Shown here: positions 1 through 64,000 of the stretch, piece after piece | How the letters are laid out: each line of letters opens with the position of its first letter | How positions within the stretch are numbered: position 1 is the first letter of the stretch | Assembly (NCBI GenBank): GCA_964633425.1 | Contig: CAZWFX010000005.1 | Location: forward strand, 1,750-65,749 | Reading direction: 5' to 3' | Source: an uncultured Candidatus Saccharibacteria bacterium | GTDB taxonomy: Bacteria; Patescibacteriota; Minisyncoccia; Phycocordibacterales; UBA2100 | Length of the DNA: 64,000 nucleotides | Translations under genes and position numbers: made by a program | The notes under the pieces: generated by a model | The model's input: only the letters and a program-made list of their open reading frames with translations | Database searches by the model: none | What the model was told of the DNA's origin: nothing

Positions 1-278
1 ATTCCGAATGCGCTGGTAGTCGGATCAAATATGAACTGGATCGTGCCGCCAGCCGGTGTAGATGAGGCCGTGGTGTATCTAAGGATGTGCTTAGAAGCTA
101 CACCGAGGTCGGAATCGTACAGCGTATCGCTGATCTGCGTGACCTGTGCCGCATCTGCATGCTTGGTAAGCATCGGTGCTCCTGTCGCCCAGAGAAGCGT
201 CGAGATGATCAGAATCATCGCGAGCGGAGACGACAGGACGGAGGCCATCGACTGCTTACTTTGTTCAAATACGTTCAT
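1..278 (-). CDS. Secreted surface protein, N-terminal fragment (gene runs off the left edge)
   Basis: Open-ended minus-strand frame, not in the ORF track. ATG at 278-276 reads MNVFEQSKQSMASVLSSPLAMILIISTLLWATGAPMLTKHADAAQVTQISDTLYDSDLGVASKHILRYTTASSTPAGGTIQFIFDPTTSAFG with no stop down to position 1. It has a hydrophobic signal-peptide-like core. Plus-strand ORFs 31..282 and 87..293 look like antisense shadows. Confidence 0.5.
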   Translation of the reverse strand, partial: MNVFEQSKQSMASVLSSPLAMILIISTLLWATGAPMLTKHADAAQVTQISDTLYDSDLGVASKHILRYTTASSTPAGGTIQFIFDPTTSAFG

Positions 279-527
279 ATAATAGTGAACTAATTCGATT
301 TTTTAACTGCTTTGTACTAATAGGCGTATCTATAGTTCGATAAGAGAGAAATACGCGTCCACCTGCAATTGCTCGACCAATGCAGCTAGAAACGTACCGA
401 ACCCACAAAACACGCCTGTGTAAAGTATACGGTATCGTATTGACAAAGCCTCTGATATCAAGCCAAACGATGGGGATAACCGCTTAAAACCTAGGTTCCA
501 ATCGTAAGCGGTCCGTGGAGGACTGTC

Positions 528-1844
528 TTAGCGACTTTCCGCCGTAACGGTCGACGTTGCAGTCGACTTGAGTTCATGGATCTCGAAATCCCGTTGCGGA
601 ACCAAAACCTTGGCTAAGTAGAGCCACGTACCACCAGAAATTACGATGACGAGCAGTACAAAGACAAAGAAGAGGCGGTATTTCGCAAAGAAGCCGCCAA
701 TAGTCATCGGCTCTACATAGCCTGGGGTCTCGAGGCGCATCCGCTGTGCAGGAGCAGCCCCAATGGATCGCAGATCCACGACCCCCTCTTTGATCGGCTG
801 CACGAGCGCTTGGAGCGTCGATACGGGCTCGCGCGACGCGATGCGGCGATCGGGAACATCCGGATGGTCGGTAATGCCGAGATGCGCCCGCTCAAGAGAG
901 AGCGCGCGGCGAATGTAGCGGCGAATAAACCAGGTCATCAGGAGGACGATCGCTATAATAGTGCCGATCGTGATCGCGGCCGGCACAACCGGAATTACCC
1001 AGAAATACGTCGTTGCCGACGTGTTTTGCTTTTCGTCGTCGCCGTAGTTGAGGGTTACGACAGCGCTGTAGCGACCGATATCAAACGAGTTCTCCTCGCC
1101 ATTCCACGAGAACTCAAACTTCCGGATCGAGCGAGGCAATACGTTGCCGAACGTGCTCTTTTCGTTTATCAGCACCTGTCCCCGTTCTTTACCCCACATG
1201 TTGTAGATCGTGATCGAACCCTGCGGTCGAAGATGCGTGTTCCCCGTGTTCTCAAATCGCAGCGCAAAGCGCGCCTCCGGGCGCTGGTAGAGCGTTTTCT
1301 CGGGTGTAAATTCCCGAATGCGACCACTCTCGATGATCTCGCCCTTAATACGAACGAAAAGCAGCGATGTGACGAGACTCGAGACTTTCATGTGAGAGCC
1401 TTTGATCTTGTCCGGTCCTTCGTACGGACCGACCATGATGGCGGCGTAGTGCCCTCCGGGGTCGGCATTTTCGGGCGTATGAACGGTAAACTCGATCTGG
1501 CGGCTTTCCCCCGCAGGTATCATGATCGGATCTTTGGATATTTCGATCCACGACCCGAGTGAACTCCCCGATGATGATCCGTTCGCGAACGATTCGATCA
1601 ACGGTACAAAGGTCGCCTGACCGGATTCCCCCTGCGTTTCAAAATCAACGACCTGCGCCGCGTACTCCATATCGTAGGAGTTATTGTTTACGACTTTCAC
1701 ATTACTGGACCAGGTATCGCCCGGATTCAACGAGAGCTGAAACAGCGGCGGTGTAACGGTGACCGACAACGATTCTTGTGCGAATGCCGGCAGTGCGCCG
1801 GCGATCACAACAAACGCGAATAGTGCGATGAAGCGCTTTACCAT
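528..1844 (-). CDS. Membrane-anchored cell-surface protein with two beta-rich domains (CscA / DUF916-DUF3324-like topology), paralog 1
   Basis: 438-aa ORF with signal peptide MVKRFIALFAFVVIAGALPAFAQE. Domain motifs LSVTVTPPLFQLSLNPGD and FENTGNTHLRPQGSITIYN. TM segment VIPVVPAAITIGTIIAIVLLMTWFI followed by RRYIRR. The family name is pattern recognition only. Confidence 0.8.
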   Translation of the reverse strand: MVKRFIALFAFVVIAGALPAFAQESLSVTVTPPLFQLSLNPGDTWSSNVKVVNNNSYDMEYAAQVVDFETQGESGQATFVPLIESFANGSSSGSSLGSWIEISKDPIMIPAGESRQIEFTVHTPENADPGGHYAAIMVGPYEGPDKIKGSHMKVSSLVTSLLFVRIKGEIIESGRIREFTPEKTLYQRPEARFALRFENTGNTHLRPQGSITIYNMWGKERGQVLINEKSTFGNVLPRSIRKFEFSWNGEENSFDIGRYSAVVTLNYGDDEKQNTSATTYFWVIPVVPAAITIGTIIAIVLLMTWFIRRYIRRALSLERAHLGITDHPDVPDRRIASREPVSTLQALVQPIKEGVVDLRSIGAAPAQRMRLETPGYVEPMTIGGFFAKYRLFFVFVLLVIVISGGTWLYLAKVLVPQRDFEIHELKSTATSTVTAESR

Positions 1845-1846
1845 AC

Positions 1847-3190
1847 TCAGGAACCGTTCTTTAGGTTGATGACGTGACCTTCTTTGCGCGGAGTCGGCGC
1901 GGTCATCTGGGTGGATGTGAGATCGATGGTCGCCTGTGTGCGCGGCGCACTCGTACGAGCTGCGGGTACCGGCGCTCGGACGGGCTCCGGCACTGGAACG
2001 CGTGCCGGTGTCGGCTGTTCGGACACAACGGGCGTTGCCGCTACCGAAACGGGTGCCGCTGCTTCTTGAGACGCCTTCTTCTTGAAGAAACGGAAACGCG
2101 AAAAGAATCCGCTCTTTGTAGGCGTATCTGCCTTCTCTTCCGTAACAGGTGCAGGCATGATCGCCGCAATAGGCGCAGCGTTAACCGGAGTGATCATTCC
2201 GGGCGGTGCAGAGAGCGCTGCGGCACCGCCGTGCATCGAAGCAAAGCGTTGCATGTGTTTGTGCTCGAGCCACCGGTGGAAATACAGCGCCGAGATGATG
2301 ATCGCGATAATGCTTACGGTCAGAAGCGCAAGCAACTGCTGCCACGGAATGATCCAGAAAAAGACCGTGTCCTGCAGCGTACCGTTCTGGTTGTTGCCGT
2401 AATCGATATTCAAAAACGCCTTGAACTTTCCGAACCCCTGCGCACTGCTCCACGCCGAGGCCAGCTGCGCCTTTTGTTCGGGTGTAAGGCTTTTTCCCTC
2501 GGCGTTCACGGGGATCGATGCGACCTCCCGACCCTTGCGGTCGTAGATCCTGATCTCGCCCTTCGGTTTTAACTCCTGATTGCCGATGTTTTCAACCTGG
2601 TAGTTGAACAGCACATCGTCTCCGGAAAAAAAGAATCCGTCGGTCATGAATTTATTCAATTGCATCGACTCCTTGATATCGGCCTGGACCTCTGTATTTA
2701 CGGTCACTACCGAGAGCGGGTTCTGTGTTTCGGCCCCCTCGCGTGCACTCCCCTCGTAGAACGAAATGTCGGCGTGGTACGTATCCGGGAGGGCATTGAG
2801 GCTCACACGTATCACAAACGGCACTTCGCGCGTCTCTCCGGGACTCAACTCGATGACTCCGCGCGATATTTCGATCCAATTTGCGAGTGAATCCTGCCGA
2901 TCGGTTGCATCCTGCGCGGAAACAAATGCTTCCTGCCCGTCTTTCGGCTTCACGTTGTTAACCGACGGATAGAGCATGATCTTTCGCTGCGATGTATTGG
3001 TGAGCGTGATCGTTTCTTTCAGGATATCGCGCGCCTTTGCTTTTTCGTCGATCACGACCGGACTCACGGTCATAGTTGCTGCAACCTGCGCGTGAGCCGA
3101 AACCGGCGTGATGACAGCGAATGCGAGCGATGCCAGCAGAAAAAATCCGATCCTCAATCGCTGCGTCATAGAGTTCGTTCCGCTTAGCAT
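1847..3190 (-). CDS. Membrane-anchored cell-surface protein, paralog 2 of the 528..1844 product
   Basis: 447-aa ORF separated by 2 nt from the next gene. Signal peptide ends PVSAHAQ. Same layout as paralog 1 (MTVSPVVIDEKAKARD, VENIGNQELKPKGEIRIYD), TM LLALLTVSIIAIIISALYF and an Ala/Pro-rich tail. The start could instead be M8 (3169). Confidence 0.8.
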   Translation of the reverse strand: MLSGTNSMTQRLRIGFFLLASLAFAVITPVSAHAQVAATMTVSPVVIDEKAKARDILKETITLTNTSQRKIMLYPSVNNVKPKDGQEAFVSAQDATDRQDSLANWIEISRGVIELSPGETREVPFVIRVSLNALPDTYHADISFYEGSAREGAETQNPLSVVTVNTEVQADIKESMQLNKFMTDGFFFSGDDVLFNYQVENIGNQELKPKGEIRIYDRKGREVASIPVNAEGKSLTPEQKAQLASAWSSAQGFGKFKAFLNIDYGNNQNGTLQDTVFFWIIPWQQLLALLTVSIIAIIISALYFHRWLEHKHMQRFASMHGGAAALSAPPGMITPVNAAPIAAIMPAPVTEEKADTPTKSGFFSRFRFFKKKASQEAAAPVSVAATPVVSEQPTPARVPVPEPVRAPVPAARTSAPRTQATIDLTSTQMTAPTPRKEGHVINLKNGS

Positions 3191-3222
3191 AACAAGGATT
3201 AGAGCTGCTTTTTATGCACAAC

Positions 3223-4569
3223 TTAAAAGACGGGGGTAACAATATAGAGAATCGCTCCCTGATATGACCCTGCGTCCTGCAAATCATTGACTTCGATCTT
3301 GTAGATGATGTCCGTCGTCTCGTCCGTCGCCGGACCGGAACCGAACGCGACCTCGGTCGGAACCGATGTGAATTTTGCAAACGAATCATCCGCGGCAAAC
3401 CGTGTGGAACCTCCTTCGAGCACATCTTTTCCGGTGTGGTAGCCGTAACATCCGGTCGACGTAGACGTACAGCCCGTACTCCAACCTAGCGGCGCGTCGT
3501 TCGTTGCTATAAAAGGAGAGATCTCTTTCGACGTGGCGCTCAGGAGTCCCTGTCGCTGGTATGTGTACACCTTGTATCCTGACCCTGCGTTCGTGGATAC
3601 CGTAAGTCGATGCGCAGCGATCGTCGGCGCTCCGAGCGTAAGCGTTCCGAATCCGACCGTAGTCGGCGACGTCGTTACATCGGTCACCACACCTTCCGTG
3701 GATGTTCCCGATGCGAGTCCCCCGATCGAAAAGGTCAGCGTGCCGCCTGCGACGGTGAGGCTCGGGTATGTTGCGCCCGTGTTCAATCCAAGCGGAGAAC
3801 CTGTTTCTGCGTCGACGAGACGGAAAAAGTACACCGTACTTTGCGGTGCGTTTGATTGCTTGATCGTAAGGTCGTATTCACGACGCGTACTCGGCCAATG
3901 GAAAAAGAGCGACGTCGAGGTGCCCGACTCGTTATACGTACCGCATCCGTCTCCAACACCGCCGGAGCAACTCTGCGAATCTGACAACAAATTAGACTGG
4001 ACAGGCTGATTGTCGGTGCCGCCTCCGTCTGCATAGCACCATGTCGTCGTGCCGCAGGTGCCCTGCTCGCCCACAAACGAAACTCCTTCGGAAAAATCGG
4101 ACGATGTCGCGAATTGCAGTCGCAGTTTTACATGTGTGACGCCGGCACCGCTGTCGTCCTTTACGGTGATGCGAAGTTTCAACGGATCGTCGTAGCCCAC
4201 GGCGGACGGGGCGACGTTTTCCGACGCAAATGGGATCGTCGGTTCATCGTTCACTGAATCGTCGTACCAACGCCAGTTCTGCGTGACGAGCGGAGTTGTA
4301 TCAGCCGGATACAAATACCCACCGGCGAGCAGGAAGTGCGTACTCTGAGATTCCCCGTCGGCAATAGGCTGCAATGTGCCGAACTGTTTGAAATTCGACG
4401 TTGTGGAGTATCCGCCAAGCTGCGTAAAGCCCGAGTCATTGAATTGAAAGTTCGAGCTCGACAGTTGGTCTGCAAACACGTACGACGTTGTCAGCGCACA
4501 CAGCACCGCCGCGACGAACGCGCCGATTGCTTTTCGCTGTGTACGGGAGACATACATATTATTGTGCAC
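3223..4569 (-). CDS. Secreted Ser/Thr/Gly-rich beta-type surface protein (possibly WxL-like C-terminal domain)
   Basis: 448-aa ORF with signal peptide ending TTSYVFADQ. Contains the segment TVGFGTLTLGAPTIAAHRLTVSTNAGSGYKVYTY and ends AGSYQGAILYIVTPVF. Lies in the same operon as the two anchored paralogs. Confidence 0.75.
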   Translation of the reverse strand: MHNNMYVSRTQRKAIGAFVAAVLCALTTSYVFADQLSSSNFQFNDSGFTQLGGYSTTSNFKQFGTLQPIADGESQSTHFLLAGGYLYPADTTPLVTQNWRWYDDSVNDEPTIPFASENVAPSAVGYDDPLKLRITVKDDSGAGVTHVKLRLQFATSSDFSEGVSFVGEQGTCGTTTWCYADGGGTDNQPVQSNLLSDSQSCSGGVGDGCGTYNESGTSTSLFFHWPSTRREYDLTIKQSNAPQSTVYFFRLVDAETGSPLGLNTGATYPSLTVAGGTLTFSIGGLASGTSTEGVVTDVTTSPTTVGFGTLTLGAPTIAAHRLTVSTNAGSGYKVYTYQRQGLLSATSKEISPFIATNDAPLGWSTGCTSTSTGCYGYHTGKDVLEGGSTRFAADDSFAKFTSVPTEVAFGSGPATDETTDIIYKIEVNDLQDAGSYQGAILYIVTPVF

Positions 4570-5029
4570 TGCCGGTTATCGGCCCGACCTCAATGATCTT
4601 GTCGATCGACGGCCGATACAGTATCGCCTGCTGCGATACGAGGTACATAAGGACCTTGTCGCCCACTGCTGCGTTGCGGAAGAACATCTGCCCCTCGAGC
4701 GCGTGCAGATCGCTCACTGTCGCGAGCGTCGGCGTTTCGTTCTCCGGCAGGAGCATGTGCTCGCCGACGTCGGCAACCAGAGACTTCATTTCGTATTCGG
4801 TACCGCCAAAAATCGCTCCCCACGCCTTCGTGATACCGAATATAACGAGTATCAGCACAATAAGCGCAATCGCACCTGCCGCGACCAGCATCACGAGCTT
4901 TTCGCGTGACCGTTTCGGCTGCATACGCGCACGCGGAAGATCGGTATGCGTCTCCGTGCGCGGTGCATTCGGCATACGAGGGTGTTCGTATTCCGGACGG
5001 GCGGCATGTTTACGGAGATCGATCGTCAT
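4559..5029 (-). CDS. Single-pass membrane protein, unknown function
   Basis: 156-aa ORF with a basic N-terminus and TM LVMLVAAGAIALIVLILVIFGITKAW. It overlaps the downstream gene by 11 nt. Competing plus-strand ORFs are low-complexity Arg/Ser-rich shadows. Confidence 0.65.
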   Translation of the reverse strand: MTIDLRKHAARPEYEHPRMPNAPRTETHTDLPRARMQPKRSREKLVMLVAAGAIALIVLILVIFGITKAWGAIFGGTEYEMKSLVADVGEHMLLPENETPTLATVSDLHALEGQMFFRNAAVGDKVLMYLVSQQAILYRPSIDKIIEVGPITGSAQ

Positions 5030-5034
5030 AAGCC

Positions 5035-5439
5035 TTAGCGCTTGGCGCTTTCGATGGACTGCACGACGCGCGAGGAGTCTTTCATGTTCTCCCAGAACGA
5101 GATGCTTTCTTTGCGAATATAAATGGTGTCCTCCGGACCATGCAGTTCACCGCCCAGTTTTACGAGGTTGAGATTGGACTGTTCCAGCTCGCTTGCGGAT
5201 TTAAGGTAATACACGTTGCTCAAGGTGACGTATCCGTTGCCGACATCGGACAACTTCCCGAAATACACCTGCCCTCCCGTAAGAAATAACGCCTGCCATT
5301 TCGATGCGGGCACAGGAGGGAATGAATCAGTTGCAGGCGTGCCGACTCCCATGAACGTAGACGAGAGCCACACTGCCGTAACCGCGATGAGCGCGTACAG
5401 AATCCCTTTTACCAGCGTCTTCATGATTGTGTGGGCCAT
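5035..5439 (-). CDS. Small N-terminally anchored protein, unknown function
   Basis: 134-aa ORF with TM GILYALIAVTAVWLSSTF followed by a soluble domain (QALFLTGGQVYFGKLSDVGNGYVTLSNVYYLK). Tightly packed in the operon. Confidence 0.65.
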   Translation of the reverse strand: MAHTIMKTLVKGILYALIAVTAVWLSSTFMGVGTPATDSFPPVPASKWQALFLTGGQVYFGKLSDVGNGYVTLSNVYYLKSASELEQSNLNLVKLGGELHGPEDTIYIRKESISFWENMKDSSRVVQSIESAKR

Positions 5440-5445
5440 AGATGT

Positions 5446-6363
5446 TTAATTGCTTCTATTAATAGAGATCTCCGTAAGTCCCGATGCCGGGGTCCACGAA
5501 CCGCTCTCGCCCTGCTCGCCGATCATCAGGTAGTACGTGCCGTTCGGAAGCAGAGCCGGCAGTCTATCTATAGAGTACGAATACGACCCGTTTTCGCAGG
5601 AATATGCGCGATTGACGATCGCTGAGCGCGGATCATTTTCGTAGTCTGTCTGATTCTTAAACAGCAGTACGACGAAGTACGTGCTCGCACACGAACCCGA
5701 GACTGTCATGATTCCCGTTTCAGGATCAACCGCTGTCGCGACCGGCACTGTGACCGGCACTATACCGATTGCCCGCGCTTTCTTTGTCGGGATTGTTTTA
5801 CCAGAAATAGCGAGGACATACTCGGGGTCGAGTGTGTCGTTGGCGTCTTTGAGCGGTACGAATTCCTCGCCGACCGTTTCTACAACCGTGGTAAGCGTCT
5901 CCGCAACAATCGTAAGTTCTTCGGGTGGGGGCATCGGAATCTCCTCCGGTGTTTCTACCGGGGTTTCCTCCGGCACGACATTTTCGGTCGTTTCCACGAG
6001 TTCAATGACTTCGATTGTGGGTTCGGTCGTCGTAGCCTCCTCCACGACTAGAATCTCGCTCTCGGTACTCGTACCCATCTCCGGGTTTTCCGTTCCCTCG
6101 AGCACATCGCCTGTTACTGATTCTTGCGCCGGAGCTGTTTGCTGAACCGACTCCTGCTCCGACGAGACTTCGGGCACGATCGGCGCTTCGGTCGACGCCT
6201 CGTCAGGGATCGCAGGCACTTCCGCCGTCGCAGTCGTCGCTTCAACCGGGACGACCGGTTCCACCACCTCGGGTGTTGTTTGTGCAAACGCGACCATTGG
6301 CGAGAGCAGCGAAAGTGAGAGCGCGAATGCAATTCCTTTGGTAACGAATGATTTTATAGTCAT
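5446..6363 (-). CDS. Secreted acidic Glu/Thr/Pro/Val-rich protein with a small globular C-terminal domain
   Basis: 305-aa ORF with signal peptide ending SPMVAFAQT, a long E/T/P/V low-complexity stretch and a Cys-containing C-terminal domain (VSGSCASTYFVVLLFKNQTDYENDPRSAIVNRAYSCENGSYSY). Confidence 0.7.
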   Translation of the reverse strand: MTIKSFVTKGIAFALSLSLLSPMVAFAQTTPEVVEPVVPVEATTATAEVPAIPDEASTEAPIVPEVSSEQESVQQTAPAQESVTGDVLEGTENPEMGTSTESEILVVEEATTTEPTIEVIELVETTENVVPEETPVETPEEIPMPPPEELTIVAETLTTVVETVGEEFVPLKDANDTLDPEYVLAISGKTIPTKKARAIGIVPVTVPVATAVDPETGIMTVSGSCASTYFVVLLFKNQTDYENDPRSAIVNRAYSCENGSYSYSIDRLPALLPNGTYYLMIGEQGESGSWTPASGLTEISINRSN

Positions 6364-6385
6364 ATGGTTTTCAAAATATTATATG

Positions 6386-9300
6386 TTATCGATCGGTCTC
6401 TATATAAATTCGATTGATGCCAATTCGTGCAGCGTTTGCTGCGGTGTTTGCAGCATTACTCATACATGCGTGTGCTGCCATCATCGTCGTATTTACAGGC
6501 AAGTCAGTCGCTATTGATCCATCTGCAATTTTGGTGCCGGTATTGACGTCGTCCATCTGCCAATACACAACAGTGTCATTTGGTTTTGCAAACAGATAGA
6601 ACGCATACCCATTGTTTGTCGCGAGCGCGGGCTGTCCTGCAATCGTCACCACCGTTGAAGAGCCGGTGTTGTCATTGGTGATCAAAGAGATAGACGTACT
6701 CGCGGCATTGATTGCAAATCCGATGGTATTGAGATGATTTGTCAGCTGCTGGGTACATACAGCGGTAGCGGTTGCGGCAGAGAGCCCTACAAACAGTCGA
6801 TCGCCGGCTGTCCACGTCTCCAAGCCCACTCGGGCCGCAAAGAAGAATCCTCCTTGCCCGGTCGTGCCGCCTCTGAAGAACATCGCTTCCGAACGAGTCC
6901 CCACCTGCTGGTTTAGCGTCGTCACGACAGAGGGAAACTGAGACCGACGCTGCGTCGTGTAAAAATTCGTTGTTGTCGGCAAAACAATGACAGGTGTACC
7001 GGAGTTTCCGCCGACTGTACCAGTCCACACACCGGCAGCTACTTGCGGCGTAAAGTACACAAGATTGTTCTGCCAAATTGCTGCTTGGAACGGAGTATCG
7101 ACTCCCGATGGTCCAACCCACTTCGGCACGGTACGCCCGCCGATTTCCTTCGCATAAATATTGAGTTCGCCTGAAGGTGGTGCAACAGGATCGGTAGTCG
7201 TTGAAAGCGAGAGAATACCCATACCGTTTACTGCAAACATGGTGCGGCCCGTGCTCGATGCGATAGTGAGAAGATCAGTGGTCTGCGTTGTGGATGTGCC
7301 GGTAAGCACGAGACCTGCCGTCGGAATCGACCACGTGAATCCGGCGTTCGCTGTAAACGAACCGTCGATGTTTCGGTATTGCACATTACCTGTGGAGCTT
7401 GCCGCCTGACCGCCGCACGTTACCCAGCCGCCGTTGTAGCAGCGGAACTCGCCGATATTCGAGTTGAAATACATCGATCCGTCGATACCCGTCGGGTCAC
7501 CCGCCGTGTTCTTCGTGTCGAGCACTAGGAGCGACGGGTTCGATCCGCCGGTGCCGAGCGTGACCCGGTTCGTCGACGGTGTGATCGCGAGCATCTGAGC
7601 GGTCGTGCTACCGAATGTGAGTCCCGAATTACCCTGCAGTGAAAGTACGTTGGACGACGTTGCAGCGATCGTGCGTGCGTAGAACTGTGTTGCCTCGAGC
7701 AAGCTCGAGGTCGCATTTCCGAACTGCTGCAAGCCTGTCCAAAGATTCGGATTGGAAAGGTTCAGCGAGATACCGACGTTGCCGGCGTTCGGGTTCACGG
7801 TCAGGGTCGTGTTGGTAGCGCTCACCGAGTTGACTGCACCGCTGATGCACACACCGTTCATAGCGAAGCATCCGCCCGTAAGGTTGATACCCTGTGAACC
7901 CGTGGACGTGGCCGAGAAGTTGAGTCGTGTTGCACTCACCCCTCCCGAGAAGGTCGATGTCGAGTTCGTGCCCGTAACATTGATGACACCGGCGATGGTC
8001 GATGTCCCCGTTGATCCGCCCTGCAATATCGTGCCGTTCGCTGCGCCGATAGAAAGCTGTTGCAATGCCGAGATCGCGGTCGTTGATGCGTATGGTAGCT
8101 GAGAAGCCGTATTGCTTGTCGCGTTAAAGCTCGACGCAGTGGGGGTTGATGATGCGACGACCGTCCCCTGCCCGTTAGTCGCAAGCAGTCCGTTACGAAT
8201 ATTCGAGATCCACAGGTCGGTCGTGGATGCGATGTTGATGCCCGTAATGCTGTTTGCAGCAGCGGCAACGGATCCCGTGAGTGAGAAGCCCGCGAGTGAA
8301 CCGAAGCGCGCAGATGTCGAGAAGAGGTTCGTCGAGGATGCGACCCCGGTAAAGAGCGACGTGGTGGTAGCACCGGTCGCCGTGATGTTCGCGAATGCGT
8401 TCACACCGATGAACGTATTGTTCTTGTAGGTCGTCGGCACCGTTGTTGATGACTGCATGTAGTAATCGGTCGATGACGTCGAGAAGAAATAGCCCTTATC
8501 AAACAGCGCGAGTGTGCTGGTCGAGAGTCGGCTGTTAAACGAATTCCAATCGGTGGACGAAAGGTAGCCGTTTTGTGCGGCGCCGGACTGTGTGAGCGTG
8601 AGGATGCCGCCGTTGTACGAGAGCGGTCCGGAGAATGTGGTCGCCTGCACTGCGCCGTTCACACCGGATCCGAGTAGACCATTCGAGATACCGACCACCA
8701 GGTTCGTGGTCGATGCGATGCCGGTCGAGATAACAGTGGTGGTTGCGCCGGTGGCAGTGATGTTTTGGAACGAATTCGTACCTGTGTAGGTGTTGTTCTT
8801 GTATGTGGTAGGAACAGTCGTCGACGACTGCATGTAGTAGTTCTGCGACGTGGTCGAGAACGACGCCCCCTGATTTTGTGACGTAAAGTACGCAGCCGAC
8901 GTTGTAGAGAACGAGAGTCCGAGGGTCGAGAAGTACGATGCCGAGGTGGTCGAGAAGAAATTATTCTGCGATTTCCAGTAGTCTGTCGATGTCGTCGAGA
9001 ACGCGAGGCCCGATGCCGCAAATACCGATGCGGATGTAGTCGAGAAGAAGAAGCCTTTGTCGATGAGAGCAAGCGTCGAGGTCGACAAACGGCTATTAAA
9101 CGAATTCCAATCCGTCGATGAAAGGTAGCCGTTTTGTGCGGCGCCCGACTGTGTGAGCGTAAGGATGCCGCCGTTGTACGAGAGCGGTCCGGAGAATGTG
9201 GTCGCCTGCACGACTCCATTTGCACCCGTACCGAGCAACGCATTGGACAGGCCCGAGACGACAAGATTCGTCGTTGAGGCGATGCCGGTCGAGATAGCAG

Positions 9301-12300
9301 TTGTGGTTGCGCCGGTTGCAGTAATGTTTTGGAACGAATTCGTACCTGTAAACGTGTTGCTCTTGTATGCAGTCACGACCGTCGTCGACGACTGCTGATA
9401 ATAATTCTCCGAAGTGGTCGAGAACGACGCCCCCTGGTTCTGTCCGAGGAAGTACTGCGCCGAGGTGGTCGAAAACGCAAGTCCAAGCGCCGAGAAGTGC
9501 GAGGCACTCGTGGTCGAGAAGAAGTTGTTCACGCTTCGCCAATAGTCGGTGGAGGTGGTCGAGAACGAAAGACCGCTCGCCGAAAAGACCGATGCCGACG
9601 TGGTCGAGAAGAACTGTCCCCTATCTATAGTATTGAGCGACGACGTGGAGAGTCGGCTATTGAACGAACTGAAATCCGACGACGAGAGGTAGCCGTTTTG
9701 AGATGCGCTTGCCTGCTGGATCGAGAGCGTGCCGGCGGAGAACGAAAGCGGTCCTGAGATTGTCGCGGCCGAAACGACGCCACCCGACCCTGTGTAGAGC
9801 ATGGAATTCTGAAGGGTTGAGATAACAAGGTTCGAGGTTGACGCACTATTCGTAGAGAGCGCGGTCGTAGTTGCACCGCTCGCAGTGATAGCGCCGAACG
9901 CATTGGTGCCCGTGAAGGTATTGTTGGTGAACGTTTTCGGAACGGATGTCGATGCTGCAAGGTACTGATCCACGAGTCCGTTGCTGAAGTACTTGTTGGT
10001 CGTACCCTGTGCGAGCGCATCGGTTGTGGTGCCTGCGATCACACCGGCAACGCGTGTCGGCGTGTAGTAGAGATTGCTGCCTTCGGCAAGATCAGTGGTC
10101 GACTTCGTAGCGAGCCACGCATCTGACGATGTTGTCGCCCATCGGTTCTGTGTTCCCTCCCAGTAGTTCACCGATGTGGTCGAGAAGAAGTAGCCCTTGT
10201 CGTAGGTCGACAAATTGAACGCCGCAGAGGTTGTCGAGAACGCCGCACCCTGATTGAGCGCGAGGAACGCGGAGGCCGAGGTGGTGGAGAAGAAGTATCC
10301 CTTGTCATAGGTCGAGAGGTTGTATGCCGTCGATGTGGTCGAGTGGAAATTGTTCTGCGTTTTCCAGTAGTCTGTTGAGGTGGTCGAGAACGCGCCGCCA
10401 AGATTCTGTCCGAGGAAGTACTGCGCCGAGGTGGTCGAAAACGCAAGTCCAAGCGACGAGAAGTGTGACGCACTCGTTGTCGAGAAGAAGTTGTTCACGC
10501 TTCGCCAATAGTCTGTGGAGGTGGTCGAGAACGAAAGACCGCTCGCCGAAAAGACCGATGCCGAGGTGGTCGAGAAGAAATTATTCTGCGTCTTCCAGTA
10601 GTCGGTCGAGGTGGTGGAGAACGTATTGCCCTGATTCTGCGAAACAAGTGCCGATGCCGCCACGAGATCGTAGCCGCCTGATGCATTGCCCACGAGCACC
10701 TGACCGTTCTGCGGAGCAGTCGAGGTTCCTGTGCCGCCGTTTGATATGCCCAGCACGCCGGTCACATCGCCGGCGAGGTTTACGAGCGTCGAGGTAACGA
10801 CACCGGCAACCGACTTGAGTACACCGCTTGCTTTGCCGAACGTGAATCCGTTGGATACGACGAGGTTCGACGTCGACGCGCTTGTACCGATCGATACCGA
10901 GTATGTGCTCGACGCGAGCGATACGGTATTGGTGCTGGTCGAGAGATCCCAGTAACCGGATGCACCGGATGCCCCGCCGCCGTAGCTCTCCAGCGCCACA
11001 GCCGCATCGACGAATTTCGGCAATACCAATACCGCGATTGTTCCCTGGCCGCCGCCGCTATAGCTCTCGAGTGCCTGACCGAGTGCGTATCCGGATTTCG
11101 ACAGCTTGATACCGACGCCCGGTACATCAGAAGCGGCGATAAGATCGCCCGCATTGATCGTGCCGTTCGCGGTCGAGACCGTGGTGCGGATCACGCCGGC
11201 AAAACCGACAATGTACGCATTCGCTTCGCCCTCAAGATTTGCGTTACCGACGAACGCCGCATTGTCCGACACGACGCCGATCAACGACTCGCCCGCCGTC
11301 GCCTTTCGGTACTCACCGTTCGAGTTGAGCGAGACGATGTCTCCCACTGCCGCAGATTCGCTGAGCTGCATGTATTCCGCAAAGTCGGCCGCGCCGGAGG
11401 TCTGTGTGATACCGGTTCCCGCGGTCGACAGACGGAGGCTGCCGACGCTGCGTCCGCCCGTGTCTGACCCTGAAGTCACGCCCGTGAAATATTCCTCGAA
11501 TCGCGGACACGTTGTTGCGCTCGTACACGCCGTTGCGTACGGCGTTCGAAGGTTGAGGCGTAACACATTGTTACCGGACGAAAGCGTATTGTTGTCGTTC
11601 GAAATTGCAACGATCGCTGTGCCTGTGGCACCGGTCGCACCGGTGGTCTGGCCCATGAACGAATACTTGTAGTTCGTGGTCGTCGTACCAAACGCCACCG
11701 GTCCCGAGATGGACGACGTGGCGGTGGTCGATGTTGCGCTAAAGCTGCCGAACAAACTGCTCACCGCCGATAACACGTTTGCAAAGAGCGAGGTCGAGGT
11801 GCCCTGCACGAACGTGATGTTCGAGAAACTGTTCGTTCCGCTGAACGTGTTGTTCGTATATGTCTTGGGGATTGTTGTGGATGCATCGACAAAATAATTT
11901 GCCGAAGTGGTCGAGAACGCAGCACCCTGATTCAACCCGAGGAAATATGCGGTAGACGTTGTCGAGAACGCAAGACCGAGCGACGAGAAGTGTGAGGCGC
12001 TCGTTGTCGAGAAGAAGTTGTTAACGCTTCGCCAATAGTCGGTCGAGGTGGTCGAGAACGAAAGTCCACGAGCCGAGAACACCGACGCCGAGGTGGTAGA
12101 GAAGTAGAAGCCCTTATCGACACCATTCAAGTACGTTTGGACCCGACCGTCCGAGTAGTACTTATTGTTCGTTCCCTCAGCAAGCGCATCGGTGGTGGTG
12201 CCTGCGATAACCCCCGCTACGCGCGTCGGCGTGTAGTAGAGGTTGCTGCCTTCGGCAAGATCAGTGGTCGACTTCGTGGCAAGCCACGCGTCTGAGCTTG

Positions 12301-15300
12301 TGGTTGCCCATCGGTTCTGTGTTCCCTCCCAGTAGTTCACCGATGTGGTCGAGAAGAAGTAGCCCTTGTCGTAGGTCGACAGATTAAACGCAAACGATGT
12401 GGTTGAGTGGAAATTGTTCTGCGTCTTCCAGAAGTCTGCAGAGGTTGTTGAGAACGAAGGTATTGTCTGAGTCGAAAGCCAGTAGTTCGATGACGTCGTG
12501 GAGAACGCGAGCCCGGCTGACGCAAAATTTGAAGCAGACGTGGTCGAGAAGAAGTAGCCTTTTGAGACCGTGTTCAGGAACGACTGAACTCGGTTATCGG
12601 TGTAGTACTGATTAGTCGAACCTTCAGCGATCGCGTCAGACGTTGTTGCCGCCAAAACGCCTGCGACGCGATTAGAGGTGAAGTAGAGATTATTCGTTCC
12701 CTCTGCTATCGCATCGGTCGTCGTTGCGGCAAGCACGGTTGCGACGCGTGCCGGCGTGAAATACATATTGTTTACTCCCTCGTCTAGGGCATCAGTGGTG
12801 GTTGCGTACCACGACGCGAGCGTGAAGTAGTTTGCAAGGTTTGCGAATGTCGGAAGCCCGATCGATGATGTGGCAGCAACGCTCCAGTGCGAACCGTTCC
12901 ATGAAAGGATGTCGCCATACGATGAGCCCCCGACCGACGGGATAGTGGATGAGCTATTGATGTACGAGGCTACGCGCGAATCCTGGTAGTACTTGTTGTT
13001 CGATCCTTCCGCAAGCGCATCGGTCGTCGTGCCCGCGATCACACCGGCAACTCGTGTCGGCGTGTAGTACAGGTTTGAACCCTCCGCGAGGTCGCTCGTG
13101 GACTTGGTCGCAAGCCACGCGTCGGAGCTTGTGGTTGCCCAGCGGTTCTGCGTTCCCTCCCAGTAATTCACCGATGTGGTTGAGAAGAAGTAGCCCTTGT
13201 CGTAGGTCGAAAGATTGAACGCAAACGATGTCGTTGAGTGGAAGTTATTCTGCGCCTTCCAGTAGTCAGCGGAGGTGGTCGAGAACGACGAGTCATTCAG
13301 CGAGTCGAAATACAACGCAGACGTGGTCGAGAAGAAGAACCCCTTGTCGACGCCGTTCAAATACGTCTGTACCAAACCGTTGCTGTAGTACTTGTTCACG
13401 CTTCCTTCGGCAAGCGCATCTGTTGTAGTACCTGCAATGACGCCTGCGACACGATTCGGCGTGAAGTAGAGATTAGTGCTTCCCTCTGCGATCGCATCGG
13501 TGGTGGTTGCGGCGAGTGCGGCAGCAACTCGATTCACCGTAAAGTACTTATTGTTCGATCCCTCGGTGAGCGCATCGGTTGTCGTTGCATACCACTGAGC
13601 GAGACCCATGTAGGCACCCAGGTCAGAGAATGCGACCAGCCCGAGCGACGATGTAGAGATCTGCGTCCACGTATTCGCCGGACCTCCTATTAATAGAGCG
13701 TTTTGCGTTACCGTGCTCAGTCCGGTTCCCCCATTGCCAGCGGTCAGCGCATTATTGAGCGTCAACGAATTAACAGTTGCACTGCCCACGTTCGCAGTAC
13801 CGATGGTCGCATTATTTGTGAACGAATTCGTCGAGGATGCAGTGCTCGTGTACAAGGTCGTCGTGGTTGCATTCGTTGCGGTGATGACGTTTCCGGTGAA
13901 TGCGCCCGCGATCAACGAGCCGATGTTCGCGATGTTCGAGTACAGATTGCTGGACGATGCGGTACCGGCGAACGACGTCGTCGACGTCGCGTTGGCGGCA
14001 GTCACGTTCTGGAAATCATTCGTTCCGGTGAAGGTGTTGTTTGAATACGTTTTCGGAACGGTCGACGAAGCCTGCATATAGTAATTCGCAGACGACGTCG
14101 AGAAGCTCTGCGGATTCTGCGATGCGTAATACGCTGCCGACGTGGTTGAGAAGAAGAACCCCTTGTCGACGCCGTTCAAATACGTCTGTACCAAACCGTT
14201 GCTGTAGTACTTGTTCACGCTTCCTTCGGCAAGCGCATCGGTTGTGGTGCCGGCAATGATCTCGGCAACACGGGTCGGCGTGAAGTACAGATTGATACCC
14301 TCGGCCACATCACTGGTCGACTTGGTCGCGAGCCACGCGTCGGAGCTTGTTGTCGCCCAGCGACTCTGCGTTCCCTCCCAATAAGTAACCGATGTGGTCG
14401 AGAAGAAGTACCCCTTGTCGTACGTTCCAAGATTAAACGCAAACGATGTGGTGGAGTGGAAATTCTGCTGCGACTTCCAGTAGTCGGTCGACGTGGTAGA
14501 GAATGCGAGACCGGCAGATGCAAAGTTTGAAGCGGATGTGGTCGAGAAGAAGTAGCCTTTGGAAATTGTATTGAGGAACGTTTGTACGCGAGAGTCATTG
14601 TAGTACTTGTTCGTGCTTCCCTCTGCGATCGCATCGGTTGTGGTTGCGGCAAGTACCGTCGCGACACGGTTCGTCGAGAAGTAGAGATTATTCGTGCCTT
14701 CCGCGAGCGCGTCGGTCGTTGTCGCTGCGAGCGATTCTGCAAACCGCGCCGGCGTGAAATACATATTGTTTACTCCCTCGTCTAGGGCATCAGTTGTGGT
14801 TGCGTACCACGACGCGAGCGTGAAGTAACTTGCAAGGCTCGCGAATGTCGGAAGTCCGATTGATGATGTAGCTGCAACACTCCAGCGCGAACCGTTCCAC
14901 GACAAGATATCGCCGTATGCGCCTCCTCCGACCGACGGGATTGTGGACGAGCCGTTGATGTACGACGCTACGCGCGAATCCTGGTAGTACTTGTTGGTGC
15001 CGCCTTCTGCGAGCGCATCGGTTGTGGTGCCTGCGATCACACTCGCCACACGGTTACTGGTGAAGTACTTATTGTTCGATCCTTCCGCAAGCGCATCGGT
15101 GGTGGTGCCTGCGATCACACCGGCAACACGGGTCGGCGTGTAGTAGAGGTTGCTGCCTTCGGCAAGATCAGTGGTCGACTTTGTCGCAAGCCATGCGTCC
15201 GAGCTAGTGGTCGCCCAGCGGAACTGCGTCGAATCCCAGAACGCGACCGATGTAGTCGAGAAGAAGTAGCCCTTGTCGTAGGTCGACAGATTGAACGCGG

Positions 15301-16921
15301 TCGATGTCGTCGAGTATGCGAGACCGAGAGACGAGAAGTACGAAGCCGATGTGGTAGAAAATGATGCTCCGGGATTTACAGAATTAAAATACGCGGCAGA
15401 CGTCGTAGAGAACGCAAGACCGACGGACGCGAACTGTGAAGCGCTGGTGGTAGAAAAGTAGAACCCCTTGTCGACGCCGTTCAAGTATGTCTGCACGCGG
15501 TTGTCCGTGTAGTACTTGTTTGTCGCTCCCTCTGAGAGCGCGTCGGTTGTCGTGCCAGCGATCACACTCGCAACGCGTGTATCGGTGTAATACCTGTTCG
15601 TTACACCTTCCGTAAGTGCGTCGGTCGTGGTTGCGTACCACGCAGAGAGTCCGAGATACGACGAGAGGGTCGCAAATGTCGGCAGTCCGAGTGACGAGGT
15701 CGATACCTGCGACCAGGTATTTCCGGCCGCACCGATCAGGATGCCGTTTTGTGATACCGAACCGATACCCGTTCCGCCGCGACCGGCACCGAGTGTTCCC
15801 GACCAGGTCGGGGCGAACGTGTGCGTGTCGCCGGAGGACGTGATGGTGATGCCGATGTTTGTATCCGAGCTCGTTGCAAGCGTCTGAGACGATCCTGTTT
15901 GATATGAGGAGAATTCCGCCCCGAGCGCCGTCAAACCGCCGCCTGCCCCGGCATCTGCACCACATCCGAACTGCCGCGTCGTAGCATTCCAGATGAGTTT
16001 GTCCGAACTCGCCGAGCACGAAACAAGTCCGCCACCCGAAACAGTGTTCAGAATATTAAAATTCGAGGTCGTCGCATTGGTGAGCGTTACGTCGCCCGTG
16101 AAATTATTCACGCCACTGAACGAATTATTTGTGAATGACTTCGCAACCGTCGTTGATCCCGCAAGGAATGCATTGACCGCACTGTTCGAGTAGTACAGAT
16201 TCGTAATACCCTGCGGCAGATTATCTGTCGTCTTTGTTGCAAACCATGCATCCGACGATGTTGTCGCCCAAGCACCTACCGTCGAATTCCAGTAGTTCAC
16301 CGACGTCGTCGAAAAGAAATACCCCTTGTCGTAGGTTGAGAGGTCGTACGCGGCGCTCGTCGTTGAGTATGAGTTTGCGCGGTAGTACGCCCCTGTCTGA
16401 CCGCCGAGCGTTGCGGAATTGATTGCGTATCCGGATGCGGTCACACGCTGACGGGGTGAAAGATTTTCAAAACTCTCGGCACCGTCGCCGGCAGCGCACG
16501 TCGCGCCGACCTTGCTTGCCACTTCGACGTTCAGGTACACCGCATCGTTCGACTCAAAATCAAAGTTCAACGTGTCTCCTCCTGCGTTCGTATCTCCCAC
16601 ACCCGCATTGAACACACCACTCTTCACATTAACCGTCATGGTCGACGGCGCCGAGGACGGCCACAGCTTTGTGCCGGAACCGACGGTTGCATTGTCGTAG
16701 AGCGAGAATTTAACGCAGTAATCCGTGCCACTCGATCCGCCAAGGAGCGAACCGCCCGAGTTCATGAGACGGCCCTGGTAGTTCATGATTCGCGGCACCC
16801 CGGTTGCTGCGTGCGCCGTGTCTGCGAAAGCAATCGTGCACATAATCACACATGCAAGAACCGCGATCAGTCGCGGGATGCTTCGATTCATGCTTACCCA
16901 TGATCGTGTATGTGTGTTCAT
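6386..16921 (-). CDS. Giant secreted fibre-like repeat protein (phage-tail-fibre-like mosaic, about 3,511 aa)
   Basis: Uninterrupted 3,539-aa ORF. The start was moved to M29 (16921) because it lies 5 nt past the upstream gene stop; M39 (16891) is also possible. Signal peptide IPRLIAVLACVIMCTIAFADTAHA. N-terminal MNYQGRLMNSGGSLL...KFSLYDNATVGSGTKLW...LSPRQRVTASGYA. At least 17 hand-counted T(T/S)DA(L/I)xEGxxNxY(Y/F) units, dozens of (Y/F)FSTTS units, and GGTG motifs (LGAGRGGTGIGS, LTAGNGGTGLST, GISNGGTGTSTA). Confidence 0.9.
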   Translation of the reverse strand: MNTHTRSWVSMNRSIPRLIAVLACVIMCTIAFADTAHAATGVPRIMNYQGRLMNSGGSLLGGSSGTDYCVKFSLYDNATVGSGTKLWPSSAPSTMTVNVKSGVFNAGVGDTNAGGDTLNFDFESNDAVYLNVEVASKVGATCAAGDGAESFENLSPRQRVTASGYAINSATLGGQTGAYYRANSYSTTSAAYDLSTYDKGYFFSTTSVNYWNSTVGAWATTSSDAWFATKTTDNLPQGITNLYYSNSAVNAFLAGSTTVAKSFTNNSFSGVNNFTGDVTLTNATTSNFNILNTVSGGGLVSCSASSDKLIWNATTRQFGCGADAGAGGGLTALGAEFSSYQTGSSQTLATSSDTNIGITITSSGDTHTFAPTWSGTLGAGRGGTGIGSVSQNGILIGAAGNTWSQVSTSSLGLPTFATLSSYLGLSAWYATTTDALTEGVTNRYYTDTRVASVIAGTTTDALSEGATNKYYTDNRVQTYLNGVDKGFYFSTTSASQFASVGLAFSTTSAAYFNSVNPGASFSTTSASYFSSLGLAYSTTSTAFNLSTYDKGYFFSTTSVAFWDSTQFRWATTSSDAWLATKSTTDLAEGSNLYYTPTRVAGVIAGTTTDALAEGSNNKYFTSNRVASVIAGTTTDALAEGGTNKYYQDSRVASYINGSSTIPSVGGGAYGDILSWNGSRWSVAATSSIGLPTFASLASYFTLASWYATTTDALDEGVNNMYFTPARFAESLAATTTDALAEGTNNLYFSTNRVATVLAATTTDAIAEGSTNKYYNDSRVQTFLNTISKGYFFSTTSASNFASAGLAFSTTSTDYWKSQQNFHSTTSFAFNLGTYDKGYFFSTTSVTYWEGTQSRWATTSSDAWLATKSTSDVAEGINLYFTPTRVAEIIAGTTTDALAEGSVNKYYSNGLVQTYLNGVDKGFFFSTTSAAYYASQNPQSFSTSSANYYMQASSTVPKTYSNNTFTGTNDFQNVTAANATSTTSFAGTASSSNLYSNIANIGSLIAGAFTGNVITATNATTTTLYTSTASSTNSFTNNATIGTANVGSATVNSLTLNNALTAGNGGTGLSTVTQNALLIGGPANTWTQISTSSLGLVAFSDLGAYMGLAQWYATTTDALTEGSNNKYFTVNRVAAALAATTTDAIAEGSTNLYFTPNRVAGVIAGTTTDALAEGSVNKYYSNGLVQTYLNGVDKGFFFSTTSALYFDSLNDSSFSTTSADYWKAQNNFHSTTSFAFNLSTYDKGYFFSTTSVNYWEGTQNRWATTSSDAWLATKSTSDLAEGSNLYYTPTRVAGVIAGTTTDALAEGSNNKYYQDSRVASYINSSSTIPSVGGSSYGDILSWNGSHWSVAATSSIGLPTFANLANYFTLASWYATTTDALDEGVNNMYFTPARVATVLAATTTDAIAEGTNNLYFTSNRVAGVLAATTSDAIAEGSTNQYYTDNRVQSFLNTVSKGYFFSTTSASNFASAGLAFSTTSSNYWLSTQTIPSFSTTSADFWKTQNNFHSTTSFAFNLSTYDKGYFFSTTSVNYWEGTQNRWATTSSDAWLATKSTTDLAEGSNLYYTPTRVAGVIAGTTTDALAEGTNNKYYSDGRVQTYLNGVDKGFYFSTTSASVFSARGLSFSTTSTDYWRSVNNFFSTTSASHFSSLGLAFSTTSTAYFLGLNQGAAFSTTSANYFVDASTTIPKTYTNNTFSGTNSFSNITFVQGTSTSLFANVLSAVSSLFGSFSATSTTATSSISGPVAFGTTTTNYKYSFMGQTTGATGATGTAIVAISNDNNTLSSGNNVLRLNLRTPYATACTSATTCPRFEEYFTGVTSGSDTGGRSVGSLRLSTAGTGITQTSGAADFAEYMQLSESAAVGDIVSLNSNGEYRKATAGESLIGVVSDNAAFVGNANLEGEANAYIVGFAGVIRTTVSTANGTINAGDLIAASDVPGVGIKLSKSGYALGQALESYSGGGQGTIAVLVLPKFVDAAVALESYGGGASGASGYWDLSTSTNTVSLASSTYSVSIGTSASTSNLVVSNGFTFGKASGVLKSVAGVVTSTLVNLAGDVTGVLGISNGGTGTSTAPQNGQVLVGNASGGYDLVAASALVSQNQGNTFSTTSTDYWKTQNNFFSTTSASVFSASGLSFSTTSTDYWRSVNNFFSTTSASHFSSLGLAFSTTSAQYFLGQNLGGAFSTTSTDYWKTQNNFHSTTSTAYNLSTYDKGYFFSTTSASAFLALNQGAAFSTTSAAFNLSTYDKGYFFSTTSVNYWEGTQNRWATTSSDAWLATKSTTDLAEGSNLYYTPTRVAGVIAGTTTDALAQGTTNKYFSNGLVDQYLAASTSVPKTFTNNTFTGTNAFGAITASGATTTALSTNSASTSNLVISTLQNSMLYTGSGGVVSAATISGPLSFSAGTLSIQQASASQNGYLSSSDFSSFNSRLSTSSLNTIDRGQFFSTTSASVFSASGLSFSTTSTDYWRSVNNFFSTTSASHFSALGLAFSTTSAQYFLGQNQGASFSTTSENYYQQSSTTVVTAYKSNTFTGTNSFQNITATGATTTAISTGIASTTNLVVSGLSNALLGTGANGVVQATTFSGPLSYNGGILTLTQSGAAQNGYLSSTDWNSFNSRLSTSTLALIDKGFFFSTTSASVFAASGLAFSTTSTDYWKSQNNFFSTTSASYFSTLGLSFSTTSAAYFTSQNQGASFSTTSQNYYMQSSTTVPTTYKNNTYTGTNSFQNITATGATTTVISTGIASTTNLVVGISNGLLGSGVNGAVQATTFSGPLSYNGGILTLTQSGAAQNGYLSSTDWNSFNSRLSTSTLALFDKGYFFSTSSTDYYMQSSTTVPTTYKNNTFIGVNAFANITATGATTTSLFTGVASSTNLFSTSARFGSLAGFSLTGSVAAAANSITGINIASTTDLWISNIRNGLLATNGQGTVVASSTPTASSFNATSNTASQLPYASTTAISALQQLSIGAANGTILQGGSTGTSTIAGVINVTGTNSTSTFSGGVSATRLNFSATSTGSQGINLTGGCFAMNGVCISGAVNSVSATNTTLTVNPNAGNVGISLNLSNPNLWTGLQQFGNATSSLLEATQFYARTIAATSSNVLSLQGNSGLTFGSTTAQMLAITPSTNRVTLGTGGSNPSLLVLDTKNTAGDPTGIDGSMYFNSNIGEFRCYNGGWVTCGGQAASSTGNVQYRNIDGSFTANAGFTWSIPTAGLVLTGTSTTQTTDLLTIASSTGRTMFAVNGMGILSLSTTTDPVAPPSGELNIYAKEIGGRTVPKWVGPSGVDTPFQAAIWQNNLVYFTPQVAAGVWTGTVGGNSGTPVIVLPTTTNFYTTQRRSQFPSVVTTLNQQVGTRSEAMFFRGGTTGQGGFFFAARVGLETWTAGDRLFVGLSAATATAVCTQQLTNHLNTIGFAINAASTSISLITNDNTGSSTVVTIAGQPALATNNGYAFYLFAKPNDTVVYWQMDDVNTGTKIADGSIATDLPVNTTMMAAHACMSNAANTAANAARIGINRIYIETDR
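8450..16330 (-). repeat. Intragenic in-frame tandem and interspersed repeats of the giant fibre gene
   Basis: Near-identical DNA blocks such as ccgatgtggtcgagaagaagtagcccttgtcgtaggtcga recur near 10170, 12340, 13180, 14400 and 15250. At protein level the STYDKGYFFSTTSVNYWEGTQNRWATTSSDAWLATKSTTDLAEGSNLYYTPTRVAGVIAGTTTDALAEG module is repeated at least 6 times. Confidence 0.85.
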
Positions 16922-16925
16922 GTGA

Positions 16926-17312
16926 TCAGGTTTGTTGCTCGAGGCGCTGAATGGCGCGCTGATTGAGTCGCTGGTCGAGCGAAGTTGAAAATATGTAGAA
17001 AACAAGCATCAGGAATGCGACGCTCACGATCATGAGAGCGATCGAAAGCCGCTTTACGAGGCGCGGCGATTCGATCTCTCGCTGAATGGTATTCATAAAA
17101 CCCGTCGATACCGCACCTTTTGTGAGCGGCGCGCCACGCTTTTTGTCCATGTAGTCACGAAGCGCGTCCTCGGTAGTCATCCATGCGACATTTGCAAATA
17201 CCTGCTTACCCGGCAGTTTTCCGCTCCGAATCAGCTGACCGACATAGTCAGGAGTGTAGCCCGACATGGCCGCCGCTTCTCGAAGTGATATGTATTCGCT
17301 TTTTTTCATCAT
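16926..17312 (-). CDS. Membrane-anchored helix-turn-helix protein (excisionase/MerR-type HTH plus C-terminal TM)
   Basis: 131-aa ORF trimmed to the first ATG (MMKKSEY). HTH-like ISLREAAAMSGYTPDYVGQLIRSGKLPGKQV and TM LSIALMIVSVAFLMLVFYIF. Sits immediately upstream of the giant fibre gene. Confidence 0.75.
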   Translation of the reverse strand: MMKKSEYISLREAAAMSGYTPDYVGQLIRSGKLPGKQVFANVAWMTTEDALRDYMDKKRGAPLTKGAVSTGFMNTIQREIESPRLVKRLSIALMIVSVAFLMLVFYIFSTSLDQRLNQRAIQRLEQQT

Positions 17313-17322
17313 GATAGGCAAA

Positions 17323-17442
17323 TCTCGAGGGTCGAGTTTTACTCATTTATGCAATCTCGGGGGTCGAGATGTCATGAGGTAATTGTATAATCCCTAGGTT
17401 TTTAGCCTATTTTTCGATGTGGACAACTTTCGGGGTGTCGAG
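17323..17442. promoter_or_regulatory. Three copies of a CTCGRGGGTCGAG-like motif in a divergent intergenic region (candidate operator set)
   Basis: aaTCTCGAGGGTCGAG at 17323-17336, aaTCTCGGGGGTCGAG at 17355-17368 (32-nt spacing), and a weaker TTTCGGGGTGTCGAG at 17428-17442. All lie between the divergent genes 16926..17312 (-) and 17541..18317 (+). Confidence 0.35.
17384..17391 (+). promoter_or_regulatory. Candidate extended -10 promoter element (TGTATAAT)
   Basis: Perfect TATAAT at 17386-17391 preceded by TG, upstream of the plus-strand gene. No convincing -35 element. Confidence 0.3.
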
Positions 17443-17540
17443 TTTGTCTTTTCACTTTTTTGACCCGGTCGTTGTCCTTTTTTGGCAGCAAAACCCCTTG
17501 TTCTCTACCCGATGACCTATACACTGATGAGACTTCTGCC

Positions 17541-18317
17541 ATGTATACCCTTGCATACAGATATGTCGTAGTCGTCTGCCTTGTCGGACTCGTGACGGGA
17601 GGCTACCTGCTCTACAGGGCAGAATCGTCGGGATCGTTCGATGAACGGCTCCAAGCAGCCATCCAAAGCGTCCAAGGGCTTCGATCGTACGAAATGACGG
17701 TAGATACCTCGACCGTGGTTTCTGCGCGCGCTATGCGCATTTCCGGCCTCTATAGGCTCGATTATGAAGGCAAACGATACGGATCGTTCGCAACCACGAC
17801 CCTCTTTACGCCCGAACTGTCCAAACATGAACAGTCGCACACCTTTAGCCTGCAAAATCTTGCCGTCGGCGACAGCGTGTACGTAAAAATCGAGACCGAG
17901 AGCCCCCTCTTAAAAAAGACGATTCCAAACGGCCCCGACTGGCACCGCTTGCCTGCCGCCTCGATCCCCCCGCAATATCAGAACATCGCGGTTGCGGGAC
18001 CGTTTTTGGATACGCTGGCTATCCTCGGGAACAGCGGCGCATATCTGACGCTTACCGGTAAACCGTCGGATCTCGCAGTCGGCTCCACGACGTACCACTC
18101 GTATCGTTTCCGGTTATCGAAAGAGGGGCAGCTTGTGGAGGGCGGGACGCTGAGATCCCTTGTACAGCGGATCGCTACAGGTACCGTGGAGGTGCTTGTC
18201 GATGATACTCCGTCAGTCCGGGGCGTCCTCATCCACGGCGATAATTACGAATCAACGACAACGATCCTGAGTGTAAACACCCCCTTCATCATCCCGTCTC
18301 CGGCTGTTGAGGAATGA
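17541..18317 (+). CDS. N-terminally anchored hypothetical protein
   Basis: 285-aa ORF (TTG start) trimmed to the ATG at M28: MYTLAYRYVVVVCLVGLVTGGYLLYRAES (TM). The remainder is soluble with no recognisable motif. Confidence 0.6.
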   Translation: MYTLAYRYVVVVCLVGLVTGGYLLYRAESSGSFDERLQAAIQSVQGLRSYEMTVDTSTVVSARAMRISGLYRLDYEGKRYGSFATTTLFTPELSKHEQSHTFSLQNLAVGDSVYVKIETESPLLKKTIPNGPDWHRLPAASIPPQYQNIAVAGPFLDTLAILGNSGAYLTLTGKPSDLAVGSTTYHSYRFRLSKEGQLVEGGTLRSLVQRIATGTVEVLVDDTPSVRGVLIHGDNYESTTTILSVNTPFIIPSPAVEE

Positions 18318-18332
18318 TGCTAGACTTTTCTC

Positions 18333-19118
18333 ATGTTCCACAGGATCGCTGATTTCGTGCACAGAATCGGCATTCTTCACGCCGTTGCCGTCTTAGTGCT
18401 CCTCACGGCATCCACGACCGTACTCATCAATCGCGGCGACTCGATCGTGACGCTGATCGCGGGGAGCGCCGCATCAATGGGAAACGAGACCGTGCTCTAC
18501 ATCTCCCCTCACAGCTCATCCACGCTGAAAGTCGGCGAGACAACCGATGTCGACATACGCATCAACACGAAAACTCCGATCAATACGGTCGGCGCGACCA
18601 TCAAGTTCCCCGAGGACATGATCGAGATCGTGGGTATCAGCAAGGAAAACTCGTTCCTGGATCTGTGGACCGAGGAAACGAGCATCAAAGAAAAGCTCGG
18701 GGAGGTGCATTTTTCGGGTGGCACCATCGAAGGTGGCGGGCTTTCGGGCATCGGTACCATCGTTACGCTTTCGCTCAAGGCAAAGAAATCCGGCTCCGCA
18801 CAGCTGTCGTTCAAGGATGCGCAGATATTCGCAGCCGACGGAAAAGGCACGGAGGTACAGAGCAGCAAGCGCATCTATACGTTTGAGATCCCGGATGAGG
18901 CCCCCGCATCCGGCAGCACGGCCGCTTCAAAAATGAATGACGAGACACTTGCCCCGCCGACAATCGACTTCAACGGCGACGGCAAAGTGAACGTTGTCGA
19001 CCTTTCGATCATCGCAATCCAGATTATCGCGCCGTATAACGCGAAGTACGATCTTGATCGCGACGGCGCATGTAATCTGGCCGACCTGTCGATCTTCTTT
19101 GCGCGAATGCGTCAGTAG
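18333..19118 (+). CDS. Cohesin-like domain protein with C-terminal dockerin-like repeats
   Basis: 261-aa ORF with an N-terminal TM. Cohesin-like segment LYISPHSSSTLKVGETTDVDIRINTKTPINTVGATIKFPEDMIEIVGISKENSFLDLW...GEVHFSGG. Dockerin-like duplicated Ca-binding segments IDFNGDGKVNVVDLSIIA and YDLDRDGACNLADLSIFF. Confidence 0.75.
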   Translation: MFHRIADFVHRIGILHAVAVLVLLTASTTVLINRGDSIVTLIAGSAASMGNETVLYISPHSSSTLKVGETTDVDIRINTKTPINTVGATIKFPEDMIEIVGISKENSFLDLWTEETSIKEKLGEVHFSGGTIEGGGLSGIGTIVTLSLKAKKSGSAQLSFKDAQIFAADGKGTEVQSSKRIYTFEIPDEAPASGSTAASKMNDETLAPPTIDFNGDGKVNVVDLSIIAIQIIAPYNAKYDLDRDGACNLADLSIFFARMRQ

Positions 19119-20087
19119 TTACACGATCCGCTTTGTTGCGGCACGGCGGTTATACAAAAATCCCAGTGAAATGCCGGCAACAATGAGCGCGAGCAGGTAC
19201 GGCATCGCCATCAACAGCATCGGTGTCAGGCTCTCAGCTACAGCGGCAAATGCGTTGCCACCCACGGAGATAACGACCTTGTCGGACATGAGTGTCTCGC
19301 TGGTTCCTGCCGCGGTCGCCCACGCGCGATATATGCCACGCTCGGCTTTCTCGCGGGCAACGTATGTGAACGAACCGTCGCGGGTCGTAAGCACAATGCT
19401 TTCGATCGGCGTGTCATCATCATGCTGCAGATACACCGTGATCGACGAATCCGGCGTGGCACTTCCCTGCAAGGTGATGCGGTTGCCGACCGCTACACGG
19501 TCGTCATAACCGCTGATATTCGGGACAGAGATCTGTGCACCTTTCACCTCAGGCACGATGGGTTCGGTCTCGGTTGCAGCGACTGTTTCAAGCGGAGCCG
19601 GCACGTCCTGTTTTGCAACGATCGTAAGATTGGCTGATCGCATTGATGTAATGATGTTCATCGCACGCGCGTTGTTCTCGAGTATGGCACCGGATTCAAT
19701 GTGCAGGTCGGCCGCATGTACCCCGATCGCCCGGAAGGTTATCCGGATGAGTCGTGCGTCGCGCGCATTGAATCGCTCCGCTGCAGTTCCCGAGAATCTG
19801 ATCGTTCCCTTGGTATTCGAGAATTCGGGTGGCGTCGGCCAGAGCGCGAGCACCGAACCGTCGGTCGAGATCTTTTGGACCGCGAGCGACTGCGGATTGA
19901 ATGCAATATCGGCCTCTGCGGCAAACGAGGCGGTTCCGTCGGTGTCTGCCAGCACGTCGACCACGAATTCACTGTCGAGCGTATAGGTGCCGTGATCGGG
20001 AGAAATGTAGAGTACGCCTTCGGCTGCGAACGCAACCCCCGGTAGAGCAAACAGGCACACTCCTACTAGTGCGAGGTACCGTTTCAT
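19119..20087 (-). CDS. Cohesin-like domain protein, C-terminal TM anchor
   Basis: 322-aa ORF with signal peptide LFALPGVAFAAEG. Segment VLYISPDHGTYTLDSEFVVDVLADTDG...VLALWPTPPEFSNTKGTIRFSG. C-terminal TM MLLMAMPYLLALIVAGISLGFLY. Its start overlaps the upstream stop (ATGA at 20084-20087). Confidence 0.75.
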   Translation of the reverse strand: MKRYLALVGVCLFALPGVAFAAEGVLYISPDHGTYTLDSEFVVDVLADTDGTASFAAEADIAFNPQSLAVQKISTDGSVLALWPTPPEFSNTKGTIRFSGTAAERFNARDARLIRITFRAIGVHAADLHIESGAILENNARAMNIITSMRSANLTIVAKQDVPAPLETVAATETEPIVPEVKGAQISVPNISGYDDRVAVGNRITLQGSATPDSSITVYLQHDDDTPIESIVLTTRDGSFTYVAREKAERGIYRAWATAAGTSETLMSDKVVISVGGNAFAAVAESLTPMLLMAMPYLLALIVAGISLGFLYNRRAATKRIV

Positions 20088-21037
20088 GCGTCGGCGGAGG
20101 CCTTGCGCTTACGGTCGCGATACCACATGTATCCGCCCAGCAGGAGCAGTCCGACGACGACTGCGATCGCGATCGAGTAGTCGGTCTCTTCCGGAACACG
20201 CGGTGCCGCACTGCCCTGTACATACGTACCCATGCGTTCATTACCCGCTTTGTCGATCGCTTTTATCTGAATATTGAGCAGGTGCTGATCCTTCAGCTGA
20301 TGCGGGGACGTAACAGGCCGCCAGCTTCCGCGCTCAAAGATCTCGTAGTGGTCGAGTCCGCTCTGTTTATCCTCGGTCGAAAAGACTGCATAGTAGTCGC
20401 CGCCGAATACACCGCGCGTTGATTCAACCGTAATCACGAATTCATCGGGAGGAGTCTTGTCGTCTCCGACCTGCGCGAGCCACGGATTGGTAGCGGAGAG
20501 CGGTGTCGGCCTGATCGAATAGATACCGCTCTGACGGGAGAGCTCGGCACGACTGCCCTGTCCGTCGTTCTTGTATACAGCAGAGCCTTCCTCGACGGAC
20601 ACGGTCGCGCTTTTTTGTTCGGCGCCAACCACACTAAAGACAATCTTGCCGAGCACATTGGAGAGCACCGGGTCGCCGGGGATTCGTCCGCAATAGCCTC
20701 CCGGGATACCGCCGGAGAATGTAATTGTGCCCTTATCAGTATCGATCTTCGGCTCTTCGATCCACAAACTGAGAATCGAGTTGCCCTTACTGAAATCGAC
20801 GGCTCGGAGTGTTTCGGTCGGGTAGCGGATCTCGACATGAATGGCGTTCACACATTCGTTCTGGTTGTCGAGGCGAATGTCGGTGATAAACGTGTCGGTG
20901 AGGCCGTACGTTCCCTCGGTCGGGTTCACATATATGGTGGCCGCATCAACAAGGGCCGGAACAGCGAACGCAGCGCAGAGGGCGAAAGCGATCAAAACGC
21001 GATTCATACGAGCAGTATAGCGGTTTTTTGGCATCAT
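20084..21037 (-). CDS. Cohesin-like domain protein, C-terminal TM anchor
   Basis: 317-aa ORF with a signal peptide. Segment ATIYVNPTEGTYGLTDTFITDIRLDNQNECVNAIHVEIRYPTETLRAVDFSKGNSILSLWIEEPKIDTDKGTITFSGG. TM IAIAVVVGLLLLGGYMWY. The start may be M11 (21007). Confidence 0.75.
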   Translation of the reverse strand: MMPKNRYTARMNRVLIAFALCAAFAVPALVDAATIYVNPTEGTYGLTDTFITDIRLDNQNECVNAIHVEIRYPTETLRAVDFSKGNSILSLWIEEPKIDTDKGTITFSGGIPGGYCGRIPGDPVLSNVLGKIVFSVVGAEQKSATVSVEEGSAVYKNDGQGSRAELSRQSGIYSIRPTPLSATNPWLAQVGDDKTPPDEFVITVESTRGVFGGDYYAVFSTEDKQSGLDHYEIFERGSWRPVTSPHQLKDQHLLNIQIKAIDKAGNERMGTYVQGSAAPRVPEETDYSIAIAVVVGLLLLGGYMWYRDRKRKASADA

Positions 21038-21039
21038 AT

Positions 21040-22176
21040 TTATCCGGTCCAGTTAAACAACATGATCGAAAAGTCTCCCAGGTTGACCGTGCCGTCGGCG
21101 TTGAAGTCGCTCTGAATGTCGTCGGACTGCCATTTCAAAAGAAATATAGAGAAGTCGACGAGGTTCACTTTGCCGTCGCCGTTGAGGTCAGCAGAGCCCG
21201 TATCGGCAAATGCTCCCTCGCCCACACTGAACGATATCGACTTACCGAATCCAGACTGAATGCTTGTGTCGAGTTTGAAGTACGATTTTACGGTGTGCAT
21301 ACCGTCGGTAAGTGACGAGGTATCAACACGCAACGCCCATGCCCCCGTGCCGTCGGCAGTTGCGTTCAGTGTGGTTTTTGTACCGCCCCCGATCTCGCTC
21401 GAAATACTTGCTTTCGGCACCGAAAACCCGGAGACCGTCAGCGGTTCCCCTTTTGGAACCTGACGTTCGCTCACCTGGATAGTGGGCGGGAAGAACACGT
21501 TTGCAACGGTGGATACCGCGCTCTGCGCCACATCGAACACAACCGATGTCGTGACCGATTCTATGCCGTTGGAATCTTTTGCTGTGAAGCCGAACGTTGC
21601 GGTCCCCGGCGTAATCTCGGTTGATATGAACTGGAAGTCGGCATTCGAATCCGCCAGCGCGGTACCTTTTATCTTTCCGTCGAGCAACACATTTACGACC
21701 GCGTTCGGGTAGGCCTTGCCGCGCAGCACGACGCGCGTCTGTGTTTCTGATGCAATAGTGCCCGCTTGTGCACCGGGAATGAACGGTGTCGAGCCGACGG
21801 TCGGAGATCCCGATACCGTGGAGCCTGCCGGAGCGAGTGTGCGGCACGATAGAGAACACAGGTCAGTCGCGATCGTGTTTCCGTCATCGCACTGCTCGCC
21901 GAACCGGGCCTGCAAAATACCATCGCCACAGTAGTTGTCGTATGCAATGCAGCCGGGCATGCATTTACGCTCGGCGGTCGTGGAACCGTAGCCGCCGAGG
22001 TTGATGCCGTCGTCACACACTTCAACACCGCCACCGTTTATACCGTCGCCGCACACAAGCATCGAGAGCGACGTCTGCACATCCGCGGCAAACGCGAATT
22101 GGATCATGATGCCGAGCAAAAATGCTGCGACGACAATGAGGCCCGGTACCGCGAGACGTTTGTCGGCCATATGCAT
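21040..22176 (-). CDS. Secreted Cys-rich-repeat (CxxCDDGN type) protein with Ig-like domains and C-terminal dockerin-like repeats
   Basis: 378-aa ORF with a signal peptide. Cys-rich segment VCGDGINGGGVEVCDDGINLGG...YCGDGILQARFGEQCDDGNTIATDLCSLSC. C-terminal ADLNGDGKVNLVDFSIFL and SDFNADGTVNLGDFSIML. Confidence 0.75.
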   Translation of the reverse strand: MHMADKRLAVPGLIVVAAFLLGIMIQFAFAADVQTSLSMLVCGDGINGGGVEVCDDGINLGGYGSTTAERKCMPGCIAYDNYCGDGILQARFGEQCDDGNTIATDLCSLSCRTLAPAGSTVSGSPTVGSTPFIPGAQAGTIASETQTRVVLRGKAYPNAVVNVLLDGKIKGTALADSNADFQFISTEITPGTATFGFTAKDSNGIESVTTSVVFDVAQSAVSTVANVFFPPTIQVSERQVPKGEPLTVSGFSVPKASISSEIGGGTKTTLNATADGTGAWALRVDTSSLTDGMHTVKSYFKLDTSIQSGFGKSISFSVGEGAFADTGSADLNGDGKVNLVDFSIFLLKWQSDDIQSDFNADGTVNLGDFSIMLFNWTG

Positions 22177-22182
22177 ACCGCG

Positions 22183-23181
22183 TTAGCGGCGAGCCGCGTT
22201 TTGGTATGCGTTACGGCGAGCCCGCTGTCTGCGGCGACGCACGCCAAGTGCGATGAACAGGCTCAACAAAAGCAGTACAGGTATCGAAACAACACCGGCA
22301 ACTTTCAATTTGTCCTTTGTCGAGAGACCGTCAAATCCGTAGCCGGTATACCCCTGCACGGCGCCGAGCGATGCAATCGAAAGATTAATCTGATTCTGCT
22401 GCGCGATCTCTTCGCCCTTGTAGATCGTGTATTTAGCGGTGTAGCGCCCGACAGGCAGCCGTGTCGGCAATTCCGCGAGCACCTCTTTGATCGCGAACGG
22501 ATCAATCTGGTCAATCTTGTTCGTGTTGTATGTCGTTTCGTACAGTTTCTCCACCTCGCTGTCGTAGATATCAAATTTTACTTTTGTCGGACCGTACACG
22601 GCGTTACCCGTGTTCTCGATCGTCATAAAAAACCGAATCTTCGCCGGGAATATAAGTCCCCACCTGCGACGACTCTCTTCCACGTCCGCACTGCGAATAC
22701 GCCTTACGTCGAAATCGTAGATCTTGTCGACAACCTTAATATCAACGTCGATCTGCGCACCAAGCGCAATCGACACACCGGCTCCGCCGTCTGAACCTTC
22801 CGCAGACGACGTGCGGATTCGGATGGTTCCCTGGTGCCGTGTGTACTCGGCATCTGCCGGCACATGCACTGCGATCACGATCGGGACCTGTGTCTCTCCT
22901 TTTGGGAGCAGGAACGATGTGCCGCGATCAACGACGAACCAGGATTCGACACCCGGGATGTTCATGCTGATCTCCGCTTTTTGATCTACGGTCGGGTCAG
23001 AGCGGACAATAGTGATGCGCTGTTCATACACCGTTCCCCGCGTGAGGCGTTCATTCTGGACATACGGGGGCGTAATACCAAAGCCCGCCGAGGCAAATCT
23101 GAACCAGCCGAAAAAGACGACTATCAAGAGTAGGGCGGCAAAAAACCGCAGTCCTAACAGCCGCCACGGCAGTGACATCAT
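22183..23181 (-). CDS. Membrane-anchored cell-surface protein, paralog 3 of the 528..1844 family
   Basis: 332-aa ORF with a signal peptide. Motifs FGITPPYVQNERLTRGTVYEQRITIVRSD and FFMTIENTGNAVYGPTKVKFDIYD. TM VAGVVSIPVLLLLSLFIALGV followed by RRRRQRARR. Confidence 0.8.
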   Translation of the reverse strand: MMSLPWRLLGLRFFAALLLIVVFFGWFRFASAGFGITPPYVQNERLTRGTVYEQRITIVRSDPTVDQKAEISMNIPGVESWFVVDRGTSFLLPKGETQVPIVIAVHVPADAEYTRHQGTIRIRTSSAEGSDGGAGVSIALGAQIDVDIKVVDKIYDFDVRRIRSADVEESRRRWGLIFPAKIRFFMTIENTGNAVYGPTKVKFDIYDSEVEKLYETTYNTNKIDQIDPFAIKEVLAELPTRLPVGRYTAKYTIYKGEEIAQQNQINLSIASLGAVQGYTGYGFDGLSTKDKLKVAGVVSIPVLLLLSLFIALGVRRRRQRARRNAYQNAARR

Positions 23182-23270
23182 GGTCTCAATAGTATCACGG
23201 TGAGGCCTTCAAAAGTCCAGTAAAACCTGGATATTCCCCGACTTTGAACCCCTTTTGCGCAACAGCGTAC

Positions 23271-25172
23271 CTACCAGTTAGCAGGACTGCTCTTCTTTCC
23301 GACGATAGTGTTTTGGCCCGAGTAGTTACCGGCGAGTGTGATGGTCGTCGGGATCGCGATACCCCAATAGGTGTTCTTGGTTTGCGGCGAGCTCGTAGCA
23401 GTTGTCTTTTGCACGTTGATCAGGACCGATGCCGGCGAAGTCGATGCGGTAAGCGTGTACGAATCGGTCGATGAATACGCGATAGATGATGTTGCGACGC
23501 GCTGCTGGCCTACCGGGATCTTGGTACCTGCGTTCGGACCACCGACATCGCAGTTATCCGGAGCCGAACCGCCGCCTCCACCCACCCAGGTGGTGCACAT
23601 GGTCGAACCATAGAGATCTTCATCGAGACCCACATTGCCTACTGCCTTAAGGTCGGTGTTGGCGATCATCGGCGTTGTTGTTTCACCCGGCTGCAACGAG
23701 CCGTATGCCACAGTCGTTGTAGAAACATCGAACGCGAGGAAGCTCGTCAGATCATTACCGGTCGAGGAGACCGTAACCGCACTCGACGATGCATTGTCAT
23801 CGGTTGCTCGCACCGCAGCGAGCCAGTTGTCCGCAAAGTACACAGACGTCGCGGAGGAAACACCGTCTGTCGCGTCCGCGTTGTACCACAGAGAAAAGGT
23901 GCATGTCACACCGACATCGCTGTCCGTTGCGCCACTGCAAGCGTTGACCGCTGAATCAATCGCACACGAGTAGAACGGAGTGAACAACGGCGACGACGAT
24001 GCATAGCAGTTGTTGGAATTGTAGTTAGAGCCGGATGTGCATGTGGCACTTGATCGGTACACCGAAATGACATTGGACACAATTTCGCTTGTGGATGATG
24101 CGTTCAAACAACCATTGTTGTCCGCGACCACGAACTGAACCTTGAACGGGCCAGATGTCGCCTGCGGTACGGTAAGCGTAAGATTACCAACGTTGTCCGT
24201 ATCAAGCAGACTGATGCCTGCCGCACTGATCGACGGTGTCTGGTTATTTACCGCAAAGAACGAGTTCGATCCTTGGAACGACGACGTTGCGGCGAGTCCG
24301 TATTGATCCGAAATGTATACGTAGGCGTTATACAAGCGATCAGCAGTCGGGACCGCAATCGGTGTTGACGTGCCGGCGTTCGAGGTAACAGCCGTAGAGG
24401 TTGCCCACGCACCGCCCGTTGTGCACTGCGATCCGTTAAATGCCGCCGTTTTACACACGTATAACGTAATATTTTGCGCCCCAGCCAACGAATCAGGGTC
24501 CGACGATCCCGTGGTCCACGTTACGGTGCCACCCGGGTTTTGTGGTGAGTTGTTCGACAGTGAGTAGAAGACCGGGATGTGGTTGATAAAGAACGGAGAC
24601 GCGCTGTCCTGGTTGGGTGTACCGCGGTTTGCGGTTGCGTTGCAGCGCGCGAGCGTTGCGTTGTTATCACAAATGTACGCAAACCAGTCGTTGCGCTCGT
24701 TATTGAACGGCAAATCGTTCTTTGTGGTGGTTGCGGCCGTTGCTACGGCACCGCTCGCGGTCGCGCCTGACACCGCCCACTGGTTCGATATACCGCCGGG
24801 GCATGTGGGCGCAGCACCCGAGTTACCAGTTGCCGTCCCTCCAACCTTGCAGATCAGCAGGTAGTAGTTGTCTCCCGAGGAGTCGGTTGCCTGCACGGTG
24901 AACGACAACACCGCGCCTGCGTTTGTGGGCGTTGTGGTAGCGGATGTCGGAGATTCAGCGACATCGGTATCAAATGTAGGCGGCGTGTTGAGCACAGTAA
25001 CCGATGTCTGCACGTCGTCGGCGCTTGCCACAGGCACGTTCACCTGGAATATCGTAAATACGCATACCAAGACCAAACAGCCGACCAGCGACGTAAAAAT
25101 CGTGATCTTTCCCTCGGTCGTGCGCGTTCGTTTGAGGAATACGCCTAGCCTCCGATGCATGGTTTCGGACAT
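23271..25172 (-). CDS. Secreted Ser/Thr-rich surface protein whose Cys-rich C-terminal module is shared with the 6,369-aa giant protein
   Basis: 649-aa ORF (TTG start) trimmed to the ATG at M17; M21 (25160) is also possible. Signal/anchor segment IFTSLVGCLVLVCVFTIFQVNVPVASADD. The C-terminal ~298 aa align by eye to the giant ORF C-terminus (see findings). Confidence 0.8.
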   Translation of the reverse strand: MSETMHRRLGVFLKRTRTTEGKITIFTSLVGCLVLVCVFTIFQVNVPVASADDVQTSVTVLNTPPTFDTDVAESPTSATTTPTNAGAVLSFTVQATDSSGDNYYLLICKVGGTATGNSGAAPTCPGGISNQWAVSGATASGAVATAATTTKNDLPFNNERNDWFAYICDNNATLARCNATANRGTPNQDSASPFFINHIPVFYSLSNNSPQNPGGTVTWTTGSSDPDSLAGAQNITLYVCKTAAFNGSQCTTGGAWATSTAVTSNAGTSTPIAVPTADRLYNAYVYISDQYGLAATSSFQGSNSFFAVNNQTPSISAAGISLLDTDNVGNLTLTVPQATSGPFKVQFVVADNNGCLNASSTSEIVSNVISVYRSSATCTSGSNYNSNNCYASSSPLFTPFYSCAIDSAVNACSGATDSDVGVTCTFSLWYNADATDGVSSATSVYFADNWLAAVRATDDNASSSAVTVSSTGNDLTSFLAFDVSTTTVAYGSLQPGETTTPMIANTDLKAVGNVGLDEDLYGSTMCTTWVGGGGGSAPDNCDVGGPNAGTKIPVGQQRVATSSIAYSSTDSYTLTASTSPASVLINVQKTTATSSPQTKNTYWGIAIPTTITLAGNYSGQNTIVGKKSSPANW

Positions 25173-25256
25173 ACTTACTAAGAATCGTAGCACCCATACC
25201 CACTCTACGAGGGGTTCCAATGTGGATAAGTACCGATTTTACGGCTTAACTGAATG

Positions 25257-26465
25257 CTATTTGTAGCGGATCGCGTCGAGCGGGTTGATCTTTGCGGCGC
25301 GCCGAGCCGGAAACAGTCCCGTGAGGAACCCCACCCCGCCCGAGAACGAGCAAATGAATATAAGGAACCAGACCGGGTATTTGAACAAACTGACTGATTC
25401 CCCTCCGAATTTACTTGCAGCCACCGAGAGGAGTCCGTTGAAGAACATGCCGATGCCTCCCCCGATGAGGATCCCCACCACACCGCCCAACAAACCCACG
25501 ATAATGGCCTCTGCCACGAACAAGATAACGATGTCTTTTGACGATGCGCCGATCGTACGCATAACACCGATCTCGGCCGTACGCTCGAGGAGCGTAACGG
25601 TCATGGTGTTGAACATACCGATCGCGGATACCGTAAGCGCGATGCCGCCGAACACCGCGAGGATCACCTGGATGCCCTGAAAGATCTTGTTCGCTTGTTC
25701 GACCGTCTTTGAGAGTGCGGTCACGGTAAAACCCTTAGCAATGATGGCGTCCTGGGCGAGCGGCAGTGATTTGGTGTCGATTACACGCACCTGCACGCGA
25801 TCGAAATACGGAATCTTAAAATTGGACTGAAACTCCTCGAGCGTAATCGCTGCTGACAGGTTGCCGGTGTCGGCCGTTACGCCCTTTATCTTGTACTGCT
25901 TGGGCAGCTGCACTTCTGTCGTTGATTCACTGCCTTCGTTCGGGACAAATACGCGAAATGTAAGCGTTTTACCGAGTACCTCTTCCGGATCTTCGACACC
26001 GAAGAGCTTGAGCATGGCGCTGCTGATCACAACCGCATTGCGATCGGTCTCTGCGTCCTCATTCGTGAACAGATCCCCTGCCGCAGCCTGCGCGCCGGTA
26101 TACAAAAAGTACGATGGCGCGAGGCCCTGAATGTTGGCGTTACCGGTGAGTCCCTGATACGTGACAAGTGTCGGGAACGTGACCACACCTGAAACATCTT
26201 TGACGGTGTCCATCGCCGCGAACGCTTCGGTTGTAGGCAAGTCAAGCACAACGATCTTTGACGCGGGGTTCGAAACGTTGAGCGAGAGCAGCGAGTCGCC
26301 GAGCACGATCTTGTCGAGAATGATGCTCTGGAGACCGAAGCCCAAACCCACGAGCGCCACAACGGCACCGGTTCCCACGCCCATGCCCAAAATCGTAAGC
26401 CACGTACGAGACGGGTTCGTTTTGAACATACGGGTCGAAAGCAATGCGATGTCGCGTACCTGCAT
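25257..26465 (-). CDS. ABC transporter permease, FtsX/MacB type
   Basis: 402-aa ORF with N-terminal TM (WLTILGMGVGTGAVVALVGLGFG), a large extracytoplasmic domain and three C-terminal TMs with FtsX-like ...RTAEIGVMRTIGASSKDIVILFVAEAIIVG... Sits 1 nt after the ATPase gene. Confidence 0.85.
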   Translation of the reverse strand: MQVRDIALLSTRMFKTNPSRTWLTILGMGVGTGAVVALVGLGFGLQSIILDKIVLGDSLLSLNVSNPASKIVVLDLPTTEAFAAMDTVKDVSGVVTFPTLVTYQGLTGNANIQGLAPSYFLYTGAQAAAGDLFTNEDAETDRNAVVISSAMLKLFGVEDPEEVLGKTLTFRVFVPNEGSESTTEVQLPKQYKIKGVTADTGNLSAAITLEEFQSNFKIPYFDRVQVRVIDTKSLPLAQDAIIAKGFTVTALSKTVEQANKIFQGIQVILAVFGGIALTVSAIGMFNTMTVTLLERTAEIGVMRTIGASSKDIVILFVAEAIIVGLLGGVVGILIGGGIGMFFNGLLSVAASKFGGESVSLFKYPVWFLIFICSFSGGVGFLTGLFPARRAAKINPLDAIRYK

Positions 26466-26466
26466 A

Positions 26467-27813
26467 TCAAGTGTGGCCTCCCTCCAGTTCGTTCGGGAGA
26501 ATTACGTACCCGCCTTGGGCGATAAGTTTTTCCATGTGCACCGCGATCTTGTATCCCATGCGCTCCTCGAATCCTGCGCCACCCATTTCGTTGTTCAACA
26601 AGAGCCTTTCACTGAACTGCTCGGCGTCGGTGATGCCGCCCACCCGATCCGCTACCGCTTCGCGGAGCGTGCGCAGCTGCTCCTGCGAACACTGAAACCC
26701 GACTTCTTCTTTCAGGTACGTGAGCAGGCGCTCAACGAACTTTTGTTGGTGCATGAACATGTTGTCGCTCTGGGTCTCGCTTCGGAATCGCTGCACGTCG
26801 ATCGAGTACCGGATCAGACTGAACACCCTGCTTGCCATCGGTCCCACTTCTTCCGGCGGAATACCGACACCGCCCAGATGAAACGGCTTCCCCAAAAACT
26901 CCGAGAACATCTGTTCGTTCATGGTGCCCTTGAGCACATACAGAATTGCCTCTTCGAGGCGCTGTACCTGGCTGAATCCGATCGACTGCGTGACGAAGTT
27001 CACGACGCTCTTCACTTTCAACTCCACCGGTTCTGCATACGGATACATACGGGCAAGCTGCTCGATTTCGGTCACGATAGTCTCGCCGGGCTTTGTGCGT
27101 TTAACCTGCTCTTTCTGCGGATTAACGACGATACGGCGTAGTTTGCCGTCGCGCATGTAGAAGACCCGGTGCGCATACGGAAGGTACTTTGCGTCGTGCG
27201 TAACGAGGATCACGGTTTTGCGGTCGCGCTCATTAATCTCTTGGAACGAATCCATAACGTGCTCCGCGGAAATGGAGTCCAGGTTACCCACCGGTTCGTC
27301 GGCGAGCAGAATTTCCGGGTCGTTGATGAGCGCGCGTGCAACTGCAACTCGCTGCTGCTGACCGCCGGACATTTCCACCGGAAGTTTGTTCTCGACGCGT
27401 TCCGGCACTCCGAATCGGCGCAACAGCTGCGCCGCGCGTGCCAGGCGTTCCGCCGGCTGTATACCCAAAAAGAGCATCGGTAGCGCGACATTGTCGATGA
27501 CGGAGAGCGATGAAATCAGGTTGAACTGCTGGTACACGATGCCGATTGTTGTCTGCTGATAGCGGTTCAACTCCTCGGGCGTATACGCATAGATGTCTTC
27601 GTTCTGCACGAACATGTGGCCGTCGGACGGCGGAATACCGCCGAGCATGGTGTACAAAAGTGTCGACTTTCCGCACCCGGACGGACCGAACAGAATGATG
27701 TATTCACGAGGATAAATCTCTACGTTTACGTCCTGCAGCGCCTTGAATTCGTTCGACTTACCCTTGTTGTAGGTAATGAACATTTTATCGGTTCGGATGG
27801 AAGTTTTTGCCAT
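26467..27813 (-). CDS. ABC transporter ATP-binding protein (MacB/Lol-type) with a ~220-aa C-terminal extension of unknown function
   Basis: 492-aa ORF trimmed to M45 (MAKTSIRTDKMFITY), 1 nt after the upstream stop. Walker A GPSGCGKSTLL, signature LSGGQQQRVAVARAL, Walker B ILLADEPVGNLD. A helical extension follows the ABC core. Confidence 0.9.
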   Translation of the reverse strand: MAKTSIRTDKMFITYNKGKSNEFKALQDVNVEIYPREYIILFGPSGCGKSTLLYTMLGGIPPSDGHMFVQNEDIYAYTPEELNRYQQTTIGIVYQQFNLISSLSVIDNVALPMLFLGIQPAERLARAAQLLRRFGVPERVENKLPVEMSGGQQQRVAVARALINDPEILLADEPVGNLDSISAEHVMDSFQEINERDRKTVILVTHDAKYLPYAHRVFYMRDGKLRRIVVNPQKEQVKRTKPGETIVTEIEQLARMYPYAEPVELKVKSVVNFVTQSIGFSQVQRLEEAILYVLKGTMNEQMFSEFLGKPFHLGGVGIPPEEVGPMASRVFSLIRYSIDVQRFRSETQSDNMFMHQQKFVERLLTYLKEEVGFQCSQEQLRTLREAVADRVGGITDAEQFSERLLLNNEMGGAGFEERMGYKIAVHMEKLIAQGGYVILPNELEGGHT

Positions 27814-27814
27814 A

Positions 27815-29254
27815 CTATTTGCCGATGTTGTTGACCCAACCGAACGTACCCTGGAAGTTCTGGAGAATGATGTCGATGATCGACTTTTCCTTAATCGGCG
27901 TAATAAGCACGAAGTCTTCCGAACGACTTTCGTTCTGACCCTCATCGTTACAGACCACCCAGAATTGATAGACGGTGCCCGGCGTAAACCCGACGATGAC
28001 CGAGGTGTGCGAGGTCAACGGGTTGGTTTCTTTCGGTACGAATTCTGCGCCCGTGCCGCCGTTTCCGGTCGAGAGTCCCTGTGAGTAAAACACCTGACAG
28101 GTTGCAGGCTCGTCAGTCTCCCACGCGATAATTGTCTGGATTTTCACGTCTTCCCCGGGGAAAAGCGTCGATTCGTTCTTTACCTTTGAAATTGCCGGCG
28201 GGATCACGTCGCGGATGGTAATGAACTGGAACGGTTGGCTCTCGGCATTGTCGCCGTCCTGGTTGGTCGTTCGAATGACTGCGGTATATCGTGTACCGAA
28301 CTCAAGGTCGGCGAGCTGCACATTCTGATTCGCCGCAAAAACCGATGAGCCCGCAACTTTTGTGATCTTAGTGCGTGTATTCGTGTATTCGACGATGCCG
28401 CGGGCAAGCACCCCGCCCGTATCCCATGAAATCACGGCTGATTTTTCCTGAATTCTGTTCACTTTTACGTTTCGAATCGAAGGGAGGATCGATTTAGTCT
28501 TGAACGTATCGTCTTCGCTCTCACCGGCAAGCCCTGTTGAGTCGTCGGAAACGACCTTAAAGTGGTAGAGCGTCGACGGCTCGAGCCCGATGACCTCAAC
28601 CGTATGCTTAGACTCAGACGCGTTCGGGTCCCCCTGCGCGATCGTGTAGTCGTTTGATGAGCCGGTGTAATCACTGTCTGGCGACAGGTACACCATGGAG
28701 CTTGATTCGCGGTCGGTCGTCCACACAATAGTCGCCTTGGTCTGATCCACAGTCACGCGTGGGAGACCGAGGATGGTGGGCGGCTTCAATATGTCGCCGG
28801 CGGTTTCTTTTACCTGCTCATTGATCTCGAGAATCGCTTCGGGCTCTTTGATCTTCTTGATGTCCTTGATAATGCGCTCTTTGATCTTCTGCTGATCGTC
28901 TTTTGTCGTGAACACATACCCTGCGGTCGTGCTTTTGTTCCCCTCTTCGTCCGTCGAGACCACGCGGAAGTGATAGGTAGTCGCGGGTTCCAGACTGTCG
29001 ATGGTGAGCGTGTGGTCTTTTTTATCAAATGCACTGTCGCGCACGGTGCCGAAACGCTCATCAAGACCGAAATTGATGGTTGCATCCGTCTTTTTATCGG
29101 TCGACCACGATACAGTCGCCGAATCCGACTTTACGTCGGTGATCTTTACATTGGATATTTCGGCGGCATATGCGCGAAACGCAATCACGACGATCGCAGC
29201 GGCACACAGTGTGATGCATATCGCTTTGATCCGTGCGTGTATCGAGTGTTGCAT
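27815..29254 (-). CDS. Secreted protein with repeated fibronectin type III-like domains
   Basis: 479-aa ORF with a signal peptide. At least four FN3-like units (ISNVKITDVKSDSATVSWSTDKKTDATINFG...LEPATTYHFRVVSTDEEGN; ...LEPSTLYHFKVVSDDSTG; ...FGTRYTAVIRTTNQDG; ...FTPGTVYQFWVVCNDEG). Confidence 0.85.
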   Translation of the reverse strand: MQHSIHARIKAICITLCAAAIVVIAFRAYAAEISNVKITDVKSDSATVSWSTDKKTDATINFGLDERFGTVRDSAFDKKDHTLTIDSLEPATTYHFRVVSTDEEGNKSTTAGYVFTTKDDQQKIKERIIKDIKKIKEPEAILEINEQVKETAGDILKPPTILGLPRVTVDQTKATIVWTTDRESSSMVYLSPDSDYTGSSNDYTIAQGDPNASESKHTVEVIGLEPSTLYHFKVVSDDSTGLAGESEDDTFKTKSILPSIRNVKVNRIQEKSAVISWDTGGVLARGIVEYTNTRTKITKVAGSSVFAANQNVQLADLEFGTRYTAVIRTTNQDGDNAESQPFQFITIRDVIPPAISKVKNESTLFPGEDVKIQTIIAWETDEPATCQVFYSQGLSTGNGGTGAEFVPKETNPLTSHTSVIVGFTPGTVYQFWVVCNDEGQNESRSEDFVLITPIKEKSIIDIILQNFQGTFGWVNNIGK

Positions 29255-29257
29255 ATC

Positions 29258-29282
29258 AAAAAGAGGCCGCGCGTGGCCTCTT
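29258..29282 (-). terminator. Rho-independent terminator candidate
   Basis: The minus strand reads AAGAGGCC-ACGCGC-GGCCTCTTTTT, an 8-bp stem plus a T run. It lies between the 111-aa gene stop (29330) and the FN3 gene start (29254). Confidence 0.6.
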
Positions 29283-29329
29283 CAGTGTAACACCCGTGTT
29301 TCGTTCAACGTTCGCAGTCTCGGGAAAAA

Positions 29330-29665
29330 TCAGTCACGACGGCTGCGTACCCAAATCAGAATCAAAAATACACCGACAACAACGATCGCAATATCAAGCG
29401 GACTGTAAAAGTAGTAGGTCGACGGTCGTGTGCATGACAAATAGTCCGCGGTGTTACCGTCGCAGAACTTATCAGCCTCGATCGAAAGCAAACCGACGAG
29501 CGTGAGTGCAACGCCGATAAAGAGTGAAGCGTCGTGCGCGATCGTTCCGAGCGCCCGCACAAAAAAATCACTGATGCTATCGACAGTACGCATAAATCCC
29601 CCGGTCTCTCGACGCGCATGCACATCGCGGTCATGTGTGTACGTTTCTTCCATAGTGCTCGCCAT
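29330..29665 (-). CDS. Small two-TM membrane protein
   Basis: 111-aa ORF with hydrophobic segments ASLFIGVALTLVGLLSI and LDIAIVVVGVFLILIWV. Confidence 0.6.
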   Translation of the reverse strand: MASTMEETYTHDRDVHARRETGGFMRTVDSISDFFVRALGTIAHDASLFIGVALTLVGLLSIEADKFCDGNTADYLSCTRPSTYYFYSPLDIAIVVVGVFLILIWVRSRRD

Positions 29666-29705
29666 TGTACTCTATTCATTCCCACTGCATATCCCCACCT
29701 TCCGT

Positions 29706-30410
29706 TTATTGCGTCGTGTACCCGAGCTTTGTGGCGAGCTCGTTGAGCTTCGAGCGGTTGTCGGCGAGTTCGCGGTACAGGTTCGAGCGCTTATTGAATT
29801 GCTCTTCGAGCTGCGGGATCTGGCCGTTGAGGTACGTCTTGTGGTCGTCGGTTATCAGACCCTGGTCGTCGATCACTCGCTCAAAAATTTCGGTCGTGTA
29901 GTAGTCGGCCCGGTACGAAAGACCGCGAATATCAGCGATAATCTCAGCTTGACGCTTACCGAGCTTCACGATCTCCAGCAGATCCGATCGCTTTGCCGCA
30001 TTACCCGGTGAGCGCGCCCCCTTTTCAACGGACGCAAGAAGCGGCGCGACGACATCACCTTTTTCCTTTACATCATCGATCTGATCCTCAATATCATCAA
30101 GGTGTGCGATTCCCTGCCGCGCCATTTCTATGCGCTCCCCCTGCGACATCTCCACCTGCAACACCTGCGCAAGTAACTGATTGACCTGCTGTCGTACCGG
30201 ATTTTCCTCCGCGCCGGGTTTGAAGGCGGATTCCTCGTAGGCACGTTCAGCTGCGTCGTACGCTCCAAACGACTTCTCGAATCGCGATGCGCTGAAATTG
30301 ATGTACGCAAAACCGGCCACGCACAACAAAATGACTGCGCTGACGATCATGGTGGTGCGCTTTTTCGGTGAACGGGTATGTGAACGTTGTGTGGTCATGG
30401 CAATCATCAC
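29706..30410 (-). CDS. N-terminally anchored helical (coiled-coil-like) protein, start overlapping the giant ORF stop
   Basis: 234-aa ORF with TM MIVSAVILLCVAGFAYINF followed by charged helical sequence. The GTG start at 30410 or the ATG at 30407 overlaps the giant ORF TGA (30407-30409). Confidence 0.7.
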   Translation of the reverse strand: MMIAMTTQRSHTRSPKKRTTMIVSAVILLCVAGFAYINFSASRFEKSFGAYDAAERAYEESAFKPGAEENPVRQQVNQLLAQVLQVEMSQGERIEMARQGIAHLDDIEDQIDDVKEKGDVVAPLLASVEKGARSPGNAAKRSDLLEIVKLGKRQAEIIADIRGLSYRADYYTTEIFERVIDDQGLITDDHKTYLNGQIPQLEEQFNKRSNLYRELADNRSKLNELATKLGYTTQ

Positions 30411-33400
30411 GGAGCTCCCGCTTCAAAGTAGTTAGTTCCCTGCTGGAGACCTGTTGCGGTGGGGATCGGAATCGAAATACCCCAGTACACGTCGCTTGTC
30501 GTCGGCGTCGTCGAGGCCGTAGCTTTCGGGATATTAAGCCCTGCGCCGACAGGAGTCGACGGGCCGGAGAGCAACGCACAGACCGAGCACGAGGCGTACG
30601 TAAACGTACTCGTCGAATACTTCTGACTGTTCACCGGGATTGAGCCTACATTTTCGCCGGACAGACGGATATCGATCGGCGAATTGCCGGTGTTTGTGAC
30701 CGTCGTGGTAGCAAGGCGGGAACCGGTGTTCGCGCCCGGATCCATACCCGGTATCGTGTCGTCATCGTATGCGATCGATGTATTCACGGAGAGTCCTCGC
30801 ATAGTACCCATTTCCGCGCTCGTCGTCGCGGTCGCAGAGAGTCCTGCGGCGTCCTGGATGCGCACGCTCGCCAGCCAGTTTTCCGCGCTATACGAGGGGC
30901 TTTGTGCATCAGTCGGCTCAGCAAAATACTGCACATTTGCCGAGCATGTGATGGTGCACGAATTGCCGGAGCAGAGCGACAGTGCACACGAAGGAACCTT
31001 GTAGCAGTTGTTGTCATTCGCCGAACAGGTCGAGCCGACGCCGGATCGGTAGATTGTTGATGAGGCGAGCACGATATCGGCATACCCGTTGAAGTCGGTC
31101 ACCGTACCGGTTGCATATACAAGCGTGGTCGTACCTTCTGTAAGCGCGATACCGGAGCTGGTTGCGTAGTAGAGGAGCGGGAAGTTGAAGTTCGAGATGG
31201 TCGGCGGGAACGTCAGACCGATCTCTGCCACATGGTCGTAGCTGTCGAGTGCCCCGGTATCCGTTCGGGCGGTGCGGAAGCAGTACGAATTCGCAACGGC
31301 GTTCGTCGTGAGCTGGAAGTTGAATTCGACTTCCGTTGCCTCGTTCGTGCCGACATTGATCGCATTCGTCGTTGCCGACGTATCCTCGACGATCTTGCCC
31401 TGCGTAAAGCTCATGCTCGCCGGGCGCGACAAGAGGTCAGAGATCGAGGTCTGATCAACGAACTGCGACGACGGTGCCATACACGCGGCTTTACCCGTGC
31501 AGCTCGGACTGCTCTGTGCCGGTACATCCTGGAAGTTCGTAGAAGACTCACAGTTCAGTGCGTCCTTCGCTGCGAACTGCAATTTGAACTGCTTACTCGA
31601 CAGCGGCGCACCCGTGTTCTGTACCGTGAATCGCACGCGTACATTCTGTCCCGTTGATATACCGGATGTGACAGTGTCCTCGGCGGCAAGCCACGATGCG
31701 CCGTCGCTAATTTGTTCGGTACCGAATACATACGTAGGCGTCGCCGATACGTACGGTCGAACCGAGAAGAAGTCCCATCCGCCCTTCATCGCCCAGTACG
31801 AGAACCCGTACCCACCGCTCGTATGACTTGAATCGGTCGTATTCAGTGTGGCAAATGCCGATCCGTCGTCATTCAATACGGTCACATTAATGGCGTTGCT
31901 GGTGAGCCAATCCACCCGTACGTCGTACCAGCCGGTCGAGTACGAGACCGTAGTCGATGCGAGGACAGTACCGCTTTCGTCGTTTCTCGTTACGTTCTTT
32001 GCAATGGAAATTCTCTCCACCGGATAGTGGTCTAGACACACAGCATAGTTATTTGCCGAACCGCCCACGCCGAAGAGCGTACACGGCTCGTCGTCGCGCG
32101 AGTCATCCACATACTGATAGAAGTGGATCGTATCGCCCTGTGCACTCAGCGAGCCCGTCTTATACAAACCACTCGTCGTAAAGTCATTGAAGTTCGTTCC
32201 GGCATCGAGTCCGTAGGTGTGATTGTGGTTGTACGTGGTGCCGACGTTGAAGAGCGACGTGTCGCCTGAATAACCCGACACAGATCCCGATTCAAAATCT
32301 TCGAACGTCTTAAAGGTGTTGGAGCCGTTACTTGCGTCCGACGCGCCGGAGTTGCCGTAATACATATAGATGACCGATGACCCGTTTGCCGGAACGGACG
32401 GGAGCTTCACCCACACCGTCGATGAGGCCGACGCAATCGTGCGTTCGATCCAGTATGAGATAGACGTCGTACCGGTTGAGTCCGTGAACCGTAGGTCGTC
32501 GAAGTCGCTCTGCATATCTGCGTCGTACGGCACGACGATCTGTACCGCCTGATTCGTGAGCACGGACGCCGTCGGGTTCGAGACAACCACCTTCTGTCGT
32601 TTCGACCACGACGCGTTGTACCACTCCGTCGTCGGAGCACCGACCCCGCCGTCATCGTTTCGCCATCGGTAGTGACCCTGGTTCACAAAGAGACACGAGC
32701 TGTCGCTCCAGCGAATCTTGCCGCACGTGTCCGCACCGTCGTAGTCATAGGATTCACCGGCATAGTTTCCGTAGTGCGACAGGAACGTCCATGCAGCGGT
32801 CGATGAGCTCGTGAGCGACACGTTATAGCCGGATGATACGCCGGTCGATGTGGCGAACTGCACATAACTGATCTGCTTCGATGCGTTGGCATCGATAGCT
32901 GCGCCGCTGACCGATATCATGCTGCCGCCGTTCACACCAAGCTGGAAGTCGCCGAGGTCGAGCGACGTGATCGCCGGTGTACCGGTGAAGTTGAGCCCGT
33001 TCACGTCGGTATTACGGATCTGGTAGCGAGTTGCGTTGAACGTGCCGCCGGAAACCGTGAACGCATAGCTGCCTGTGCCCTGGTTTTGAATTGTGGTCGT
33101 GGCGCCTGCCGCGCCGACGATGTCGAGCGAGCCGCCCGAAATTGTAACCGAGCTCGACGTTGCAATACGTACGTTTGCGATACGCGACGAGCCGCCGAGC
33201 GCCGCTCCGTCGAAGTCGGTCGCATAACTCCAATAGTCGTTGCCTGACGATCGCACATACTCACCCCAGATGTACAGATTGCCCGCCACAGCCGTACCGT
33301 TGATCGCTGCATTGTCCTGCGAGTACAGCGAACCGGTCGATGTAACCGTCGTGGTTGCGGCGGTCGACTTCCACATACGCACATCGGTGTTTGCTCCCAC

Positions 33401-36400
33401 GAGGAGCGTGCCGTACACGTCGTTCCCTGCCGACTTTGTATTAATAGAGTAATTCGTGCCCGAGAACAGGTAGAGCGTCGAGGTCGCCCAGGTTGTAGCG
33501 GAGCCGCCGACGGAATTCGTGAAGGTGCCACCGATAGCGAGCGTCTTGTTCGGCGACAGCGTGAAGCTCGTTGCGGCAGTGATCGTTGTGTCGCCCGTCG
33601 ACGTCGCGCTCTGCGATACCGTCCAGCCGCCGGCGGCACTATTGAATGTCACGCCTCCGAAACTCGAGATGCCCGGATCGATGGTCTTCCCGGTCGTGGT
33701 TGCATTGAAGAGCACCGTACTCGTCGTTGCTGCAGTGAAGCCCGCACCCGTCGTCGTCCAGGAACCACCGACCGTGAATGTGCCCGTCGGTAGCGTTGTC
33801 GTGCCGTGCAGGATGGTAAAGTCGCGTGTCGCCGTCGCGCTCGCATCAGTGATCGTCCATCCGCCGCCCACGCCGTCGATCAGGATGTTGTAGAGCGCAG
33901 ATCCTCCGAATCGGATCGACTTACCTGTCGCGTTCGCCGTGAACTTCGTTGTACCGACGCCTGCGGTGTACGTGCCGAAGTTCTGGAACGACCCGCCGAC
34001 GGTAAGCATGGTCGTGGGTGCAGTCACGGTGCCGGCGGTTATCGTTACGTTGTTCGACGACGTCGCAGACGCATCAGCAAACGACCACGCACCGCCGGTG
34101 CCGTTGAATTCCAGGTTGTACAGATTCGAATTATTGAGACGTACCACCTTGCCGGTTGAGGTCGCGGTAAGGTAGAGCGTTCCGTTGTTGTGCTGCAGCG
34201 TGCCGCCGGAATTCAGGAACGAACCCGCGACCGTTGATGTTGCGGTCGGCAAGTTAACGGTACCGGCGGTGACCAAGAAGTCGCCGAGCGCCGTCATAGT
34301 TGAGCCGCTGAACGCCCAGTTACCGCCGGTTCCGCTGAATACGATATTGTAGAGCGTCGAATTATTGAGCGTGATTGTCTTACCGGTCGTCGTTGCCGTC
34401 ATTGTGATCGTTGAACTTGCGGACGTGAACGTCGCACTGCTACCGATGATCAGCGACCCGCCGATCGAGTAGTACTGATTATTTGCAGCGATCAGGCTTG
34501 AGCTCGTTGCAACCTCGAGCGTTGCGTCATAGGCATTTGCAGCGCCCCCGATCAGCGTAATGTTGCCGCCCGGCGTGAATGTTTTTCCGGTAAATACGAT
34601 AAGTTTTGTGCCGGTCGCAACGAGCGTATCGGTCGCCGCATCGGTCGCATTGAACGGAATGTCACTATCCTGGTCGGCATCGTACTGCGCCATTTTTGCG
34701 ATAGTGATCGGGCTTGTATCTTCGTGACGAACGATTACGCGATTTTCGTACAGGTGCATGTTCGAGATCGAACTGATCGGATCGATCGATACGTTGGCCG
34801 CCCGGCGTGTGCCCGTCGCGTTATCCAAGAAGACGGTCAGCGTGTCGCCCGGGTTGAACGCGACTCCCGAGATCGAGTATGCGCCCGTTGCGGAGCTGCA
34901 CGACGATGTGTACGTACCGGCACCCTGCACCTTGAGGCGTACCACCTGAGTGGAGCCGTTGCATGCGCCGGAGACCGTCGAACCTTCGTCGGAGTACACA
35001 TTGCCCGAGACAGAGATCGAGCTTGCGCTGTCATCCCATCGCAGGTACCCCGGGTCGCCGTCGGGATCGGAATCGTAGGCTTCGCCGCCGAATGCGCCGT
35101 AGTGCAGGTTGAACTTCCACGACGAACCGGAGCTGCCTGTCGCCTTCACGTTGAAGCCGCTCGTAATGCCGCTGCCCGTGGTGGTAGAGAAATTATTGCG
35201 CTGGAAGATCTTCAGCGGATTCGCGTCGATCACCGTTCCTGCGACGGTGATTGTACTGCCTCCGTTCACGCCGAGCTGCAGATCGCCGTCTGAGATTGAG
35301 GTAACGGTCGGTGAACCCGTGAATGAAAGGCCGTTCGGATCGGTGTTTCTGATCTGGTAGTACTGCGCATTGAACGTACCGCCGGAAACCGTAAACGCGT
35401 AGCGGCCCGTTCCCTGATTTTGGATCGTGGTTGTCGCGGTTGTTGTACCCGTAATATCGAGTGAGCCGCCGGAGAGCGTGATCGAGCTCGATGTTGCGAT
35501 CAAGACCGATACGCCGCGCGGCGTTGAGGTGGCAAGCGATGTGCCGTCGAAGTCCGTCAGATAGCTCCAATAGTCGCTGCCGGTCGACCGTACATATTCG
35601 CCCCAGATATAGAGGCTTCCGTCGACCCCCGCGTGATCCTGCGAGTAGAGCGAGCCGGTCGAGTTCACGGTCGTCGTTGCTGCACTCGAATTCCACATGC
35701 GCACATCGGTGTTTGCACCGATGAGGAGCGTGCCGTACACGTCGTTCCCTGCTGACTTTGTATTAATAGAGTAACTCGTGCCCGAGGAGAGCGAGAGGGT
35801 CGATGTTGCCCATGTGGTCGCCGACCCGCCGACTGAGTTCGTGAATGTGCCGCCGACCGCGAGTGTCTTGTTCGGCGAAAGCGTGAACGAGGTCGCGTTC
35901 ATAAGTGACGTATCGCCCGTAGATGTAGCACTCTGAAGTATCGTCCACCCGCCGCCGACACCGTTGAAGGAAAGTGTCGCAAAGCTCGACTGACCGGGGT
36001 CGATCGTCTCGCCTGTATCAGACGAGTTGAAGTTGACCGTGCCGGCGGAAGACGTGAACGTGCCGAGGTTCGACCAGCTGCCGCCTACGTCGATCACGTT
36101 CACATTAGATGCGACGAGCGTACTTGCCGATCCGATTGCGACGCTTCCGGAGATCGAGAGAGCCGGGTCATTCGCATTCACATCCACCAATACCGGATTC
36201 GTACCGCCCACCGCAAAAGATGTTGCCGATAAGGTGCCGCCGCGGAGCGTGTATGTAGGAGTACCCGCTGCGCTCGGTGTGAGCAAGAGGGCCGCATATG
36301 ACTGATCCGCGATCGTCGTTGCACCGGTTCCCGAGAATGTGAACGGTGCCACTTGAGCTGTAAACGTTGCACCAGAAGCAACAGCAAACGGTGTTCCTGA

Positions 36401-39400
36401 TCCCGACAGAACCCACGACGACGTCGCAGCGTACAGTCGCTGCAATGTATTGATGCGGAGCACGCCCGTTACGGTCGTTGTGCCGGTTCCTGTTTTCACC
36501 GACGACCCCGCGTTTGTACCGTTACCGAGCGAAAGTGTCGAGAACTGCCAATTATTATTGTTGCCGAATACGCCGGAGCCGTGGAGCGTAATGGTGCCGC
36601 CCGTCATATTCACGGTGCCAGATCCCGCAAGCGTACCTTGCGTGAGCGTAAGGTCGCCCGTGCCGGTCAGCGTTCCCGCAGTGAACGTCATGGTATTGAG
36701 CACGGTCGTCGTCGAGAATCCGTTATCAAACGACCATGAGCCGCCGGAACCGTTGAATGTCGTGTTCCAGAACGATATCGGAGCGACCGCATAGATCGAC
36801 TTGTTCGTCGTGGTCGCCGTGAACGTAAACGTCGAGCTTGCGGTCGTAAATGTTGCCCCTGATTGGATCGCAAGTCCGCCGCCGATCGAATGTGATTCTG
36901 CACCCGTTGCGGTGAATACGGACGAGGTTGCAATGTGCAGCCGACCATCCTTCGAACCGTTCGCTCCGCCGCTTGTAAGCGACATGTTACCTCCCGGCAC
37001 GAAGGTCTTACCTGTCCAGACATGCAATTCATTGCCGGGCGAGACCGTGAGCGTGTCGGGTGTGCCTGTTGCGGCAGTAAACGGAATATCGCTGTCGTCA
37101 CCGGAGTCGTACACCGCCATGCTAGCGATCGTGAGCGGGGCAACGTCCTCGTGTCGCACGATGACCTCGTTTTGGTAGAGATCAAGGCCGGTCACGTTCG
37201 CGGTTGCCGTTCGCGTAACAGTTACTGCGCGCGCGCCGCCGTTCGTGTTGAGATACGTTGTAAGGACCGCGTCGCCGCTAAATGTAATGCCGGAAATCGT
37301 GTACGCACCCGTCGAGGCATTGCACGAGGTCGACGAAGCGAACGACCCGAAGTTCACCACTATACGCACGTTTGCGGTCACGCCGTCGCAGGCCGGTGAA
37401 CCGATTGCCGTGCTGCCTTCGTCCGAGTACACATTTCCTGAAACAGAAATGGTGAAGCCTGAGTCATCCCATCGTACGTAACCGGGATTACCGCTGTTCG
37501 GCCCGGGATCGAAGTCGAAGCTCTCCCCCGCATAATTGCCGTAATGATTTCGGAACCACCAATATGAACCCGGTGTACCCGTTTCGGTCACGTTGAACCC
37601 CGACGTGATGCCGGTCGAGGTAGCGAATCTCACGCGCTGGACCTGGAGCGCACTGTTCGCATCAATGACGGTACTTGCAACTTTGAGTGCCGTTCCACCG
37701 TTCACTCCGAGCTCGAAGTCGCCGTCTGCAAGTGATGTGATCGCGGTTGCACCCGAGATCGAGAACCCGTTCACGTCACCGTTCTTCACCGAGTAGTACT
37801 GCGCATTCAATGTGCCGCCGGAGATCGCGAATGCGTACCGTCCTGTTCCCTGATTTTGGATGGTCGTCGTCGCGGTCGAGGTACCCACGACCTGAAGTGT
37901 TCCCGTGTTGTACGTGATAGTACTCGATGTTGCGATACGCACATTCACTTGGCGCGATGAAACGCCGAGTGCGGTGCCATCGAAGTCGGTCGCGTAGCTC
38001 CAGTATTCATTCGCCGAGCTTGTAAATGCTCCATATATATAGAGATCGCCGTCAACCGGTGTCCCGCCGATCGTCGAGTTGTCTTGCGAGTATACCGATG
38101 CGGTTGACGCGACCGTCGTTGTTGCCGCGGTCGAGTTCCACGAGCGAATGTTCGTATTTGCGCCAAGCGAAAGTGTTCCGTACACATCGCCCCCTGTCGT
38201 CTTTGTATTAATAGAGTAACTCGTGCCCGAGTAGAGCGAGAGCGTCGATGTTGCCCAGGTCGTCGCCGAGCCGCCGACCGCATTGGTGAACGCGCCGCCG
38301 ACCGCAAGCGTTACGCTCGGCGAAACGGTGAACGATGTGGCATTCGAGAGCGTGAACGCGCCTGTTGCCGTGGTGCTCGCTGAGAGCGTCCACCCGCCTC
38401 CGACGCCGTCGAACCATACGGTCGAGAATATCGACGTGCCGGGAGTGATTGTCTTTGCGGTTGACGTCGCAACGAACTTCACTGTTCCGCTGTTGTTCGT
38501 GAATCCGCCGTTGGTCGCTATCCACGAGCCGCCCACTGCAAATGTCCCGGACGGCAAGGTCGATGTTCCCGCTTCGAACCGGACGTTATTCGTGCTGGTA
38601 GCAGATGCATCGAGGAATGACCATGAACCGGCCGTCCCGCTAAAGTAGGTCTGGTACGCATCAGACCCGCTCAACTGTACCGTTTGTGCACTTGAGGCAG
38701 TGAATCTCAAAATGCCGTTGTTGTGCGCAAATGATCCGCCGGTCTTTCTGAACGATCCGCCTATCGCAAGCGTTCCCGACGGCATCGTCACCGCACCCTG
38801 AGTGATGATGACGTGACGTGATGATGTGGCGTTCGTTACGCTAAACGACCATGAACCGGCTCCCGAGAACGTGAGGTCATAGAATGGTGAACTGTTCGGA
38901 TTGACAGTTTTGCCGGTCGCTGCGGAATTGAACACGACCGCGCCGTTATTCGGCTGGAATGCACCGCCGGTCACGAGGAACGATCCCGTGATCGTGGTCG
39001 TTGATGACGGCAAGGTCACCGTTCCCGTGGCGATGGTAAAGTCGTTGCCTGCAGTCACCGCCTGCGAGAACGCCCAGTTACCGCCGATGCCGTTGAATGT
39101 GATGTTGTAGAAGCTCGATGCCCCCGGTGTGATCGTTTTACCCACGGCAGTCGAGCTGAACGTGACCGTTCCGCTTTGTGCAACGAACGAGTTGTTGTTC
39201 GTCCAATTACCGGTGACTTCGATCCCGTAGTTGCTCGCAGTCACATTCAGGGTATCGTCGGAACCGATCGTGATATTCGTGGCTTTCACTGCGGAGCCAA
39301 GCTGAACGGTCTTCGTCGTGCCGTCGATCGCGACCGATCCCATGTCCTGTTTTGCCGCCGTGCTATCGGTCCATGTGCCGGACGACGATCCGTCGAATGT

Positions 39401-42400
39401 TGTTGTTGCGGTTCCCTTTGTAAAGGTGCCCGATGCGCCGATCGAAAGGTTGCCGCCGATAGTGATCGCGGTCGTTGCAGGTGAGAGTGTTCCGAAGTTG
39501 AGCGTCAGGTTGCCGTCAACATCGAGCGTCGTCGTGAGCGTCCACGTGGCGGCGTTGGAGGCGGTACCGAACGTCACATGATTGAACGTCGAGAGTGATG
39601 CCCCGGTCGAATCGATCGTACGCGTCGACGATGTCGCGGCAAAGATAACCGTTGAAGCATCTTTATTGAACACCGCGTTGTTGTCCCATGACCCCAGGAG
39701 CGTCATCGTGTTTCCGTCCATCGTGATCGTTCCGTTATTCTCGAGTCCGTACACCGATACGAATCCGCTCGACGCACTATCGGGTCGGTACGTCGTACCG
39801 GCCTTGACCCAGAGCTCCACATCCCAGACCGTACCGGTCGAGGTTGCGGTGAGATCATTCCCCGCATCGACATCATAAAAGATGTCGTCATCTGCCGCGA
39901 CACTCATATCAAACTGCGAAATGTTGTTGTTGGTGATCGTTTGGTTATCGTCGGAACCGAGCGAGAGATGTCGCTCGTACAGATTCAAGCCGGTGATGTC
40001 GCCGTTGCCGTCGTACTTGGTGATGCCGACTGCTTCGCTCGCGTCTCCTGCGCCGTCAACAAAAACGGTCACGATGTCGTCCTGGAATACCGTGACGTTC
40101 GCGATCGAGAATGTGCCGCTTCCGGTGATCGTGGCGGTCTTGCCAGTCTGCTTCACGCCGTTGACCGCGACCGCAACGGTACCGGACGTAACGTTCGTCG
40201 ACTGATCATACTGTTGCACGGTACCCTGAACGTTGATGCCTTGCGCCCACGTGAGCGTCCAATCATTGAGTGTCGGACAGTTACCGGCAACACAGGCCAG
40301 GTTTGCCTTCATGCGAATGGTCGAATACGTGATTCGATTCACGTTCGACATGTCGAGCGTCGTTGTCGTGCCGACCGAGTTGCCGGGGATCACGCTGTCA
40401 GGAATGAGCGCCCACGAACTCGTCGAGGTAAAGTATTCGACCTGCAGCTTCACCGTGCTCGAACCGGGCGTCGTTTTACTGAATGATATCGCTCCCCACT
40501 TCGGACCGGTACCGTCACTGAAATTGATGGCCGTCGATGTAATCGAACCTGCAACGAACGCCGGATATCGTCGCGCGACGATATCGAGCGGGATTGTCGG
40601 CGGCGCAACGGTCGTGATCGAGGTCGGCTCGATCTGCTGTTCGGTAGACCAGGTCGTTCCGTTCCAGTACGAGAAATCGTATTCTGTGTTCGCGTCGTCG
40701 TAGAAGAACGCCATAATCAGCCCGTCTCCTGTTCGTACCGTACGCACTTCGGCAGAGTCGGTTACCGTGTTAATGACTGCAGGCGCGGTCGTGGCACTGC
40801 CGTTCCAATATTCATACTCTGCCTGTGTGGTGTCCGAGTGCACCATCATGGTGTAGCCGTCGCGCGATCCTGCAGTTTCGTATTCGCACGAGACAGGTCG
40901 GTCGTTCACGCTGTTACCGAGCGTTTCGACTTCAGTAAATGTAGTCCACGCAGAACCTCCCCATGTGACGTACCCGATATCGGAATCCGCATCGATGTAA
41001 CACATGGTCATTCGATCGGTGCCGACATCGCGGACGATACGACCGCCTTCAAAGTCGTTGCCGGTTGCGACAGTTCCAGTACCTGACCACGCAGAACCGT
41101 TCCAGGAATTCCAAATAAAGTTGTTGTTTGCTCCGTTCGAGACCGCTACGATCGCCTGACCTCCGCTTTCCTCGTATTCGACCGCAATACCCTCGTTTGC
41201 GACGGTCACCTGTGAACCCATCGTCATCGAGTTGCCCCATGACGAACCGTTCCAGACGAGCGCCTCATAATCGACAGCGCCTGTCGTCGTGTCACGAACA
41301 ACCATGATGATCTCGTCGGAGGTCGGATCTGACACCAGTTTGACCCATTCGCAGTTCGTGGATACCGCAAGATTGATCGTCGAGGTTGCCGTCCACGACG
41401 ACCCGTTCCACACGCGATATGTCGCCTCGGTGCCGAAACACGCAACCGCGAGCGCATCACCGGAGGAGGTTTCGTACGCGACATCGAATCCTCGCTGCGT
41501 CGGATCCGAAACAGCCGTGTTGATACGCGCGATATTGCCGGCAGTGTCGGTTGCTCCGTCAATGACCTGGGCATCGACTACGCCGGTCGAGCCCTCGGTC
41601 ATGATGATATATTCGTCGCGCGTCGGAGCTGCTGCCGCTTCCTCGAAACGGATCGTGTCACCCACCGATACACCGGAGAGCTCGGTTCCCCATACGGTAC
41701 CGTTCCACAATCGGAAGCGCGGCACCTGCACAGTACCTTCGGAGTACACCATGAATGCCTCCTTGATCGTAGAGGTAATCTGCGCCTTTCCGCCGCTCGT
41801 TTCGATGTTGTCGAGCGTATCGGACTGGAACTGTTCATCCGTTGTTTGGAACCATGTGGATACGGCAACGGATGTATCGACGGTAAAACTTCGTAGATCC
41901 GACCACACAGACCACACGTTGCCGCCCGTCGGATCGATTGCGCGAACCTTCCACCAGTAGGTCGTACCGTTGGTGAGCGCATCTACAGCTTGTAGCGTAA
42001 AGTTGATCAGATTGTTCTGCGTGAACGGGCTCGTGTCGGTCGATGACGCCGTGTTCGAAAAGCCCGCGTTCAGACTCGAACGCCGTGTTGTAGACGACGT
42101 AAATGCCTGCGTCGTCGATATTGAGACTTCGTACACAAGATCATCACTTTGCGGGTCGCCGGACTTGAACGTAAATGACGGTGTTGTTGTAGCGGTCTTT
42201 TCGTTGTCGAACAGCGTGGTTATTGTCGGTTGTTCAACTGCATAGCCCCAGGCGATGGTCCAGTCATCGAGTCGCGGCGACGCACCGCTGTTCGTCATGT
42301 CGGCCCGGATTCGTATCTGGTTATAGATCGTCGGACTCATTGAAAGGAGCGATGTAGTCCCGACGAAGCCCGTCGAATTTCCCGGCAAGTCCGCATCCGG

Positions 42401-45400
42401 AACGAGGGACCACACGTCGGTGTCGAAATATTCAATGTGATATCGGATCGAGCTCGAGGTCGTGGAGTGTTTGAAACTGAAGGAGCCCCACGCGTTTCCG
42501 GTCGTATGCCAATCGAAGTCAATGAGTGAACTCGAGGTCGTACCGACCGTGAAGCCGCTCGAGATAACGACTGAATCGGTCGATGTTGCCTCGGTATCTT
42601 CGTGATCGTCTGTAGAGAACTGATAGAGCGTCGTCTGTTTCCACGTGGAAATGGTGACGCTCGTGTCGACCGTAAAGCTCTGCGTTCCGGACCACGCGCT
42701 CCATTCGGCGGACTTCGTTCGGTCTTTCGCGCGCACGCGCCAGTAGTAGGTCGTATTGTTCGACAGCGATGACGACGGTATGAACCGCGTAGAGTTTGAT
42801 GGTGTGAAGGGGTCTTTGTCCGACGGCGTAACCAGGTTCTGGAATTCCGCAAAATTGTTCTGTGAATCACGGTCAATATTCACGGAGCTGAAGTCCGACG
42901 CGTCGTCAATCTGCACTTGGTACGTAACATCATCGTTTTTCGGATCTTCGGATACGAACTGGAACCACGGCGTCGTAGACGCGAGCGCCTCGTTATTGAA
43001 CGGCGACTCAAGCGTCGGCGCATCCGGCGGAGAATCGGTGACAAGACTCGGATAGAGATCGTATTCGTTCAGTGTCACGCCGGTGGATGTGACCGCCCGG
43101 AAACAGTAGTTCGTGTTACCGGTTGCGTTGTGCTGGATCACCCAATCGTATTCAAGTTCGTTACCGATTGAAACCGAGAACGGGTTCACCGCCGAATCAT
43201 TTGCTTCTTCGTAGGTTGCGCGTGTATCGCTTCCGGCGAGTAATGTAGACGCGAGGGTTGCGCCGTCGGAAAGCGAAGCGTTATCATACCCGCGCCATTT
43301 TGCAGTTGTTGATCCTATGGCGCCAACATCCTGCCACGTGAGCGACGCACTGCACGTGGCCCCCTCCGCATACTGCAGTTTTACCGAGAGATCCCCTGCC
43401 GAAAGTGACACATTCTCTTCCAAGAGACTCATCCGCAGCCGCAGTACGTCATTTGGCGACGGTGAGTAGATAGTCGGAATCACTGCATCTTCTCCAAGAT
43501 CAGTACCGCCCGACGGCCACGCATCAGAGGGCGTGAGCGAGGTCGCGGCGTTGGCGTACCAGCGGAAGTGCGTTTGCGTCAGGTACGGCTGGCGCTCCCA
43601 CGTGACCGACCAGTCATCGAGCTGCGGCGCACTTGTATTGGTTGTCGTAAACGTCGCACGAACACAAATGCGGTTGTACGTCGACGTTGAGAGTCCGGAG
43701 ATGTTGATCGGCGAGGTCGTGGCGTCATAGCCGATACTGTTGAGACCGGGGTTTGCATTGAGTGCAACATCCGGCACGAGCGTACTGCAGCCGCTACCGC
43801 TGTCATACAAGACCTGCAATTTCACATCGGTACCCGACGGCTCGGTGGTGTGCCACAAGATCTCGCCCCATGTTTGGCGACCCGGCACCTGGTCGAAGTC
43901 GATGGTTCCGCCGGTCATGGTGCCCGACGACGATTCATACGCCTGCGCGACCATGTCGATCGGCTGGTAAAACGGCGTCGTCGTAGCAGACGGTACCGTC
44001 TCAAGCGACGTTGCAATCGACCAGGAGATACCGTTCCAGTCAGAGAAGTCATAGCGAGAATTGACGTCGTCGTGGAAGAACGCAAGCACGCCGCCTGCGG
44101 ATGTGCGGACGGCGTTTACGGTCCACGAGTCCTGTATGGTGCTGATCGCCGCCTTTGCGGTCCATGATGTGCCGTTCCAGTATTGGTACTGAGCAGCTGC
44201 CGTATCGGAGTACGGCAACATAACGTAGCCGTCACGGCCGGTCGTCGTTTCGTAGGCGCAGTCTACAGCGCGATCTGTCTTTGCGTTACCGATCGTGTCG
44301 CGTTCATCCAACGCGGTCGTGAACGCATCCCATGCGTTACCGTCCCAAACGAGCGTACCGACGTCTGCGTCTTCGTCGATGTAACAGAGCGAGAGCTTGT
44401 CGGATCCGTCGTCCGCACGAAGTCTGCCCCACTCAAAGTCGTCGCCGAGACCCTGCGTCTGCGTGATACCCCACGAGGTACCGCTCCATGTCGTCCACAC
44501 GAAACCGCTTGTGTTTCCGTTCGAGGTGACAACCATCGCCTGATCACCCGATTCTTCGTATTTAACTGCGATACCTTCATGGGCGGTATCGGTCATGGAG
44601 CCGAGCGTCTTGGCATTACCCCACGCGCTTCCGTCCCAGACCTGTGCTTCGTACCCGGCGCCAGTATCACGTTCAACAAGGATGATCTCGTCGGACGTCG
44701 GGTCGGATGCGAGCGAGATCCATTCGCAGTTGTTCGCGCTCGTGATGTTGACCGTCTGTGGGGCGCTCCATGACGATCCGTTCCATACACGATAGGACGG
44801 GTCGGCATCACCGTCGCAGTAGACCGACATAATGTCGCCCGACTGTGACTCGTAGGTCAGGTCGAACCCACGTCGCGCGTTGTTCGCAACTCCCGTCGTC
44901 ATCTCGGTGACGGCCCCCCACGTATCCGTAGTGCCGTTGAATATCTGCACATTCACGTCGTTGACGTTGTCTTGCGTGCCGCTCACATACTCATCCCTCG
45001 TCGGCGCGGCTTTTGTTACAACCCACTGAATGACGCCGCCGACGGAATTCGCGGAACTTTCCGCACTCCACGCAGTGCCGTTCCAAATGCGGTACCGCGG
45101 TGTTTGCACGGTGCCCTCTCCGTATACAACGAATGCCTCCTGCGAGGGCGATATTGCAAGTCGCGCAGCGTCTGAACCGAACGTTTCCGCACCGCTCATT
45201 GTGTTTGAATCAAATTGAACGTCGGTCGTTTGGAACCACTGCGACGGCTCGACACCGGCGAGATACGTGAAGCTCGTCGTTGTTGCCCACGCGCCCCAGG
45301 TGCCGCCGCCGCCGCTCTCGCGGGCGCGCACTCGCCAGTAGTACGTCGTGCCGGAGACGAGCGGCGTTTGAACCGAGAACCGAATGCGGTTTCCTTCGGT

Positions 45401-48400
45401 GAACGGCGATGTGTTGAGCGGTGTTGTCAGGTTTTGGAAGCAGTTCGGCGAGCATCCCGTTTCAACATCCGACGTTCTGTCCCCAATCGGTGAGGTGTCG
45501 AGGTCGCTGTCGTCGTCCCACTGGAACTCATAGATGATCGTGTCGGCGCCGTCCGGGTCTGTCGCACTGAATTCAAAGGCGGGAGTCGATGTGCCGGTTC
45601 GTTCGTTTGCGAACAATACGTCGTACAACGTCGGCGCACTCGGCGCTGCTCCGCCCACTCGCTTTGCAAAAATAGCCGTGCGATACGGAGGCAGATGCGA
45701 GTCGGTGGAGAACGACGTTATGTTCACATTGTGCGTATGCGCTGCGGTTGCAACGTTTGTGCCCGCCGCGTTATTTCGGTTGATGACACCGCTCGGACCG
45801 CCGGTCGGTGCGTTGGTCATATCGATATGACTGTGGGTAAACGCGCCTCCGGTTGCACCGTATGTGGTTGAAGCCTTGATGAACTTATTCGCCATGGCCT
45901 CGGAGGTACTGGACGTAGTTGTCCATCCCGTCGGCGGGTCCCCGCTCCACATCGCGATCATCTGATTCGTCGGCGACGATGTCGCGTTCAACTTACCGAG
46001 AATGACCTCGATGTACGGCGGCTCGTTGCTTATGGTTCCGGTCGTTGTTGCAGTGAGTGTGTGCGTGTGCGCAGCCGCCGCGACAGAGATCGCAGTGCCC
46101 GGGTTTTGCGCATTCACGGTTGTGGCGGCAGCGCCGGTCGTTCCGGACACATCGTGCTTGTGCGTGTTGCTACCGCCGGTCGTGCCCGCAGTTGAGGTGC
46201 TTTCACCACGAATATACCGTCCGTTCTGAGCTGTGTAGGCGGTCCATCCGCTCGGCACCGCGGCATCGAACATCGCGATCGCACCGGTCGGGATCGAAGA
46301 CGGCTCGCCTGCAGTATTGAACTGGATGATCGCAAGCTGTCGGTACGCGGGTAACGTGCTCGTCGCAGTAATAGTGGGTGTGAATGTGTGCGTGTGCGCT
46401 ACGACCGGCGTTGCCTGATTGTTCGCCCCCACTGTCTGTGATGATGCAGACGCTGCAACCGCGCCCGTTGCAGTGTGTGCGGTTGTGGCCGCGCCGCCGT
46501 TTGTGCCGGCGGTAGATGAACCCATAACGAAACGCTGGTAGAACGAATCCGCAGGCAAGCAGGATACACACGTCCACCCTGTCGGAATATACGTACTGTC
46601 CCAGTACAAGAGCATGTTGCCGGTTGCGTCGGATGCGATCTTCCACTGGCGAGGCTCCTCGAACGGCAAACCCGACTCGCCTTGTACCTGTGCAGGACCG
46701 AGCAAGTACATGTACGGCGAGATGTCGGGCGCATCGTACGTGTACGAAACCTTCATTGACTCTCCGGATTTTAATTCAACGGGCCACACGAGATTTTTCG
46801 CACCGCCGTACATGCGGATCTCCGCACCGTCGCTCGTGAGAATATCGAAGTCGGCAGGAACGGATTCCACGAATTCGCCTGTAAAGTCGGCACTCGATGT
46901 CAGTTCCAAATCCATCGTGTATGCCGCGACCGGATAAATACGGGTCATACCCGCTCGACGAATCGTGAACGGGACTTCTGCGCGCACCTCGAAGGTGTCG
47001 TACACGCGGTGCACGATGAGGCCGCGATCATCGTATTCAGTGGCCACTGCGGTGTACGAGCCGGGAAGCGACGTCGTGTATACGGCAAGGTAGTCTGCTA
47101 CGTCGATGATGTTGTTGTCGCCGCAGAGGCCGGACTGTTCTACGGACACCGGCGTCGATGTACCGGTGGGGTCCGTGACCGCAAGCCGAATATCGGCATC
47201 GCAGATCGTGTCGCCCGAGTCATCAAGTGCGGCAAGGGCGATCGGTACCGTCTCCCCCGGCCGGTACGAAGACTGATTAATATTCATTGCGAGCACGCCC
47301 CAATAGAATTCAACACGCTCCGTGAATTCGTCGGTGCCTTCGTGCATGACGATGTCGGCCATGTACTTACCCGGTCGGAATTCGCGCGGATGCGTTTTGA
47401 TCTCAAGCGTCCACTGACCGTCCTCGCCGTATTCAACCGACACCGGCAACGTGACTTCCGTTCCGTCGTCACGCAAGAATGTAACGCCGGTAACGCCGAA
47501 CTCGTTTCCTCGTCCCAACAACACGTTGAGACCACGCGATACGAAGTTGCGCTTTGACTTGAACTGGAACTTGAATGCCGGCAATTCATCGCCGTCGAAT
47601 TCCGCGCGACCGAACATGCGCGAGTTACCTTTTTTCTTTGCAAGCGGCTCGCCGCCTTTCAGTTCGCGCTCGCTCTTCAAGAGTTCGCTTTGCAGGTCTC
47701 CGGAGATCGTTGCACCCTGCGCAAGCAATGTGAACTGAAGCGTATCGGTTTCGTTGGACTCGAGTCGCATGCGAACGTACACCGTCTGCCCCGGAAGGAT
47801 GTCGATCGTTTCGGTCGTTTTTGAGAGCACGCGGTACAGCGGCGGCAGGAATCCCGACAGCGAATCCTGGTCGCCCTGTCCGTCGATGGAAACGAGCGGC
47901 ACCCATCCGCTGGTGTAGGTTACGGAACTTTCTGAACCCACTTGCACCTGATCGACGGAGCAGTTCGTATTGTCGTCGTTGAGCACCGAACACACCCGCT
48001 CCTCGTCGGTCGCCTCGCATCGAGACAGCGCACCCGGTGTGGACGTTGCAACGGCGTCGGTCGATGTGGCGTTTACCTCGAGCGGTTTCCATCCGGCGTC
48101 ACACAGATAGGTAACCTCCTGGTACTGCGGTGTTTCTGTTGTCGTCGGGACGTTCTTCTTCAGTTCTGAAATATCCACGACCGATCCGAAACCGCGCGGA
48201 AACGCCGTATACAAACGCACCGAATCCGCAACGCCGCTTGTATTCGTGAGACTCGCATACACAACATCTCCCGTGTGACTGTACGTGACCTTGTCGGCGC
48301 GGATCACCAGCGAGTCGTCGAGGTCGTCGGTATACGGGAACGAGACATGTGCACCGTCAGACAGTACAAGTTCGCCGACCGCACCGCCCTCGTTCAATTC

Positions 48401-49516
48401 CAGCACCACATTCTCCGGTAGCTCCGGCAGGTCCTCTTCGTCGGTGACAACATCCGACAACAGATCCCGATACTGCGCATCGATCCATACCGCATCAAGA
48501 TACAGGTCGACGGCGGAGTCGTTGTTGCGATCGTACTCGATCACAACCTTGATATCGGACATTTCTTCCCACGACGCCACATCGTCGAGCGTCGCGGTGA
48601 AGTAGCCGCCGTTGGACGCGTTGGAGAGCTGCTTGTTGAGGAAGATCTCGCCCACCTCGCGCCATTTGCCCGCGTGGTAGTAACGGACTTCGAGCTTGTC
48701 GTCGACAAGCTCTGTTTCTCCGATGCCGGCAGCAAACGAAAAGTTGAGGCTCGCCTTTTGAAAATTTGTTTCGGTGATCTCGCCGGAAACGGTAAAGCCG
48801 TCGAACTGAATCGTGTGACATTCCTTTTGCTGCAAAAAACAGGTCGGCACGTCTTCTGTCATTGCCGGCGTTTCTGCGCCGCCGCCCGCCGTCTCGTCCG
48901 GAAGCGCGCTTTCGGTGGTGGTTGCATATACGGTCTTCACAAGCGAAGACGTGATCGTATGAAATATTTTGGAGACGCTTGTTTCGACCGGGGGCGCTTC
49001 GGTTGCGGGTGCCGTCGGCGTTTCTGCAGGAGTTGCTGCAGGAGTTTCTGTCGGAACTGCTGACGGTGTCTCTACCGGCGCACTCGGTGTCTGCTCCGGG
49101 ACCACCGCAGGCGGTACCTGTTCGGGCTCAGCCGTCGGCGCTTCTGATTCTGACGGTGCGGCCTCGGGAGTGGTAGTTGCGTTCTCGACCGGTTGCTGTT
49201 CAGTGCTATCCGGTGCGGACGACGGAATGTTCGGCGTCTCGACGACGGGCGTATTTCCTGCGATCGAGAGATGCGCCGAGTTCGTCGTGTCGAACGATTC
49301 GAACGGCGCATTCGCACCGAGCTCCTGTGAGAGCGCTGCCTCGGGAGTATCCCATCCTGTAGCAGTCGTAGCCGTCGGAAAAACGTGTGCGCTTTTTGTC
49401 TCACGATAGGCGGTCACGTAATGCCCTGTCGTGTACATCGCATACGCAACAACCGCCGCAGCAAAAAGAGCCGCTGCGACGCGATTTCTGCGCACGTTGA
49501 GGTGAGAGAGCCTCAT
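30407..49516 (-). CDS. Giant mosaic cell-surface protein (6,369 aa): N-terminal anchor, P/E/T/A linker, FN3-like, propeller-like, beta-helix-like, DUF2341/LamG-like and Cys-rich C-terminal modules
   Basis: Single uninterrupted 19.1-kb ORF starting at an ATG. TM/signal anchor VAAALFAAAVVAYAMYTTG. Linker TPEAAPSESEAPTAEPEQVPPAVVPEQTPSAPVETPSAVPTE. FN3-like units end TTYYWRVRA three times. W(N/D)GxxW blade-like repeats. DUF2341-like WSKRQKVVVSNPTASVLTNQAVQIVVPYDADMQSDFDDLRFTDSTGTTSISYWIE. Confidence 0.9.
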   Translation of the reverse strand: MRLSHLNVRRNRVAAALFAAAVVAYAMYTTGHYVTAYRETKSAHVFPTATTATGWDTPEAALSQELGANAPFESFDTTNSAHLSIAGNTPVVETPNIPSSAPDSTEQQPVENATTTPEAAPSESEAPTAEPEQVPPAVVPEQTPSAPVETPSAVPTETPAATPAETPTAPATEAPPVETSVSKIFHTITSSLVKTVYATTTESALPDETAGGGAETPAMTEDVPTCFLQQKECHTIQFDGFTVSGEITETNFQKASLNFSFAAGIGETELVDDKLEVRYYHAGKWREVGEIFLNKQLSNASNGGYFTATLDDVASWEEMSDIKVVIEYDRNNDSAVDLYLDAVWIDAQYRDLLSDVVTDEEDLPELPENVVLELNEGGAVGELVLSDGAHVSFPYTDDLDDSLVIRADKVTYSHTGDVVYASLTNTSGVADSVRLYTAFPRGFGSVVDISELKKNVPTTTETPQYQEVTYLCDAGWKPLEVNATSTDAVATSTPGALSRCEATDEERVCSVLNDDNTNCSVDQVQVGSESSVTYTSGWVPLVSIDGQGDQDSLSGFLPPLYRVLSKTTETIDILPGQTVYVRMRLESNETDTLQFTLLAQGATISGDLQSELLKSERELKGGEPLAKKKGNSRMFGRAEFDGDELPAFKFQFKSKRNFVSRGLNVLLGRGNEFGVTGVTFLRDDGTEVTLPVSVEYGEDGQWTLEIKTHPREFRPGKYMADIVMHEGTDEFTERVEFYWGVLAMNINQSSYRPGETVPIALAALDDSGDTICDADIRLAVTDPTGTSTPVSVEQSGLCGDNNIIDVADYLAVYTTSLPGSYTAVATEYDDRGLIVHRVYDTFEVRAEVPFTIRRAGMTRIYPVAAYTMDLELTSSADFTGEFVESVPADFDILTSDGAEIRMYGGAKNLVWPVELKSGESMKVSYTYDAPDISPYMYLLGPAQVQGESGLPFEEPRQWKIASDATGNMLLYWDSTYIPTGWTCVSCLPADSFYQRFVMGSSTAGTNGGAATTAHTATGAVAASASSQTVGANNQATPVVAHTHTFTPTITATSTLPAYRQLAIIQFNTAGEPSSIPTGAIAMFDAAVPSGWTAYTAQNGRYIRGESTSTAGTTGGSNTHKHDVSGTTGAAATTVNAQNPGTAISVAAAAHTHTLTATTTGTISNEPPYIEVILGKLNATSSPTNQMIAMWSGDPPTGWTTTSSTSEAMANKFIKASTTYGATGGAFTHSHIDMTNAPTGGPSGVINRNNAAGTNVATAAHTHNVNITSFSTDSHLPPYRTAIFAKRVGGAAPSAPTLYDVLFANERTGTSTPAFEFSATDPDGADTIIYEFQWDDDSDLDTSPIGDRTSDVETGCSPNCFQNLTTPLNTSPFTEGNRIRFSVQTPLVSGTTYYWRVRARESGGGGTWGAWATTTSFTYLAGVEPSQWFQTTDVQFDSNTMSGAETFGSDAARLAISPSQEAFVVYGEGTVQTPRYRIWNGTAWSAESSANSVGGVIQWVVTKAAPTRDEYVSGTQDNVNDVNVQIFNGTTDTWGAVTEMTTGVANNARRGFDLTYESQSGDIMSVYCDGDADPSYRVWNGSSWSAPQTVNITSANNCEWISLASDPTSDEIILVERDTGAGYEAQVWDGSAWGNAKTLGSMTDTAHEGIAVKYEESGDQAMVVTSNGNTSGFVWTTWSGTSWGITQTQGLGDDFEWGRLRADDGSDKLSLCYIDEDADVGTLVWDGNAWDAFTTALDERDTIGNAKTDRAVDCAYETTTGRDGYVMLPYSDTAAAQYQYWNGTSWTAKAAISTIQDSWTVNAVRTSAGGVLAFFHDDVNSRYDFSDWNGISWSIATSLETVPSATTTPFYQPIDMVAQAYESSSGTMTGGTIDFDQVPGRQTWGEILWHTTEPSGTDVKLQVLYDSGSGCSTLVPDVALNANPGLNSIGYDATTSPINISGLSTSTYNRICVRATFTTTNTSAPQLDDWSVTWERQPYLTQTHFRWYANAATSLTPSDAWPSGGTDLGEDAVIPTIYSPSPNDVLRLRMSLLEENVSLSAGDLSVKLQYAEGATCSASLTWQDVGAIGSTTAKWRGYDNASLSDGATLASTLLAGSDTRATYEEANDSAVNPFSVSIGNELEYDWVIQHNATGNTNYCFRAVTSTGVTLNEYDLYPSLVTDSPPDAPTLESPFNNEALASTTPWFQFVSEDPKNDDVTYQVQIDDASDFSSVNIDRDSQNNFAEFQNLVTPSDKDPFTPSNSTRFIPSSSLSNNTTYYWRVRAKDRTKSAEWSAWSGTQSFTVDTSVTISTWKQTTLYQFSTDDHEDTEATSTDSVVISSGFTVGTTSSSLIDFDWHTTGNAWGSFSFKHSTTSSSIRYHIEYFDTDVWSLVPDADLPGNSTGFVGTTSLLSMSPTIYNQIRIRADMTNSGASPRLDDWTIAWGYAVEQPTITTLFDNEKTATTTPSFTFKSGDPQSDDLVYEVSISTTQAFTSSTTRRSSLNAGFSNTASSTDTSPFTQNNLINFTLQAVDALTNGTTYWWKVRAIDPTGGNVWSVWSDLRSFTVDTSVAVSTWFQTTDEQFQSDTLDNIETSGGKAQITSTIKEAFMVYSEGTVQVPRFRLWNGTVWGTELSGVSVGDTIRFEEAAAAPTRDEYIIMTEGSTGVVDAQVIDGATDTAGNIARINTAVSDPTQRGFDVAYETSSGDALAVACFGTEATYRVWNGSSWTATSTINLAVSTNCEWVKLVSDPTSDEIIMVVRDTTTGAVDYEALVWNGSSWGNSMTMGSQVTVANEGIAVEYEESGGQAIVAVSNGANNNFIWNSWNGSAWSGTGTVATGNDFEGGRIVRDVGTDRMTMCYIDADSDIGYVTWGGSAWTTFTEVETLGNSVNDRPVSCEYETAGSRDGYTMMVHSDTTQAEYEYWNGSATTAPAVINTVTDSAEVRTVRTGDGLIMAFFYDDANTEYDFSYWNGTTWSTEQQIEPTSITTVAPPTIPLDIVARRYPAFVAGSITSTAINFSDGTGPKWGAISFSKTTPGSSTVKLQVEYFTSTSSWALIPDSVIPGNSVGTTTTLDMSNVNRITYSTIRMKANLACVAGNCPTLNDWTLTWAQGINVQGTVQQYDQSTNVTSGTVAVAVNGVKQTGKTATITGSGTFSIANVTVFQDDIVTVFVDGAGDASEAVGITKYDGNGDITGLNLYERHLSLGSDDNQTITNNNISQFDMSVAADDDIFYDVDAGNDLTATSTGTVWDVELWVKAGTTYRPDSASSGFVSVYGLENNGTITMDGNTMTLLGSWDNNAVFNKDASTVIFAATSSTRTIDSTGASLSTFNHVTFGTASNAATWTLTTTLDVDGNLTLNFGTLSPATTAITIGGNLSIGASGTFTKGTATTTFDGSSSGTWTDSTAAKQDMGSVAIDGTTKTVQLGSAVKATNITIGSDDTLNVTASNYGIEVTGNWTNNNSFVAQSGTVTFSSTAVGKTITPGASSFYNITFNGIGGNWAFSQAVTAGNDFTIATGTVTLPSSTTTITGSFLVTGGAFQPNNGAVVFNSAATGKTVNPNSSPFYDLTFSGAGSWSFSVTNATSSRHVIITQGAVTMPSGTLAIGGSFRKTGGSFAHNNGILRFTASSAQTVQLSGSDAYQTYFSGTAGSWSFLDASATSTNNVRFEAGTSTLPSGTFAVGGSWIATNGGFTNNSGTVKFVATSTAKTITPGTSIFSTVWFDGVGGGWTLSASTTATGAFTLSNATSFTVSPSVTLAVGGAFTNAVGGSATTWATSTLSLYSGTSYSINTKTTGGDVYGTLSLGANTNIRSWNSTAATTTVASTASVYSQDNSTIGGTPVDGDLYIYGAFTSSANEYWSYATDFDGTALGVSSRQVNVRIATSSTITYNTGTLQVVGTSTATTTIQNQGTGRYAFAISGGTLNAQYYSVKNGDVNGFSISGATAITSLADGDFELGVNGGTALKVASTVIDANSALQVQRVRFATSTGITSGFNVTETGTPGSYWWFRNHYGNYAGESFDFDPGPNSGNPGYVRWDDSGFTISVSGNVYSDEGSTAIGSPACDGVTANVRIVVNFGSFASSTSCNASTGAYTISGITFSGDAVLTTYLNTNGGARAVTVTRTATANVTGLDLYQNEVIVRHEDVAPLTIASMAVYDSGDDSDIPFTAATGTPDTLTVSPGNELHVWTGKTFVPGGNMSLTSGGANGSKDGRLHIATSSVFTATGAESHSIGGGLAIQSGATFTTASSTFTFTATTTNKSIYAVAPISFWNTTFNGSGGSWSFDNGFSTTTVLNTMTFTAGTLTGTGDLTLTQGTLAGSGTVNMTGGTITLHGSGVFGNNNNWQFSTLSLGNGTNAGSSVKTGTGTTTVTGVLRINTLQRLYAATSSWVLSGSGTPFAVASGATFTAQVAPFTFSGTGATTIADQSYAALLLTPSAAGTPTYTLRGGTLSATSFAVGGTNPVLVDVNANDPALSISGSVAIGSASTLVASNVNVIDVGGSWSNLGTFTSSAGTVNFNSSDTGETIDPGQSSFATLSFNGVGGGWTILQSATSTGDTSLMNATSFTLSPNKTLAVGGTFTNSVGGSATTWATSTLSLSSGTSYSINTKSAGNDVYGTLLIGANTDVRMWNSSAATTTVNSTGSLYSQDHAGVDGSLYIWGEYVRSTGSDYWSYLTDFDGTSLATSTPRGVSVLIATSSSITLSGGSLDITGTTTATTTIQNQGTGRYAFTVSGGTFNAQYYQIRNTDPNGLSFTGSPTVTSISDGDLQLGVNGGSTITVAGTVIDANPLKIFQRNNFSTTTGSGITSGFNVKATGSSGSSWKFNLHYGAFGGEAYDSDPDGDPGYLRWDDSASSISVSGNVYSDEGSTVSGACNGSTQVVRLKVQGAGTYTSSCSSATGAYSISGVAFNPGDTLTVFLDNATGTRRAANVSIDPISSISNMHLYENRVIVRHEDTSPITIAKMAQYDADQDSDIPFNATDAATDTLVATGTKLIVFTGKTFTPGGNITLIGGAANAYDATLEVATSSSLIAANNQYYSIGGSLIIGSSATFTSASSTITMTATTTGKTITLNNSTLYNIVFSGTGGNWAFSGSTMTALGDFLVTAGTVNLPTATSTVAGSFLNSGGTLQHNNGTLYLTATSTGKVVRLNNSNLYNLEFNGTGGAWSFADASATSSNNVTITAGTVTAPTTMLTVGGSFQNFGTYTAGVGTTKFTANATGKSIRFGGSALYNILIDGVGGGWTITDASATATRDFTILHGTTTLPTGTFTVGGSWTTTGAGFTAATTSTVLFNATTTGKTIDPGISSFGGVTFNSAAGGWTVSQSATSTGDTTITAATSFTLSPNKTLAIGGTFTNSVGGSATTWATSTLYLFSGTNYSINTKSAGNDVYGTLLVGANTDVRMWKSTAATTTVTSTGSLYSQDNAAINGTAVAGNLYIWGEYVRSSGNDYWSYATDFDGAALGGSSRIANVRIATSSSVTISGGSLDIVGAAGATTTIQNQGTGSYAFTVSGGTFNATRYQIRNTDVNGLNFTGTPAITSLDLGDFQLGVNGGSMISVSGAAIDANASKQISYVQFATSTGVSSGYNVSLTSSSTAAWTFLSHYGNYAGESYDYDGADTCGKIRWSDSSCLFVNQGHYRWRNDDGGVGAPTTEWYNASWSKRQKVVVSNPTASVLTNQAVQIVVPYDADMQSDFDDLRFTDSTGTTSISYWIERTIASASSTVWVKLPSVPANGSSVIYMYYGNSGASDASNGSNTFKTFEDFESGSVSGYSGDTSLFNVGTTYNHNHTYGLDAGTNFNDFTTSGLYKTGSLSAQGDTIHFYQYVDDSRDDEPCTLFGVGGSANNYAVCLDHYPVERISIAKNVTRNDESGTVLASTTVSYSTGWYDVRVDWLTSNAINVTVLNDDGSAFATLNTTDSSHTSGGYGFSYWAMKGGWDFFSVRPYVSATPTYVFGTEQISDGASWLAAEDTVTSGISTGQNVRVRFTVQNTGAPLSSKQFKLQFAAKDALNCESSTNFQDVPAQSSPSCTGKAACMAPSSQFVDQTSISDLLSRPASMSFTQGKIVEDTSATTNAINVGTNEATEVEFNFQLTTNAVANSYCFRTARTDTGALDSYDHVAEIGLTFPPTISNFNFPLLYYATSSGIALTEGTTTLVYATGTVTDFNGYADIVLASSTIYRSGVGSTCSANDNNCYKVPSCALSLCSGNSCTITCSANVQYFAEPTDAQSPSYSAENWLASVRIQDAAGLSATATTSAEMGTMRGLSVNTSIAYDDDTIPGMDPGANTGSRLATTTVTNTGNSPIDIRLSGENVGSIPVNSQKYSTSTFTYASCSVCALLSGPSTPVGAGLNIPKATASTTPTTSDVYWGISIPIPTATGLQQGTNYFEAGAP
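32700..38500 (-). repeat. Three tandem in-frame copies of a conserved ~0.95-kb core, period ~2.3-2.45 kb, inside the giant ORF
   Basis: Core copies lie at about 37460-38450, 35030-35990 and 32700-33650. Shared DNA markers: tttgtattaatagagtaaYtcgtgcccga near 33440, 35760 and 38210. Shared peptides: TSFT(L/V)SP..TLA(V/I)GG(T/A)FTN(S/A)VGGSATTWATSTL and TTTIQNQGTG(R/S)YAF..SGGT(L/F)NA. Confidence 0.8.
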
Positions 49517-49578
49517 GTTTTCGGGAGCTTTTTTCTATACGGAAAACACGCCAAAAAATGGCGGAGATCCGTTCCCTA

Positions 49579-49587
49579 ATTTTAGCA
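49579..49587 (-). promoter_or_regulatory. Candidate extended -10 element (TGCTAAAAT) upstream of the giant ORF
   Basis: The minus strand reads TGCTAAAAT about 63 nt upstream of the ATG at 49516, inside the only sizeable intergenic gap (49517-49666). Confidence 0.25.
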
Positions 49588-49666
49588 CCCTACAAACGCG
49601 ATTTTGTCCTGATTTCAAGCCAAAACTGGACAATTTCTGGGGGTAAAATCCCCACTTTTCAGAAAG

Positions 49667-51151
49667 TTATCCCCGAATCGTCTTTTTGAGCTCATCCATG
49701 CCGGTATCCACGATCTCCTCCGAGATCTCGAGGACCTCTTTTATACGCTCCAAAAGGTCGCGCTCCGTGGGCGTCAGCTGCGGCTTGTCGTCCAGATCCT
49801 GGACCATCTGCTCGAACTCTTCGCGCATCGCCGAGAAGATCTTGTCGTTTTTGTCGCGCACCGCCGCCACCTCCTGCAGCACGTGGAGCCGATCACTGTC
49901 GACATGTTTACGTTTTTGTATGTTAAGCGTCGTGAGTACACCGATCACGAATGCAAAAATGAGCAGTAGTATTCGTTCGGTCGTGAAGAACCCGGGAGCC
50001 TCCACAACTTCGCCGGGTTTTGCACCCTTTACGGGTTTCGCGACAACGGGCAGGTTTAGATCTTTTTCCGATTCCCGGATATTCCCCGCCTTATCGAACG
50101 CCTTGATGAGAACTTTTTGCACCCCTCCTTCCTGCGGCGGCACCAGGTAACCGTCCGTGAGGTCCGCATCTTTTACACTGCCCACCTGGGTGCCACCGAT
50201 GTAAATTTCGTAACGATCCATACCCGAGAGCTCGTCAGTTGTTTTCATCGAGAACTTCGGCGTATTCGCGTTGTCACCCTGATCAAGCAGCCCCACATCA
50301 AACGCGAGCGGCTGGACGGTATCGATCATGATCTTTCGCTTACCGACCTCGCCCCACCCCGCTTCGTTCTTGTATTGGAGATAGAAATACCAGACGCCGT
50401 CTGCAATCCCGGTTTGTGTCGACGATGAGACGTCTGCTTTCAGTACCTGTGTCGGCTTTTCGTCTTCTTTACTGCTGAAAAGCCACCTGATTGAGGTGAC
50501 GTCGGGCGGAACCTTCCAATCCATCTTGACCGTGCTTGTTCCGTACCAATTTTCTGCTTTCGGATGTGTAGCCGAATTGATCGTCGGCGCGATAGGCGGC
50601 GAACCGCCGAACGCCTCCCCTGCAGGCTCGGGCTCCGCCGCGGGCTCAGGCGGCGGCGCAGCGGCGGCCTCTTTGATGGTGTAGGTTGCTTCGCCGCCCT
50701 TGGTGTACACGTTTGTCCCCTTACCGTCTGCCGCAAGGACCGAACCCTTTGCAAAACTCAGCTTTGCATCGCCGACTTTCTTGCCTTTGAATTTGATCGT
50801 GATCACGGTGCCGGATTTTGAAAAGGCTGACGGCGTGCCGCCGCTGAAATCGATAGTACCTGCACTGTTTGAAAAGGTCGGGTCGGCGGTCCAGAGCGAA
50901 AAGGCCGAGCCGTCCTTTGTGACGCTGGAGACCGATAGAACGTCTTTGTCGAACAGAATCTGCCCGTCCGCGGCGTTTACACTGTCGACACCCGGATTGA
51001 CGAGCACTTTGACCGAAAATTCTTTGCCGGAATCGAACGAACCGGTCGCCGGCGAGAACGACATCTCTGCGGCGGAGACAGCGAACGGCACCACACTTAA
51101 AAGCGCCGTAAGTATGAAAATATATGCATGCGTTCGGCGTGTCTGCTTCAT
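49667..51151 (-). CDS. Cohesin-like domain protein with C-proximal TM and cytoplasmic coiled-coil tail
   Basis: 560-aa ORF trimmed to M67 (MKQTRRTHAYIFILTALLSVVPFAVSAAE, signal peptide). Cohesin-like MSFSPATGSFDSGKEFSVKVLVNPGVDSVNAADGQILFDKDVLSVSSVTKDGSAFSLWTADPTFSNSAGTIDFSGG. TM ILLLIFAFVIGVLTTLNI. Confidence 0.8.
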   Translation of the reverse strand: MKQTRRTHAYIFILTALLSVVPFAVSAAEMSFSPATGSFDSGKEFSVKVLVNPGVDSVNAADGQILFDKDVLSVSSVTKDGSAFSLWTADPTFSNSAGTIDFSGGTPSAFSKSGTVITIKFKGKKVGDAKLSFAKGSVLAADGKGTNVYTKGGEATYTIKEAAAAPPPEPAAEPEPAGEAFGGSPPIAPTINSATHPKAENWYGTSTVKMDWKVPPDVTSIRWLFSSKEDEKPTQVLKADVSSSTQTGIADGVWYFYLQYKNEAGWGEVGKRKIMIDTVQPLAFDVGLLDQGDNANTPKFSMKTTDELSGMDRYEIYIGGTQVGSVKDADLTDGYLVPPQEGGVQKVLIKAFDKAGNIRESEKDLNLPVVAKPVKGAKPGEVVEAPGFFTTERILLLIFAFVIGVLTTLNIQKRKHVDSDRLHVLQEVAAVRDKNDKIFSAMREEFEQMVQDLDDKPQLTPTERDLLERIKEVLEISEEIVDTGMDELKKTIRG

Positions 51152-51192
51152 GCGGGTGCGTTTCGCGGTCACGAAACGTGTGTGAAAATTGA

Positions 51193-51669
51193 TCAGGCCT
51201 TGTTGACCCGGATACGAATGCCCGAACTCTCTCCCTTTTTCAACGGAAGCAGGAGCATCAGCACGCCCTCTTTCATCACAGCCTCGGTACGGTCGGAATC
51301 GACCTCGGAAGGCAAGATGATCTGCCGATAGAAATTTCCCCACGAACATTCTTCGAGGATCTTTTCGCGGCCTTCGGCAGTCGGCAACTGAAAATGTTCA
51401 CCTTCCGGGCGCTTTCGCTCGCCCTTTATCGTGACGATGTCACCATCGCCCTCGATAGTGACGCCAAAATCATCGACGTTCGACCCGGCAAGCTGTGCGT
51501 AGATGATGATGGCTCCTGGAATTTTGTAGATGTCGACCGGAAGCTGTTCATCCGTCGACGGATTACCGGGTGATTTTTCTGCTTGCATCACAACCTTGTC
51601 CTGTTTTTTGTCCTCGGGTGCACCCGGGATCACGTCTTTTGCTTTCAAGCGCTGTAAAAAGGACGACAT
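51193..51669 (-). CDS. Small heat-shock protein, Hsp20/alpha-crystallin family
   Basis: 158-aa ORF with the alpha-crystallin pattern PVDIYKIPGAIIIYAQLAGSNVDDFGVTIEGDGDIVTIKGERK...FYRQIILPSEVDSDRTEAVMKEGVLMLLLPLK. Confidence 0.9.
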   Translation of the reverse strand: MSSFLQRLKAKDVIPGAPEDKKQDKVVMQAEKSPGNPSTDEQLPVDIYKIPGAIIIYAQLAGSNVDDFGVTIEGDGDIVTIKGERKRPEGEHFQLPTAEGREKILEECSWGNFYRQIILPSEVDSDRTEAVMKEGVLMLLLPLKKGESSGIRIRVNKA

Positions 51670-51687
51670 ACAAAGTATTCGTACTCG

Positions 51688-51693
51688 TATTAT
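51688..51693 (-). promoter_or_regulatory. Candidate -10 box (TATAAT) upstream of the Hsp20 gene
   Basis: The minus strand reads GCGCTATAATACGAG. The hexamer ends about 18 nt upstream of the ATG at 51669. No clear -35 element. Confidence 0.25.
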
Positions 51694-51770
51694 AGCGCTA
51701 AACGTTCTCGCGAATGATCCGCGTGCGATGCATTCGTGTGGATAGCATCTTCACGCACTGTGTTTGTGTA

Positions 51771-52361
51771 TCAATAGCGATGTTCTCCCGGAAATGCGGC
51801 GAACTTCGTGATCGGAAAAACGCGCGCAAACGCGCGACCAACGATGAATTTTTGTTGCAGCGGTCCCCACACTCGCGAATCTGAACTTTCTTTTCGATTA
51901 TCACCGAGTACGAAATACTCGTCGCGCTCGAGCGTGATCTCGAGCGGTCGTGTCTCCGGCGAGACCGAGGATACATACGGCTCATCCAGACGCAGCGGCT
52001 CGCTCATAGAGCTACTTTGTACCGTGACCACGTTATGGTCGATCCGCACCGTCTCACCGGGCAATCCGATGACACGTTTTACGAAGTACACGCTCGGGTC
52101 AAGCGGATATTTGAATATAACGACATCACCGCGCACGGGTTCGGTACGACGGTACGTGAGCTGATCCACGATCAGGTACTCCTGCGGCTCGAGCGTGGTA
52201 CTCATGGACTCGCCGGAGACTATGAACGGCTGCGCAACGAACACGCGGAACGGCGCGACCACGAGCAGCGAAATGAGCGTGTATTTAGCAATCTCGAGGA
52301 GCATGCTCCCCTCGCGCTTGGTTTCCCCGTCGTGCGTGCGGGTACGAGAGAAAAATCCCAT
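51771..52361 (-). CDS. lepB: Signal peptidase I
   Basis: 210-aa ORF (GTG start) trimmed to the ATG at M15. Catalytic-Ser motif FIVSGESMSTTL, Lys box YFVKRVIGLPGETV, and YFVLGDNRKESSDSRVWG. Confidence 0.9.
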   Translation of the reverse strand: MGFFSRTRTHDGETKREGSMLLEIAKYTLISLLVVAPFRVFVAQPFIVSGESMSTTLEPQEYLIVDQLTYRRTEPVRGDVVIFKYPLDPSVYFVKRVIGLPGETVRIDHNVVTVQSSSMSEPLRLDEPYVSSVSPETRPLEITLERDEYFVLGDNRKESSDSRVWGPLQQKFIVGRAFARVFPITKFAAFPGEHRY

Positions 52362-52368
52362 GTAAAAA

Positions 52369-52503
52369 CTATACCGAGTTCGCGAGACTCTGAATGAGGT
52401 CACCGATGAAGTGCAGTATGTACACGATCATGTTGATGAACAGCATGATTATCTGCACGAGAAAATCAAGGATGGTTTTCAGAAATCCGTACAAGGGGTC
52501 CAT
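52369..52503 (-). CDS. Small hydrophobic protein (44 aa), below the ORF-track length cut-off
   Basis: ATG at 52503 and TAG at 52369-52371. Reads MDPLYGFLKTILDFLVQIIMLFINMIVYILHFIGDLIQSLANSV. It fills the gap between the PKD-protein stop (52526) and the lepB ATG (52361). Confidence 0.4.
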   Translation of the reverse strand: MDPLYGFLKTILDFLVQIIMLFINMIVYILHFIGDLIQSLANSV

Positions 52504-52525
52504 GACGGAAGTATATCAAACGCGC

Positions 52526-53092
52526 TTATTTGACGCGGATATCGATCTTTGTTTCCGTTACGACCGCATCATCCTTTTTGATCTGCGCGGCAAATGATGT
52601 GTTTGTGGCGGCAGTATAGGTGTGTTGCAAGACGATCGTGCACATACCGTCGCTGCCTTGTGTGCAGCCGCCGTCGGCATTCTGTGCGATCGTAAGCGGC
52701 GTCGATGAGCTGTCCCCGAAATCAACAGTGTATCCGAGACCCGGCGCCTTTACGGTGAACTTAACTTTCAGCGGCGACGTGCCGGAGGACGGCTGTGCAG
52801 TGAAGGTGGCCATTTCAGTCTGCGGTGCGCACGCATTTGCCCGCCAGAACGTCTTGCACTTGAGTTTCTCGATCTGTTCCTGCAACAGATTTTTCTGATC
52901 TTCGGACACCTGCACCGACTTACTGAGATCGCCGATCTGTGTCTCCATACGCGCGATTGTCTGTCGTGCTGTTTCGTTCTGCGCGTAAAAGGAGTAGGTA
53001 CCAAATCCGCCAATCGCTCCGATAAGGATAAGACAAATTACAAACAGGACCCACGTACGGCCTGATGATCGCTGTGGTTCTCGAGGAGGCAT
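52526..53092 (-). CDS. Membrane-anchored coiled-coil protein with C-terminal PKD-like domain
   Basis: 188-aa ORF with TM WVLFVICLILIGAIGGFGTYSF. PKD-like FTAQPSSGTSPLKVKFTVKAPGLGYTVDFGDSSS...HTYTAATNTSFAAQI. Confidence 0.8.
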   Translation of the reverse strand: MPPREPQRSSGRTWVLFVICLILIGAIGGFGTYSFYAQNETARQTIARMETQIGDLSKSVQVSEDQKNLLQEQIEKLKCKTFWRANACAPQTEMATFTAQPSSGTSPLKVKFTVKAPGLGYTVDFGDSSSTPLTIAQNADGGCTQGSDGMCTIVLQHTYTAATNTSFAAQIKKDDAVVTETKIDIRVK

Positions 53093-53417
53093 GCGAGATA
53101 TCCTATCACAATGAAAAGCACGGCCGGAGGACGGCGTTCATCTGAGAATAAGGCAGGGCTCGGTCGACCGCTCGAATGGGTAAGCAAGTGACGGGCTCGG
53201 CCACAAATATTTCGTCGCCGACACTCGGATTTGTCTGGGCACTGCCGGGACTAGGCCAAGAGCTCGAATGCGCAAGTGACGGACTCGGCCAAGCGCTCGC
53301 TTTTCGCCGTCGCGAAAAAGCTCCGCTCGGCCCTGGTTTTGCGAGCCCGAAAGCTTTCGGGCACCCGCGCAAAACCCTTCGAGTCCCGACGCAGAGCGCC
53401 CCACGCCCTGCTTCACT

Positions 53418-53459
53418 GCGCAAATGAAAAACGCCCCGAAGGGCGTCGTTCATTTGCGC
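53418..53459 (-). terminator. Extended hairpin / Rho-independent terminator candidate at the end of the RT ORF
   Basis: The minus strand reads CGCAAATGAA-CG-ACGCCC-TTCG-GGGCGT-TTT-TTCATTTGCG: an inner 6-bp stem with a UUCG loop followed by T5, plus a 10-bp outer stem. The RT ORF stop (53450-53452) lies inside the hairpin. Confidence 0.5.
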
Positions 53460-54640
53460 GCCCTCGTGGACGACGTTGGAACCAGAATACGCGAATACAA
53501 AGGCCACGTCCACATCCCCGACTTGAGGGAGAGGGTCGCGCGGTTGCCCCAATATGCCGCGTAAAACAGGGCTGTGAACGCCTGTATCGAGCGGATGATA
53601 CATTCACCGAGGAATGTTACCCCCCCCCCCCCCGACGCTTTCACCCACTTTTCTACCTTCTGCCGCACTTTGTAGGCATTGCCGTGGTTCATCAGCCCGA
53701 GATACGACTGCACCGTTGCGGCATCACCTTTCTTTCGCTTGATACTCTGAAACATCCTATGTCGCGTTGCGGTCCGAAGCACCCGATGGTCCCCGAAGTG
53801 AACCCAACCGAGATAGTCGATCCCTGATGCCAATGTACGAATGGAGATCTTGTCGGGATGAAGCGTAAGGCGGAGTTCGCTCCAGAGAAACTCCTGCACT
53901 TGCGGAAGGATACCCTCAAGCCATTTCCTGTCTCGGGAAAAGAATACGAAGTCGTCGGCATACCGAACGTAATACTTCGCTTTCAGTTTGTGCTTGGCGA
54001 ACTGATCGAGCTTGTTCATGTAGATATTCACCAAGAGCTGCGAAGTCAGGTTGCCGAGCGGCAGTCCTTTACCCTCCTCGTCAGAATGGAAACTCCCGAC
54101 TATCTCCGCAAGGAGATGCATTATATCCCTGTCTGGGACATACTCGCCAACGACCCGCAAAAGGATCTCGTGATTGACTGAAGCGAAGAACTTTCTCACG
54201 TCGCATTTCAGAACCCATGCGGTCCGTGTATTGTTGTCCGAAACGCGATTGGCACAAGAACGAAAAACATCCAGTGCTTTGTGCATACCCTTATCTCGTC
54301 GGCAAGAATACGACGCAGCCGCAAAGGTCTTATCGAAGAACGGGTAGAGGTGGCGATATATCGCGTGGTGCAAAAGACGGTCGCGGACCGCGGCTTTGTG
54401 GATGTTGCGCGGCTTCGGATCAGAGATATTGAACGCCTCATACGGCGAATGTCGATAGGTCTTTGAGGCAAGCTCGGCATGAAGTGCGAGGACATTACTC
54501 ATCAAATCGGATTGAAACAGTTGCACATCCTTGCGTGCACGCTTGCCGCGCACGAACTCGCGCCACGCTTCGAGCAGGTTCTCGACCGATATGATATTGT
54601 TGTATGTGTGCGAGAGCACGATCCGACCAAGAGTTTTCAT
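53450..54640 (-). CDS. Reverse transcriptase, diversity-generating retroelement (DGR) type
   Basis: 396-aa ORF starting at an ATG. N-terminal ISVENLLEAWREFVRGKRARKDV...YRHSPYEAFNISDPKPRNIHKAAVRDRLLHHAIY. DGR hallmark LPLGNLTSQLLVNIY. Catalytic YVRYADDFVFF. A cognate TR/VR pair lies upstream. The last 56 codons follow a G14 tract (53620-53633) and may not be translated; the other two frames stop within 0-6 codons of the tract. Confidence 0.9.
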   Translation of the reverse strand: MKTLGRIVLSHTYNNIISVENLLEAWREFVRGKRARKDVQLFQSDLMSNVLALHAELASKTYRHSPYEAFNISDPKPRNIHKAAVRDRLLHHAIYRHLYPFFDKTFAAASYSCRRDKGMHKALDVFRSCANRVSDNNTRTAWVLKCDVRKFFASVNHEILLRVVGEYVPDRDIMHLLAEIVGSFHSDEEGKGLPLGNLTSQLLVNIYMNKLDQFAKHKLKAKYYVRYADDFVFFSRDRKWLEGILPQVQEFLWSELRLTLHPDKISIRTLASGIDYLGWVHFGDHRVLRTATRHRMFQSIKRKKGDAATVQSYLGLMNHGNAYKVRQKVEKWVKASGGGGVTFLGECIIRSIQAFTALFYAAYWGNRATLSLKSGMWTWPLYSRILVPTSSTRARK

Positions 54641-54649
54641 AGTGAGCTT

Positions 54650-55015
54650 TTGCCTTTGTTACAGCGCATCAAAACGCTGTATTTGTTGTGGTATGAATAT
54701 TATCAGACACTTCCCAAAATCCACCGCCACACGCTCGGCAAGAAAATAGACGCGTTATTTATCGAACTGATGGAAGCGGTCAATGCAGGCGCTTTCCTGC
54801 CGCGTGATCAGAAACTCCCGTATGTGCGTCTTGCGATACGGAAGCAAGATACGCTCAAACTTCTCTTGATGGTTTTGTGGGAGACCAAGTCGCTTGATAC
54901 AAAAAAGTACGGAGCGCTGTCTGCCCAAATGAACGAGATCGGCAAGATGCTCGGCGGGTGGAACGGACAACTTCAGAAGCAAAACTCTCCCAAAGAGGGA
55001 GAGAAGCGAGGATAG
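54650..55015 (+). CDS. avd: Four-helix-bundle protein (23S rRNA IVS / Avd-like family), opposite strand to the rest of the DGR
   Basis: 178-aa plus-strand ORF trimmed to the in-frame TTG at 54650, since its 5' part overlaps the RT gene. Reads LQRIKTLYLLWYEYYQTLPKIHRHTLGKKIDALFIELMEAV...LKLLLMVLWETKSLDTKKYGALSAQMNEIGKMLGGWNGQLQKQN, which matches my memory of the four-helix-bundle family. The stop at 55013-55015 abuts the TR. Confidence 0.65.
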   Translation: MPLLQRIKTLYLLWYEYYQTLPKIHRHTLGKKIDALFIELMEAVNAGAFLPRDQKLPYVRLAIRKQDTLKLLLMVLWETKSLDTKKYGALSAQMNEIGKMLGGWNGQLQKQNSPKEGEKRG

Positions 55016-55147
55016 TTGCGACGAGCGAAAACGAAGCGATTGTCAGCGTTCCAGACGTTGTCAGGATGACCGTTGTTGGCATTGAGCCAGAGGTCGTCGC
55101 TGTCGTGCTCCACGTTGAAGATGTTGCGGTCGCCGTCCCGATCGGTT
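55016..55147 (-). repeat. DGR template repeat (TR)
   Basis: 132 nt aligning to 55483-55614 at a constant offset of 467. There are 18 mismatches, 16 of them at coding-strand adenines of this copy. It is Asn/Asp-codon rich (NIFNVEHDSDDLWLNANNGHPDNVWNADNRFVFARR). The 84-aa ORF 54973..55227 is just this repeat. Confidence 0.9.
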
Positions 55148-55378
55148 GCGTACAGAGCGCCTCCCGTGCCACTGCCCGTTGAATACTCTTCGAGCTGTAT
55201 CTTATTCGCGATCGAAATCGCAAGCACTCTGCACCAAGTATCATCAGCTTTTTAGAGCAACAATACGCCACTCCGTTCCGAGCCGTGGCCAGAAACGCTC
55301 TGGACGTATGGATACTGGGTTCGGTAGCAAGAAACCATGGTCGCTTGCGTATGCACCTACTACCGCACTCATTCTATC

Positions 55379-55416
55379 AAAAAAATACCGCCTGCTCGAT
55401 GCAATCGAGCAGGCGG
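55379..55416 (-). terminator. Rho-independent terminator downstream of the DGR target / hairpin 3' of the VR
   Basis: Perfect 13-bp stem CCGCCTGCTCGAT (55388-55400) / ATCGAGCAGGCGG (55404-55416) with a 3-nt loop, followed on the minus strand by TA and then T7 (55379-55385). Confidence 0.7.
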
Positions 55417-55420
55417 AGTG

Positions 55421-55478
55421 TCCAAGCCCCAAGTTCCAAGGGTCCAAGAACCAAAGGATCAAAGGGCAAAGGACCAAG
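55421..55478 (-). repeat. Array of eight degenerate heptamers (plus strand (C)CAA(A)G, coding strand CTT(T)GG) directly after the target stop codon
   Basis: Units start at 55422, 55429, 55436, 55444, 55451, 55460, 55467 and 55474, giving a 7-9 nt period. The array lies between the VR/stop codon and the terminator hairpin. Confidence 0.6.
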
Positions 55479-56066
55479 TTACTTGCGACGAGCGAAAACG
55501 AAGCGATGAGCAGCGTACCAGACGTAGTAAGGATGACCGTAGTGGGCATGGAGCCAGAGGCCGTCGCTGCCGTGCCCCACGCCGAAGATGAGGCGGTCGC
55601 CGTCCCGAGCGGTGATGGCTTCCATCGCGATGCGGAGCCATTCGTCGCGGGGCTGGTCGCCGTACTGCAAACGCAGCGCGGGACCGACTTCGGCGGGGCA
55701 CAGCTCCAGACCGAGCTCGACTGCCTTGGTGCAGATGTCCGCATAGCGGGCACTGCCCTTGAAGCCGAGGTCGCCGACCGAGAGGTCGACAAGATCGAGG
55801 TCGACTTCCACCTGCGAGCAGGAGATCCTGCCGAGGATATCGTCGCCCCAGTCGCCGATACGCCGACCCGCCTTCTTGAGCGCGTTGCGGTACTCGTCAG
55901 GCGACTTGCAGGTGCCGAGCTTCACGGACTTCCAAACCGCGAACTCGCGAGGTTGCACCTCGACGAGCTTCAGTTTGCCGTCCAGAAGACGATCGACGCC
56001 TTCTTCGCCACCGAGCTTGTTCCAGACCGCCTGAACGCGATCCACGGTACCATTATTCTTCGCCAT
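55479..56066 (-). CDS. DGR target (variable) protein, 195 aa, no signal peptide
   Basis: ATG preceded by GAGGAGG-AACT (strong Shine-Dalgarno). Reads MAKNNGTVDRVQAVWNKLGGEEG...LCPAEVGPALRLQYGDQPRDEWLRIAMEAITARDGDRLIF, followed by the VR. No hydrophobic N-terminus. Confidence 0.9.
   Translation of the reverse strand: MAKNNGTVDRVQAVWNKLGGEEGVDRLLDGKLKLVEVQPREFAVWKSVKLGTCKSPDEYRNALKKAGRRIGDWGDDILGRISCSQVEVDLDLVDLSVGDLGFKGSARYADICTKAVELGLELCPAEVGPALRLQYGDQPRDEWLRIAMEAITARDGDRLIFGVGHGSDGLWLHAHYGHPYYVWYAAHRFVFARRK
55483..55614 (-). repeat. DGR variable repeat (VR), last 44 codons of the target gene
   Basis: Aligns to the TR. Encodes RLIFGVGHGSDGLWLHAHYGHPYYVWYAAHRFVFARRK. The 3' 25 nt are identical to the TR (IMH-like). 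Similarity ends at the stop codon. Confidence 0.9.
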
Positions 56067-56218
56067 AGTTCCTCCTCGCCCATATAGGGCACACAGGGTG
56101 ATCCCGAACCCCGTATAGGGTTTCGGTACTGGACCAACACAGTCACAGCAAAAAACATCCTACCGAGATAAGCTACTTTTTGCTATGACTGGCCGCGCAT
56201 TTCAAAGAACTGTGTGCA

Positions 56219-56246
56219 ACTATACCACGTTATATTGTTTATGCAA
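56219..56246 (-). promoter_or_regulatory. Candidate sigma70-type promoter for the DGR target gene
   Basis: The minus strand reads TTGCAT (56246-56241), a 16-nt spacer, then TATAGT (56224-56219). It lies in the 200-nt gap after the res stop, about 150 nt upstream of the target ATG. Confidence 0.3.
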
Positions 56247-56266
56247 TCCCCCCTCGCGAGGACTTT

Positions 56267-58804
56267 CTATGCGAAGGACCGAACGTCTCCGAGCAGTTTT
56301 TCCTGCTCGCGCTGAAGCGAAGCGTCAAAGACGATCCGATACTCAAAGTTCTTATTGATCTCTTGGAACGTACGAAAGCCGACCTCCTTCGCAAAGACCT
56401 CATTGGTGAGCTTCTCCCGCTTTCCATCGTAGACCTTCCTGTTTGCTTCGTATTCCAACCGCTCTGCCGTGCTCTTGACCTCAACCACAAGAAACCTGCC
56501 TTTGGTGGTCTCGATCAGGAAGTCGGGAAAATACCGCGCAACCCGTTGCCGCTCGGGGCTCCAATACTCAAAGTAGAAGTCGTTATGTGATGTGTCGGTA
56601 GCGCCACCCGTAAAGTAAACGTCCCGTATCACTTCGCTTTCGCCAAGAATGTCGCGCAAGTAGCGAAACAGATCGCGTTCATCGGCACTGTCGAAATTGT
56701 ACGGGTTTATATGAAAGCCGAGCTTGCCGATGTGCCCCACCTCCTCTTCCTTTTCTCTGTAGACCACCAGCTTGTTCTTGCCGCTCTCGATGCTGATTTT
56801 GAACGGGTACAGTTTCGTGAGCTCAAGGGTCTCTTCAATCGTATCGACGCGCTCCTCGTACGTGTACGCACGCTTGAGTATCTCTTGGATCACAAACGGT
56901 ATGAGCGCAGGCGTATCGTTTGCATCCCGCACAAACTCATCACGAGCTTTACCGCTGTTACTGATGATTTTACTGACAGTGAGACACGGAAGATGCGTAT
57001 AGCGATTGATCATTTCGACAAGCTCGTAGAAGGTGCAGTCACTCCGTTCGCTTATCTCTTGCGTCCCACGTAACTCGGCCTCCTTGTATACAGCTCCGCC
57101 AGCATCAGACAAAGAGATACTACCTTCCCTAACGAACACGCGATACTCATCTGCTTTGAACTTCTTGAAGTCGACCTTGATGGCCTCTGGTGCCGCCGTT
57201 CGCAAAGACACGATCTCCCGAAGCACTTTCTTCACTTTCACAGTCATTCGTTTCTCGACCTTGAGCGTGTGCTCGACCTTGCTTTGTTCTTGCGCGTTTA
57301 TGTCAGCAATACTTGCCGAGAAGTTGCTTTTGAGCTCCTTGTCGAGGATCTTATAGTTCTCCGTCGAGAGAAAGATACGTGCCCTCGTCAAGTTGTCGCC
57401 GATGGCGCGAAGACAGCGCGTGGTCGACTGGAGGACAAGTATGGTGCTCTTCGGCTTCTTGTAGAGTGCGACGGCAACAAGCGATCGGCAGTTCCACCCT
57501 TCCGTACCTTTGCCCACGAGCAGAACGAACCGCTTTCTGCTTTCACTCGTATCGAGTTTCAAGAACTCGTGTCGGTTCTCTTCCGCCTCGGTATGGTATT
57601 CGAGCACCGCATCAAGACCGATCCCGTATCGGGTTAGTATCTTCTCGATCTTTGGCTTGAGATCCTTTCGTAGGTCGTCGATACTCGCAGCGTAGAAAGC
57701 GATCTTTGGCAGGCGACCTTCGATGCGTTTCTCGCCGTATTCGCCGATAAAGGTCGCGAGCACCTCTTCCAAGAACCTATCTGTGCGGACATCACCGTAA
57801 TCAAATATGCGGACCTGTTTTAGGATACCGCTCTCGATACCCGCCTTGAGGCCGAAATGATACACCACGTCTGGTATCATCTCGTTCTTTACGTATGGCG
57901 TACCCGTCAGGTTTACGACCGAGACAAGCGGCGTATTGGCGTGCATATAATCTATCGTCTGCCGTGTCTTCTTGAGAGCACCCTCAAGATTTGTGCCGAA
58001 CGAATGATGCGCCTCATCTACAAACACCATAAGGTGCGACAAGCCGCGCAGCGCTTGGAGCCGCGCGTTCTCGATCTCCCGCTTCTCAAGCTCGGCCTTA
58101 TCTCCGAAGAGCCGCTTCGTACCATTAGAAACAGTCGTGCGAGTTTTGAGGATTATCTTCTGCGAGTTTGATACTACTACATTGTAGTTGCCGATCGGTG
58201 AAAGCGGCGTTTCAGGACTTTCGAGATAGTGATATTTTATATTGAGAAGAACATTCTGATACTCGCGCGGAAGCACTCTCGTATAGTCGAAGGTCTTTAT
58301 CTCCTTCAAACTCTCGATGATGGTCGTGTCAGGTGCAAATATCAGAGCATTCTTCGCAAATCGCTCGTCGTTGGGGTGATGAAAGGCAAGCACGAAATCG
58401 TACACCATCATTACTGCCATCAATACGGTCTTGCCCGAACCCATCGTGAGCGCATACACTTGATTTGCATATTCAGATGTTCCAAATGCCGCTTGCAGTA
58501 GACGTTCTATTTCAACATCGTCGCCGATCAGATCAAACGCTTTTTCCTTGGAGACCCCAAGGCCGAGCAGGAGTTCCTTGTCATCCGCAAACAAAGAACG
58601 GAACAGATCTATGGATGTTTTGTTGCCGATGACTTCTTTGAGATAGATATACGTCTCAAGCGCTTCTATCTGCGGCTCGTGAAGATATGCAACGCGGCGT
58701 ATATAGGAAAGTATGCTGCGCGTCTCCTTGAAGATATGCGGACAACCTTCATCACGCCATTGTGATACTGCGGACCGTATTTTTTGTAAAAGCAACGTCT
58801 CCAT
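56267..58804 (-). CDS. res: Type III restriction enzyme, Res subunit (DEAH helicase plus C-terminal PD-(D/E)xK nuclease)
   Basis: 845-aa ORF with motif I YALTMGSGKTVLMA and motif II MVFVDEAHHSFG. C-terminal nuclease-like YFPDFLIETTKGRFLVVEVKS. Lies 4 nt downstream of the mod gene. Confidence 0.85.
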   Translation of the reverse strand: METLLLQKIRSAVSQWRDEGCPHIFKETRSILSYIRRVAYLHEPQIEALETYIYLKEVIGNKTSIDLFRSLFADDKELLLGLGVSKEKAFDLIGDDVEIERLLQAAFGTSEYANQVYALTMGSGKTVLMAVMMVYDFVLAFHHPNDERFAKNALIFAPDTTIIESLKEIKTFDYTRVLPREYQNVLLNIKYHYLESPETPLSPIGNYNVVVSNSQKIILKTRTTVSNGTKRLFGDKAELEKREIENARLQALRGLSHLMVFVDEAHHSFGTNLEGALKKTRQTIDYMHANTPLVSVVNLTGTPYVKNEMIPDVVYHFGLKAGIESGILKQVRIFDYGDVRTDRFLEEVLATFIGEYGEKRIEGRLPKIAFYAASIDDLRKDLKPKIEKILTRYGIGLDAVLEYHTEAEENRHEFLKLDTSESRKRFVLLVGKGTEGWNCRSLVAVALYKKPKSTILVLQSTTRCLRAIGDNLTRARIFLSTENYKILDKELKSNFSASIADINAQEQSKVEHTLKVEKRMTVKVKKVLREIVSLRTAAPEAIKVDFKKFKADEYRVFVREGSISLSDAGGAVYKEAELRGTQEISERSDCTFYELVEMINRYTHLPCLTVSKIISNSGKARDEFVRDANDTPALIPFVIQEILKRAYTYEERVDTIEETLELTKLYPFKISIESGKNKLVVYREKEEEVGHIGKLGFHINPYNFDSADERDLFRYLRDILGESEVIRDVYFTGGATDTSHNDFYFEYWSPERQRVARYFPDFLIETTKGRFLVVEVKSTAERLEYEANRKVYDGKREKLTNEVFAKEVGFRTFQEINKNFEYRIVFDASLQREQEKLLGDVRSFA

Positions 58805-58808
58805 ATAT

Positions 58809-60713
58809 CTATGCCGCTTTTATCTCGAAGGTCTCGAAATACTCCTCACCCAGCACGTCGGTTATCTTCACCGCAACCGTATACATACCCTTCTTTTCAT
58901 ATGTCCACGAATATTTCGCGAGAATGAGGTCAGCTTCTTTTGGGAGGTCGATGATCTCGGCGTTGAACAGCTTGCCATCATAGTCGACATCTATTGCCAC
59001 GCTTTCAATGATCTGCCTGTAATCCTCGACCCGTACTCGATGCTCCTTGTTTATGATCTTCTCATTCTCCGTTTCGAGTTTCCGCATCAAAAGCGGCGAA
59101 TGAAACTCGTCGATCGAGACCTCAAGCGCACCGCCACGCATCTTCGCTTGCACGTGTGCCTCTGGCTTCTGTTTGAACGTCAGGTTTTTTCGGTCAGTGA
59201 GAATATTACGAACATCAATCTGTGCACCTGTCTTGTTCTCCTTCTTGAGGAAGTCGAGTACATCGAGCTCCATACCAGAGCAGATGATAATCACGCTCTG
59301 CTCGTAAACCGCGTCTCCAGATTTGGAACTCTTCTTGACGGTAAACTCGTCGATCTTGTCTCCGATATTCTTGAGGAGTGTGCGAATATCCATTTTATTG
59401 AGCACTCGATTGAGTGGCATCACTTTTACGAAGTTCCCGTCGAGTAGACCGTCAAAATAACTTCTGCGCATCGGTTCGACGCTGTACACCTCCATCACAA
59501 TCTCCTTCGCCTCAAGCTCATTCCTGAACACATCGTAATCGTTTACGTTTAGTACTTTGAACCCGAGTGACCCAGAGAAGTCGCCCAGTTGGTCGTTCTT
59601 GGCCGATTGAAGTTGGCTCCCTATTATCTGATTTATACGCTTCGTGGTGGTCTGCACGGAACCCAGATTGATGTCACACCCGATCCAACGCCTGCCCATT
59701 TTCTGCGCGACTGCACACGTTGTTCCAGAACCCATAAAGAAGTCGGCAACAAGATCTCCCTCCTTGGATGCAGTAGAGATAACGCGCTCAAGAAGCGGCT
59801 CGGAGTTTTCGGTCGGATAGCCAGTAGTGAAGCTGTAGCCAGATATGTCGGTCCAGTTGGTATCGAGAGCGATAGCGCTCTTGGGCTCTACCCAATATTC
59901 TGGTTTGCCCGACTTCGGATGAAGACGCGCCTTCCCTTCAGCGGCCATTGCATCTATGCGTTCCTGCGTGAATGTAAAATGTCTTCCGTTTGGAGGAAAC
60001 ATGGTCTTTCCAAAAAACACGCGCTCACGCGGGTAGCGGATGCCTGCGGAGTCCAGTCCGTGCCAATACCCATCTTTCCTCTCATCCAATGGCTTGTAGA
60101 CACTCGACAACTCCGCCTTTGGGGACTTTGCATAGAGAAAAAGTGAGTCGGTTGCGGTTGGTATACTCTTCTTACCCTGCTGGGTAATATTCTTCTTGAT
60201 GCGATTGATTGCGAACTCATTTTGAAAGTGATCCTGACCGAATACCTCGTCGAGTACGATCTTCACATAATGACCGAGATGATGATCGAACCGCACGAAT
60301 ATAAAACCAGTGTCTGCTAAAAGCTCGCGCATCAGCGACAGGCGCACGTATATGAATTGGAGGAAATAATCAATCTCAAAAATATTGGCATACTGTTTCT
60401 CCTCAAAGAGCGTATAGTCGCCCTTGAGCTGCTGTCCCCTCAAGCTGATCGTCTTGAAATAATCGACCCCCGTACCGAACGGCGGATCAATGTAAATGAG
60501 ATCTATCTTGCCACGGTACTCCTTGAGCAGGTGCGCGAGCACTTGCAGATTATCTCCCCAAAATAACTTACTGAACTCCTTGGCATCCTTGTCGCCATAG
60601 AACTCCTTTTCCTGCGATGGGTAATATTCGATACCTTCCAGTGGACGTTTACCACTCCACTGAAGAAGCGGCCGTCCTTTAGCTTGCTCTACGAACTGTA
60701 TGTCGTTTTTCAT
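58809..60713 (-). CDS. mod: Type III restriction-modification DNA methyltransferase, Mod subunit (beta-class N6A/N4C MTase)
   Basis: 726-aa ORF (GTG start) trimmed to M93 (MKNDIQFVEQAKGRPLLQWSGKRPL), because the longer form overlaps the HTH gene and has no other in-frame start. Motif IV IDLIYIDPPFGTGVDY lies upstream of motif I LVADFFMGSGTTCAVAQKMGRRWIGCDIN. Confidence 0.85.
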   Translation of the reverse strand: MKNDIQFVEQAKGRPLLQWSGKRPLEGIEYYPSQEKEFYGDKDAKEFSKLFWGDNLQVLAHLLKEYRGKIDLIYIDPPFGTGVDYFKTISLRGQQLKGDYTLFEEKQYANIFEIDYFLQFIYVRLSLMRELLADTGFIFVRFDHHLGHYVKIVLDEVFGQDHFQNEFAINRIKKNITQQGKKSIPTATDSLFLYAKSPKAELSSVYKPLDERKDGYWHGLDSAGIRYPRERVFFGKTMFPPNGRHFTFTQERIDAMAAEGKARLHPKSGKPEYWVEPKSAIALDTNWTDISGYSFTTGYPTENSEPLLERVISTASKEGDLVADFFMGSGTTCAVAQKMGRRWIGCDINLGSVQTTTKRINQIIGSQLQSAKNDQLGDFSGSLGFKVLNVNDYDVFRNELEAKEIVMEVYSVEPMRRSYFDGLLDGNFVKVMPLNRVLNKMDIRTLLKNIGDKIDEFTVKKSSKSGDAVYEQSVIIICSGMELDVLDFLKKENKTGAQIDVRNILTDRKNLTFKQKPEAHVQAKMRGGALEVSIDEFHSPLLMRKLETENEKIINKEHRVRVEDYRQIIESVAIDVDYDGKLFNAEIIDLPKEADLILAKYSWTYEKKGMYTVAVKITDVLGEEYFETFEIKAA

Positions 60714-60933
60714 ATTTTGGTCGGGTTTTATTGCTGGCGGGAACCATAAAACAAAAAGCTCCCCACCAGAACGAAGGTCGACGACTCTTTCGAGCCGCCC
60801 GTAGTCCCTTTCGAGAGCTACGACCCGACCAAGAGCGTCTCCGTCTGATGAGGAGTTTGCTATCTTGGTCGGGTATTTATTTACGCCATACCGTCTACGC
60901 GGTTTAGGCAGATATGTGAGGGTTAGCCGTATA

Positions 60934-61134
60934 TCATAGTTTTTGCTTGAGCATACGTAGGATAGCATCTTTTTCGTAGCGACGTACACGCTTCGTTCCT
61001 ATACGGATCGCGGGCAGGATACCCCTTGCGTCCCATTGCCGTAGAGTGTTCGGATGCACCTTCAAAACCTCGCACGCCTCGGTGAGCGTCAGGAGTTCAG
61101 GCACGGTCTTCGATTTGTCCTTGGATGAGGTCAT
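60934..61134 (-). CDS. Excisionase/MerR-type helix-turn-helix DNA-binding protein
   Basis: 66-aa ORF: LLTLTEACEVLKVHPNTLRQWDARGILPAIRIGTKRVRRYEKDAI. Confidence 0.75.
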   Translation of the reverse strand: MTSSKDKSKTVPELLTLTEACEVLKVHPNTLRQWDARGILPAIRIGTKRVRRYEKDAILRMLKQKL

Positions 61135-61224
61135 TGGAATAGTTACTTACCATTTGGTAACATCTATATTACACAGTCGCGGGCTTTCAAGCAACAGGAC
61201 CGAGCAATATTACGATTACCCAAA

Positions 61225-63432
61225 ATGAACTCAAAGCAGAAGATAAAATACGTAAAAGACGCGGTGCTCGAAAAGGCGGCCATCAGCCCCTCGGGGCCCT
61301 TTTGGATACGTTTATATAGCGTAACCGAATATGAGGACGGTCCGACTATCCTCTCTCGCGCCGAGCAGTGGTCGATACTGCAAAAACTAAAGCAGGAGCA
61401 CTTTCTGCAAATTGCACAGCTCGATGAAAAAGACAAAAATATTGCATGGGTCGAACTCGCACCTAAAGAGCCGCTGGGAAAGACACCAAAACGAGTAAGC
61501 AATCTTTACTCGCACATCAAAACGGTCGACGGACTGATAATACACAGGGAACTTTTTGAACGGTTCCGTGGGTTGCTGGGAGAGGCGCGTGAGATGCAGG
61601 CAGGCCACGCATACATATACCCCACAAGCGAGACAAATGACGACCTGATACAGTTGCTGATCGACCTGAATATCGTGAGCTATGACTGGGAAAAGCTGAA
61701 AGCGCAAACCCACCGCGAGGTCGGCAATCGAACCATCGAGTTCGAATATAAGGCCGACACGGTTCTTCCCATACTCGCACGCGTTTCTGGAAAAGGAGGC
61801 ATCCTTCGCAAGGAGGCGCTCGAACTCATTTCGAGAGAAATCGGGGAACGGTTCACGATGAGTAAAATGATCGAGGTGTTTGTGGATCTTGGCGTTCCCG
61901 AGACAATGTTCGTGCCAGATACCAAGTGGCGTGCGGCATTTTATGCACTCTCGTTCTACGCGACATCTAAAGACGAGCATCTACGGCTCCTGAAAATACT
62001 TGAGGGCATTTTGCACCCACTGATGTTCGGCGGAGATGAAACAAAAGCCCATGAGACACAGGAAAAGTATCGGTTGTGGCTCAAATATGATCGTATCCAC
62101 ATAGACGAGCATGGTAAGTTCTTTCTCGGACCGAGCGAGGAAGAAATCGAATACGGAATGGACGAATGGGTTGCGTCGGATGGAAAGATAGTGGAACCGT
62201 CTGCATACCTCATTTATCCAGAGCACCTCGCGGAACTGTGCGTGTTATGGACACAAATAATGATGCTCACTGGCGGCTACCAGAATAGGACAGGAGCCGA
62301 CCATAGAGAACTCGAAAAACTTTACCTTGATCTGTTGGGTAAGGTCGAAACGCTCGTCGAGTTTGGAAAGATTGGAGATCTCGCACAAAAGTATAAACGG
62401 CCGTTCTCCTCCCTTGCGACCGCCGAGATTGAGACCGCTCAAAACGGCGGTATCGGCGAGACATTGAATGCCTTTCTCAAGGAGATCAACGCATTACAGC
62501 CAGATCCCCAACAAATGCAAAAACAGATTGAGAAGCATGGCGAACTTCTTGCCCATGTTATTCATGCTACCCGCCTGATCATAGGAGATAAAGCAAACTT
62601 CGGTGACGTCTCTTACGATCAGGCGATATTCCTTCTCAAGCTTGTGGTCGGAAACATATTCAAGATACTCGACGCTGTGGCGAGCGGTCCGCTCAACATG
62701 GCTGACGAAGATCTGAATGAGAAATACATCCTTTTGGCCGATGCGTTACAAAAACTCCTCGAACGGCCCGATCTCAAAGAGATGCATGAGCAACTGCCAG
62801 ACATACCCGAACATCTCCTTGAAGGTCTCAACGAAATGGACGTATGGTGGGAATATTCAGGACCGCGCATTATGGGCTTCTATGGCGACGTTGAAAAACG
62901 CTGGATATTGTCTGGCCGTCGAATATTCCCAGTCATTGGCGATCTTGGATTGTTGTTCGACGATGTTGACGCTCGTGTGAATGAACATAACCGTGTGAAA
63001 AACACGAAGTGGGATAGGATGCTCAAGAATGCAGATGGGCTGCGTGAGCGGAGCGGGTTCGGCTTCCCGACACCTACCGCAAAATCCGAGCCAGATACCG
63101 ACATGCTCGAAGTAAAACTTTCCGACGGCGGTATCCTTACACTCAACAAAGCAACGGGCTCCACACGATTGAACACGACCCCCACACAACTCAACCCCGA
63201 AAGTCAGGAATACAACCTGCTTGCGAAACTGATGACCTCGAAGAACTACAAGGTCGCTTACAAGGATATTTTGACTGACAACTCAAAATCGACACGTCGT
63301 AACCTCACGTTCGTAGTACGCAATCTGAAAACGGGGCTCGGGATACTTCCCAAAGGAAAGGCGCAAAACAAAAACATCATCCGAAACATAAAAAGCCACG
63401 GCTACCAGCTGATAACCGAAATCACACTCTAA
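61225..63432 (+). CDS. Large hypothetical protein (735 aa) with a C-terminal OmpR/PhoB-type winged-helix-like domain
   Basis: ATG start and mostly helical sequence with no catalytic motif that I recognise. The C-terminal NPESQEYNLLAKLMTSKNYKVAYKDILTD...RRNLTFVVRNLKTGLGILPKGKAQNKNIIRNIKSHGYQLI fits the T..E..LL..L......V....L...........L...V..LR.KL......I.....GY.L pattern. Confidence 0.75.
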   Translation: MNSKQKIKYVKDAVLEKAAISPSGPFWIRLYSVTEYEDGPTILSRAEQWSILQKLKQEHFLQIAQLDEKDKNIAWVELAPKEPLGKTPKRVSNLYSHIKTVDGLIIHRELFERFRGLLGEAREMQAGHAYIYPTSETNDDLIQLLIDLNIVSYDWEKLKAQTHREVGNRTIEFEYKADTVLPILARVSGKGGILRKEALELISREIGERFTMSKMIEVFVDLGVPETMFVPDTKWRAAFYALSFYATSKDEHLRLLKILEGILHPLMFGGDETKAHETQEKYRLWLKYDRIHIDEHGKFFLGPSEEEIEYGMDEWVASDGKIVEPSAYLIYPEHLAELCVLWTQIMMLTGGYQNRTGADHRELEKLYLDLLGKVETLVEFGKIGDLAQKYKRPFSSLATAEIETAQNGGIGETLNAFLKEINALQPDPQQMQKQIEKHGELLAHVIHATRLIIGDKANFGDVSYDQAIFLLKLVVGNIFKILDAVASGPLNMADEDLNEKYILLADALQKLLERPDLKEMHEQLPDIPEHLLEGLNEMDVWWEYSGPRIMGFYGDVEKRWILSGRRIFPVIGDLGLLFDDVDARVNEHNRVKNTKWDRMLKNADGLRERSGFGFPTPTAKSEPDTDMLEVKLSDGGILTLNKATGSTRLNTTPTQLNPESQEYNLLAKLMTSKNYKVAYKDILTDNSKSTRRNLTFVVRNLKTGLGILPKGKAQNKNIIRNIKSHGYQLITEITL

Positions 63433-63491
63433 TCACAATACAGCACATCAAACCCACACTCGTTCCGTCCACTTGTACGGCGAAAAGAAAT

Positions 63492-63522
63492 AAAGTCGAG
63501 GTCGAAATGCCTCGACTTTTTC
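63492..63522 (+). terminator. Rho-independent terminator after the 735-aa gene
   Basis: AAGTCGAGG (63493-63501), loop TCGAAATG, CCTCGACTT (63510-63518), with a T5 run (63517-63521) that overlaps the last two stem bases. Confidence 0.65.
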
Positions 63523-63558
63523 GTTGCATTTCGACTTTACAAGTTAGCGATTATTACC

Positions 63559-63831
63559 ATGACCAAATCTAACCAAGACGATCTTTCGTTCTCCGACCCG
63601 CTGCAGGTCTGGACGACGTACGATCTTGGCGTTTCAGCCGCGCTCACATGCGCGGGTTTTGAGCTTTTACAGGTCGAGAAAAGCAACCCCCGTAAAGCAT
63701 TGTTTGTTTTCCGTCGCACCGACGGTATCGACGATGCGGCAGATCAATACTTTGCCGACCGCCTTGAGCTGAAAGCACGCGCATTCTTTGACGCGATCAA
63801 GGCGCTCAAGAACCGCCTCTACTCGGAATAG
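63559..63831 (+). CDS. DUF5659-like small protein
   Basis: 90-aa ORF: TTYDLGVSAALTCAGFELLQVEKSNPRKALFVFRRTDGIDDAADQYFADRLELKARAFFDAIKALKNRLY. This matches my memory of the DUF5659 pattern (LA..L...GFEL..v......r..FvF........y......v.a..f..al..LK.riy). Confidence 0.65.
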   Translation: MTKSNQDDLSFSDPLQVWTTYDLGVSAALTCAGFELLQVEKSNPRKALFVFRRTDGIDDAADQYFADRLELKARAFFDAIKALKNRLYSE

Positions 63832-63837
63832 AACCGT

Positions 63838-64000
63838 ATGCGTCTCACGGTCGAACATATCCGCCAGTTCCAAGAGCTTTACCGAAAACACCTCGGCAAA
63901 GAGATTAGTGAACAAGAAGCTCTCGATAAGGGCTTGAAGTTCGTGCATCTCATGGCGCGGATATATCGACCAATGACCCGTGAAGAGTACGACGCCGTAA
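63838..64000 (+). CDS. Hypothetical protein, N-terminal fragment (runs off the right edge)
   Basis: ATG at 63838, 6 nt after the previous stop. Reads MRLTVEHIRQFQELYRKHLGKEISEQEALDKGLKFVHLMARIYRPMTREEYDAV and is still open at the window end. Not in the ORF track. Confidence 0.5.
   Translation, partial: MRLTVEHIRQFQELYRKHLGKEISEQEALDKGLKFVHLMARIYRPMTREEYDAV

What the first reader, a model, noticed from the sequence alone, without database searches (positions are those of the whole stretch)
6386..16921. 3.5k-aa secreted protein built from phage-tail-fibre-like repeats
After a signal peptide and an N-terminal domain (MNYQGRLMNSGGSLL...LSPRQRVTASGYA), the protein is a long array of motifs that I associate with phage tail fibres. 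They include T(T/S)DA(L/I)xEGxxNxY(Y/F)(T/S) (at least 17 by hand count), TDLAEGSNLYYTPTRV, and GGTG-containing segments resembling the GGTGATT...NLGL motif of tail-fibre N-termini. These are interleaved with (Y/F)FSTTS..(Y/F)W units. A cellular gene encoding a tail-fibre-like super-fibre, next to a membrane-bound HTH regulator, looks like an adhesin derived from or convergent with phage receptor-binding fibres.
Basis: partly seen in the sequence, partly recalled or inferred. Interest (0 to 1): 0.65.

Follow-up and report, generated by a model that had tools for sequence, protein, structure and literature searches.

The report
Giant phage-fibre-like adhesin of a CPR bacterium
A tiny, probably host-dependent bacterium (Patescibacteria/CPR) encodes a secreted 3,511-residue surface fibre assembled from parts also found in phage fibre and virion proteins, and its sugar-binding-type tip has been swapped between near-identical relatives, which makes it a strong candidate for how these bacteria recognise their hosts.

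Summary
One intact ORF on the minus strand (6386-16921, 3,511 aa) has a Sec signal peptide, 17 TTDALxEGxxNxY(Y/F) units plus 6 shorter variants, and 48 FSTTS units.

- The 26-residue TTDAL unit matches structural and fibre proteins of T4-like cyanophages. The FSTTS arrays and GGTG blocks match nothing in phages.
- An internal phi29-gp12-type autochaperone domain (Peptidase_G2, aa 1787-1984) keeps the invariant Asp/Glu at the position of the phi29 cleavage site.
- The C-terminal tip (aa 3240-3511) has a ConA-like lectin fold and is homologous to phage virion proteins.

The gene is cellular. It lies in a gene cluster conserved across Patescibacteria MAGs, with no phage genes nearby. A small HTH-plus-membrane-helix gene sits upstream, and genes resembling the recently described CPR Pam pilus (pilin, membrane-anchored chaperones) sit downstream.

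A syntenic relative has the same fibre with domains 98-99% identical but a tip only 36% identical, so the tip has been exchanged.

Best reading: a mosaic, probably trimeric host-attachment fibre, closest in plan to the Bdellovibrio MAT fibres. This is a new variant of a known kind. Adhesion, trimer formation and self-cleavage are inferred, not shown.

The parts
6386..16921 (-). Whole coding sequence of the giant fibre protein: 3,511 aa from ATG 16921, or 3,501 aa if the second Met at 16891 is the true start. The stop codon is at 6386-6388.
   Evidence: The orthologue P0408 is annotated from the second Met.
16808..16921 (-). Sec-type signal peptide (aa 1-38), with predicted cleavage at AHA|A.
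   Evidence: Read directly from the sequence. The A-x-A site is conserved in homologues and the Cys is not.
16397..16807 (-). Conserved N-terminal domain (aa 39-175, starting ATGVPRIMNYQGRL) that defines the family. It is probably the cell-proximal end.
   Evidence: 252 homologues, with source names only from Patescibacteria. 77 GTDB loci. 99.3% identical in the relative, with pN/pS 0.014. A faint hit to NCBIfam Bdello_MAT_N, E 0.03.
11882..16396 (-). Repeat shaft I (aa 176-1680). It holds five super-modules built from 26-residue TTDALxEGxxNxYY units, 15-18-residue FSTTS units, WATTSSDAW junctions, two GGTG blocks and two GDILSWNG blocks.
   Evidence: The TTDAL units hit phrog_697, phrog_2952 and phrog_32934 and cyanophage fibre proteins.
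11564..11881 (-). Ser/Thr-rich stretch (aa 1681-1786) leading into the autochaperone domain.
   Evidence: No family hit.
10970..11563 (-). Internal autochaperone / autoproteolysis domain of the phi29 gp12 type (Peptidase_G2, aa 1787-1984).
   Evidence: Pfam PF11962, 33.9 bits against a cut-off of 25. Sequence match to PDB 3gqh_A, E 5.7e-4. Profile match to 3gqh 1.7e-10, 6qz9 5.6e-9 and 28nb 2.8e-8. AF2 model with pLDDT 83; top Foldseek hits are 3suc and 3gqh_A. pN/pS 0.019.
11375..11386 (-). D1846-F-A-E1849. The predicted scissile bond is A1845|D1846. The Asp and Glu are invariant in the family.
   Evidence: Residue 1 of the released phi29 gp12 C-terminal fragment (3gqh_A, DFAEYFES) aligns to D1846. 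The Asp and Glu are invariant in a 28-sequence alignment. The motif recurs in most of the 150 best relatives.
10637..10969 (-). Conserved block containing GGTG (aa 1985-2095), directly after the autochaperone domain.
   Evidence: Recurs next to the G2 domain in relatives. 98.2% identical in the orthologue. No PHROG hit.
8432..10636 (-). Repeat shaft II (aa 2096-2830). It holds FSTTS arrays, one WATTSSDAW/TTDAL module, and three 188-residue modules that each end in QNGYLSSxDWNSFNSRL.
   Evidence: No PHROG hit.
7388..8431 (-). Non-repetitive Ser/Thr/Gly-rich pre-tip shaft with two Cys pairs (aa 2831-3178).
   Evidence: 97.7% identical in the orthologue.
7205..7387 (-). Linker (aa 3179-3239). Identity to the orthologue drops here, so the boundary of the exchanged tip segment lies in or just after this stretch.
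   Evidence: 62% identity in this stretch. The two sequences diverge after GPSGVDTPFQA.
6389..7204 (-). C-terminal tip domain with a ConA-like lectin fold (aa 3240-3511). It is the exchangeable, presumed receptor-binding module.
   Evidence: AF2 model with pLDDT 86. Foldseek against PDB: SO2946 and legume lectins. Foldseek against BFVD: phage 11b gp33 and phage or giant-virus collagen, 'tail repeat' and Mtd_N proteins. tblastn: phage 11b gp33, 43% identity, E 5e-34. phrog_13925, 9e-27. 57 IMG/VR loci. Only 36% identical in the orthologue.
16926..17321 (-). Small upstream gene encoding an excisionase/MerR-type HTH followed by one transmembrane helix. It is co-oriented with the fibre gene and ends 4 nt before the fibre ATG.
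   Evidence: Pfam HTH_17, E 4.7e-4, below cut-off. phrog_66 excisionase/regulator, 5.5e-5. Sequence. The same position is kept in 12 related loci.
3223..4569 (-). Downstream gene d448: a secreted protein whose C-terminal 147 residues weakly match the pilin domain of the CPR Pam pilus.
   Evidence: NCBIfam NF058581 CPR_Pam_pilin_C, E 5e-6, 26.7 bits (cut-off 55), covering model positions 3-148 of 148. Syntenic in L012, L030 and L035.
528..3190 (-). Two paralogous downstream genes (d447 at 1847-3190, d438 at 528-1844). Each has a signal peptide, an ectodomain of about 260 aa and a membrane helix, which matches the description of the membrane-anchored PamC/PamD pilus chaperones.
   Evidence: Hydrophobic segments. 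Weak hits to WxLIP_PGBD, E 6.9e-6, and to a fimbrial chaperone family, E 0.009. Relatives lie near fibre genes in 9 loci in all (7 for each query). PamC/D are described in bioRxiv 10.64898/2026.03.03.709456.
5035..6363 (-). Two conserved small downstream genes (d305 at 5446-6363, d134 at 5035-5439) with a signal peptide or membrane segment. Function unknown.
   Evidence: Syntenic in L010 and L012.

Best explanation
The gene encodes a Sec-exported, very long, mosaic surface fibre of a Patescibacteria (CPR) bacterium. It is built on the plan of phage receptor-binding fibres and of the Bdellovibrio 'mosaic adhesive trimer' (MAT) fibres.

Shown by the analyses here:
- The protein has a signal peptide.
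- It has a conserved ~135-residue N-terminal domain under strong purifying selection.
- It has a shaft of short repeats, of which the 26-residue TTDAL unit is shared with fibre and structural proteins of T4-like cyanophages.
- It has an internal phi29-gp12-type autochaperone domain with the family-invariant Asp/Glu at the position of the phi29 cleavage site.
- It has a C-terminal ConA-like lectin-fold domain homologous to phage virion proteins. This domain has been replaced by a different allele in an otherwise 98-99% identical orthologue.

Inferred:
- The chain forms a trimer. The G2 domain would nucleate and register trimer formation outside the cell, and it may then cut the chain between A1845 and D1846.
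- The N-terminal domain holds the fibre at the cell surface, possibly through the Pam-like pilus and chaperone proteins encoded just downstream.
- The exchangeable lectin-like tip binds a surface glycan of the host or prey cell and so sets attachment specificity.
For: Reality of the gene:
- The ORF is intact and its repeats have diverged.
- The orthologue in an independent 377-kb contig is also intact, with a different repeat number.
- pN/pS is 0.014-0.019 at pS 0.23-0.40.

Cellular, not viral:
- It has a Sec signal peptide.
- No neighbouring gene hits a phage structural family.
- Synteny is conserved across Patescibacteria MAGs.

Phage-type parts:
- TTDAL units.
- G2 autochaperone. 3,626 representative proteins carry the domain, often internally or twice.
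- Tip domain. The tip sits at the C-terminus of the last tail gene of Rhodobacter phage RcKemmy. It also follows collagen repeats in P0118 and in giant-virus proteins, which implies it works in a trimer.

The tip as specificity module:
- Identity to the orthologue is 99.3% (N-domain), 98.5% (G2), 98.2% (GGTG block) and 97.7% (pre-tip shaft), but only 35.8% in the tip.
- The two tip alleles resemble different phage proteins.
- The family as a whole is mosaic, with one constant N-domain and varied ends.

Precedent:
- MAT fibres have a signal peptide, a conserved ~130-aa N-domain, a trimeric shaft and swappable tips, and they act in prey recognition (PMC10769870).
- A 'tail fibre-like protein' consistently lies next to the pam pilus operon of CPR bacteria (bioRxiv 10.64898/2026.03.03.709456).
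Against: - No experiment or expression data exist for this protein.
- Trimer formation was not modelled, because only monomer AF2 jobs were available.
- The protein has no recognisable anchor: no LPXTG, no lipobox and no C-terminal membrane helix.
- The G2 domain is internal. Canonical cleavage would therefore cut the tip-bearing half away from the N-terminal half, and phi29 needs ATP to release the cleaved domain (my recollection of Xiang et al. 2009; the paper is not held in the library). Cleavage, or what follows it, must differ here.
- In two siphophages (11b and IMG/VR locus L092) the gene carrying the tip domain lies just upstream of the tape-measure gene, where the tail-tube gene normally sits. 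The domain is therefore not always a distal fibre tip.
- The FSTTS and GGTG parts, which make up most of the shaft, have no phage counterpart.
- Homology of the N-domain to the MAT N-domain is only faint (E 0.03).
- The Pam link rests on sub-threshold hits.
Confidence: 0.6

Rival explanations
1. The fibre is a dedicated part of the Pam-like pilus encoded downstream. In this reading it is a giant tip or accessory adhesin that the membrane-anchored chaperones hand on to the pilus by donor-strand exchange, rather than an independently anchored fibre. This overlaps with the best explanation and differs only in how the fibre is mounted.
For: - The downstream gene d448 matches the Pam pilin C-domain model over its full length (E 5e-6), and d447/d438 have the PamC/D-like layout.
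- The cluster is syntenic in several MAGs, and chaperone-like genes recur near fibre genes in 9 loci in all (7 for each query).
- The Pam preprint reports a tail fibre-like protein co-localised with pam operons.
- The fibre has no anchor of its own.
Against: - All Pam-related hits are below the curated cut-offs.
- No truncated Ig-like acceptor domain or donor strand was identified in the fibre.
- The N-domain shows no similarity to d448 (hhalign probability 0.5%).
- A trimeric fibre does not fit easily onto a single-file donor-strand pilus.
- The stand-alone tip-domain proteins of Saccharibacteria are not next to such genes.
Confidence: 0.2
2. It is a phage or prophage tail-fibre gene, that is, a virion component carried in the bacterial contig.
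For: Three modules have their nearest characterised relatives in phages. The upstream HTH protein weakly resembles excisionase and small-terminase families.
Against: - It has a Sec signal peptide.
- No capsid, portal, terminase, tape-measure or baseplate gene lies among the ten neighbours or among the other window ORFs scanned with Pfam.
- The same cluster is conserved in many Patescibacteria MAGs down to ~40% identity.
- The 57 viral contigs that carry the tip domain lack the N-domain, the G2 domain and the neighbouring genes.
Confidence: 0.03
3. It is a structural or matrix protein, such as an S-layer-associated sheath or biofilm fibre. In this reading the phage-like parts serve only as folding and assembly modules, and the protein does not recognise a specific receptor.
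For: - The shaft is very long and rich in Ser/Thr, and most of it has no phage counterpart.
- The neighbourhood is full of envelope proteins (cohesin/dockerin-like, FN3, Ca-adhesin repeats).
Against: Wholesale replacement of the tip beside 98-99% conserved domains, and mosaic ends across the family, are the signature of a specificity determinant rather than of a scaffold. The tip also has a lectin fold.
Confidence: 0.12
4. The giant ORF is an assembly artefact, or a chimera of two genes joined at the G2 domain.
For: Short-read assemblies often break or collapse at such repeats. Many family members in the databases are contig-end fragments.
Against: - The repeat copies are only 60-93% identical at the DNA level.
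- The G2 domain joined to the downstream block is contiguous and 98% identical in an independent assembly.
- The same junction is present in P0138, P0139, P0141 and P0144.
- The frame stays open for 10.5 kb.
Confidence: 0.03

Closest known systems
Bdellovibrio bacteriovorus MAT (mosaic adhesive trimer) fibres (Caulton et al. 2024, PMC10769870)
   Same: - Both are cellular, Sec-exported proteins that resemble phage fibres.
- Both have a conserved ~130-residue domain directly after the signal peptide.
- Both have a long shaft and interchangeable C-terminal tips, including lectin folds.
- Some members of both groups carry a phage-type autoproteolytic chaperone.
- Both belong to a bacterium that lives off other bacteria.
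   Different: - This protein is three to four times longer.
- Its shaft is made of short sequence repeats, not the described beta-helix with capping loops (untested here).
- Its chaperone is of the G2 (phi29 gp12) type and sits in the middle of the chain, not an S74 domain at the C-terminus.
- The host phylum is different (monoderm CPR).
- Similarity of the N-domain to the NCBIfam MAT N-domain model is only faint (E 0.03, 14 bits against a cut-off of 60).
Bacillus phage phi29 gp12 pre-neck appendage, C-terminal autochaperone (MEROPS/Pfam Peptidase_G2; PDB 3GQH, 3SUC)
   Same: - The domain matches in sequence, profile and predicted fold.
- D-F-A-E-Y aligns exactly with the first residues of the released phi29 fragment.
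- The Asp and Glu are invariant.
   Different: - In phi29 the domain is C-terminal and is discarded after trimer formation inside the cell. Here it is internal, with 1,527 residues following it, and it would act outside the cell.
- The P1 residue is Ala here and Ser in phi29.
- The predicted fold agrees only moderately (TM 0.48-0.57).
Fibre and structural proteins of T4-like cyanophages (Kyanoviridae; e.g. the Synechococcus phage S-M1 2,177-aa structural protein and the S-MbCM100 'fiber protein'; phrog_697)
   Same: They carry the same short unit, TTD(A/D)LxEGxxNLYYT(D/E)xR, in tandem copies.
   Different: The phage proteins have 5-7 such units near their C-terminal part, and an Mtd_N-type N-terminus (my recognition of the motif, not tested) instead of a signal peptide. 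The rest of the two proteins is unrelated.
Flavobacterium phage 11b gp33, Rhodobacter phage RcKemmy gp22 C-terminus, and the 'SO2946-like C-terminal domain' family (PDB 2A5Z)
   Same: The tip is homologous in sequence (43% identity to gp33) and in predicted fold (TM 0.84 to gp33's model). It has a ConA-like beta-sandwich, and it also ends collagen-bearing phage and giant-virus proteins.
   Different: The function of these phage proteins is unknown. In 11b and in IMG/VR locus L092 the gene sits just upstream of the tape-measure gene rather than at the end of the tail module. About 440-aa stand-alone versions without a signal peptide are common in Saccharibacteria genomes.
Pam pilus operon of CPR bacteria and its co-localised 'tail fibre-like protein' (Troman et al. 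2026, bioRxiv 10.64898/2026.03.03.709456)
   Same: Both are CPR-specific and share a genomic neighbourhood made up of a pilin-like gene, two membrane-anchored chaperone-like genes and a fibre-like gene.
   Different: The preprint does not describe the fibre-like protein, so identity with this family is unverified. The Pam-like hits here are below cut-off. No ATP-synthase genes were seen among the window ORFs that were scanned; many ORFs were not scanned.
MyRF / phage endosialidase ICA (Peptidase_S74) domains
   Same: MyRF is a precedent for a trimerisation-dependent self-cleaving chaperone domain placed in the middle of a protein, where it releases one half (PMC8326128, PMC3828593).
   Different: It belongs to a different domain family (S74, Ser-Lys dyad), acts in a eukaryotic membrane transcription factor, and is not a fibre adhesin.

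Membership tests
Peptidase_G2 / phi29 gp12-type intramolecular chaperone domain | Significant match to the family profile | tested here: met
   PF11962 scores 30 bits on the whole protein and 33.9 bits on the segment, against a cut-off of 25. phrog_4775 pre-neck appendage protein, 4.3e-5. Profile against PDB: 3gqh 1.7e-10.
Peptidase_G2 / phi29 gp12-type intramolecular chaperone domain | Conserved acidic residues at the cleavage site (D-x-x-E at the start of the released fragment) | tested here: met
   D1846 and E1849 align to residues 1 and 4 of 3gqh_A. Both are invariant in 28 diverse family members. Their catalytic role is my recollection of Xiang et al. 2009; the paper is not held in the library.
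Peptidase_G2 / phi29 gp12-type intramolecular chaperone domain | Fold of the autochaperone domain | tested here: met
   The AF2 model has pLDDT 83. The only Foldseek PDB hits with E<1e-3 are 3suc and 3gqh_A, at moderate TM 0.48-0.57.
Peptidase_G2 / phi29 gp12-type intramolecular chaperone domain | C-terminal position, released after trimer formation | tested here: not met
   The domain spans aa 1787-1984 of 3,511. An internal position is shared by the closest relatives.
Peptidase_G2 / phi29 gp12-type intramolecular chaperone domain | Autoproteolysis actually occurs | not testable with these tools
   This needs expression of aa ~1700-2100 and mass spectrometry.
Bdellovibrio-type MAT fibre family | Signal peptide followed directly by a conserved ~130-aa beta-rich N-terminal domain | tested here: met
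   The domain is 137 residues and begins at the predicted cleavage site. Beta-rich structure was not modelled.
Bdellovibrio-type MAT fibre family | N-terminal domain homologous to the MAT N-domain | tested here: inconclusive
   NCBIfam NF053851 Bdello_MAT_N is the only hit for the segment, but at E 0.03 and 14.1 bits against a cut-off of 60, covering profile positions 70-152 of 162.
Bdellovibrio-type MAT fibre family | Variable, exchangeable C-terminal tip on a constant N-terminal part | tested here: met
   The tip is 36% identical to the orthologue's, against 98-99% for the other domains. The ends are mosaic across 77 loci.
Bdellovibrio-type MAT fibre family | Trimeric beta-helical shaft with capping loops | not testable with these tools
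   No multimer prediction was available. A trimer is inferred from the G2 domain and from collagen-linked homologues of the tip.
Bdellovibrio-type MAT fibre family | S74 chaperone/protease at the C-terminus (S74 subfamily only) | tested here: not met
   There is no Peptidase_S74 hit in Pfam. A G2-type domain is present instead.
Phage tail fibre (virion component) | Encoded within a phage structural gene module, with no secretion signal | tested here: not met
   The protein has a signal peptide. The neighbours lack phage structural families. The cluster is conserved in cellular MAG contigs.
ConA-like lectin / SO2946-like C-terminal domain | Beta-sandwich fold match | tested here: met
   Foldseek against PDB: 2a5z at 9e-8 and many legume lectins, with TM normalised to the target of 0.46-0.59 among the top ten. 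BFVD includes entries named 'SO2946-like C-terminal domain'.
ConA-like lectin / SO2946-like C-terminal domain | Carbohydrate binding | not testable with these tools
   This needs a glycan array or cell-binding assay.
Trimeric autotransporter adhesin (YadA type) | C-terminal membrane-anchor beta-barrel and YadA head/stalk motifs | tested here: not met
   No such Pfam or NCBIfam hits. The C-terminus is the lectin-fold domain.
DGR (diversity-generating retroelement) target protein | A variable repeat matching the template repeat of the DGR in the window | tested here: not met
   A scan of the whole window with the template repeat, allowing A-to-N changes, finds only the one variable repeat at 55480-55613.
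Pam pilus operon (neighbouring genes, not the fibre) | Pilin with a Pam C-terminal domain, and chaperones with a C-terminal membrane helix | tested here: inconclusive
   d448 hits NF058581 at E 5e-6 and 26.7 bits, below the cut-off of 55, but covering the full length of the model. d447 and d438 have a signal peptide and a membrane helix, but only weak chaperone or WxLIP hits. Nothing matches in the PDB.

The most novel reading that the evidence does not exclude
The gene encodes a self-processing, two-segment fibre precursor. The internal G2 domain registers the first ~1,800-residue trimer and then cuts the chain. The result is either two fibres or a non-covalently jointed one.

The fibre's lectin-like tip is a cassette that CPR bacteria exchange with phages. 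Working together with the adjacent Pam-like pilus, it forms the host-recognition device of the episymbiont.

If this is right, tip alleles could be read like phage receptor-binding proteins to predict which hosts uncultured CPR bacteria attach to.
Probability: 0.2. Interest if true: 0.85.

Novelty: new variant of a known kind. Interest (0 to 1): 0.66.

Why it matters
How Patescibacteria/CPR cells find and hold their hosts is largely unknown, and the hosts themselves are unknown for nearly all lineages. Only type IV pili and, very recently, Pam pili have been implicated.

This family offers a concrete and widespread candidate:
- It was found in 77 loci among GTDB species-representative genomes, across several CPR classes.
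- Its architecture has a built-in specificity module, and that module is visibly exchanged between close relatives.
- The module is homologous to phage virion proteins.

Three experiments follow directly:
- Tip-binding assays.
- Comparison of tip alleles with the phages of candidate hosts.
- Tests of self-cleavage.

The family also extends the 'bacteria borrow phage fibres' theme from Bdellovibrio to a monoderm, ultrasmall lineage. It shows a phi29-type autochaperone used inside a secreted chain rather than at its end.

Tried and rejected
- A whole-protein homologue search timed out.
- The whole-protein PHROG scan gave essentially nothing, while segment scans gave clear hits. Long, compositionally biased queries hide domain matches.
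- The 391-aa query around the G2 domain returned only 15 hits, because low-complexity words filled the candidate list. The exhaustive HMMER search solved this.
- The phi29 gp12 structure paper is not held. The roles of the catalytic residues are therefore from memory.
- The MAT paper's supplement could not be searched for sequences.
- Literature searches for the TTDAL motif and for Peptidase_G2 found nothing useful.
- A link to the DGR in the window was considered and rejected: there is no second variable repeat.
- Kinship with the second giant ORF was rejected: there is no BLAST hit.
- Paralogues of the fibre domains elsewhere in the window: none.
- A prophage origin was rejected.
- Similarity between the N-domain and the pilin-like neighbour was rejected.
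- Solved Pam structures in the PDB copy: none matched.
- A link between the stand-alone tip proteins of Saccharibacteria and Pam-like genes was not seen.

Full report
**Observation.** The minus strand of the window carries one uninterrupted ORF.
- The annotated orthologue starts at the second Met, at 16891.
- The N-terminus is a Sec signal ending AHA|A. Homologues have A-x-A at the same place and do not conserve the Cys, so it is not a lipoprotein signal.
- I counted 17 TTDALxEGxxNxY[YF] units in runs with an exact 26-residue spacing.
- I also counted 6 shorter TDLAEGSNLYYTPTRV-type units, each after a WATTSSDAW motif; 48 FSTTS units 15-18 residues apart; 3 GGTG; and three 188-residue modules ending QNGYLSSxDWNSFNSRL.
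- Composition-preserving shuffles give 0, 0.7 and 0.47 for TTDAL, FSTTS and GGTG. The first two arrays are far beyond chance. The bare GGTG is not.
- The DNA copies of the repeats are only 60-93% identical.

**Whose gene it is.** The window has no tRNA or rRNA gene.
- Homologues of the N-terminal domain carry source names only from Patescibacteria: Paceibacterota, Vogelbacteria, Minisyncoccia and Parcubacteria.
- A scan of GTDB species genomes found 77 loci, in MAGs labelled Paceibacterota, Adlerbacteria, Uhrbacteria, Magasanikbacteria, Nomurabacteria, Doudnabacteria and 'Ca. Saccharibacteria'. Some are labelled 'Gammaproteobacteria', which looks implausible and was not verified.
- Locus L008, from a 377-kb contig, is syntenic with the window at about 92% nucleotide identity.
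- Its orthologue, P0408, is 3,697 aa and intact. It has 18 TTDAL, 54 FSTTS and 7 WATTSSDAW units, so the repeat number differs between the two genomes.
- Between the two genomes the N-domain and the G2/GGTG region show pN/pS of 0.014 and 0.019, at pS of 0.23-0.40.
- The gene is therefore real, cellular and under strong constraint.

**Anatomy.** Residues are numbered from the ATG at 16921.

| Residues | Part |
|---|---|
| 1-38 | Signal peptide |
| 39-175 | Conserved N-domain |
| 176-1680 | Repeat shaft I |
| 1681-1786 | Ser/Thr-rich stretch |
| 1787-1984 | Peptidase_G2-type autochaperone |
| 1985-2095 | Conserved GGTG block |
| 2096-2830 | Repeat shaft II |
| 2831-3178 | Non-repetitive pre-tip shaft |
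| 3179-3239 | Linker |
| 3240-3511 | Tip domain |

**Phage kinship, part by part.**

*(a) Repeats.*
- tblastn of aa 431-707 against 50,697 phage records hits 100 records. All are T4-like cyanophages, and the matches lie in proteins annotated as structural or fibre proteins.
- The S-M1 protein contains TTDALAEGSTNLYYTDERV and several TTDDLSEGATNLYYTDARA units.
- Segment-wise PHROG scans show that the TTDAL units alone carry the signal: phrog_697 structural protein, phrog_2952 minor tail protein, and phrog_32934.
- FSTTS arrays, the 188-residue module and the GGTG blocks hit nothing.

*(b) The internal domain.*
- Pfam PF11962 scores above its gathering cut-off.
- The PDB chain 3gqh_A is the released C-terminal fragment of phi29 gp12. 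It begins DFAEYFES, and this aligns to D1846-FAEYMQ.
- A 28-sequence profile raises the match to 1.7e-10. It also finds full-length gp12 and a tailspike 'chaperon domain D4'.
- D1846 and E1849 are invariant in that alignment.
- An AF2 model (pLDDT 83) finds 3suc and 3gqh_A as its only significant PDB matches.
- An exhaustive HMMER search finds 3,626 representative proteins with this domain. Many are large, many have two copies, and the closest relatives have it internally.

*(c) The tip.*
- An AF2 model (pLDDT 86) has a ConA-like beta-sandwich. Its best solved matches are SO2946 and legume lectins.
- Among predicted viral structures it matches phage 11b gp33 (TM 0.84). It also matches the C-terminal parts of proteins named 'phage tail repeat like', 'collagen triple helix repeat' and 'Mtd N-terminal domain-containing'.
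- By sequence it is 43% identical to gp33 (E 5e-34) and hits phrog_13925.
- It occurs in 57 IMG/VR contigs.
- It forms the C-terminus of gp22 of Rhodobacter phage RcKemmy, the last tail-module gene before the lysis genes.
- Caveat: in phage 11b and in the bona fide siphophage L092, the gene lies just upstream of the tape-measure gene, the usual slot of the tail-tube gene. The domain is therefore virion-associated but not always a distal tip.
- About 440-aa stand-alone versions without a signal peptide are frequent in Saccharibacteria and other Patescibacteria genomes.

**The most telling result.** I compared the window protein with P0408, domain by domain.

| Domain | Identity to P0408 |
|---|---|
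| N-domain | 99.3% |
| G2 | 98.5% |
| GGTG block | 98.2% |
| Pre-tip shaft | 97.7% |
| Linker | 62% |
| Tip | 35.8% |

- The two sequences part just after GPSGVDTPFQA.
- The window's tip is closest to phage 11b gp33. The relative's tip is closest to RcKemmy gp22 (38.5% identity, E 1e-17).
- Across the 77 loci the N-domain is joined to very different bodies and ends. One is an 1,146-aa protein with the same tip and no G2 domain. Others are 2,600-aa proteins with two G2 domains and an acidic tail.
- P0138 has the window's tip type on a different shaft.
- This is the mosaic, tip-swapping pattern of phage receptor-binding proteins and of the Bdellovibrio MAT fibres.

**Neighbourhood.**
- A 131-aa gene ends 4 nt before the fibre ATG. 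It encodes an excisionase/MerR-type HTH (sub-threshold in Pfam; phrog_66 5.5e-5) plus one hydrophobic helix. It keeps this position in 12 related loci, down to ~40% identity.
- Downstream genes of 305, 134, 448, 447 and 438 aa are syntenic in several MAGs.
- The 448-aa protein matches the NCBIfam model of the CPR Pam pilus pilin C-domain over its whole length, at E 5e-6 and below cut-off.
- The 447- and 438-aa paralogues each have a signal peptide, an ectodomain and a membrane helix. They have only weak hits to pilus-chaperone and WxLIP families.
[quoted passage not shown] The preprint also notes, without further analysis, that 'a tail fibre-like protein' consistently sits next to pam operons.
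- None of the ten neighbours hits a phage structural family.

**Mechanism proposed.**
- Shown: a secreted, modular protein with a constant N-domain, a G2 autochaperone with its acidic pair intact, and an exchangeable lectin-fold tip.
- Inferred: the chain trimerises. The G2 domain works in trimers in phi29, and homologues of the tip follow collagen repeats, which are obligate trimers.
- Inferred: after Sec export the G2 domain registers the upstream shaft.
- Inferred: the N-domain stays at the cell surface, perhaps through the Pam-like proteins.
- Inferred: the tip binds a surface glycan of the partner cell.
- Whether the chain is cut at A1845|D1846 is open. I put it at about even odds. A cut would separate the N-terminal half from the tip-bearing half unless the two stay associated. 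MyRF is a precedent for a mid-chain self-cleaving chaperone, though of the S74 type.

**Comparison with known systems.**
- The closest kind is the MAT family. It shares the signal peptide, the constant N-domain, the fibre, swappable tips and an optional phage-type chaperone.
- Membership is not established, because the MAT N-domain model hits only at E 0.03.
- The differences are: the length; the repeat-built shaft; a G2 rather than an S74 chaperone; its internal position; and the CPR host with a Pam-like neighbourhood.
- It is not a phage tail fibre proper, not a trimeric autotransporter, and not a DGR target.

**Verdict.**
- I rate it a new variant of a known kind, with moderately high interest.
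- It gives a concrete, testable candidate for host recognition by CPR bacteria.
- Function, trimer state, cleavage and anchoring all remain inferences.

Noticed in passing
window 53450-56066 (minus strand): A diversity-generating retroelement.
- Reverse transcriptase: 53450-54640 (Pfam RVT_1, 1.7e-25).
- Template repeat: 55013-55146.
- Variable repeat: 55480-55613, at the 3' end of a 195-aa ORF (55479-56066) that ends ...YYVWYAAHRFVFARRK.
- The two repeats differ almost only at template adenines: 97% of the non-adenine positions are the same.
- An Avd-like four-helix ORF appears to lie on the opposite strand (54479-55015).
- There is no second variable repeat in the window, so the element does not target the giant fibre.
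   Followed up: partly
window 30407-49516 (minus strand): A second giant ORF of 6,369 aa. It has an N-terminal membrane or signal segment and a Thr/Ser/Gly/Ala-rich composition. It has no BLAST similarity to the fibre and none of its motifs, so it is a different kind of giant surface protein.
   Followed up: partly
window 60780-60910 (minus strand): An Rfam LOOT RNA (RF03000) match at 59.2 bits against a gathering score of 46.4, covering the full model. It lies inside the 5' part of a mechanically called 726-aa ORF (58809-60989).
   Followed up: no
window 18333-19118 (+), 19119-21037 (-), 21040-22176 (-), 49667-51349 (-): A set of secreted or membrane-anchored proteins with cohesin- and dockerin-like domains, an OmpL47-type barrel, Ca-adhesin repeats and myxo-type Cys-rich repeats. 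The 261-, 322- and 317-aa genes are syntenic with the fibre cluster in other MAGs. Cohesin-dockerin pairs in a CPR genome suggest a scaffolded surface complex.
   Followed up: partly
L092:5476-6806 (IMG/VR contig IMGVR_UViG_3300037882_001092): In this siphophage the gene carrying the tip-type domain (60% identical to the window's tip) is split into two ORFs (5476-6273 and 6312-6806), although the tblastn match runs through 6001-6800. This could be a recoded stop codon, a frameshift or a sequencing error. The gene sits between a 'tail protein' gene and the tape-measure gene.
   Followed up: no
P0016-P0135; L003:9934-11256: About 440-aa stand-alone proteins are common in Saccharibacteria and other Patescibacteria chromosomes, on contigs up to 492 kb. 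They consist of a ~110-residue N-terminal domain plus the same lectin-fold domain, and they have no signal peptide. One is named 'PHG11b 33'. In L003 the gene precedes a 1,125-aa DUF4082 protein and is not in an obvious prophage.
   Followed up: partly
window 56267-58804 (minus strand): An 845-aa protein combining a ResIII helicase domain with a weak TnsA-like endonuclease N-terminal domain at its C-terminus. It lies next to the DGR and the LOOT RNA, in a region where G+C drops from about 55% to about 49%.
   Followed up: no
P0142, P0144, P0145; L030, L035, L053: Relatives of the fibre carry two G2-type domains: one internal, and one 290-420 residues before a Pro/Glu/Thr-rich C-terminal tail. 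More distant family members often have two such domains about 270-300 residues apart, with motifs GADFAEY and SYDFAEMFPS. What a tandem pair of autochaperones does is unexplained.
   Followed up: partly

Follow-up and report, generated by a model that had tools for sequence, protein, structure and literature searches.

Within the window, the stretch of 64,000 nucleotides analyzed here from an uncultured Candidatus Saccharibacteria bacterium, we studied a set of genes for predicted exported proteins. The coordinates of all genes studied correspond to genuine open frames, and the features are as follows.

P1, 18333..19118, forward strand: 261-aa protein matching Pfam Cohesin and Dockerin_1
P1 membrane helix, N-terminal, about residues 11-33 (hydropathy)
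P1 cohesin module, residues 61-175, nucleotides 18513-18857, forward strand
P1 dockerin, C-terminal, residues 212-254, nucleotides 18966-19094, forward strand
P2, 19119..20087, reverse strand: 322-aa cohesin-module protein (paralogy to P1 and P3, our own cohesin profile, hydropathy)
P3, 20084..21037, reverse strand: 317-aa cohesin-module protein (AlphaFold/Foldseek, paralogy, hydropathy)
P4, 21040..22176, reverse strand: 378-aa protein matching Pfam DUF4215 and Dockerin_1
P4 dockerin, C-terminal, residues 325-378, nucleotides 21043-21204, reverse strand
P5, 22183..23181, reverse strand: 332-aa membrane protein (homologue clusters, Atlas, hhalign, hydropathy)
P6, 23271..25220, reverse strand: secreted protein of up to 649 aa, its start being uncertain (orthologue position, motifs)
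P9, 49667..51151, reverse strand: 494-aa cohesin-module protein (Pfam Cohesin at 24.0 bits, hydropathy), likely starting at M67 of a longer 560-aa frame

The genes from P5 to P2 are tightly packed on one strand, with a gap of 6 nt between P5 and P4, a gap of 2 nt between P4 and P3, and an overlap of 4 nt between P3 and P2. P1 and P2 are convergent, with abutting stop codons, and P9 lies directly upstream of the gene for a 6,369-aa giant protein.

An earlier note on this DNA had read a cohesin-like module in P1, P2, P3 and P9, and all four assignments hold, by different routes. Against the curated Pfam Cohesin (PF00963) cut-off of 24.1 bits, P1 scores 24.9 and P9 falls 0.1 bit short, while P2 and P3, searched singly, gave no match to this family; the Pfam searches thus bear out the cohesin of P1, together with the P1 and P4 dockerins described below, and leave P9, P2 and P3 to other evidence. 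Of the 42 members of the cohesin family, 32, including all four window proteins, matched PF00963 at E ≤ 0.01. P2 matched a cohesin profile built in this analysis at E 5.4e-48, and BLASTP connects P2 with P3 (2e-15), P1 with P3 (6e-14) and P1 with P2 (9e-7); judged from their sequences, the modules of P1, P2, P3 and P9 are clear paralogues. Cohesin profiles gave only weak matches to solved structures (best E 0.028 and 0.039, both scaffoldin cohesins), so that a fold comparison was required, which among the window cohesins was made for P3 alone. In the AlphaFold model of P3, mean pLDDT per 10-residue block is 76-98 over residues 31-180, mostly at least 92, and every top Foldseek match listed is a cohesin entry (best 6kgf_C, E 7.7e-10, TM 0.75). 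P3 is accordingly modelled as a flattened beta-sandwich resembling solved cohesins.

Hydropathy analysis reveals a signal-like segment at the N-terminus and a helix at the C-terminus of P2, P3 and P9, which agrees with the three C-terminal membrane anchors previously noticed, and an N-terminal helix only in P1. In P3, the signal peptide is followed by the cohesin (about residues 30-180), a small beta domain and the membrane helix; P2 carries a divergent cohesin (about residues 20-160), a beta domain, the helix and a basic tail; P9, whose Atlas clusters bear the name “Bacterial Ig-like/Cohesin domain-containing protein,” has a cohesin, a Pro-rich linker, a beta domain, the helix and a helical cytoplasmic tail of ~80 aa. 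In the alignment, P2 lacks the NA and DGxG interface motifs typical of the cohesin family, and may thus be no binder of P4-type dockerins. P2 is also the least conserved member of the set in near relatives (94, 56 and 49% identity), and it occupies the position taken in other genomes by a longer, P9-type cohesin protein. P1 homologues form 85 clusters, with source names including Minisyncoccia and Parcubacteria, and small frames with cohesin and dockerin, comparable to P1, stand at the matching operon end in G153 and G143.

The duplicated dockerins proposed for P1 and P4 were recovered in both proteins, and P1 indeed holds both module types: with the curated cut-off of Pfam Dockerin_1 (PF00404) at 22.9 bits, P1 scores 23.7, P4 26.3 and a third protein, encoded on contig C20 of the assembly, 27.4. 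In dockerin calcium loops, D or N occupies positions 1, 3, 5, 9 and 12; by reading, the P1 and P4 dockerins each comprise two loop-helix repeats with D/N at these positions. The dockerins are short (about 50 residues). Their loop and helix residues do not vary across 66 sequences of P4 relatives, in which each of the D/N loop positions is either invariant or retained in at least 90%. P4, which has homologues in at least 561 clusters, comprises, after its signal peptide, a short strand motif at the N-terminus, DUF4215 repeats rich in Cys (30.2 bits, cut-off 27), two Ig-like domains (residues 148-228 and 245-318 in the AlphaFold model) and the dockerin. The C20 protein is a P4 paralogue with the same Ig-Ig-dockerin tail and another head. 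Neither has an anchor of its own, hydropathy finding only the signal peptide in P4, and this topology fits membrane sockets plus unanchored cargo.

The genome-wide census called for in the earlier note returned a small, closed and enzyme-free set: four cohesin modules, one per protein throughout, and three dockerin proteins (P1, P4 and the C20 protein), all lacking enzyme domains, although the assembly seems mixed (2.47 Mb, contig GC 0.50 to 0.74) and the own-genome census is thus approximate. A profile search found no further cohesin in the assembly beyond the four of the window. We also surveyed 20 long dockerin proteins from 17 genomes of the class, which carry Laminin_G_3, TIG, fn3, beta-helix, MG2 or Ig heads; cargo heads thus appear to be lectin-like, Ig or beta-helix, and enzymes to be rare. 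Cohesin and dockerin are cellulosome families, and one of the surveyed proteins, from G294, does bear enzyme domains (DUF2961 and GDSL lipase, with CBM_4_9), both of which speak for a degradative, cellulosome-like complex. Such a complex is nevertheless highly improbable, given that no protein has more than one cohesin, that the three dockerin proteins of the assembly are devoid of catalytic domains, that 19 of the 20 cargo proteins are non-enzymatic, and that no glycoside hydrolase family was found in the 26 window frames scanned with Pfam (the two giant frames excluded), as the earlier note had stated. We rejected the cellulosome reading on this domain content, there being neither a multi-cohesin scaffoldin nor a dockerin-bearing glycoside hydrolase.

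The two giant proteins matched none of the cohesin and dockerin profiles of this analysis, consistent with the absence of dockerin-like segments by eye. Since the giants have no detectable dockerin, a link between them and the set is unsupported, and we dropped it.

The order of the set is wholly retained in three near relatives. At 29 loci in other genomes of the class, the gene next after the dockerin gene encodes a P3-type cohesin in 28, the sole exception being a locus ended by a contig edge, and a second cohesin gene comes next in 22; all 10 wide contexts show the dockerin, then a P3-type, then a P9-type cohesin. One dockerin protein and two single-cohesin membrane proteins hence form a conserved three-gene anchor, not a many-socket scaffold, and this trio stands at the end of an operon with P5 and P6. 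The proposal of a non-cellulose surface scaffolding system is supported by the profile searches, the P3 fold, the enzyme-free census and the modelled pair described below, and is refined here to such an anchor. The genes directly upstream of the set encode an FtsX-like permease, an ABC ATPase and an Fn3 protein, and they could make the set an accessory of this MacB/FtsX-type transporter (25257-27945), with the cohesin proteins as extracytoplasmic partners that it moves or loads. The arrangement is retained in the three near relatives and in 2 of the 10 wide contexts (L035 and L036), but in the other eight the trio has no adjacent transporter of that kind, and no feature ties the proteins to it mechanistically, which makes the transporter explanation quite unlikely.

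The two modules also co-occur. They stand together in 102 of 301 genomes of the class, are found singly in 20 (10 with cohesin only, 10 with dockerin only) and are both absent from 179, counts in which related genomes are not independent; a P4 relative is present in 75 genomes, and all 75 have both modules. Complex prediction for one pair, the P3 cohesin with the P4 dockerin, likewise came out in favor of the earlier proposal: the model reached an ipSAE of 0.64 (median of three runs), compared with 0.34 for the best of three controls, a mark that 116 of 157 solved complexes attained, as did 2 of 215 mismatched pairs, although solved cohesin-dockerin complexes exist and the pass may reflect likeness to these rather than binding. 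The runs share at least 98% of contacts, with partner pLDDT of at least 75. On the cohesin side the modelled interface includes N64, A65, G109, D158 and G159, the most conserved columns of the family, and on the dockerin side it includes invariant residues; P3 may bind P4 via one sheet face of the cohesin. An alternative is that the cohesin-fold and dockerin-like modules serve structural purposes or ligand binding and form no pairs, the sandwiches binding, for instance, glycans of a host or of the wall, while the EF-hand-like loops would merely stabilize a stalk via calcium. The marginal Pfam scores, the weak profile matches to solved cohesin sequences and the 20 single-module genomes are in line with this idea, which is made rather unlikely by the strict adjacency, the strong co-occurrence and a modelled interface that holds the most conserved residues of both modules.

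Based on these results, we propose, with a probability of roughly 0.65, that the set is a non-cellulosomal plug-and-socket surface anchor, which probably fastens surface fibres to the cell and plays no part in cellulose degradation. In this model, P3, P2 and P9 would be exported by Sec and then held in the membrane by their C-terminal helix, each presenting one cohesin module outside the cell. P4 and its C20 paralogue would be secreted, anchorless stalk proteins, whose calcium-type C-terminal dockerins would plug into a membrane cohesin at its flat sheet, thereby pinning stalk and head to the cell. P1, which combines both modules with a membrane helix, would act as an adaptor and could add or bridge sockets. 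Domains, hydropathy topology, conserved gene order and module co-occurrence are observed features of the set; binding, modelled for one pair, the choice of partners between cohesins and dockerins, and the role of the Cys-rich P4 head are what we infer.

The closest parallels in the cellulosome of Clostridium thermocellum are OlpA and OlpC, surface-anchoring proteins with a single cohesin each, in which one cell-bound cohesin holds one dockerin-tailed secreted protein. The dockerin is of the same duplicated calcium-loop type as their type I dockerin, and the P3 model matches type I complexes in Foldseek (4dh2_C, E 1.7e-9; 3ul4_A, E 1.6e-7). OlpA and OlpC are anchored by S-layer-homology repeats, whereas a C-terminal membrane helix serves here; moreover, the set has non-enzymatic cargo and a shorter dockerin, and its host, an ultra-small bacterium of the CPR (Patescibacteria), shows no cellulolytic genes within the window. 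Cohesins and dockerins outside cellulosomes have reportedly been surveyed by Peer et al. in 2009. Such modules are described in ANME archaea (PMC9012536), and the archaeal and other bacterial cases share with our set a role outside cellulose degradation and, in some proteins, the presence of both modules, as in P1; a cohesin of Archaeoglobus fulgidus, 2xdh, is among the fold matches of P3 (E 6.7e-8). As far as these descriptions go, such cases occur here and there in varied forms and in no fixed operon, in contrast to the class-wide fixed trio.

The upstream neighbours give an indication of what is mounted. P5 has a signal peptide, a beta-rich ectodomain, a C-terminal membrane helix and an Arg-rich tail. 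None of its 636 homologue clusters has a Pfam family, and its Atlas look-alike is a WxLIP cluster (0.93). Using hhalign, we found that P5 aligns with the family encoded upstream of dockerin genes elsewhere (96.6% probability, E 6.2e-10), 9 of whose 10 members match WxLIP_PGBD (PF06030) below its curated cut-off of 27.3 bits (best 22.9). P5 itself has no match to this Pfam family, and no relative reaches the cut-off, paralogues at window 528-1844 and at L004:10907-12031 remaining just under it with 26.5 and 27.1 bits; a search of the P5 profile against solved structures found nothing useful. On these grounds we class P5 as a relative of WxL-interacting proteins, and it is probably a membrane-held helper or chaperone. 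Of 22 such “helper” genes upstream of the dockerin genes, 11 were recognized with the P5 profile and 11 by eye, from length, two hydrophobic ends and an N-terminal motif. The WxL-interacting proteins of Firmicutes (WxLIP_PGBD, WxLIP_HBD) have the size of P5 and, like it and its relatives, pair two beta domains with a signal peptide and a membrane helix at the C-terminus, but P5 family members all score below the Pfam WxLIP cut-off, and we know of no cohesin or dockerin in WxL loci. P6 is a Thr/Ser-rich secreted protein that matched no Pfam family and has orthologues upstream of P5 in 4 of the 10 wide contexts. By reading, its mature N-terminus bears the short strand motif also present in P4, and its C terminus a conserved motif; it is a probable fibre or pilin-like subunit.

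A further comparison is offered by a surface filament of a CPR bacterium, the Pam pilus described for Candidatus Mycosynbacter amalyticus (Troman et al., bioRxiv 10.64898/2026.03.03.709456). Signal peptides are present on every component that its operon encodes, and its pilins, Ig-like in fold and linked by donor-strand exchange, occur mainly in Saccharimonadia and Microgenomatia. The membrane-anchored two-domain helpers PamC/D, PapD-like chaperones, seem built like P5. The terminator PamR, which has RbmA-like domains in tandem and one more strand at its N-terminus, seems built like P4, whose many fold matches include RbmA chains (4be5_A, E 4.8e-5). PamR, however, is described as holding the filament by its own membrane helix, whereas P4 has a dockerin and separate membrane cohesins; the words cohesin and dockerin are both absent from the preprint. 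The strand motif common to P6 and P4, together with P5 upstream, suggests the trio as a Pam/WxL-type filament anchor, and since it closes an operon shared with P6 and P5, a filament is a possible mounted object. We consider, tentatively, that the trio may hold a donor-strand filament of Pam/WxL type at its base. In such a filament, P6 would polymerize with help from membrane-held P5, P4 would attach at the filament end by the common N-terminal strand, and its dockerin would seat the completed fibre in the cohesins that P3 and P2/P9 hold at the membrane. If true, this would be a non-covalent, exchangeable socket in place of the covalent or single-helix anchors of other pili, and P1 and the C20 paralogue would allow mounted parts to be swapped or multiplied.

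The literature searched on cohesin-dockerin in Parcubacteria, on DUF4215 with dockerin, or on broader topics yielded no description of the trio, and a filament-anchoring role for the pair was not found in print; such anchoring would be an added role for it. As a short and highly conserved pair, it could also be of use as an orthogonal docking tag of a new kind. CPR bacteria spend their lives attached to other cells, and the ways in which they assemble and retain the structures for this attachment are poorly understood. Given that about a third of the sampled genomes of the class have both modules, the enzyme-free socket offers a simple and testable answer to the question of anchoring, and may be how cells without an outer membrane keep secreted fibres in place.

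The cohesin and dockerin modules observed in the earlier note were confirmed by Pfam matches, paralogy, the predicted fold of one cohesin and the loop-helix repeats of the dockerins. The corresponding genes, together with the two that precede them, are arranged as follows:

18333-19118, plus strand: P1, cohesin and dockerin protein, 261 aa
19119-20087, minus strand: P2, cohesin protein, 322 aa
20084-21037, minus strand: P3, cohesin protein, 317 aa
21040-22176, minus strand: P4, dockerin protein, 378 aa
22183-23181, minus strand, as P4, P3 and P2: P5, WxL-interacting-protein-like membrane protein, preceding P4
23271-25220, minus strand: P6, Thr/Ser-rich secreted protein, preceding P5
49667-51151, minus strand: P9, cohesin protein, 494 aa counted from the likely start

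P4, P3 and P2 share a strand and come downstream of P5 and P6, with a gap of 2 nt and an overlap of 4 nt between them. The P1 and P2 genes run toward each other and end in directly adjoining stop codons with no spacer (19116-19121); small cohesin-plus-dockerin frames occupy the same convergent position in two other genomes of the class, G153 and G143. Further along (26467-29254, minus strand), an ABC ATPase frame is unusually long (492 aa) and shares 131 nt with the end of the four-Fn3 protein frame upstream of it; one of the starts is probably mis-set.

P1 exceeds the Pfam cut-off for Cohesin (24.9 bits, cut-off 24.1), P9 falls 0.1 bit under it (24.0), and no Pfam cohesin match was found in P2 or P3. 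Despite these misses, the four modules are paralogues (BLASTP, P2 with P3 2e-15, P1 with P3 6e-14, P1 with P2 9e-7). A profile built from them and searched against 1.84 billion entries retrieved 10,936 cluster representatives at E<=0.001, 5,406 of them at E<=1e-10, and 32 of 42 family members scanned, the four window proteins included, matched PF00963 at E<=0.01. In the AlphaFold model of P3 (residues 31-180), 10-residue block means of pLDDT range from 76 to 98, most being at least 92, and the best Foldseek matches listed are all cohesins, including type I complexes, the single-cohesin anchors OlpA/OlpC and a non-cellulosomal Archaeoglobus cohesin. The dockerins of P1 (Dockerin_1, 23.7 bits, cut-off 22.9) and P4 (Dockerin_1, 26.3; DUF4215, 30.2, cut-off 27) each show a duplicated loop-helix unit in which D/N occupies the calcium positions, and across 66 P4 relatives the calcium positions and helix residues are invariant or near-invariant.

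Hydropathy analysis assigns P2, P3 and P9 a signal-like N terminus and, at the C terminus, a helix followed by a basic tail; P9 has in addition a helical tail of ~80 residues, P1 has an N-terminal helix only and P4 a signal peptide only. By this topology, the sockets are membrane-bound and the main plug-bearing protein is free. We modeled residues 28-185 of P3, its cohesin, in complex with residues 310-378 of P4, its dockerin, in three runs with three controls. The pair reached a median ipSAE of 0.64, compared with 0.34 for the best control; among solved complexes 116 of 157, and among mismatched pairs 2 of 215, attain that mark. Contact agreement between runs was at least 98% and partner pLDDT at least 75. 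Given that cohesin-dockerin complexes have already been solved, this result indicates likeness rather than proof. The modeled interface comprises P3 residues 64-65, 91-93, 108-114 and 153-162, taking in five of the eight near-invariant columns of the family, and both dockerin helices of P4. The alignment shows that the P2 cohesin lacks two conserved interface motifs, and the Trp and WTG end of P4-type dockerins are missing from that of P1, so that these two divergent modules may form a second pair.

Homologues of P1 and P4 form 85 and at least 561 clusters, respectively, with source names including Minisyncoccia, Parcubacteria and Paceibacterota. A P4 relative is present in 75 of the 301 class genomes sampled; 102 of the 301 carry both modules, 10 cohesin only, 10 dockerin only and 179 neither, counts in which related genomes are not independent, and the corresponding P value is therefore disregarded. 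Among 29 loci from genomes other than that of the window, a cohesin gene directly follows the dockerin gene in 28, the lone exception being cut by a contig edge, and a second cohesin gene comes next in 22. All 10 wide contexts show the trio of a dockerin gene, a P3-type and then a P9-type cohesin gene, for which we found no published description in the literature searched. In two class genomes (loci L038 and L042), four cohesin-membrane genes, not two, stand in series behind the dockerin gene. The complete order (giant gene, HTH, P0, P1, P2, P3, P4, P5, P6, FtsX, ABC) is kept in three near relatives. Specific to the window are the extra cohesin-plus-dockerin protein P1, which we read as an adaptor, the Cys-rich head of P4, and the short, divergent P2 in the usual P9-type place, the full-length P9 itself adjoining the gene of the 6,369-aa giant protein. 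On its other side, P9 is flanked by HSP20 and signal peptidase I (S26) genes (49667-52403, minus strand).

An assembly-wide census with our profiles, which the earlier note proposed for dockerin-bearing proteins, returned four cohesin modules, all inside the window, and three dockerin proteins, namely P1, P4 and, on contig C20, the product of a 627-657-aa frame; Pfam's models return the identical three dockerins. Neither giant protein (3,539 and 6,369 aa) has a cohesin or dockerin profile match, in keeping with the earlier note, where no dockerin-like segment was seen in them by eye. P4 and the C20 protein have the Ig-Ig-dockerin tail in common (34% identity over 241 residues, E 4e-33) and differ in their heads. 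Within 7893-12031 of locus L004 (C20:24000-37038), the gene of the C20 protein (Big_13 plus Dockerin_1), a second dockerin cargo gene, lies near genes for a WxLIP_PGBD-like protein (27.1, cut-off 27.3), a redoxin and an FtsE/FtsX pair that includes the FtsX extracellular domain. The assembly measures 2.47 Mb in 159 contigs of GC 0.50-0.74, compared with 0.5-1.9 Mb for class-mates; although its contamination is given as 0.71%, it is probably a mixed bin. C20 and the window's contig have the same GC, 0.55.

By fold comparison, the tandem Ig domains of P4 resemble the stalks of adhesins and S-layers; the matches include RbmA. We surveyed 20 long frames with a dockerin, drawn from 17 genomes of the class; 14 of these frames pass Pfam Dockerin_1 at E<=1e-5. 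Their heads carry Laminin_G_3, TIG, fn3, beta-helix, MG2, Kelch or Ig domains, and enzyme domains (DUF2961, GDSL lipase, CBM_4_9) occur in one frame. On this evidence, the dockerin serves generally as a tail of adhesin-like surface proteins. The enzyme-bearing frame, the sole such cargo seen, is a 1,597-aa protein (within L058/L059, C16:19500-27550) of G294, a 1.9-Mb class genome with seven dockerin matches.

P5 is strongly conserved (636 clusters, no Pfam family among them) and resembles WxL-interacting proteins in the Atlas (0.93). It is homologous (hhalign 96.6%, E 6.2e-10) to signal-peptide-to-membrane-helix proteins of ~300 aa encoded directly upstream of dockerin genes elsewhere, 9 of 10 of which match WxLIP_PGBD below the cut-off. 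Of the 28 loci with upstream sequence, 22 have a P5-like gene immediately before the dockerin gene (11 by profile, 11 by eye), as do 9 of the 10 wide contexts. Immediately after their signal peptides, P6 and P4 share a nearly identical short strand motif, a likeness that members of these two families also show in other genomes. The Pam pilus, as described in a preprint that mentions neither cohesin nor dockerin, is a CPR filament assembled through donor-strand exchange, with PapD-like helpers anchored in the membrane and an RbmA-like terminator that has an additional strand at its N terminus and a membrane helix of its own (bioRxiv 10.64898/2026.03.03.709456). The observations on P5, P6 and P4 fit a possible filament whose last subunit would plug into the membrane cohesins, a reading that we keep apart from the main claim. 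Elsewhere in the window, three successive frames of ~440 aa (528-4569, minus strand), the first of which (528-1844) scores 26.5 against the WxLIP_PGBD cut-off of 27.3, may form a second WxL/Pam-like gene array adjoining the 3,539-aa fiber gene.

Taken together, these results support the proposal of a surface scaffold used for something other than cellulose degradation. They call for refining it to a conserved membrane anchor of one dockerin protein and two cohesin proteins, whose genes come last in a WxL/Pam-like surface operon.
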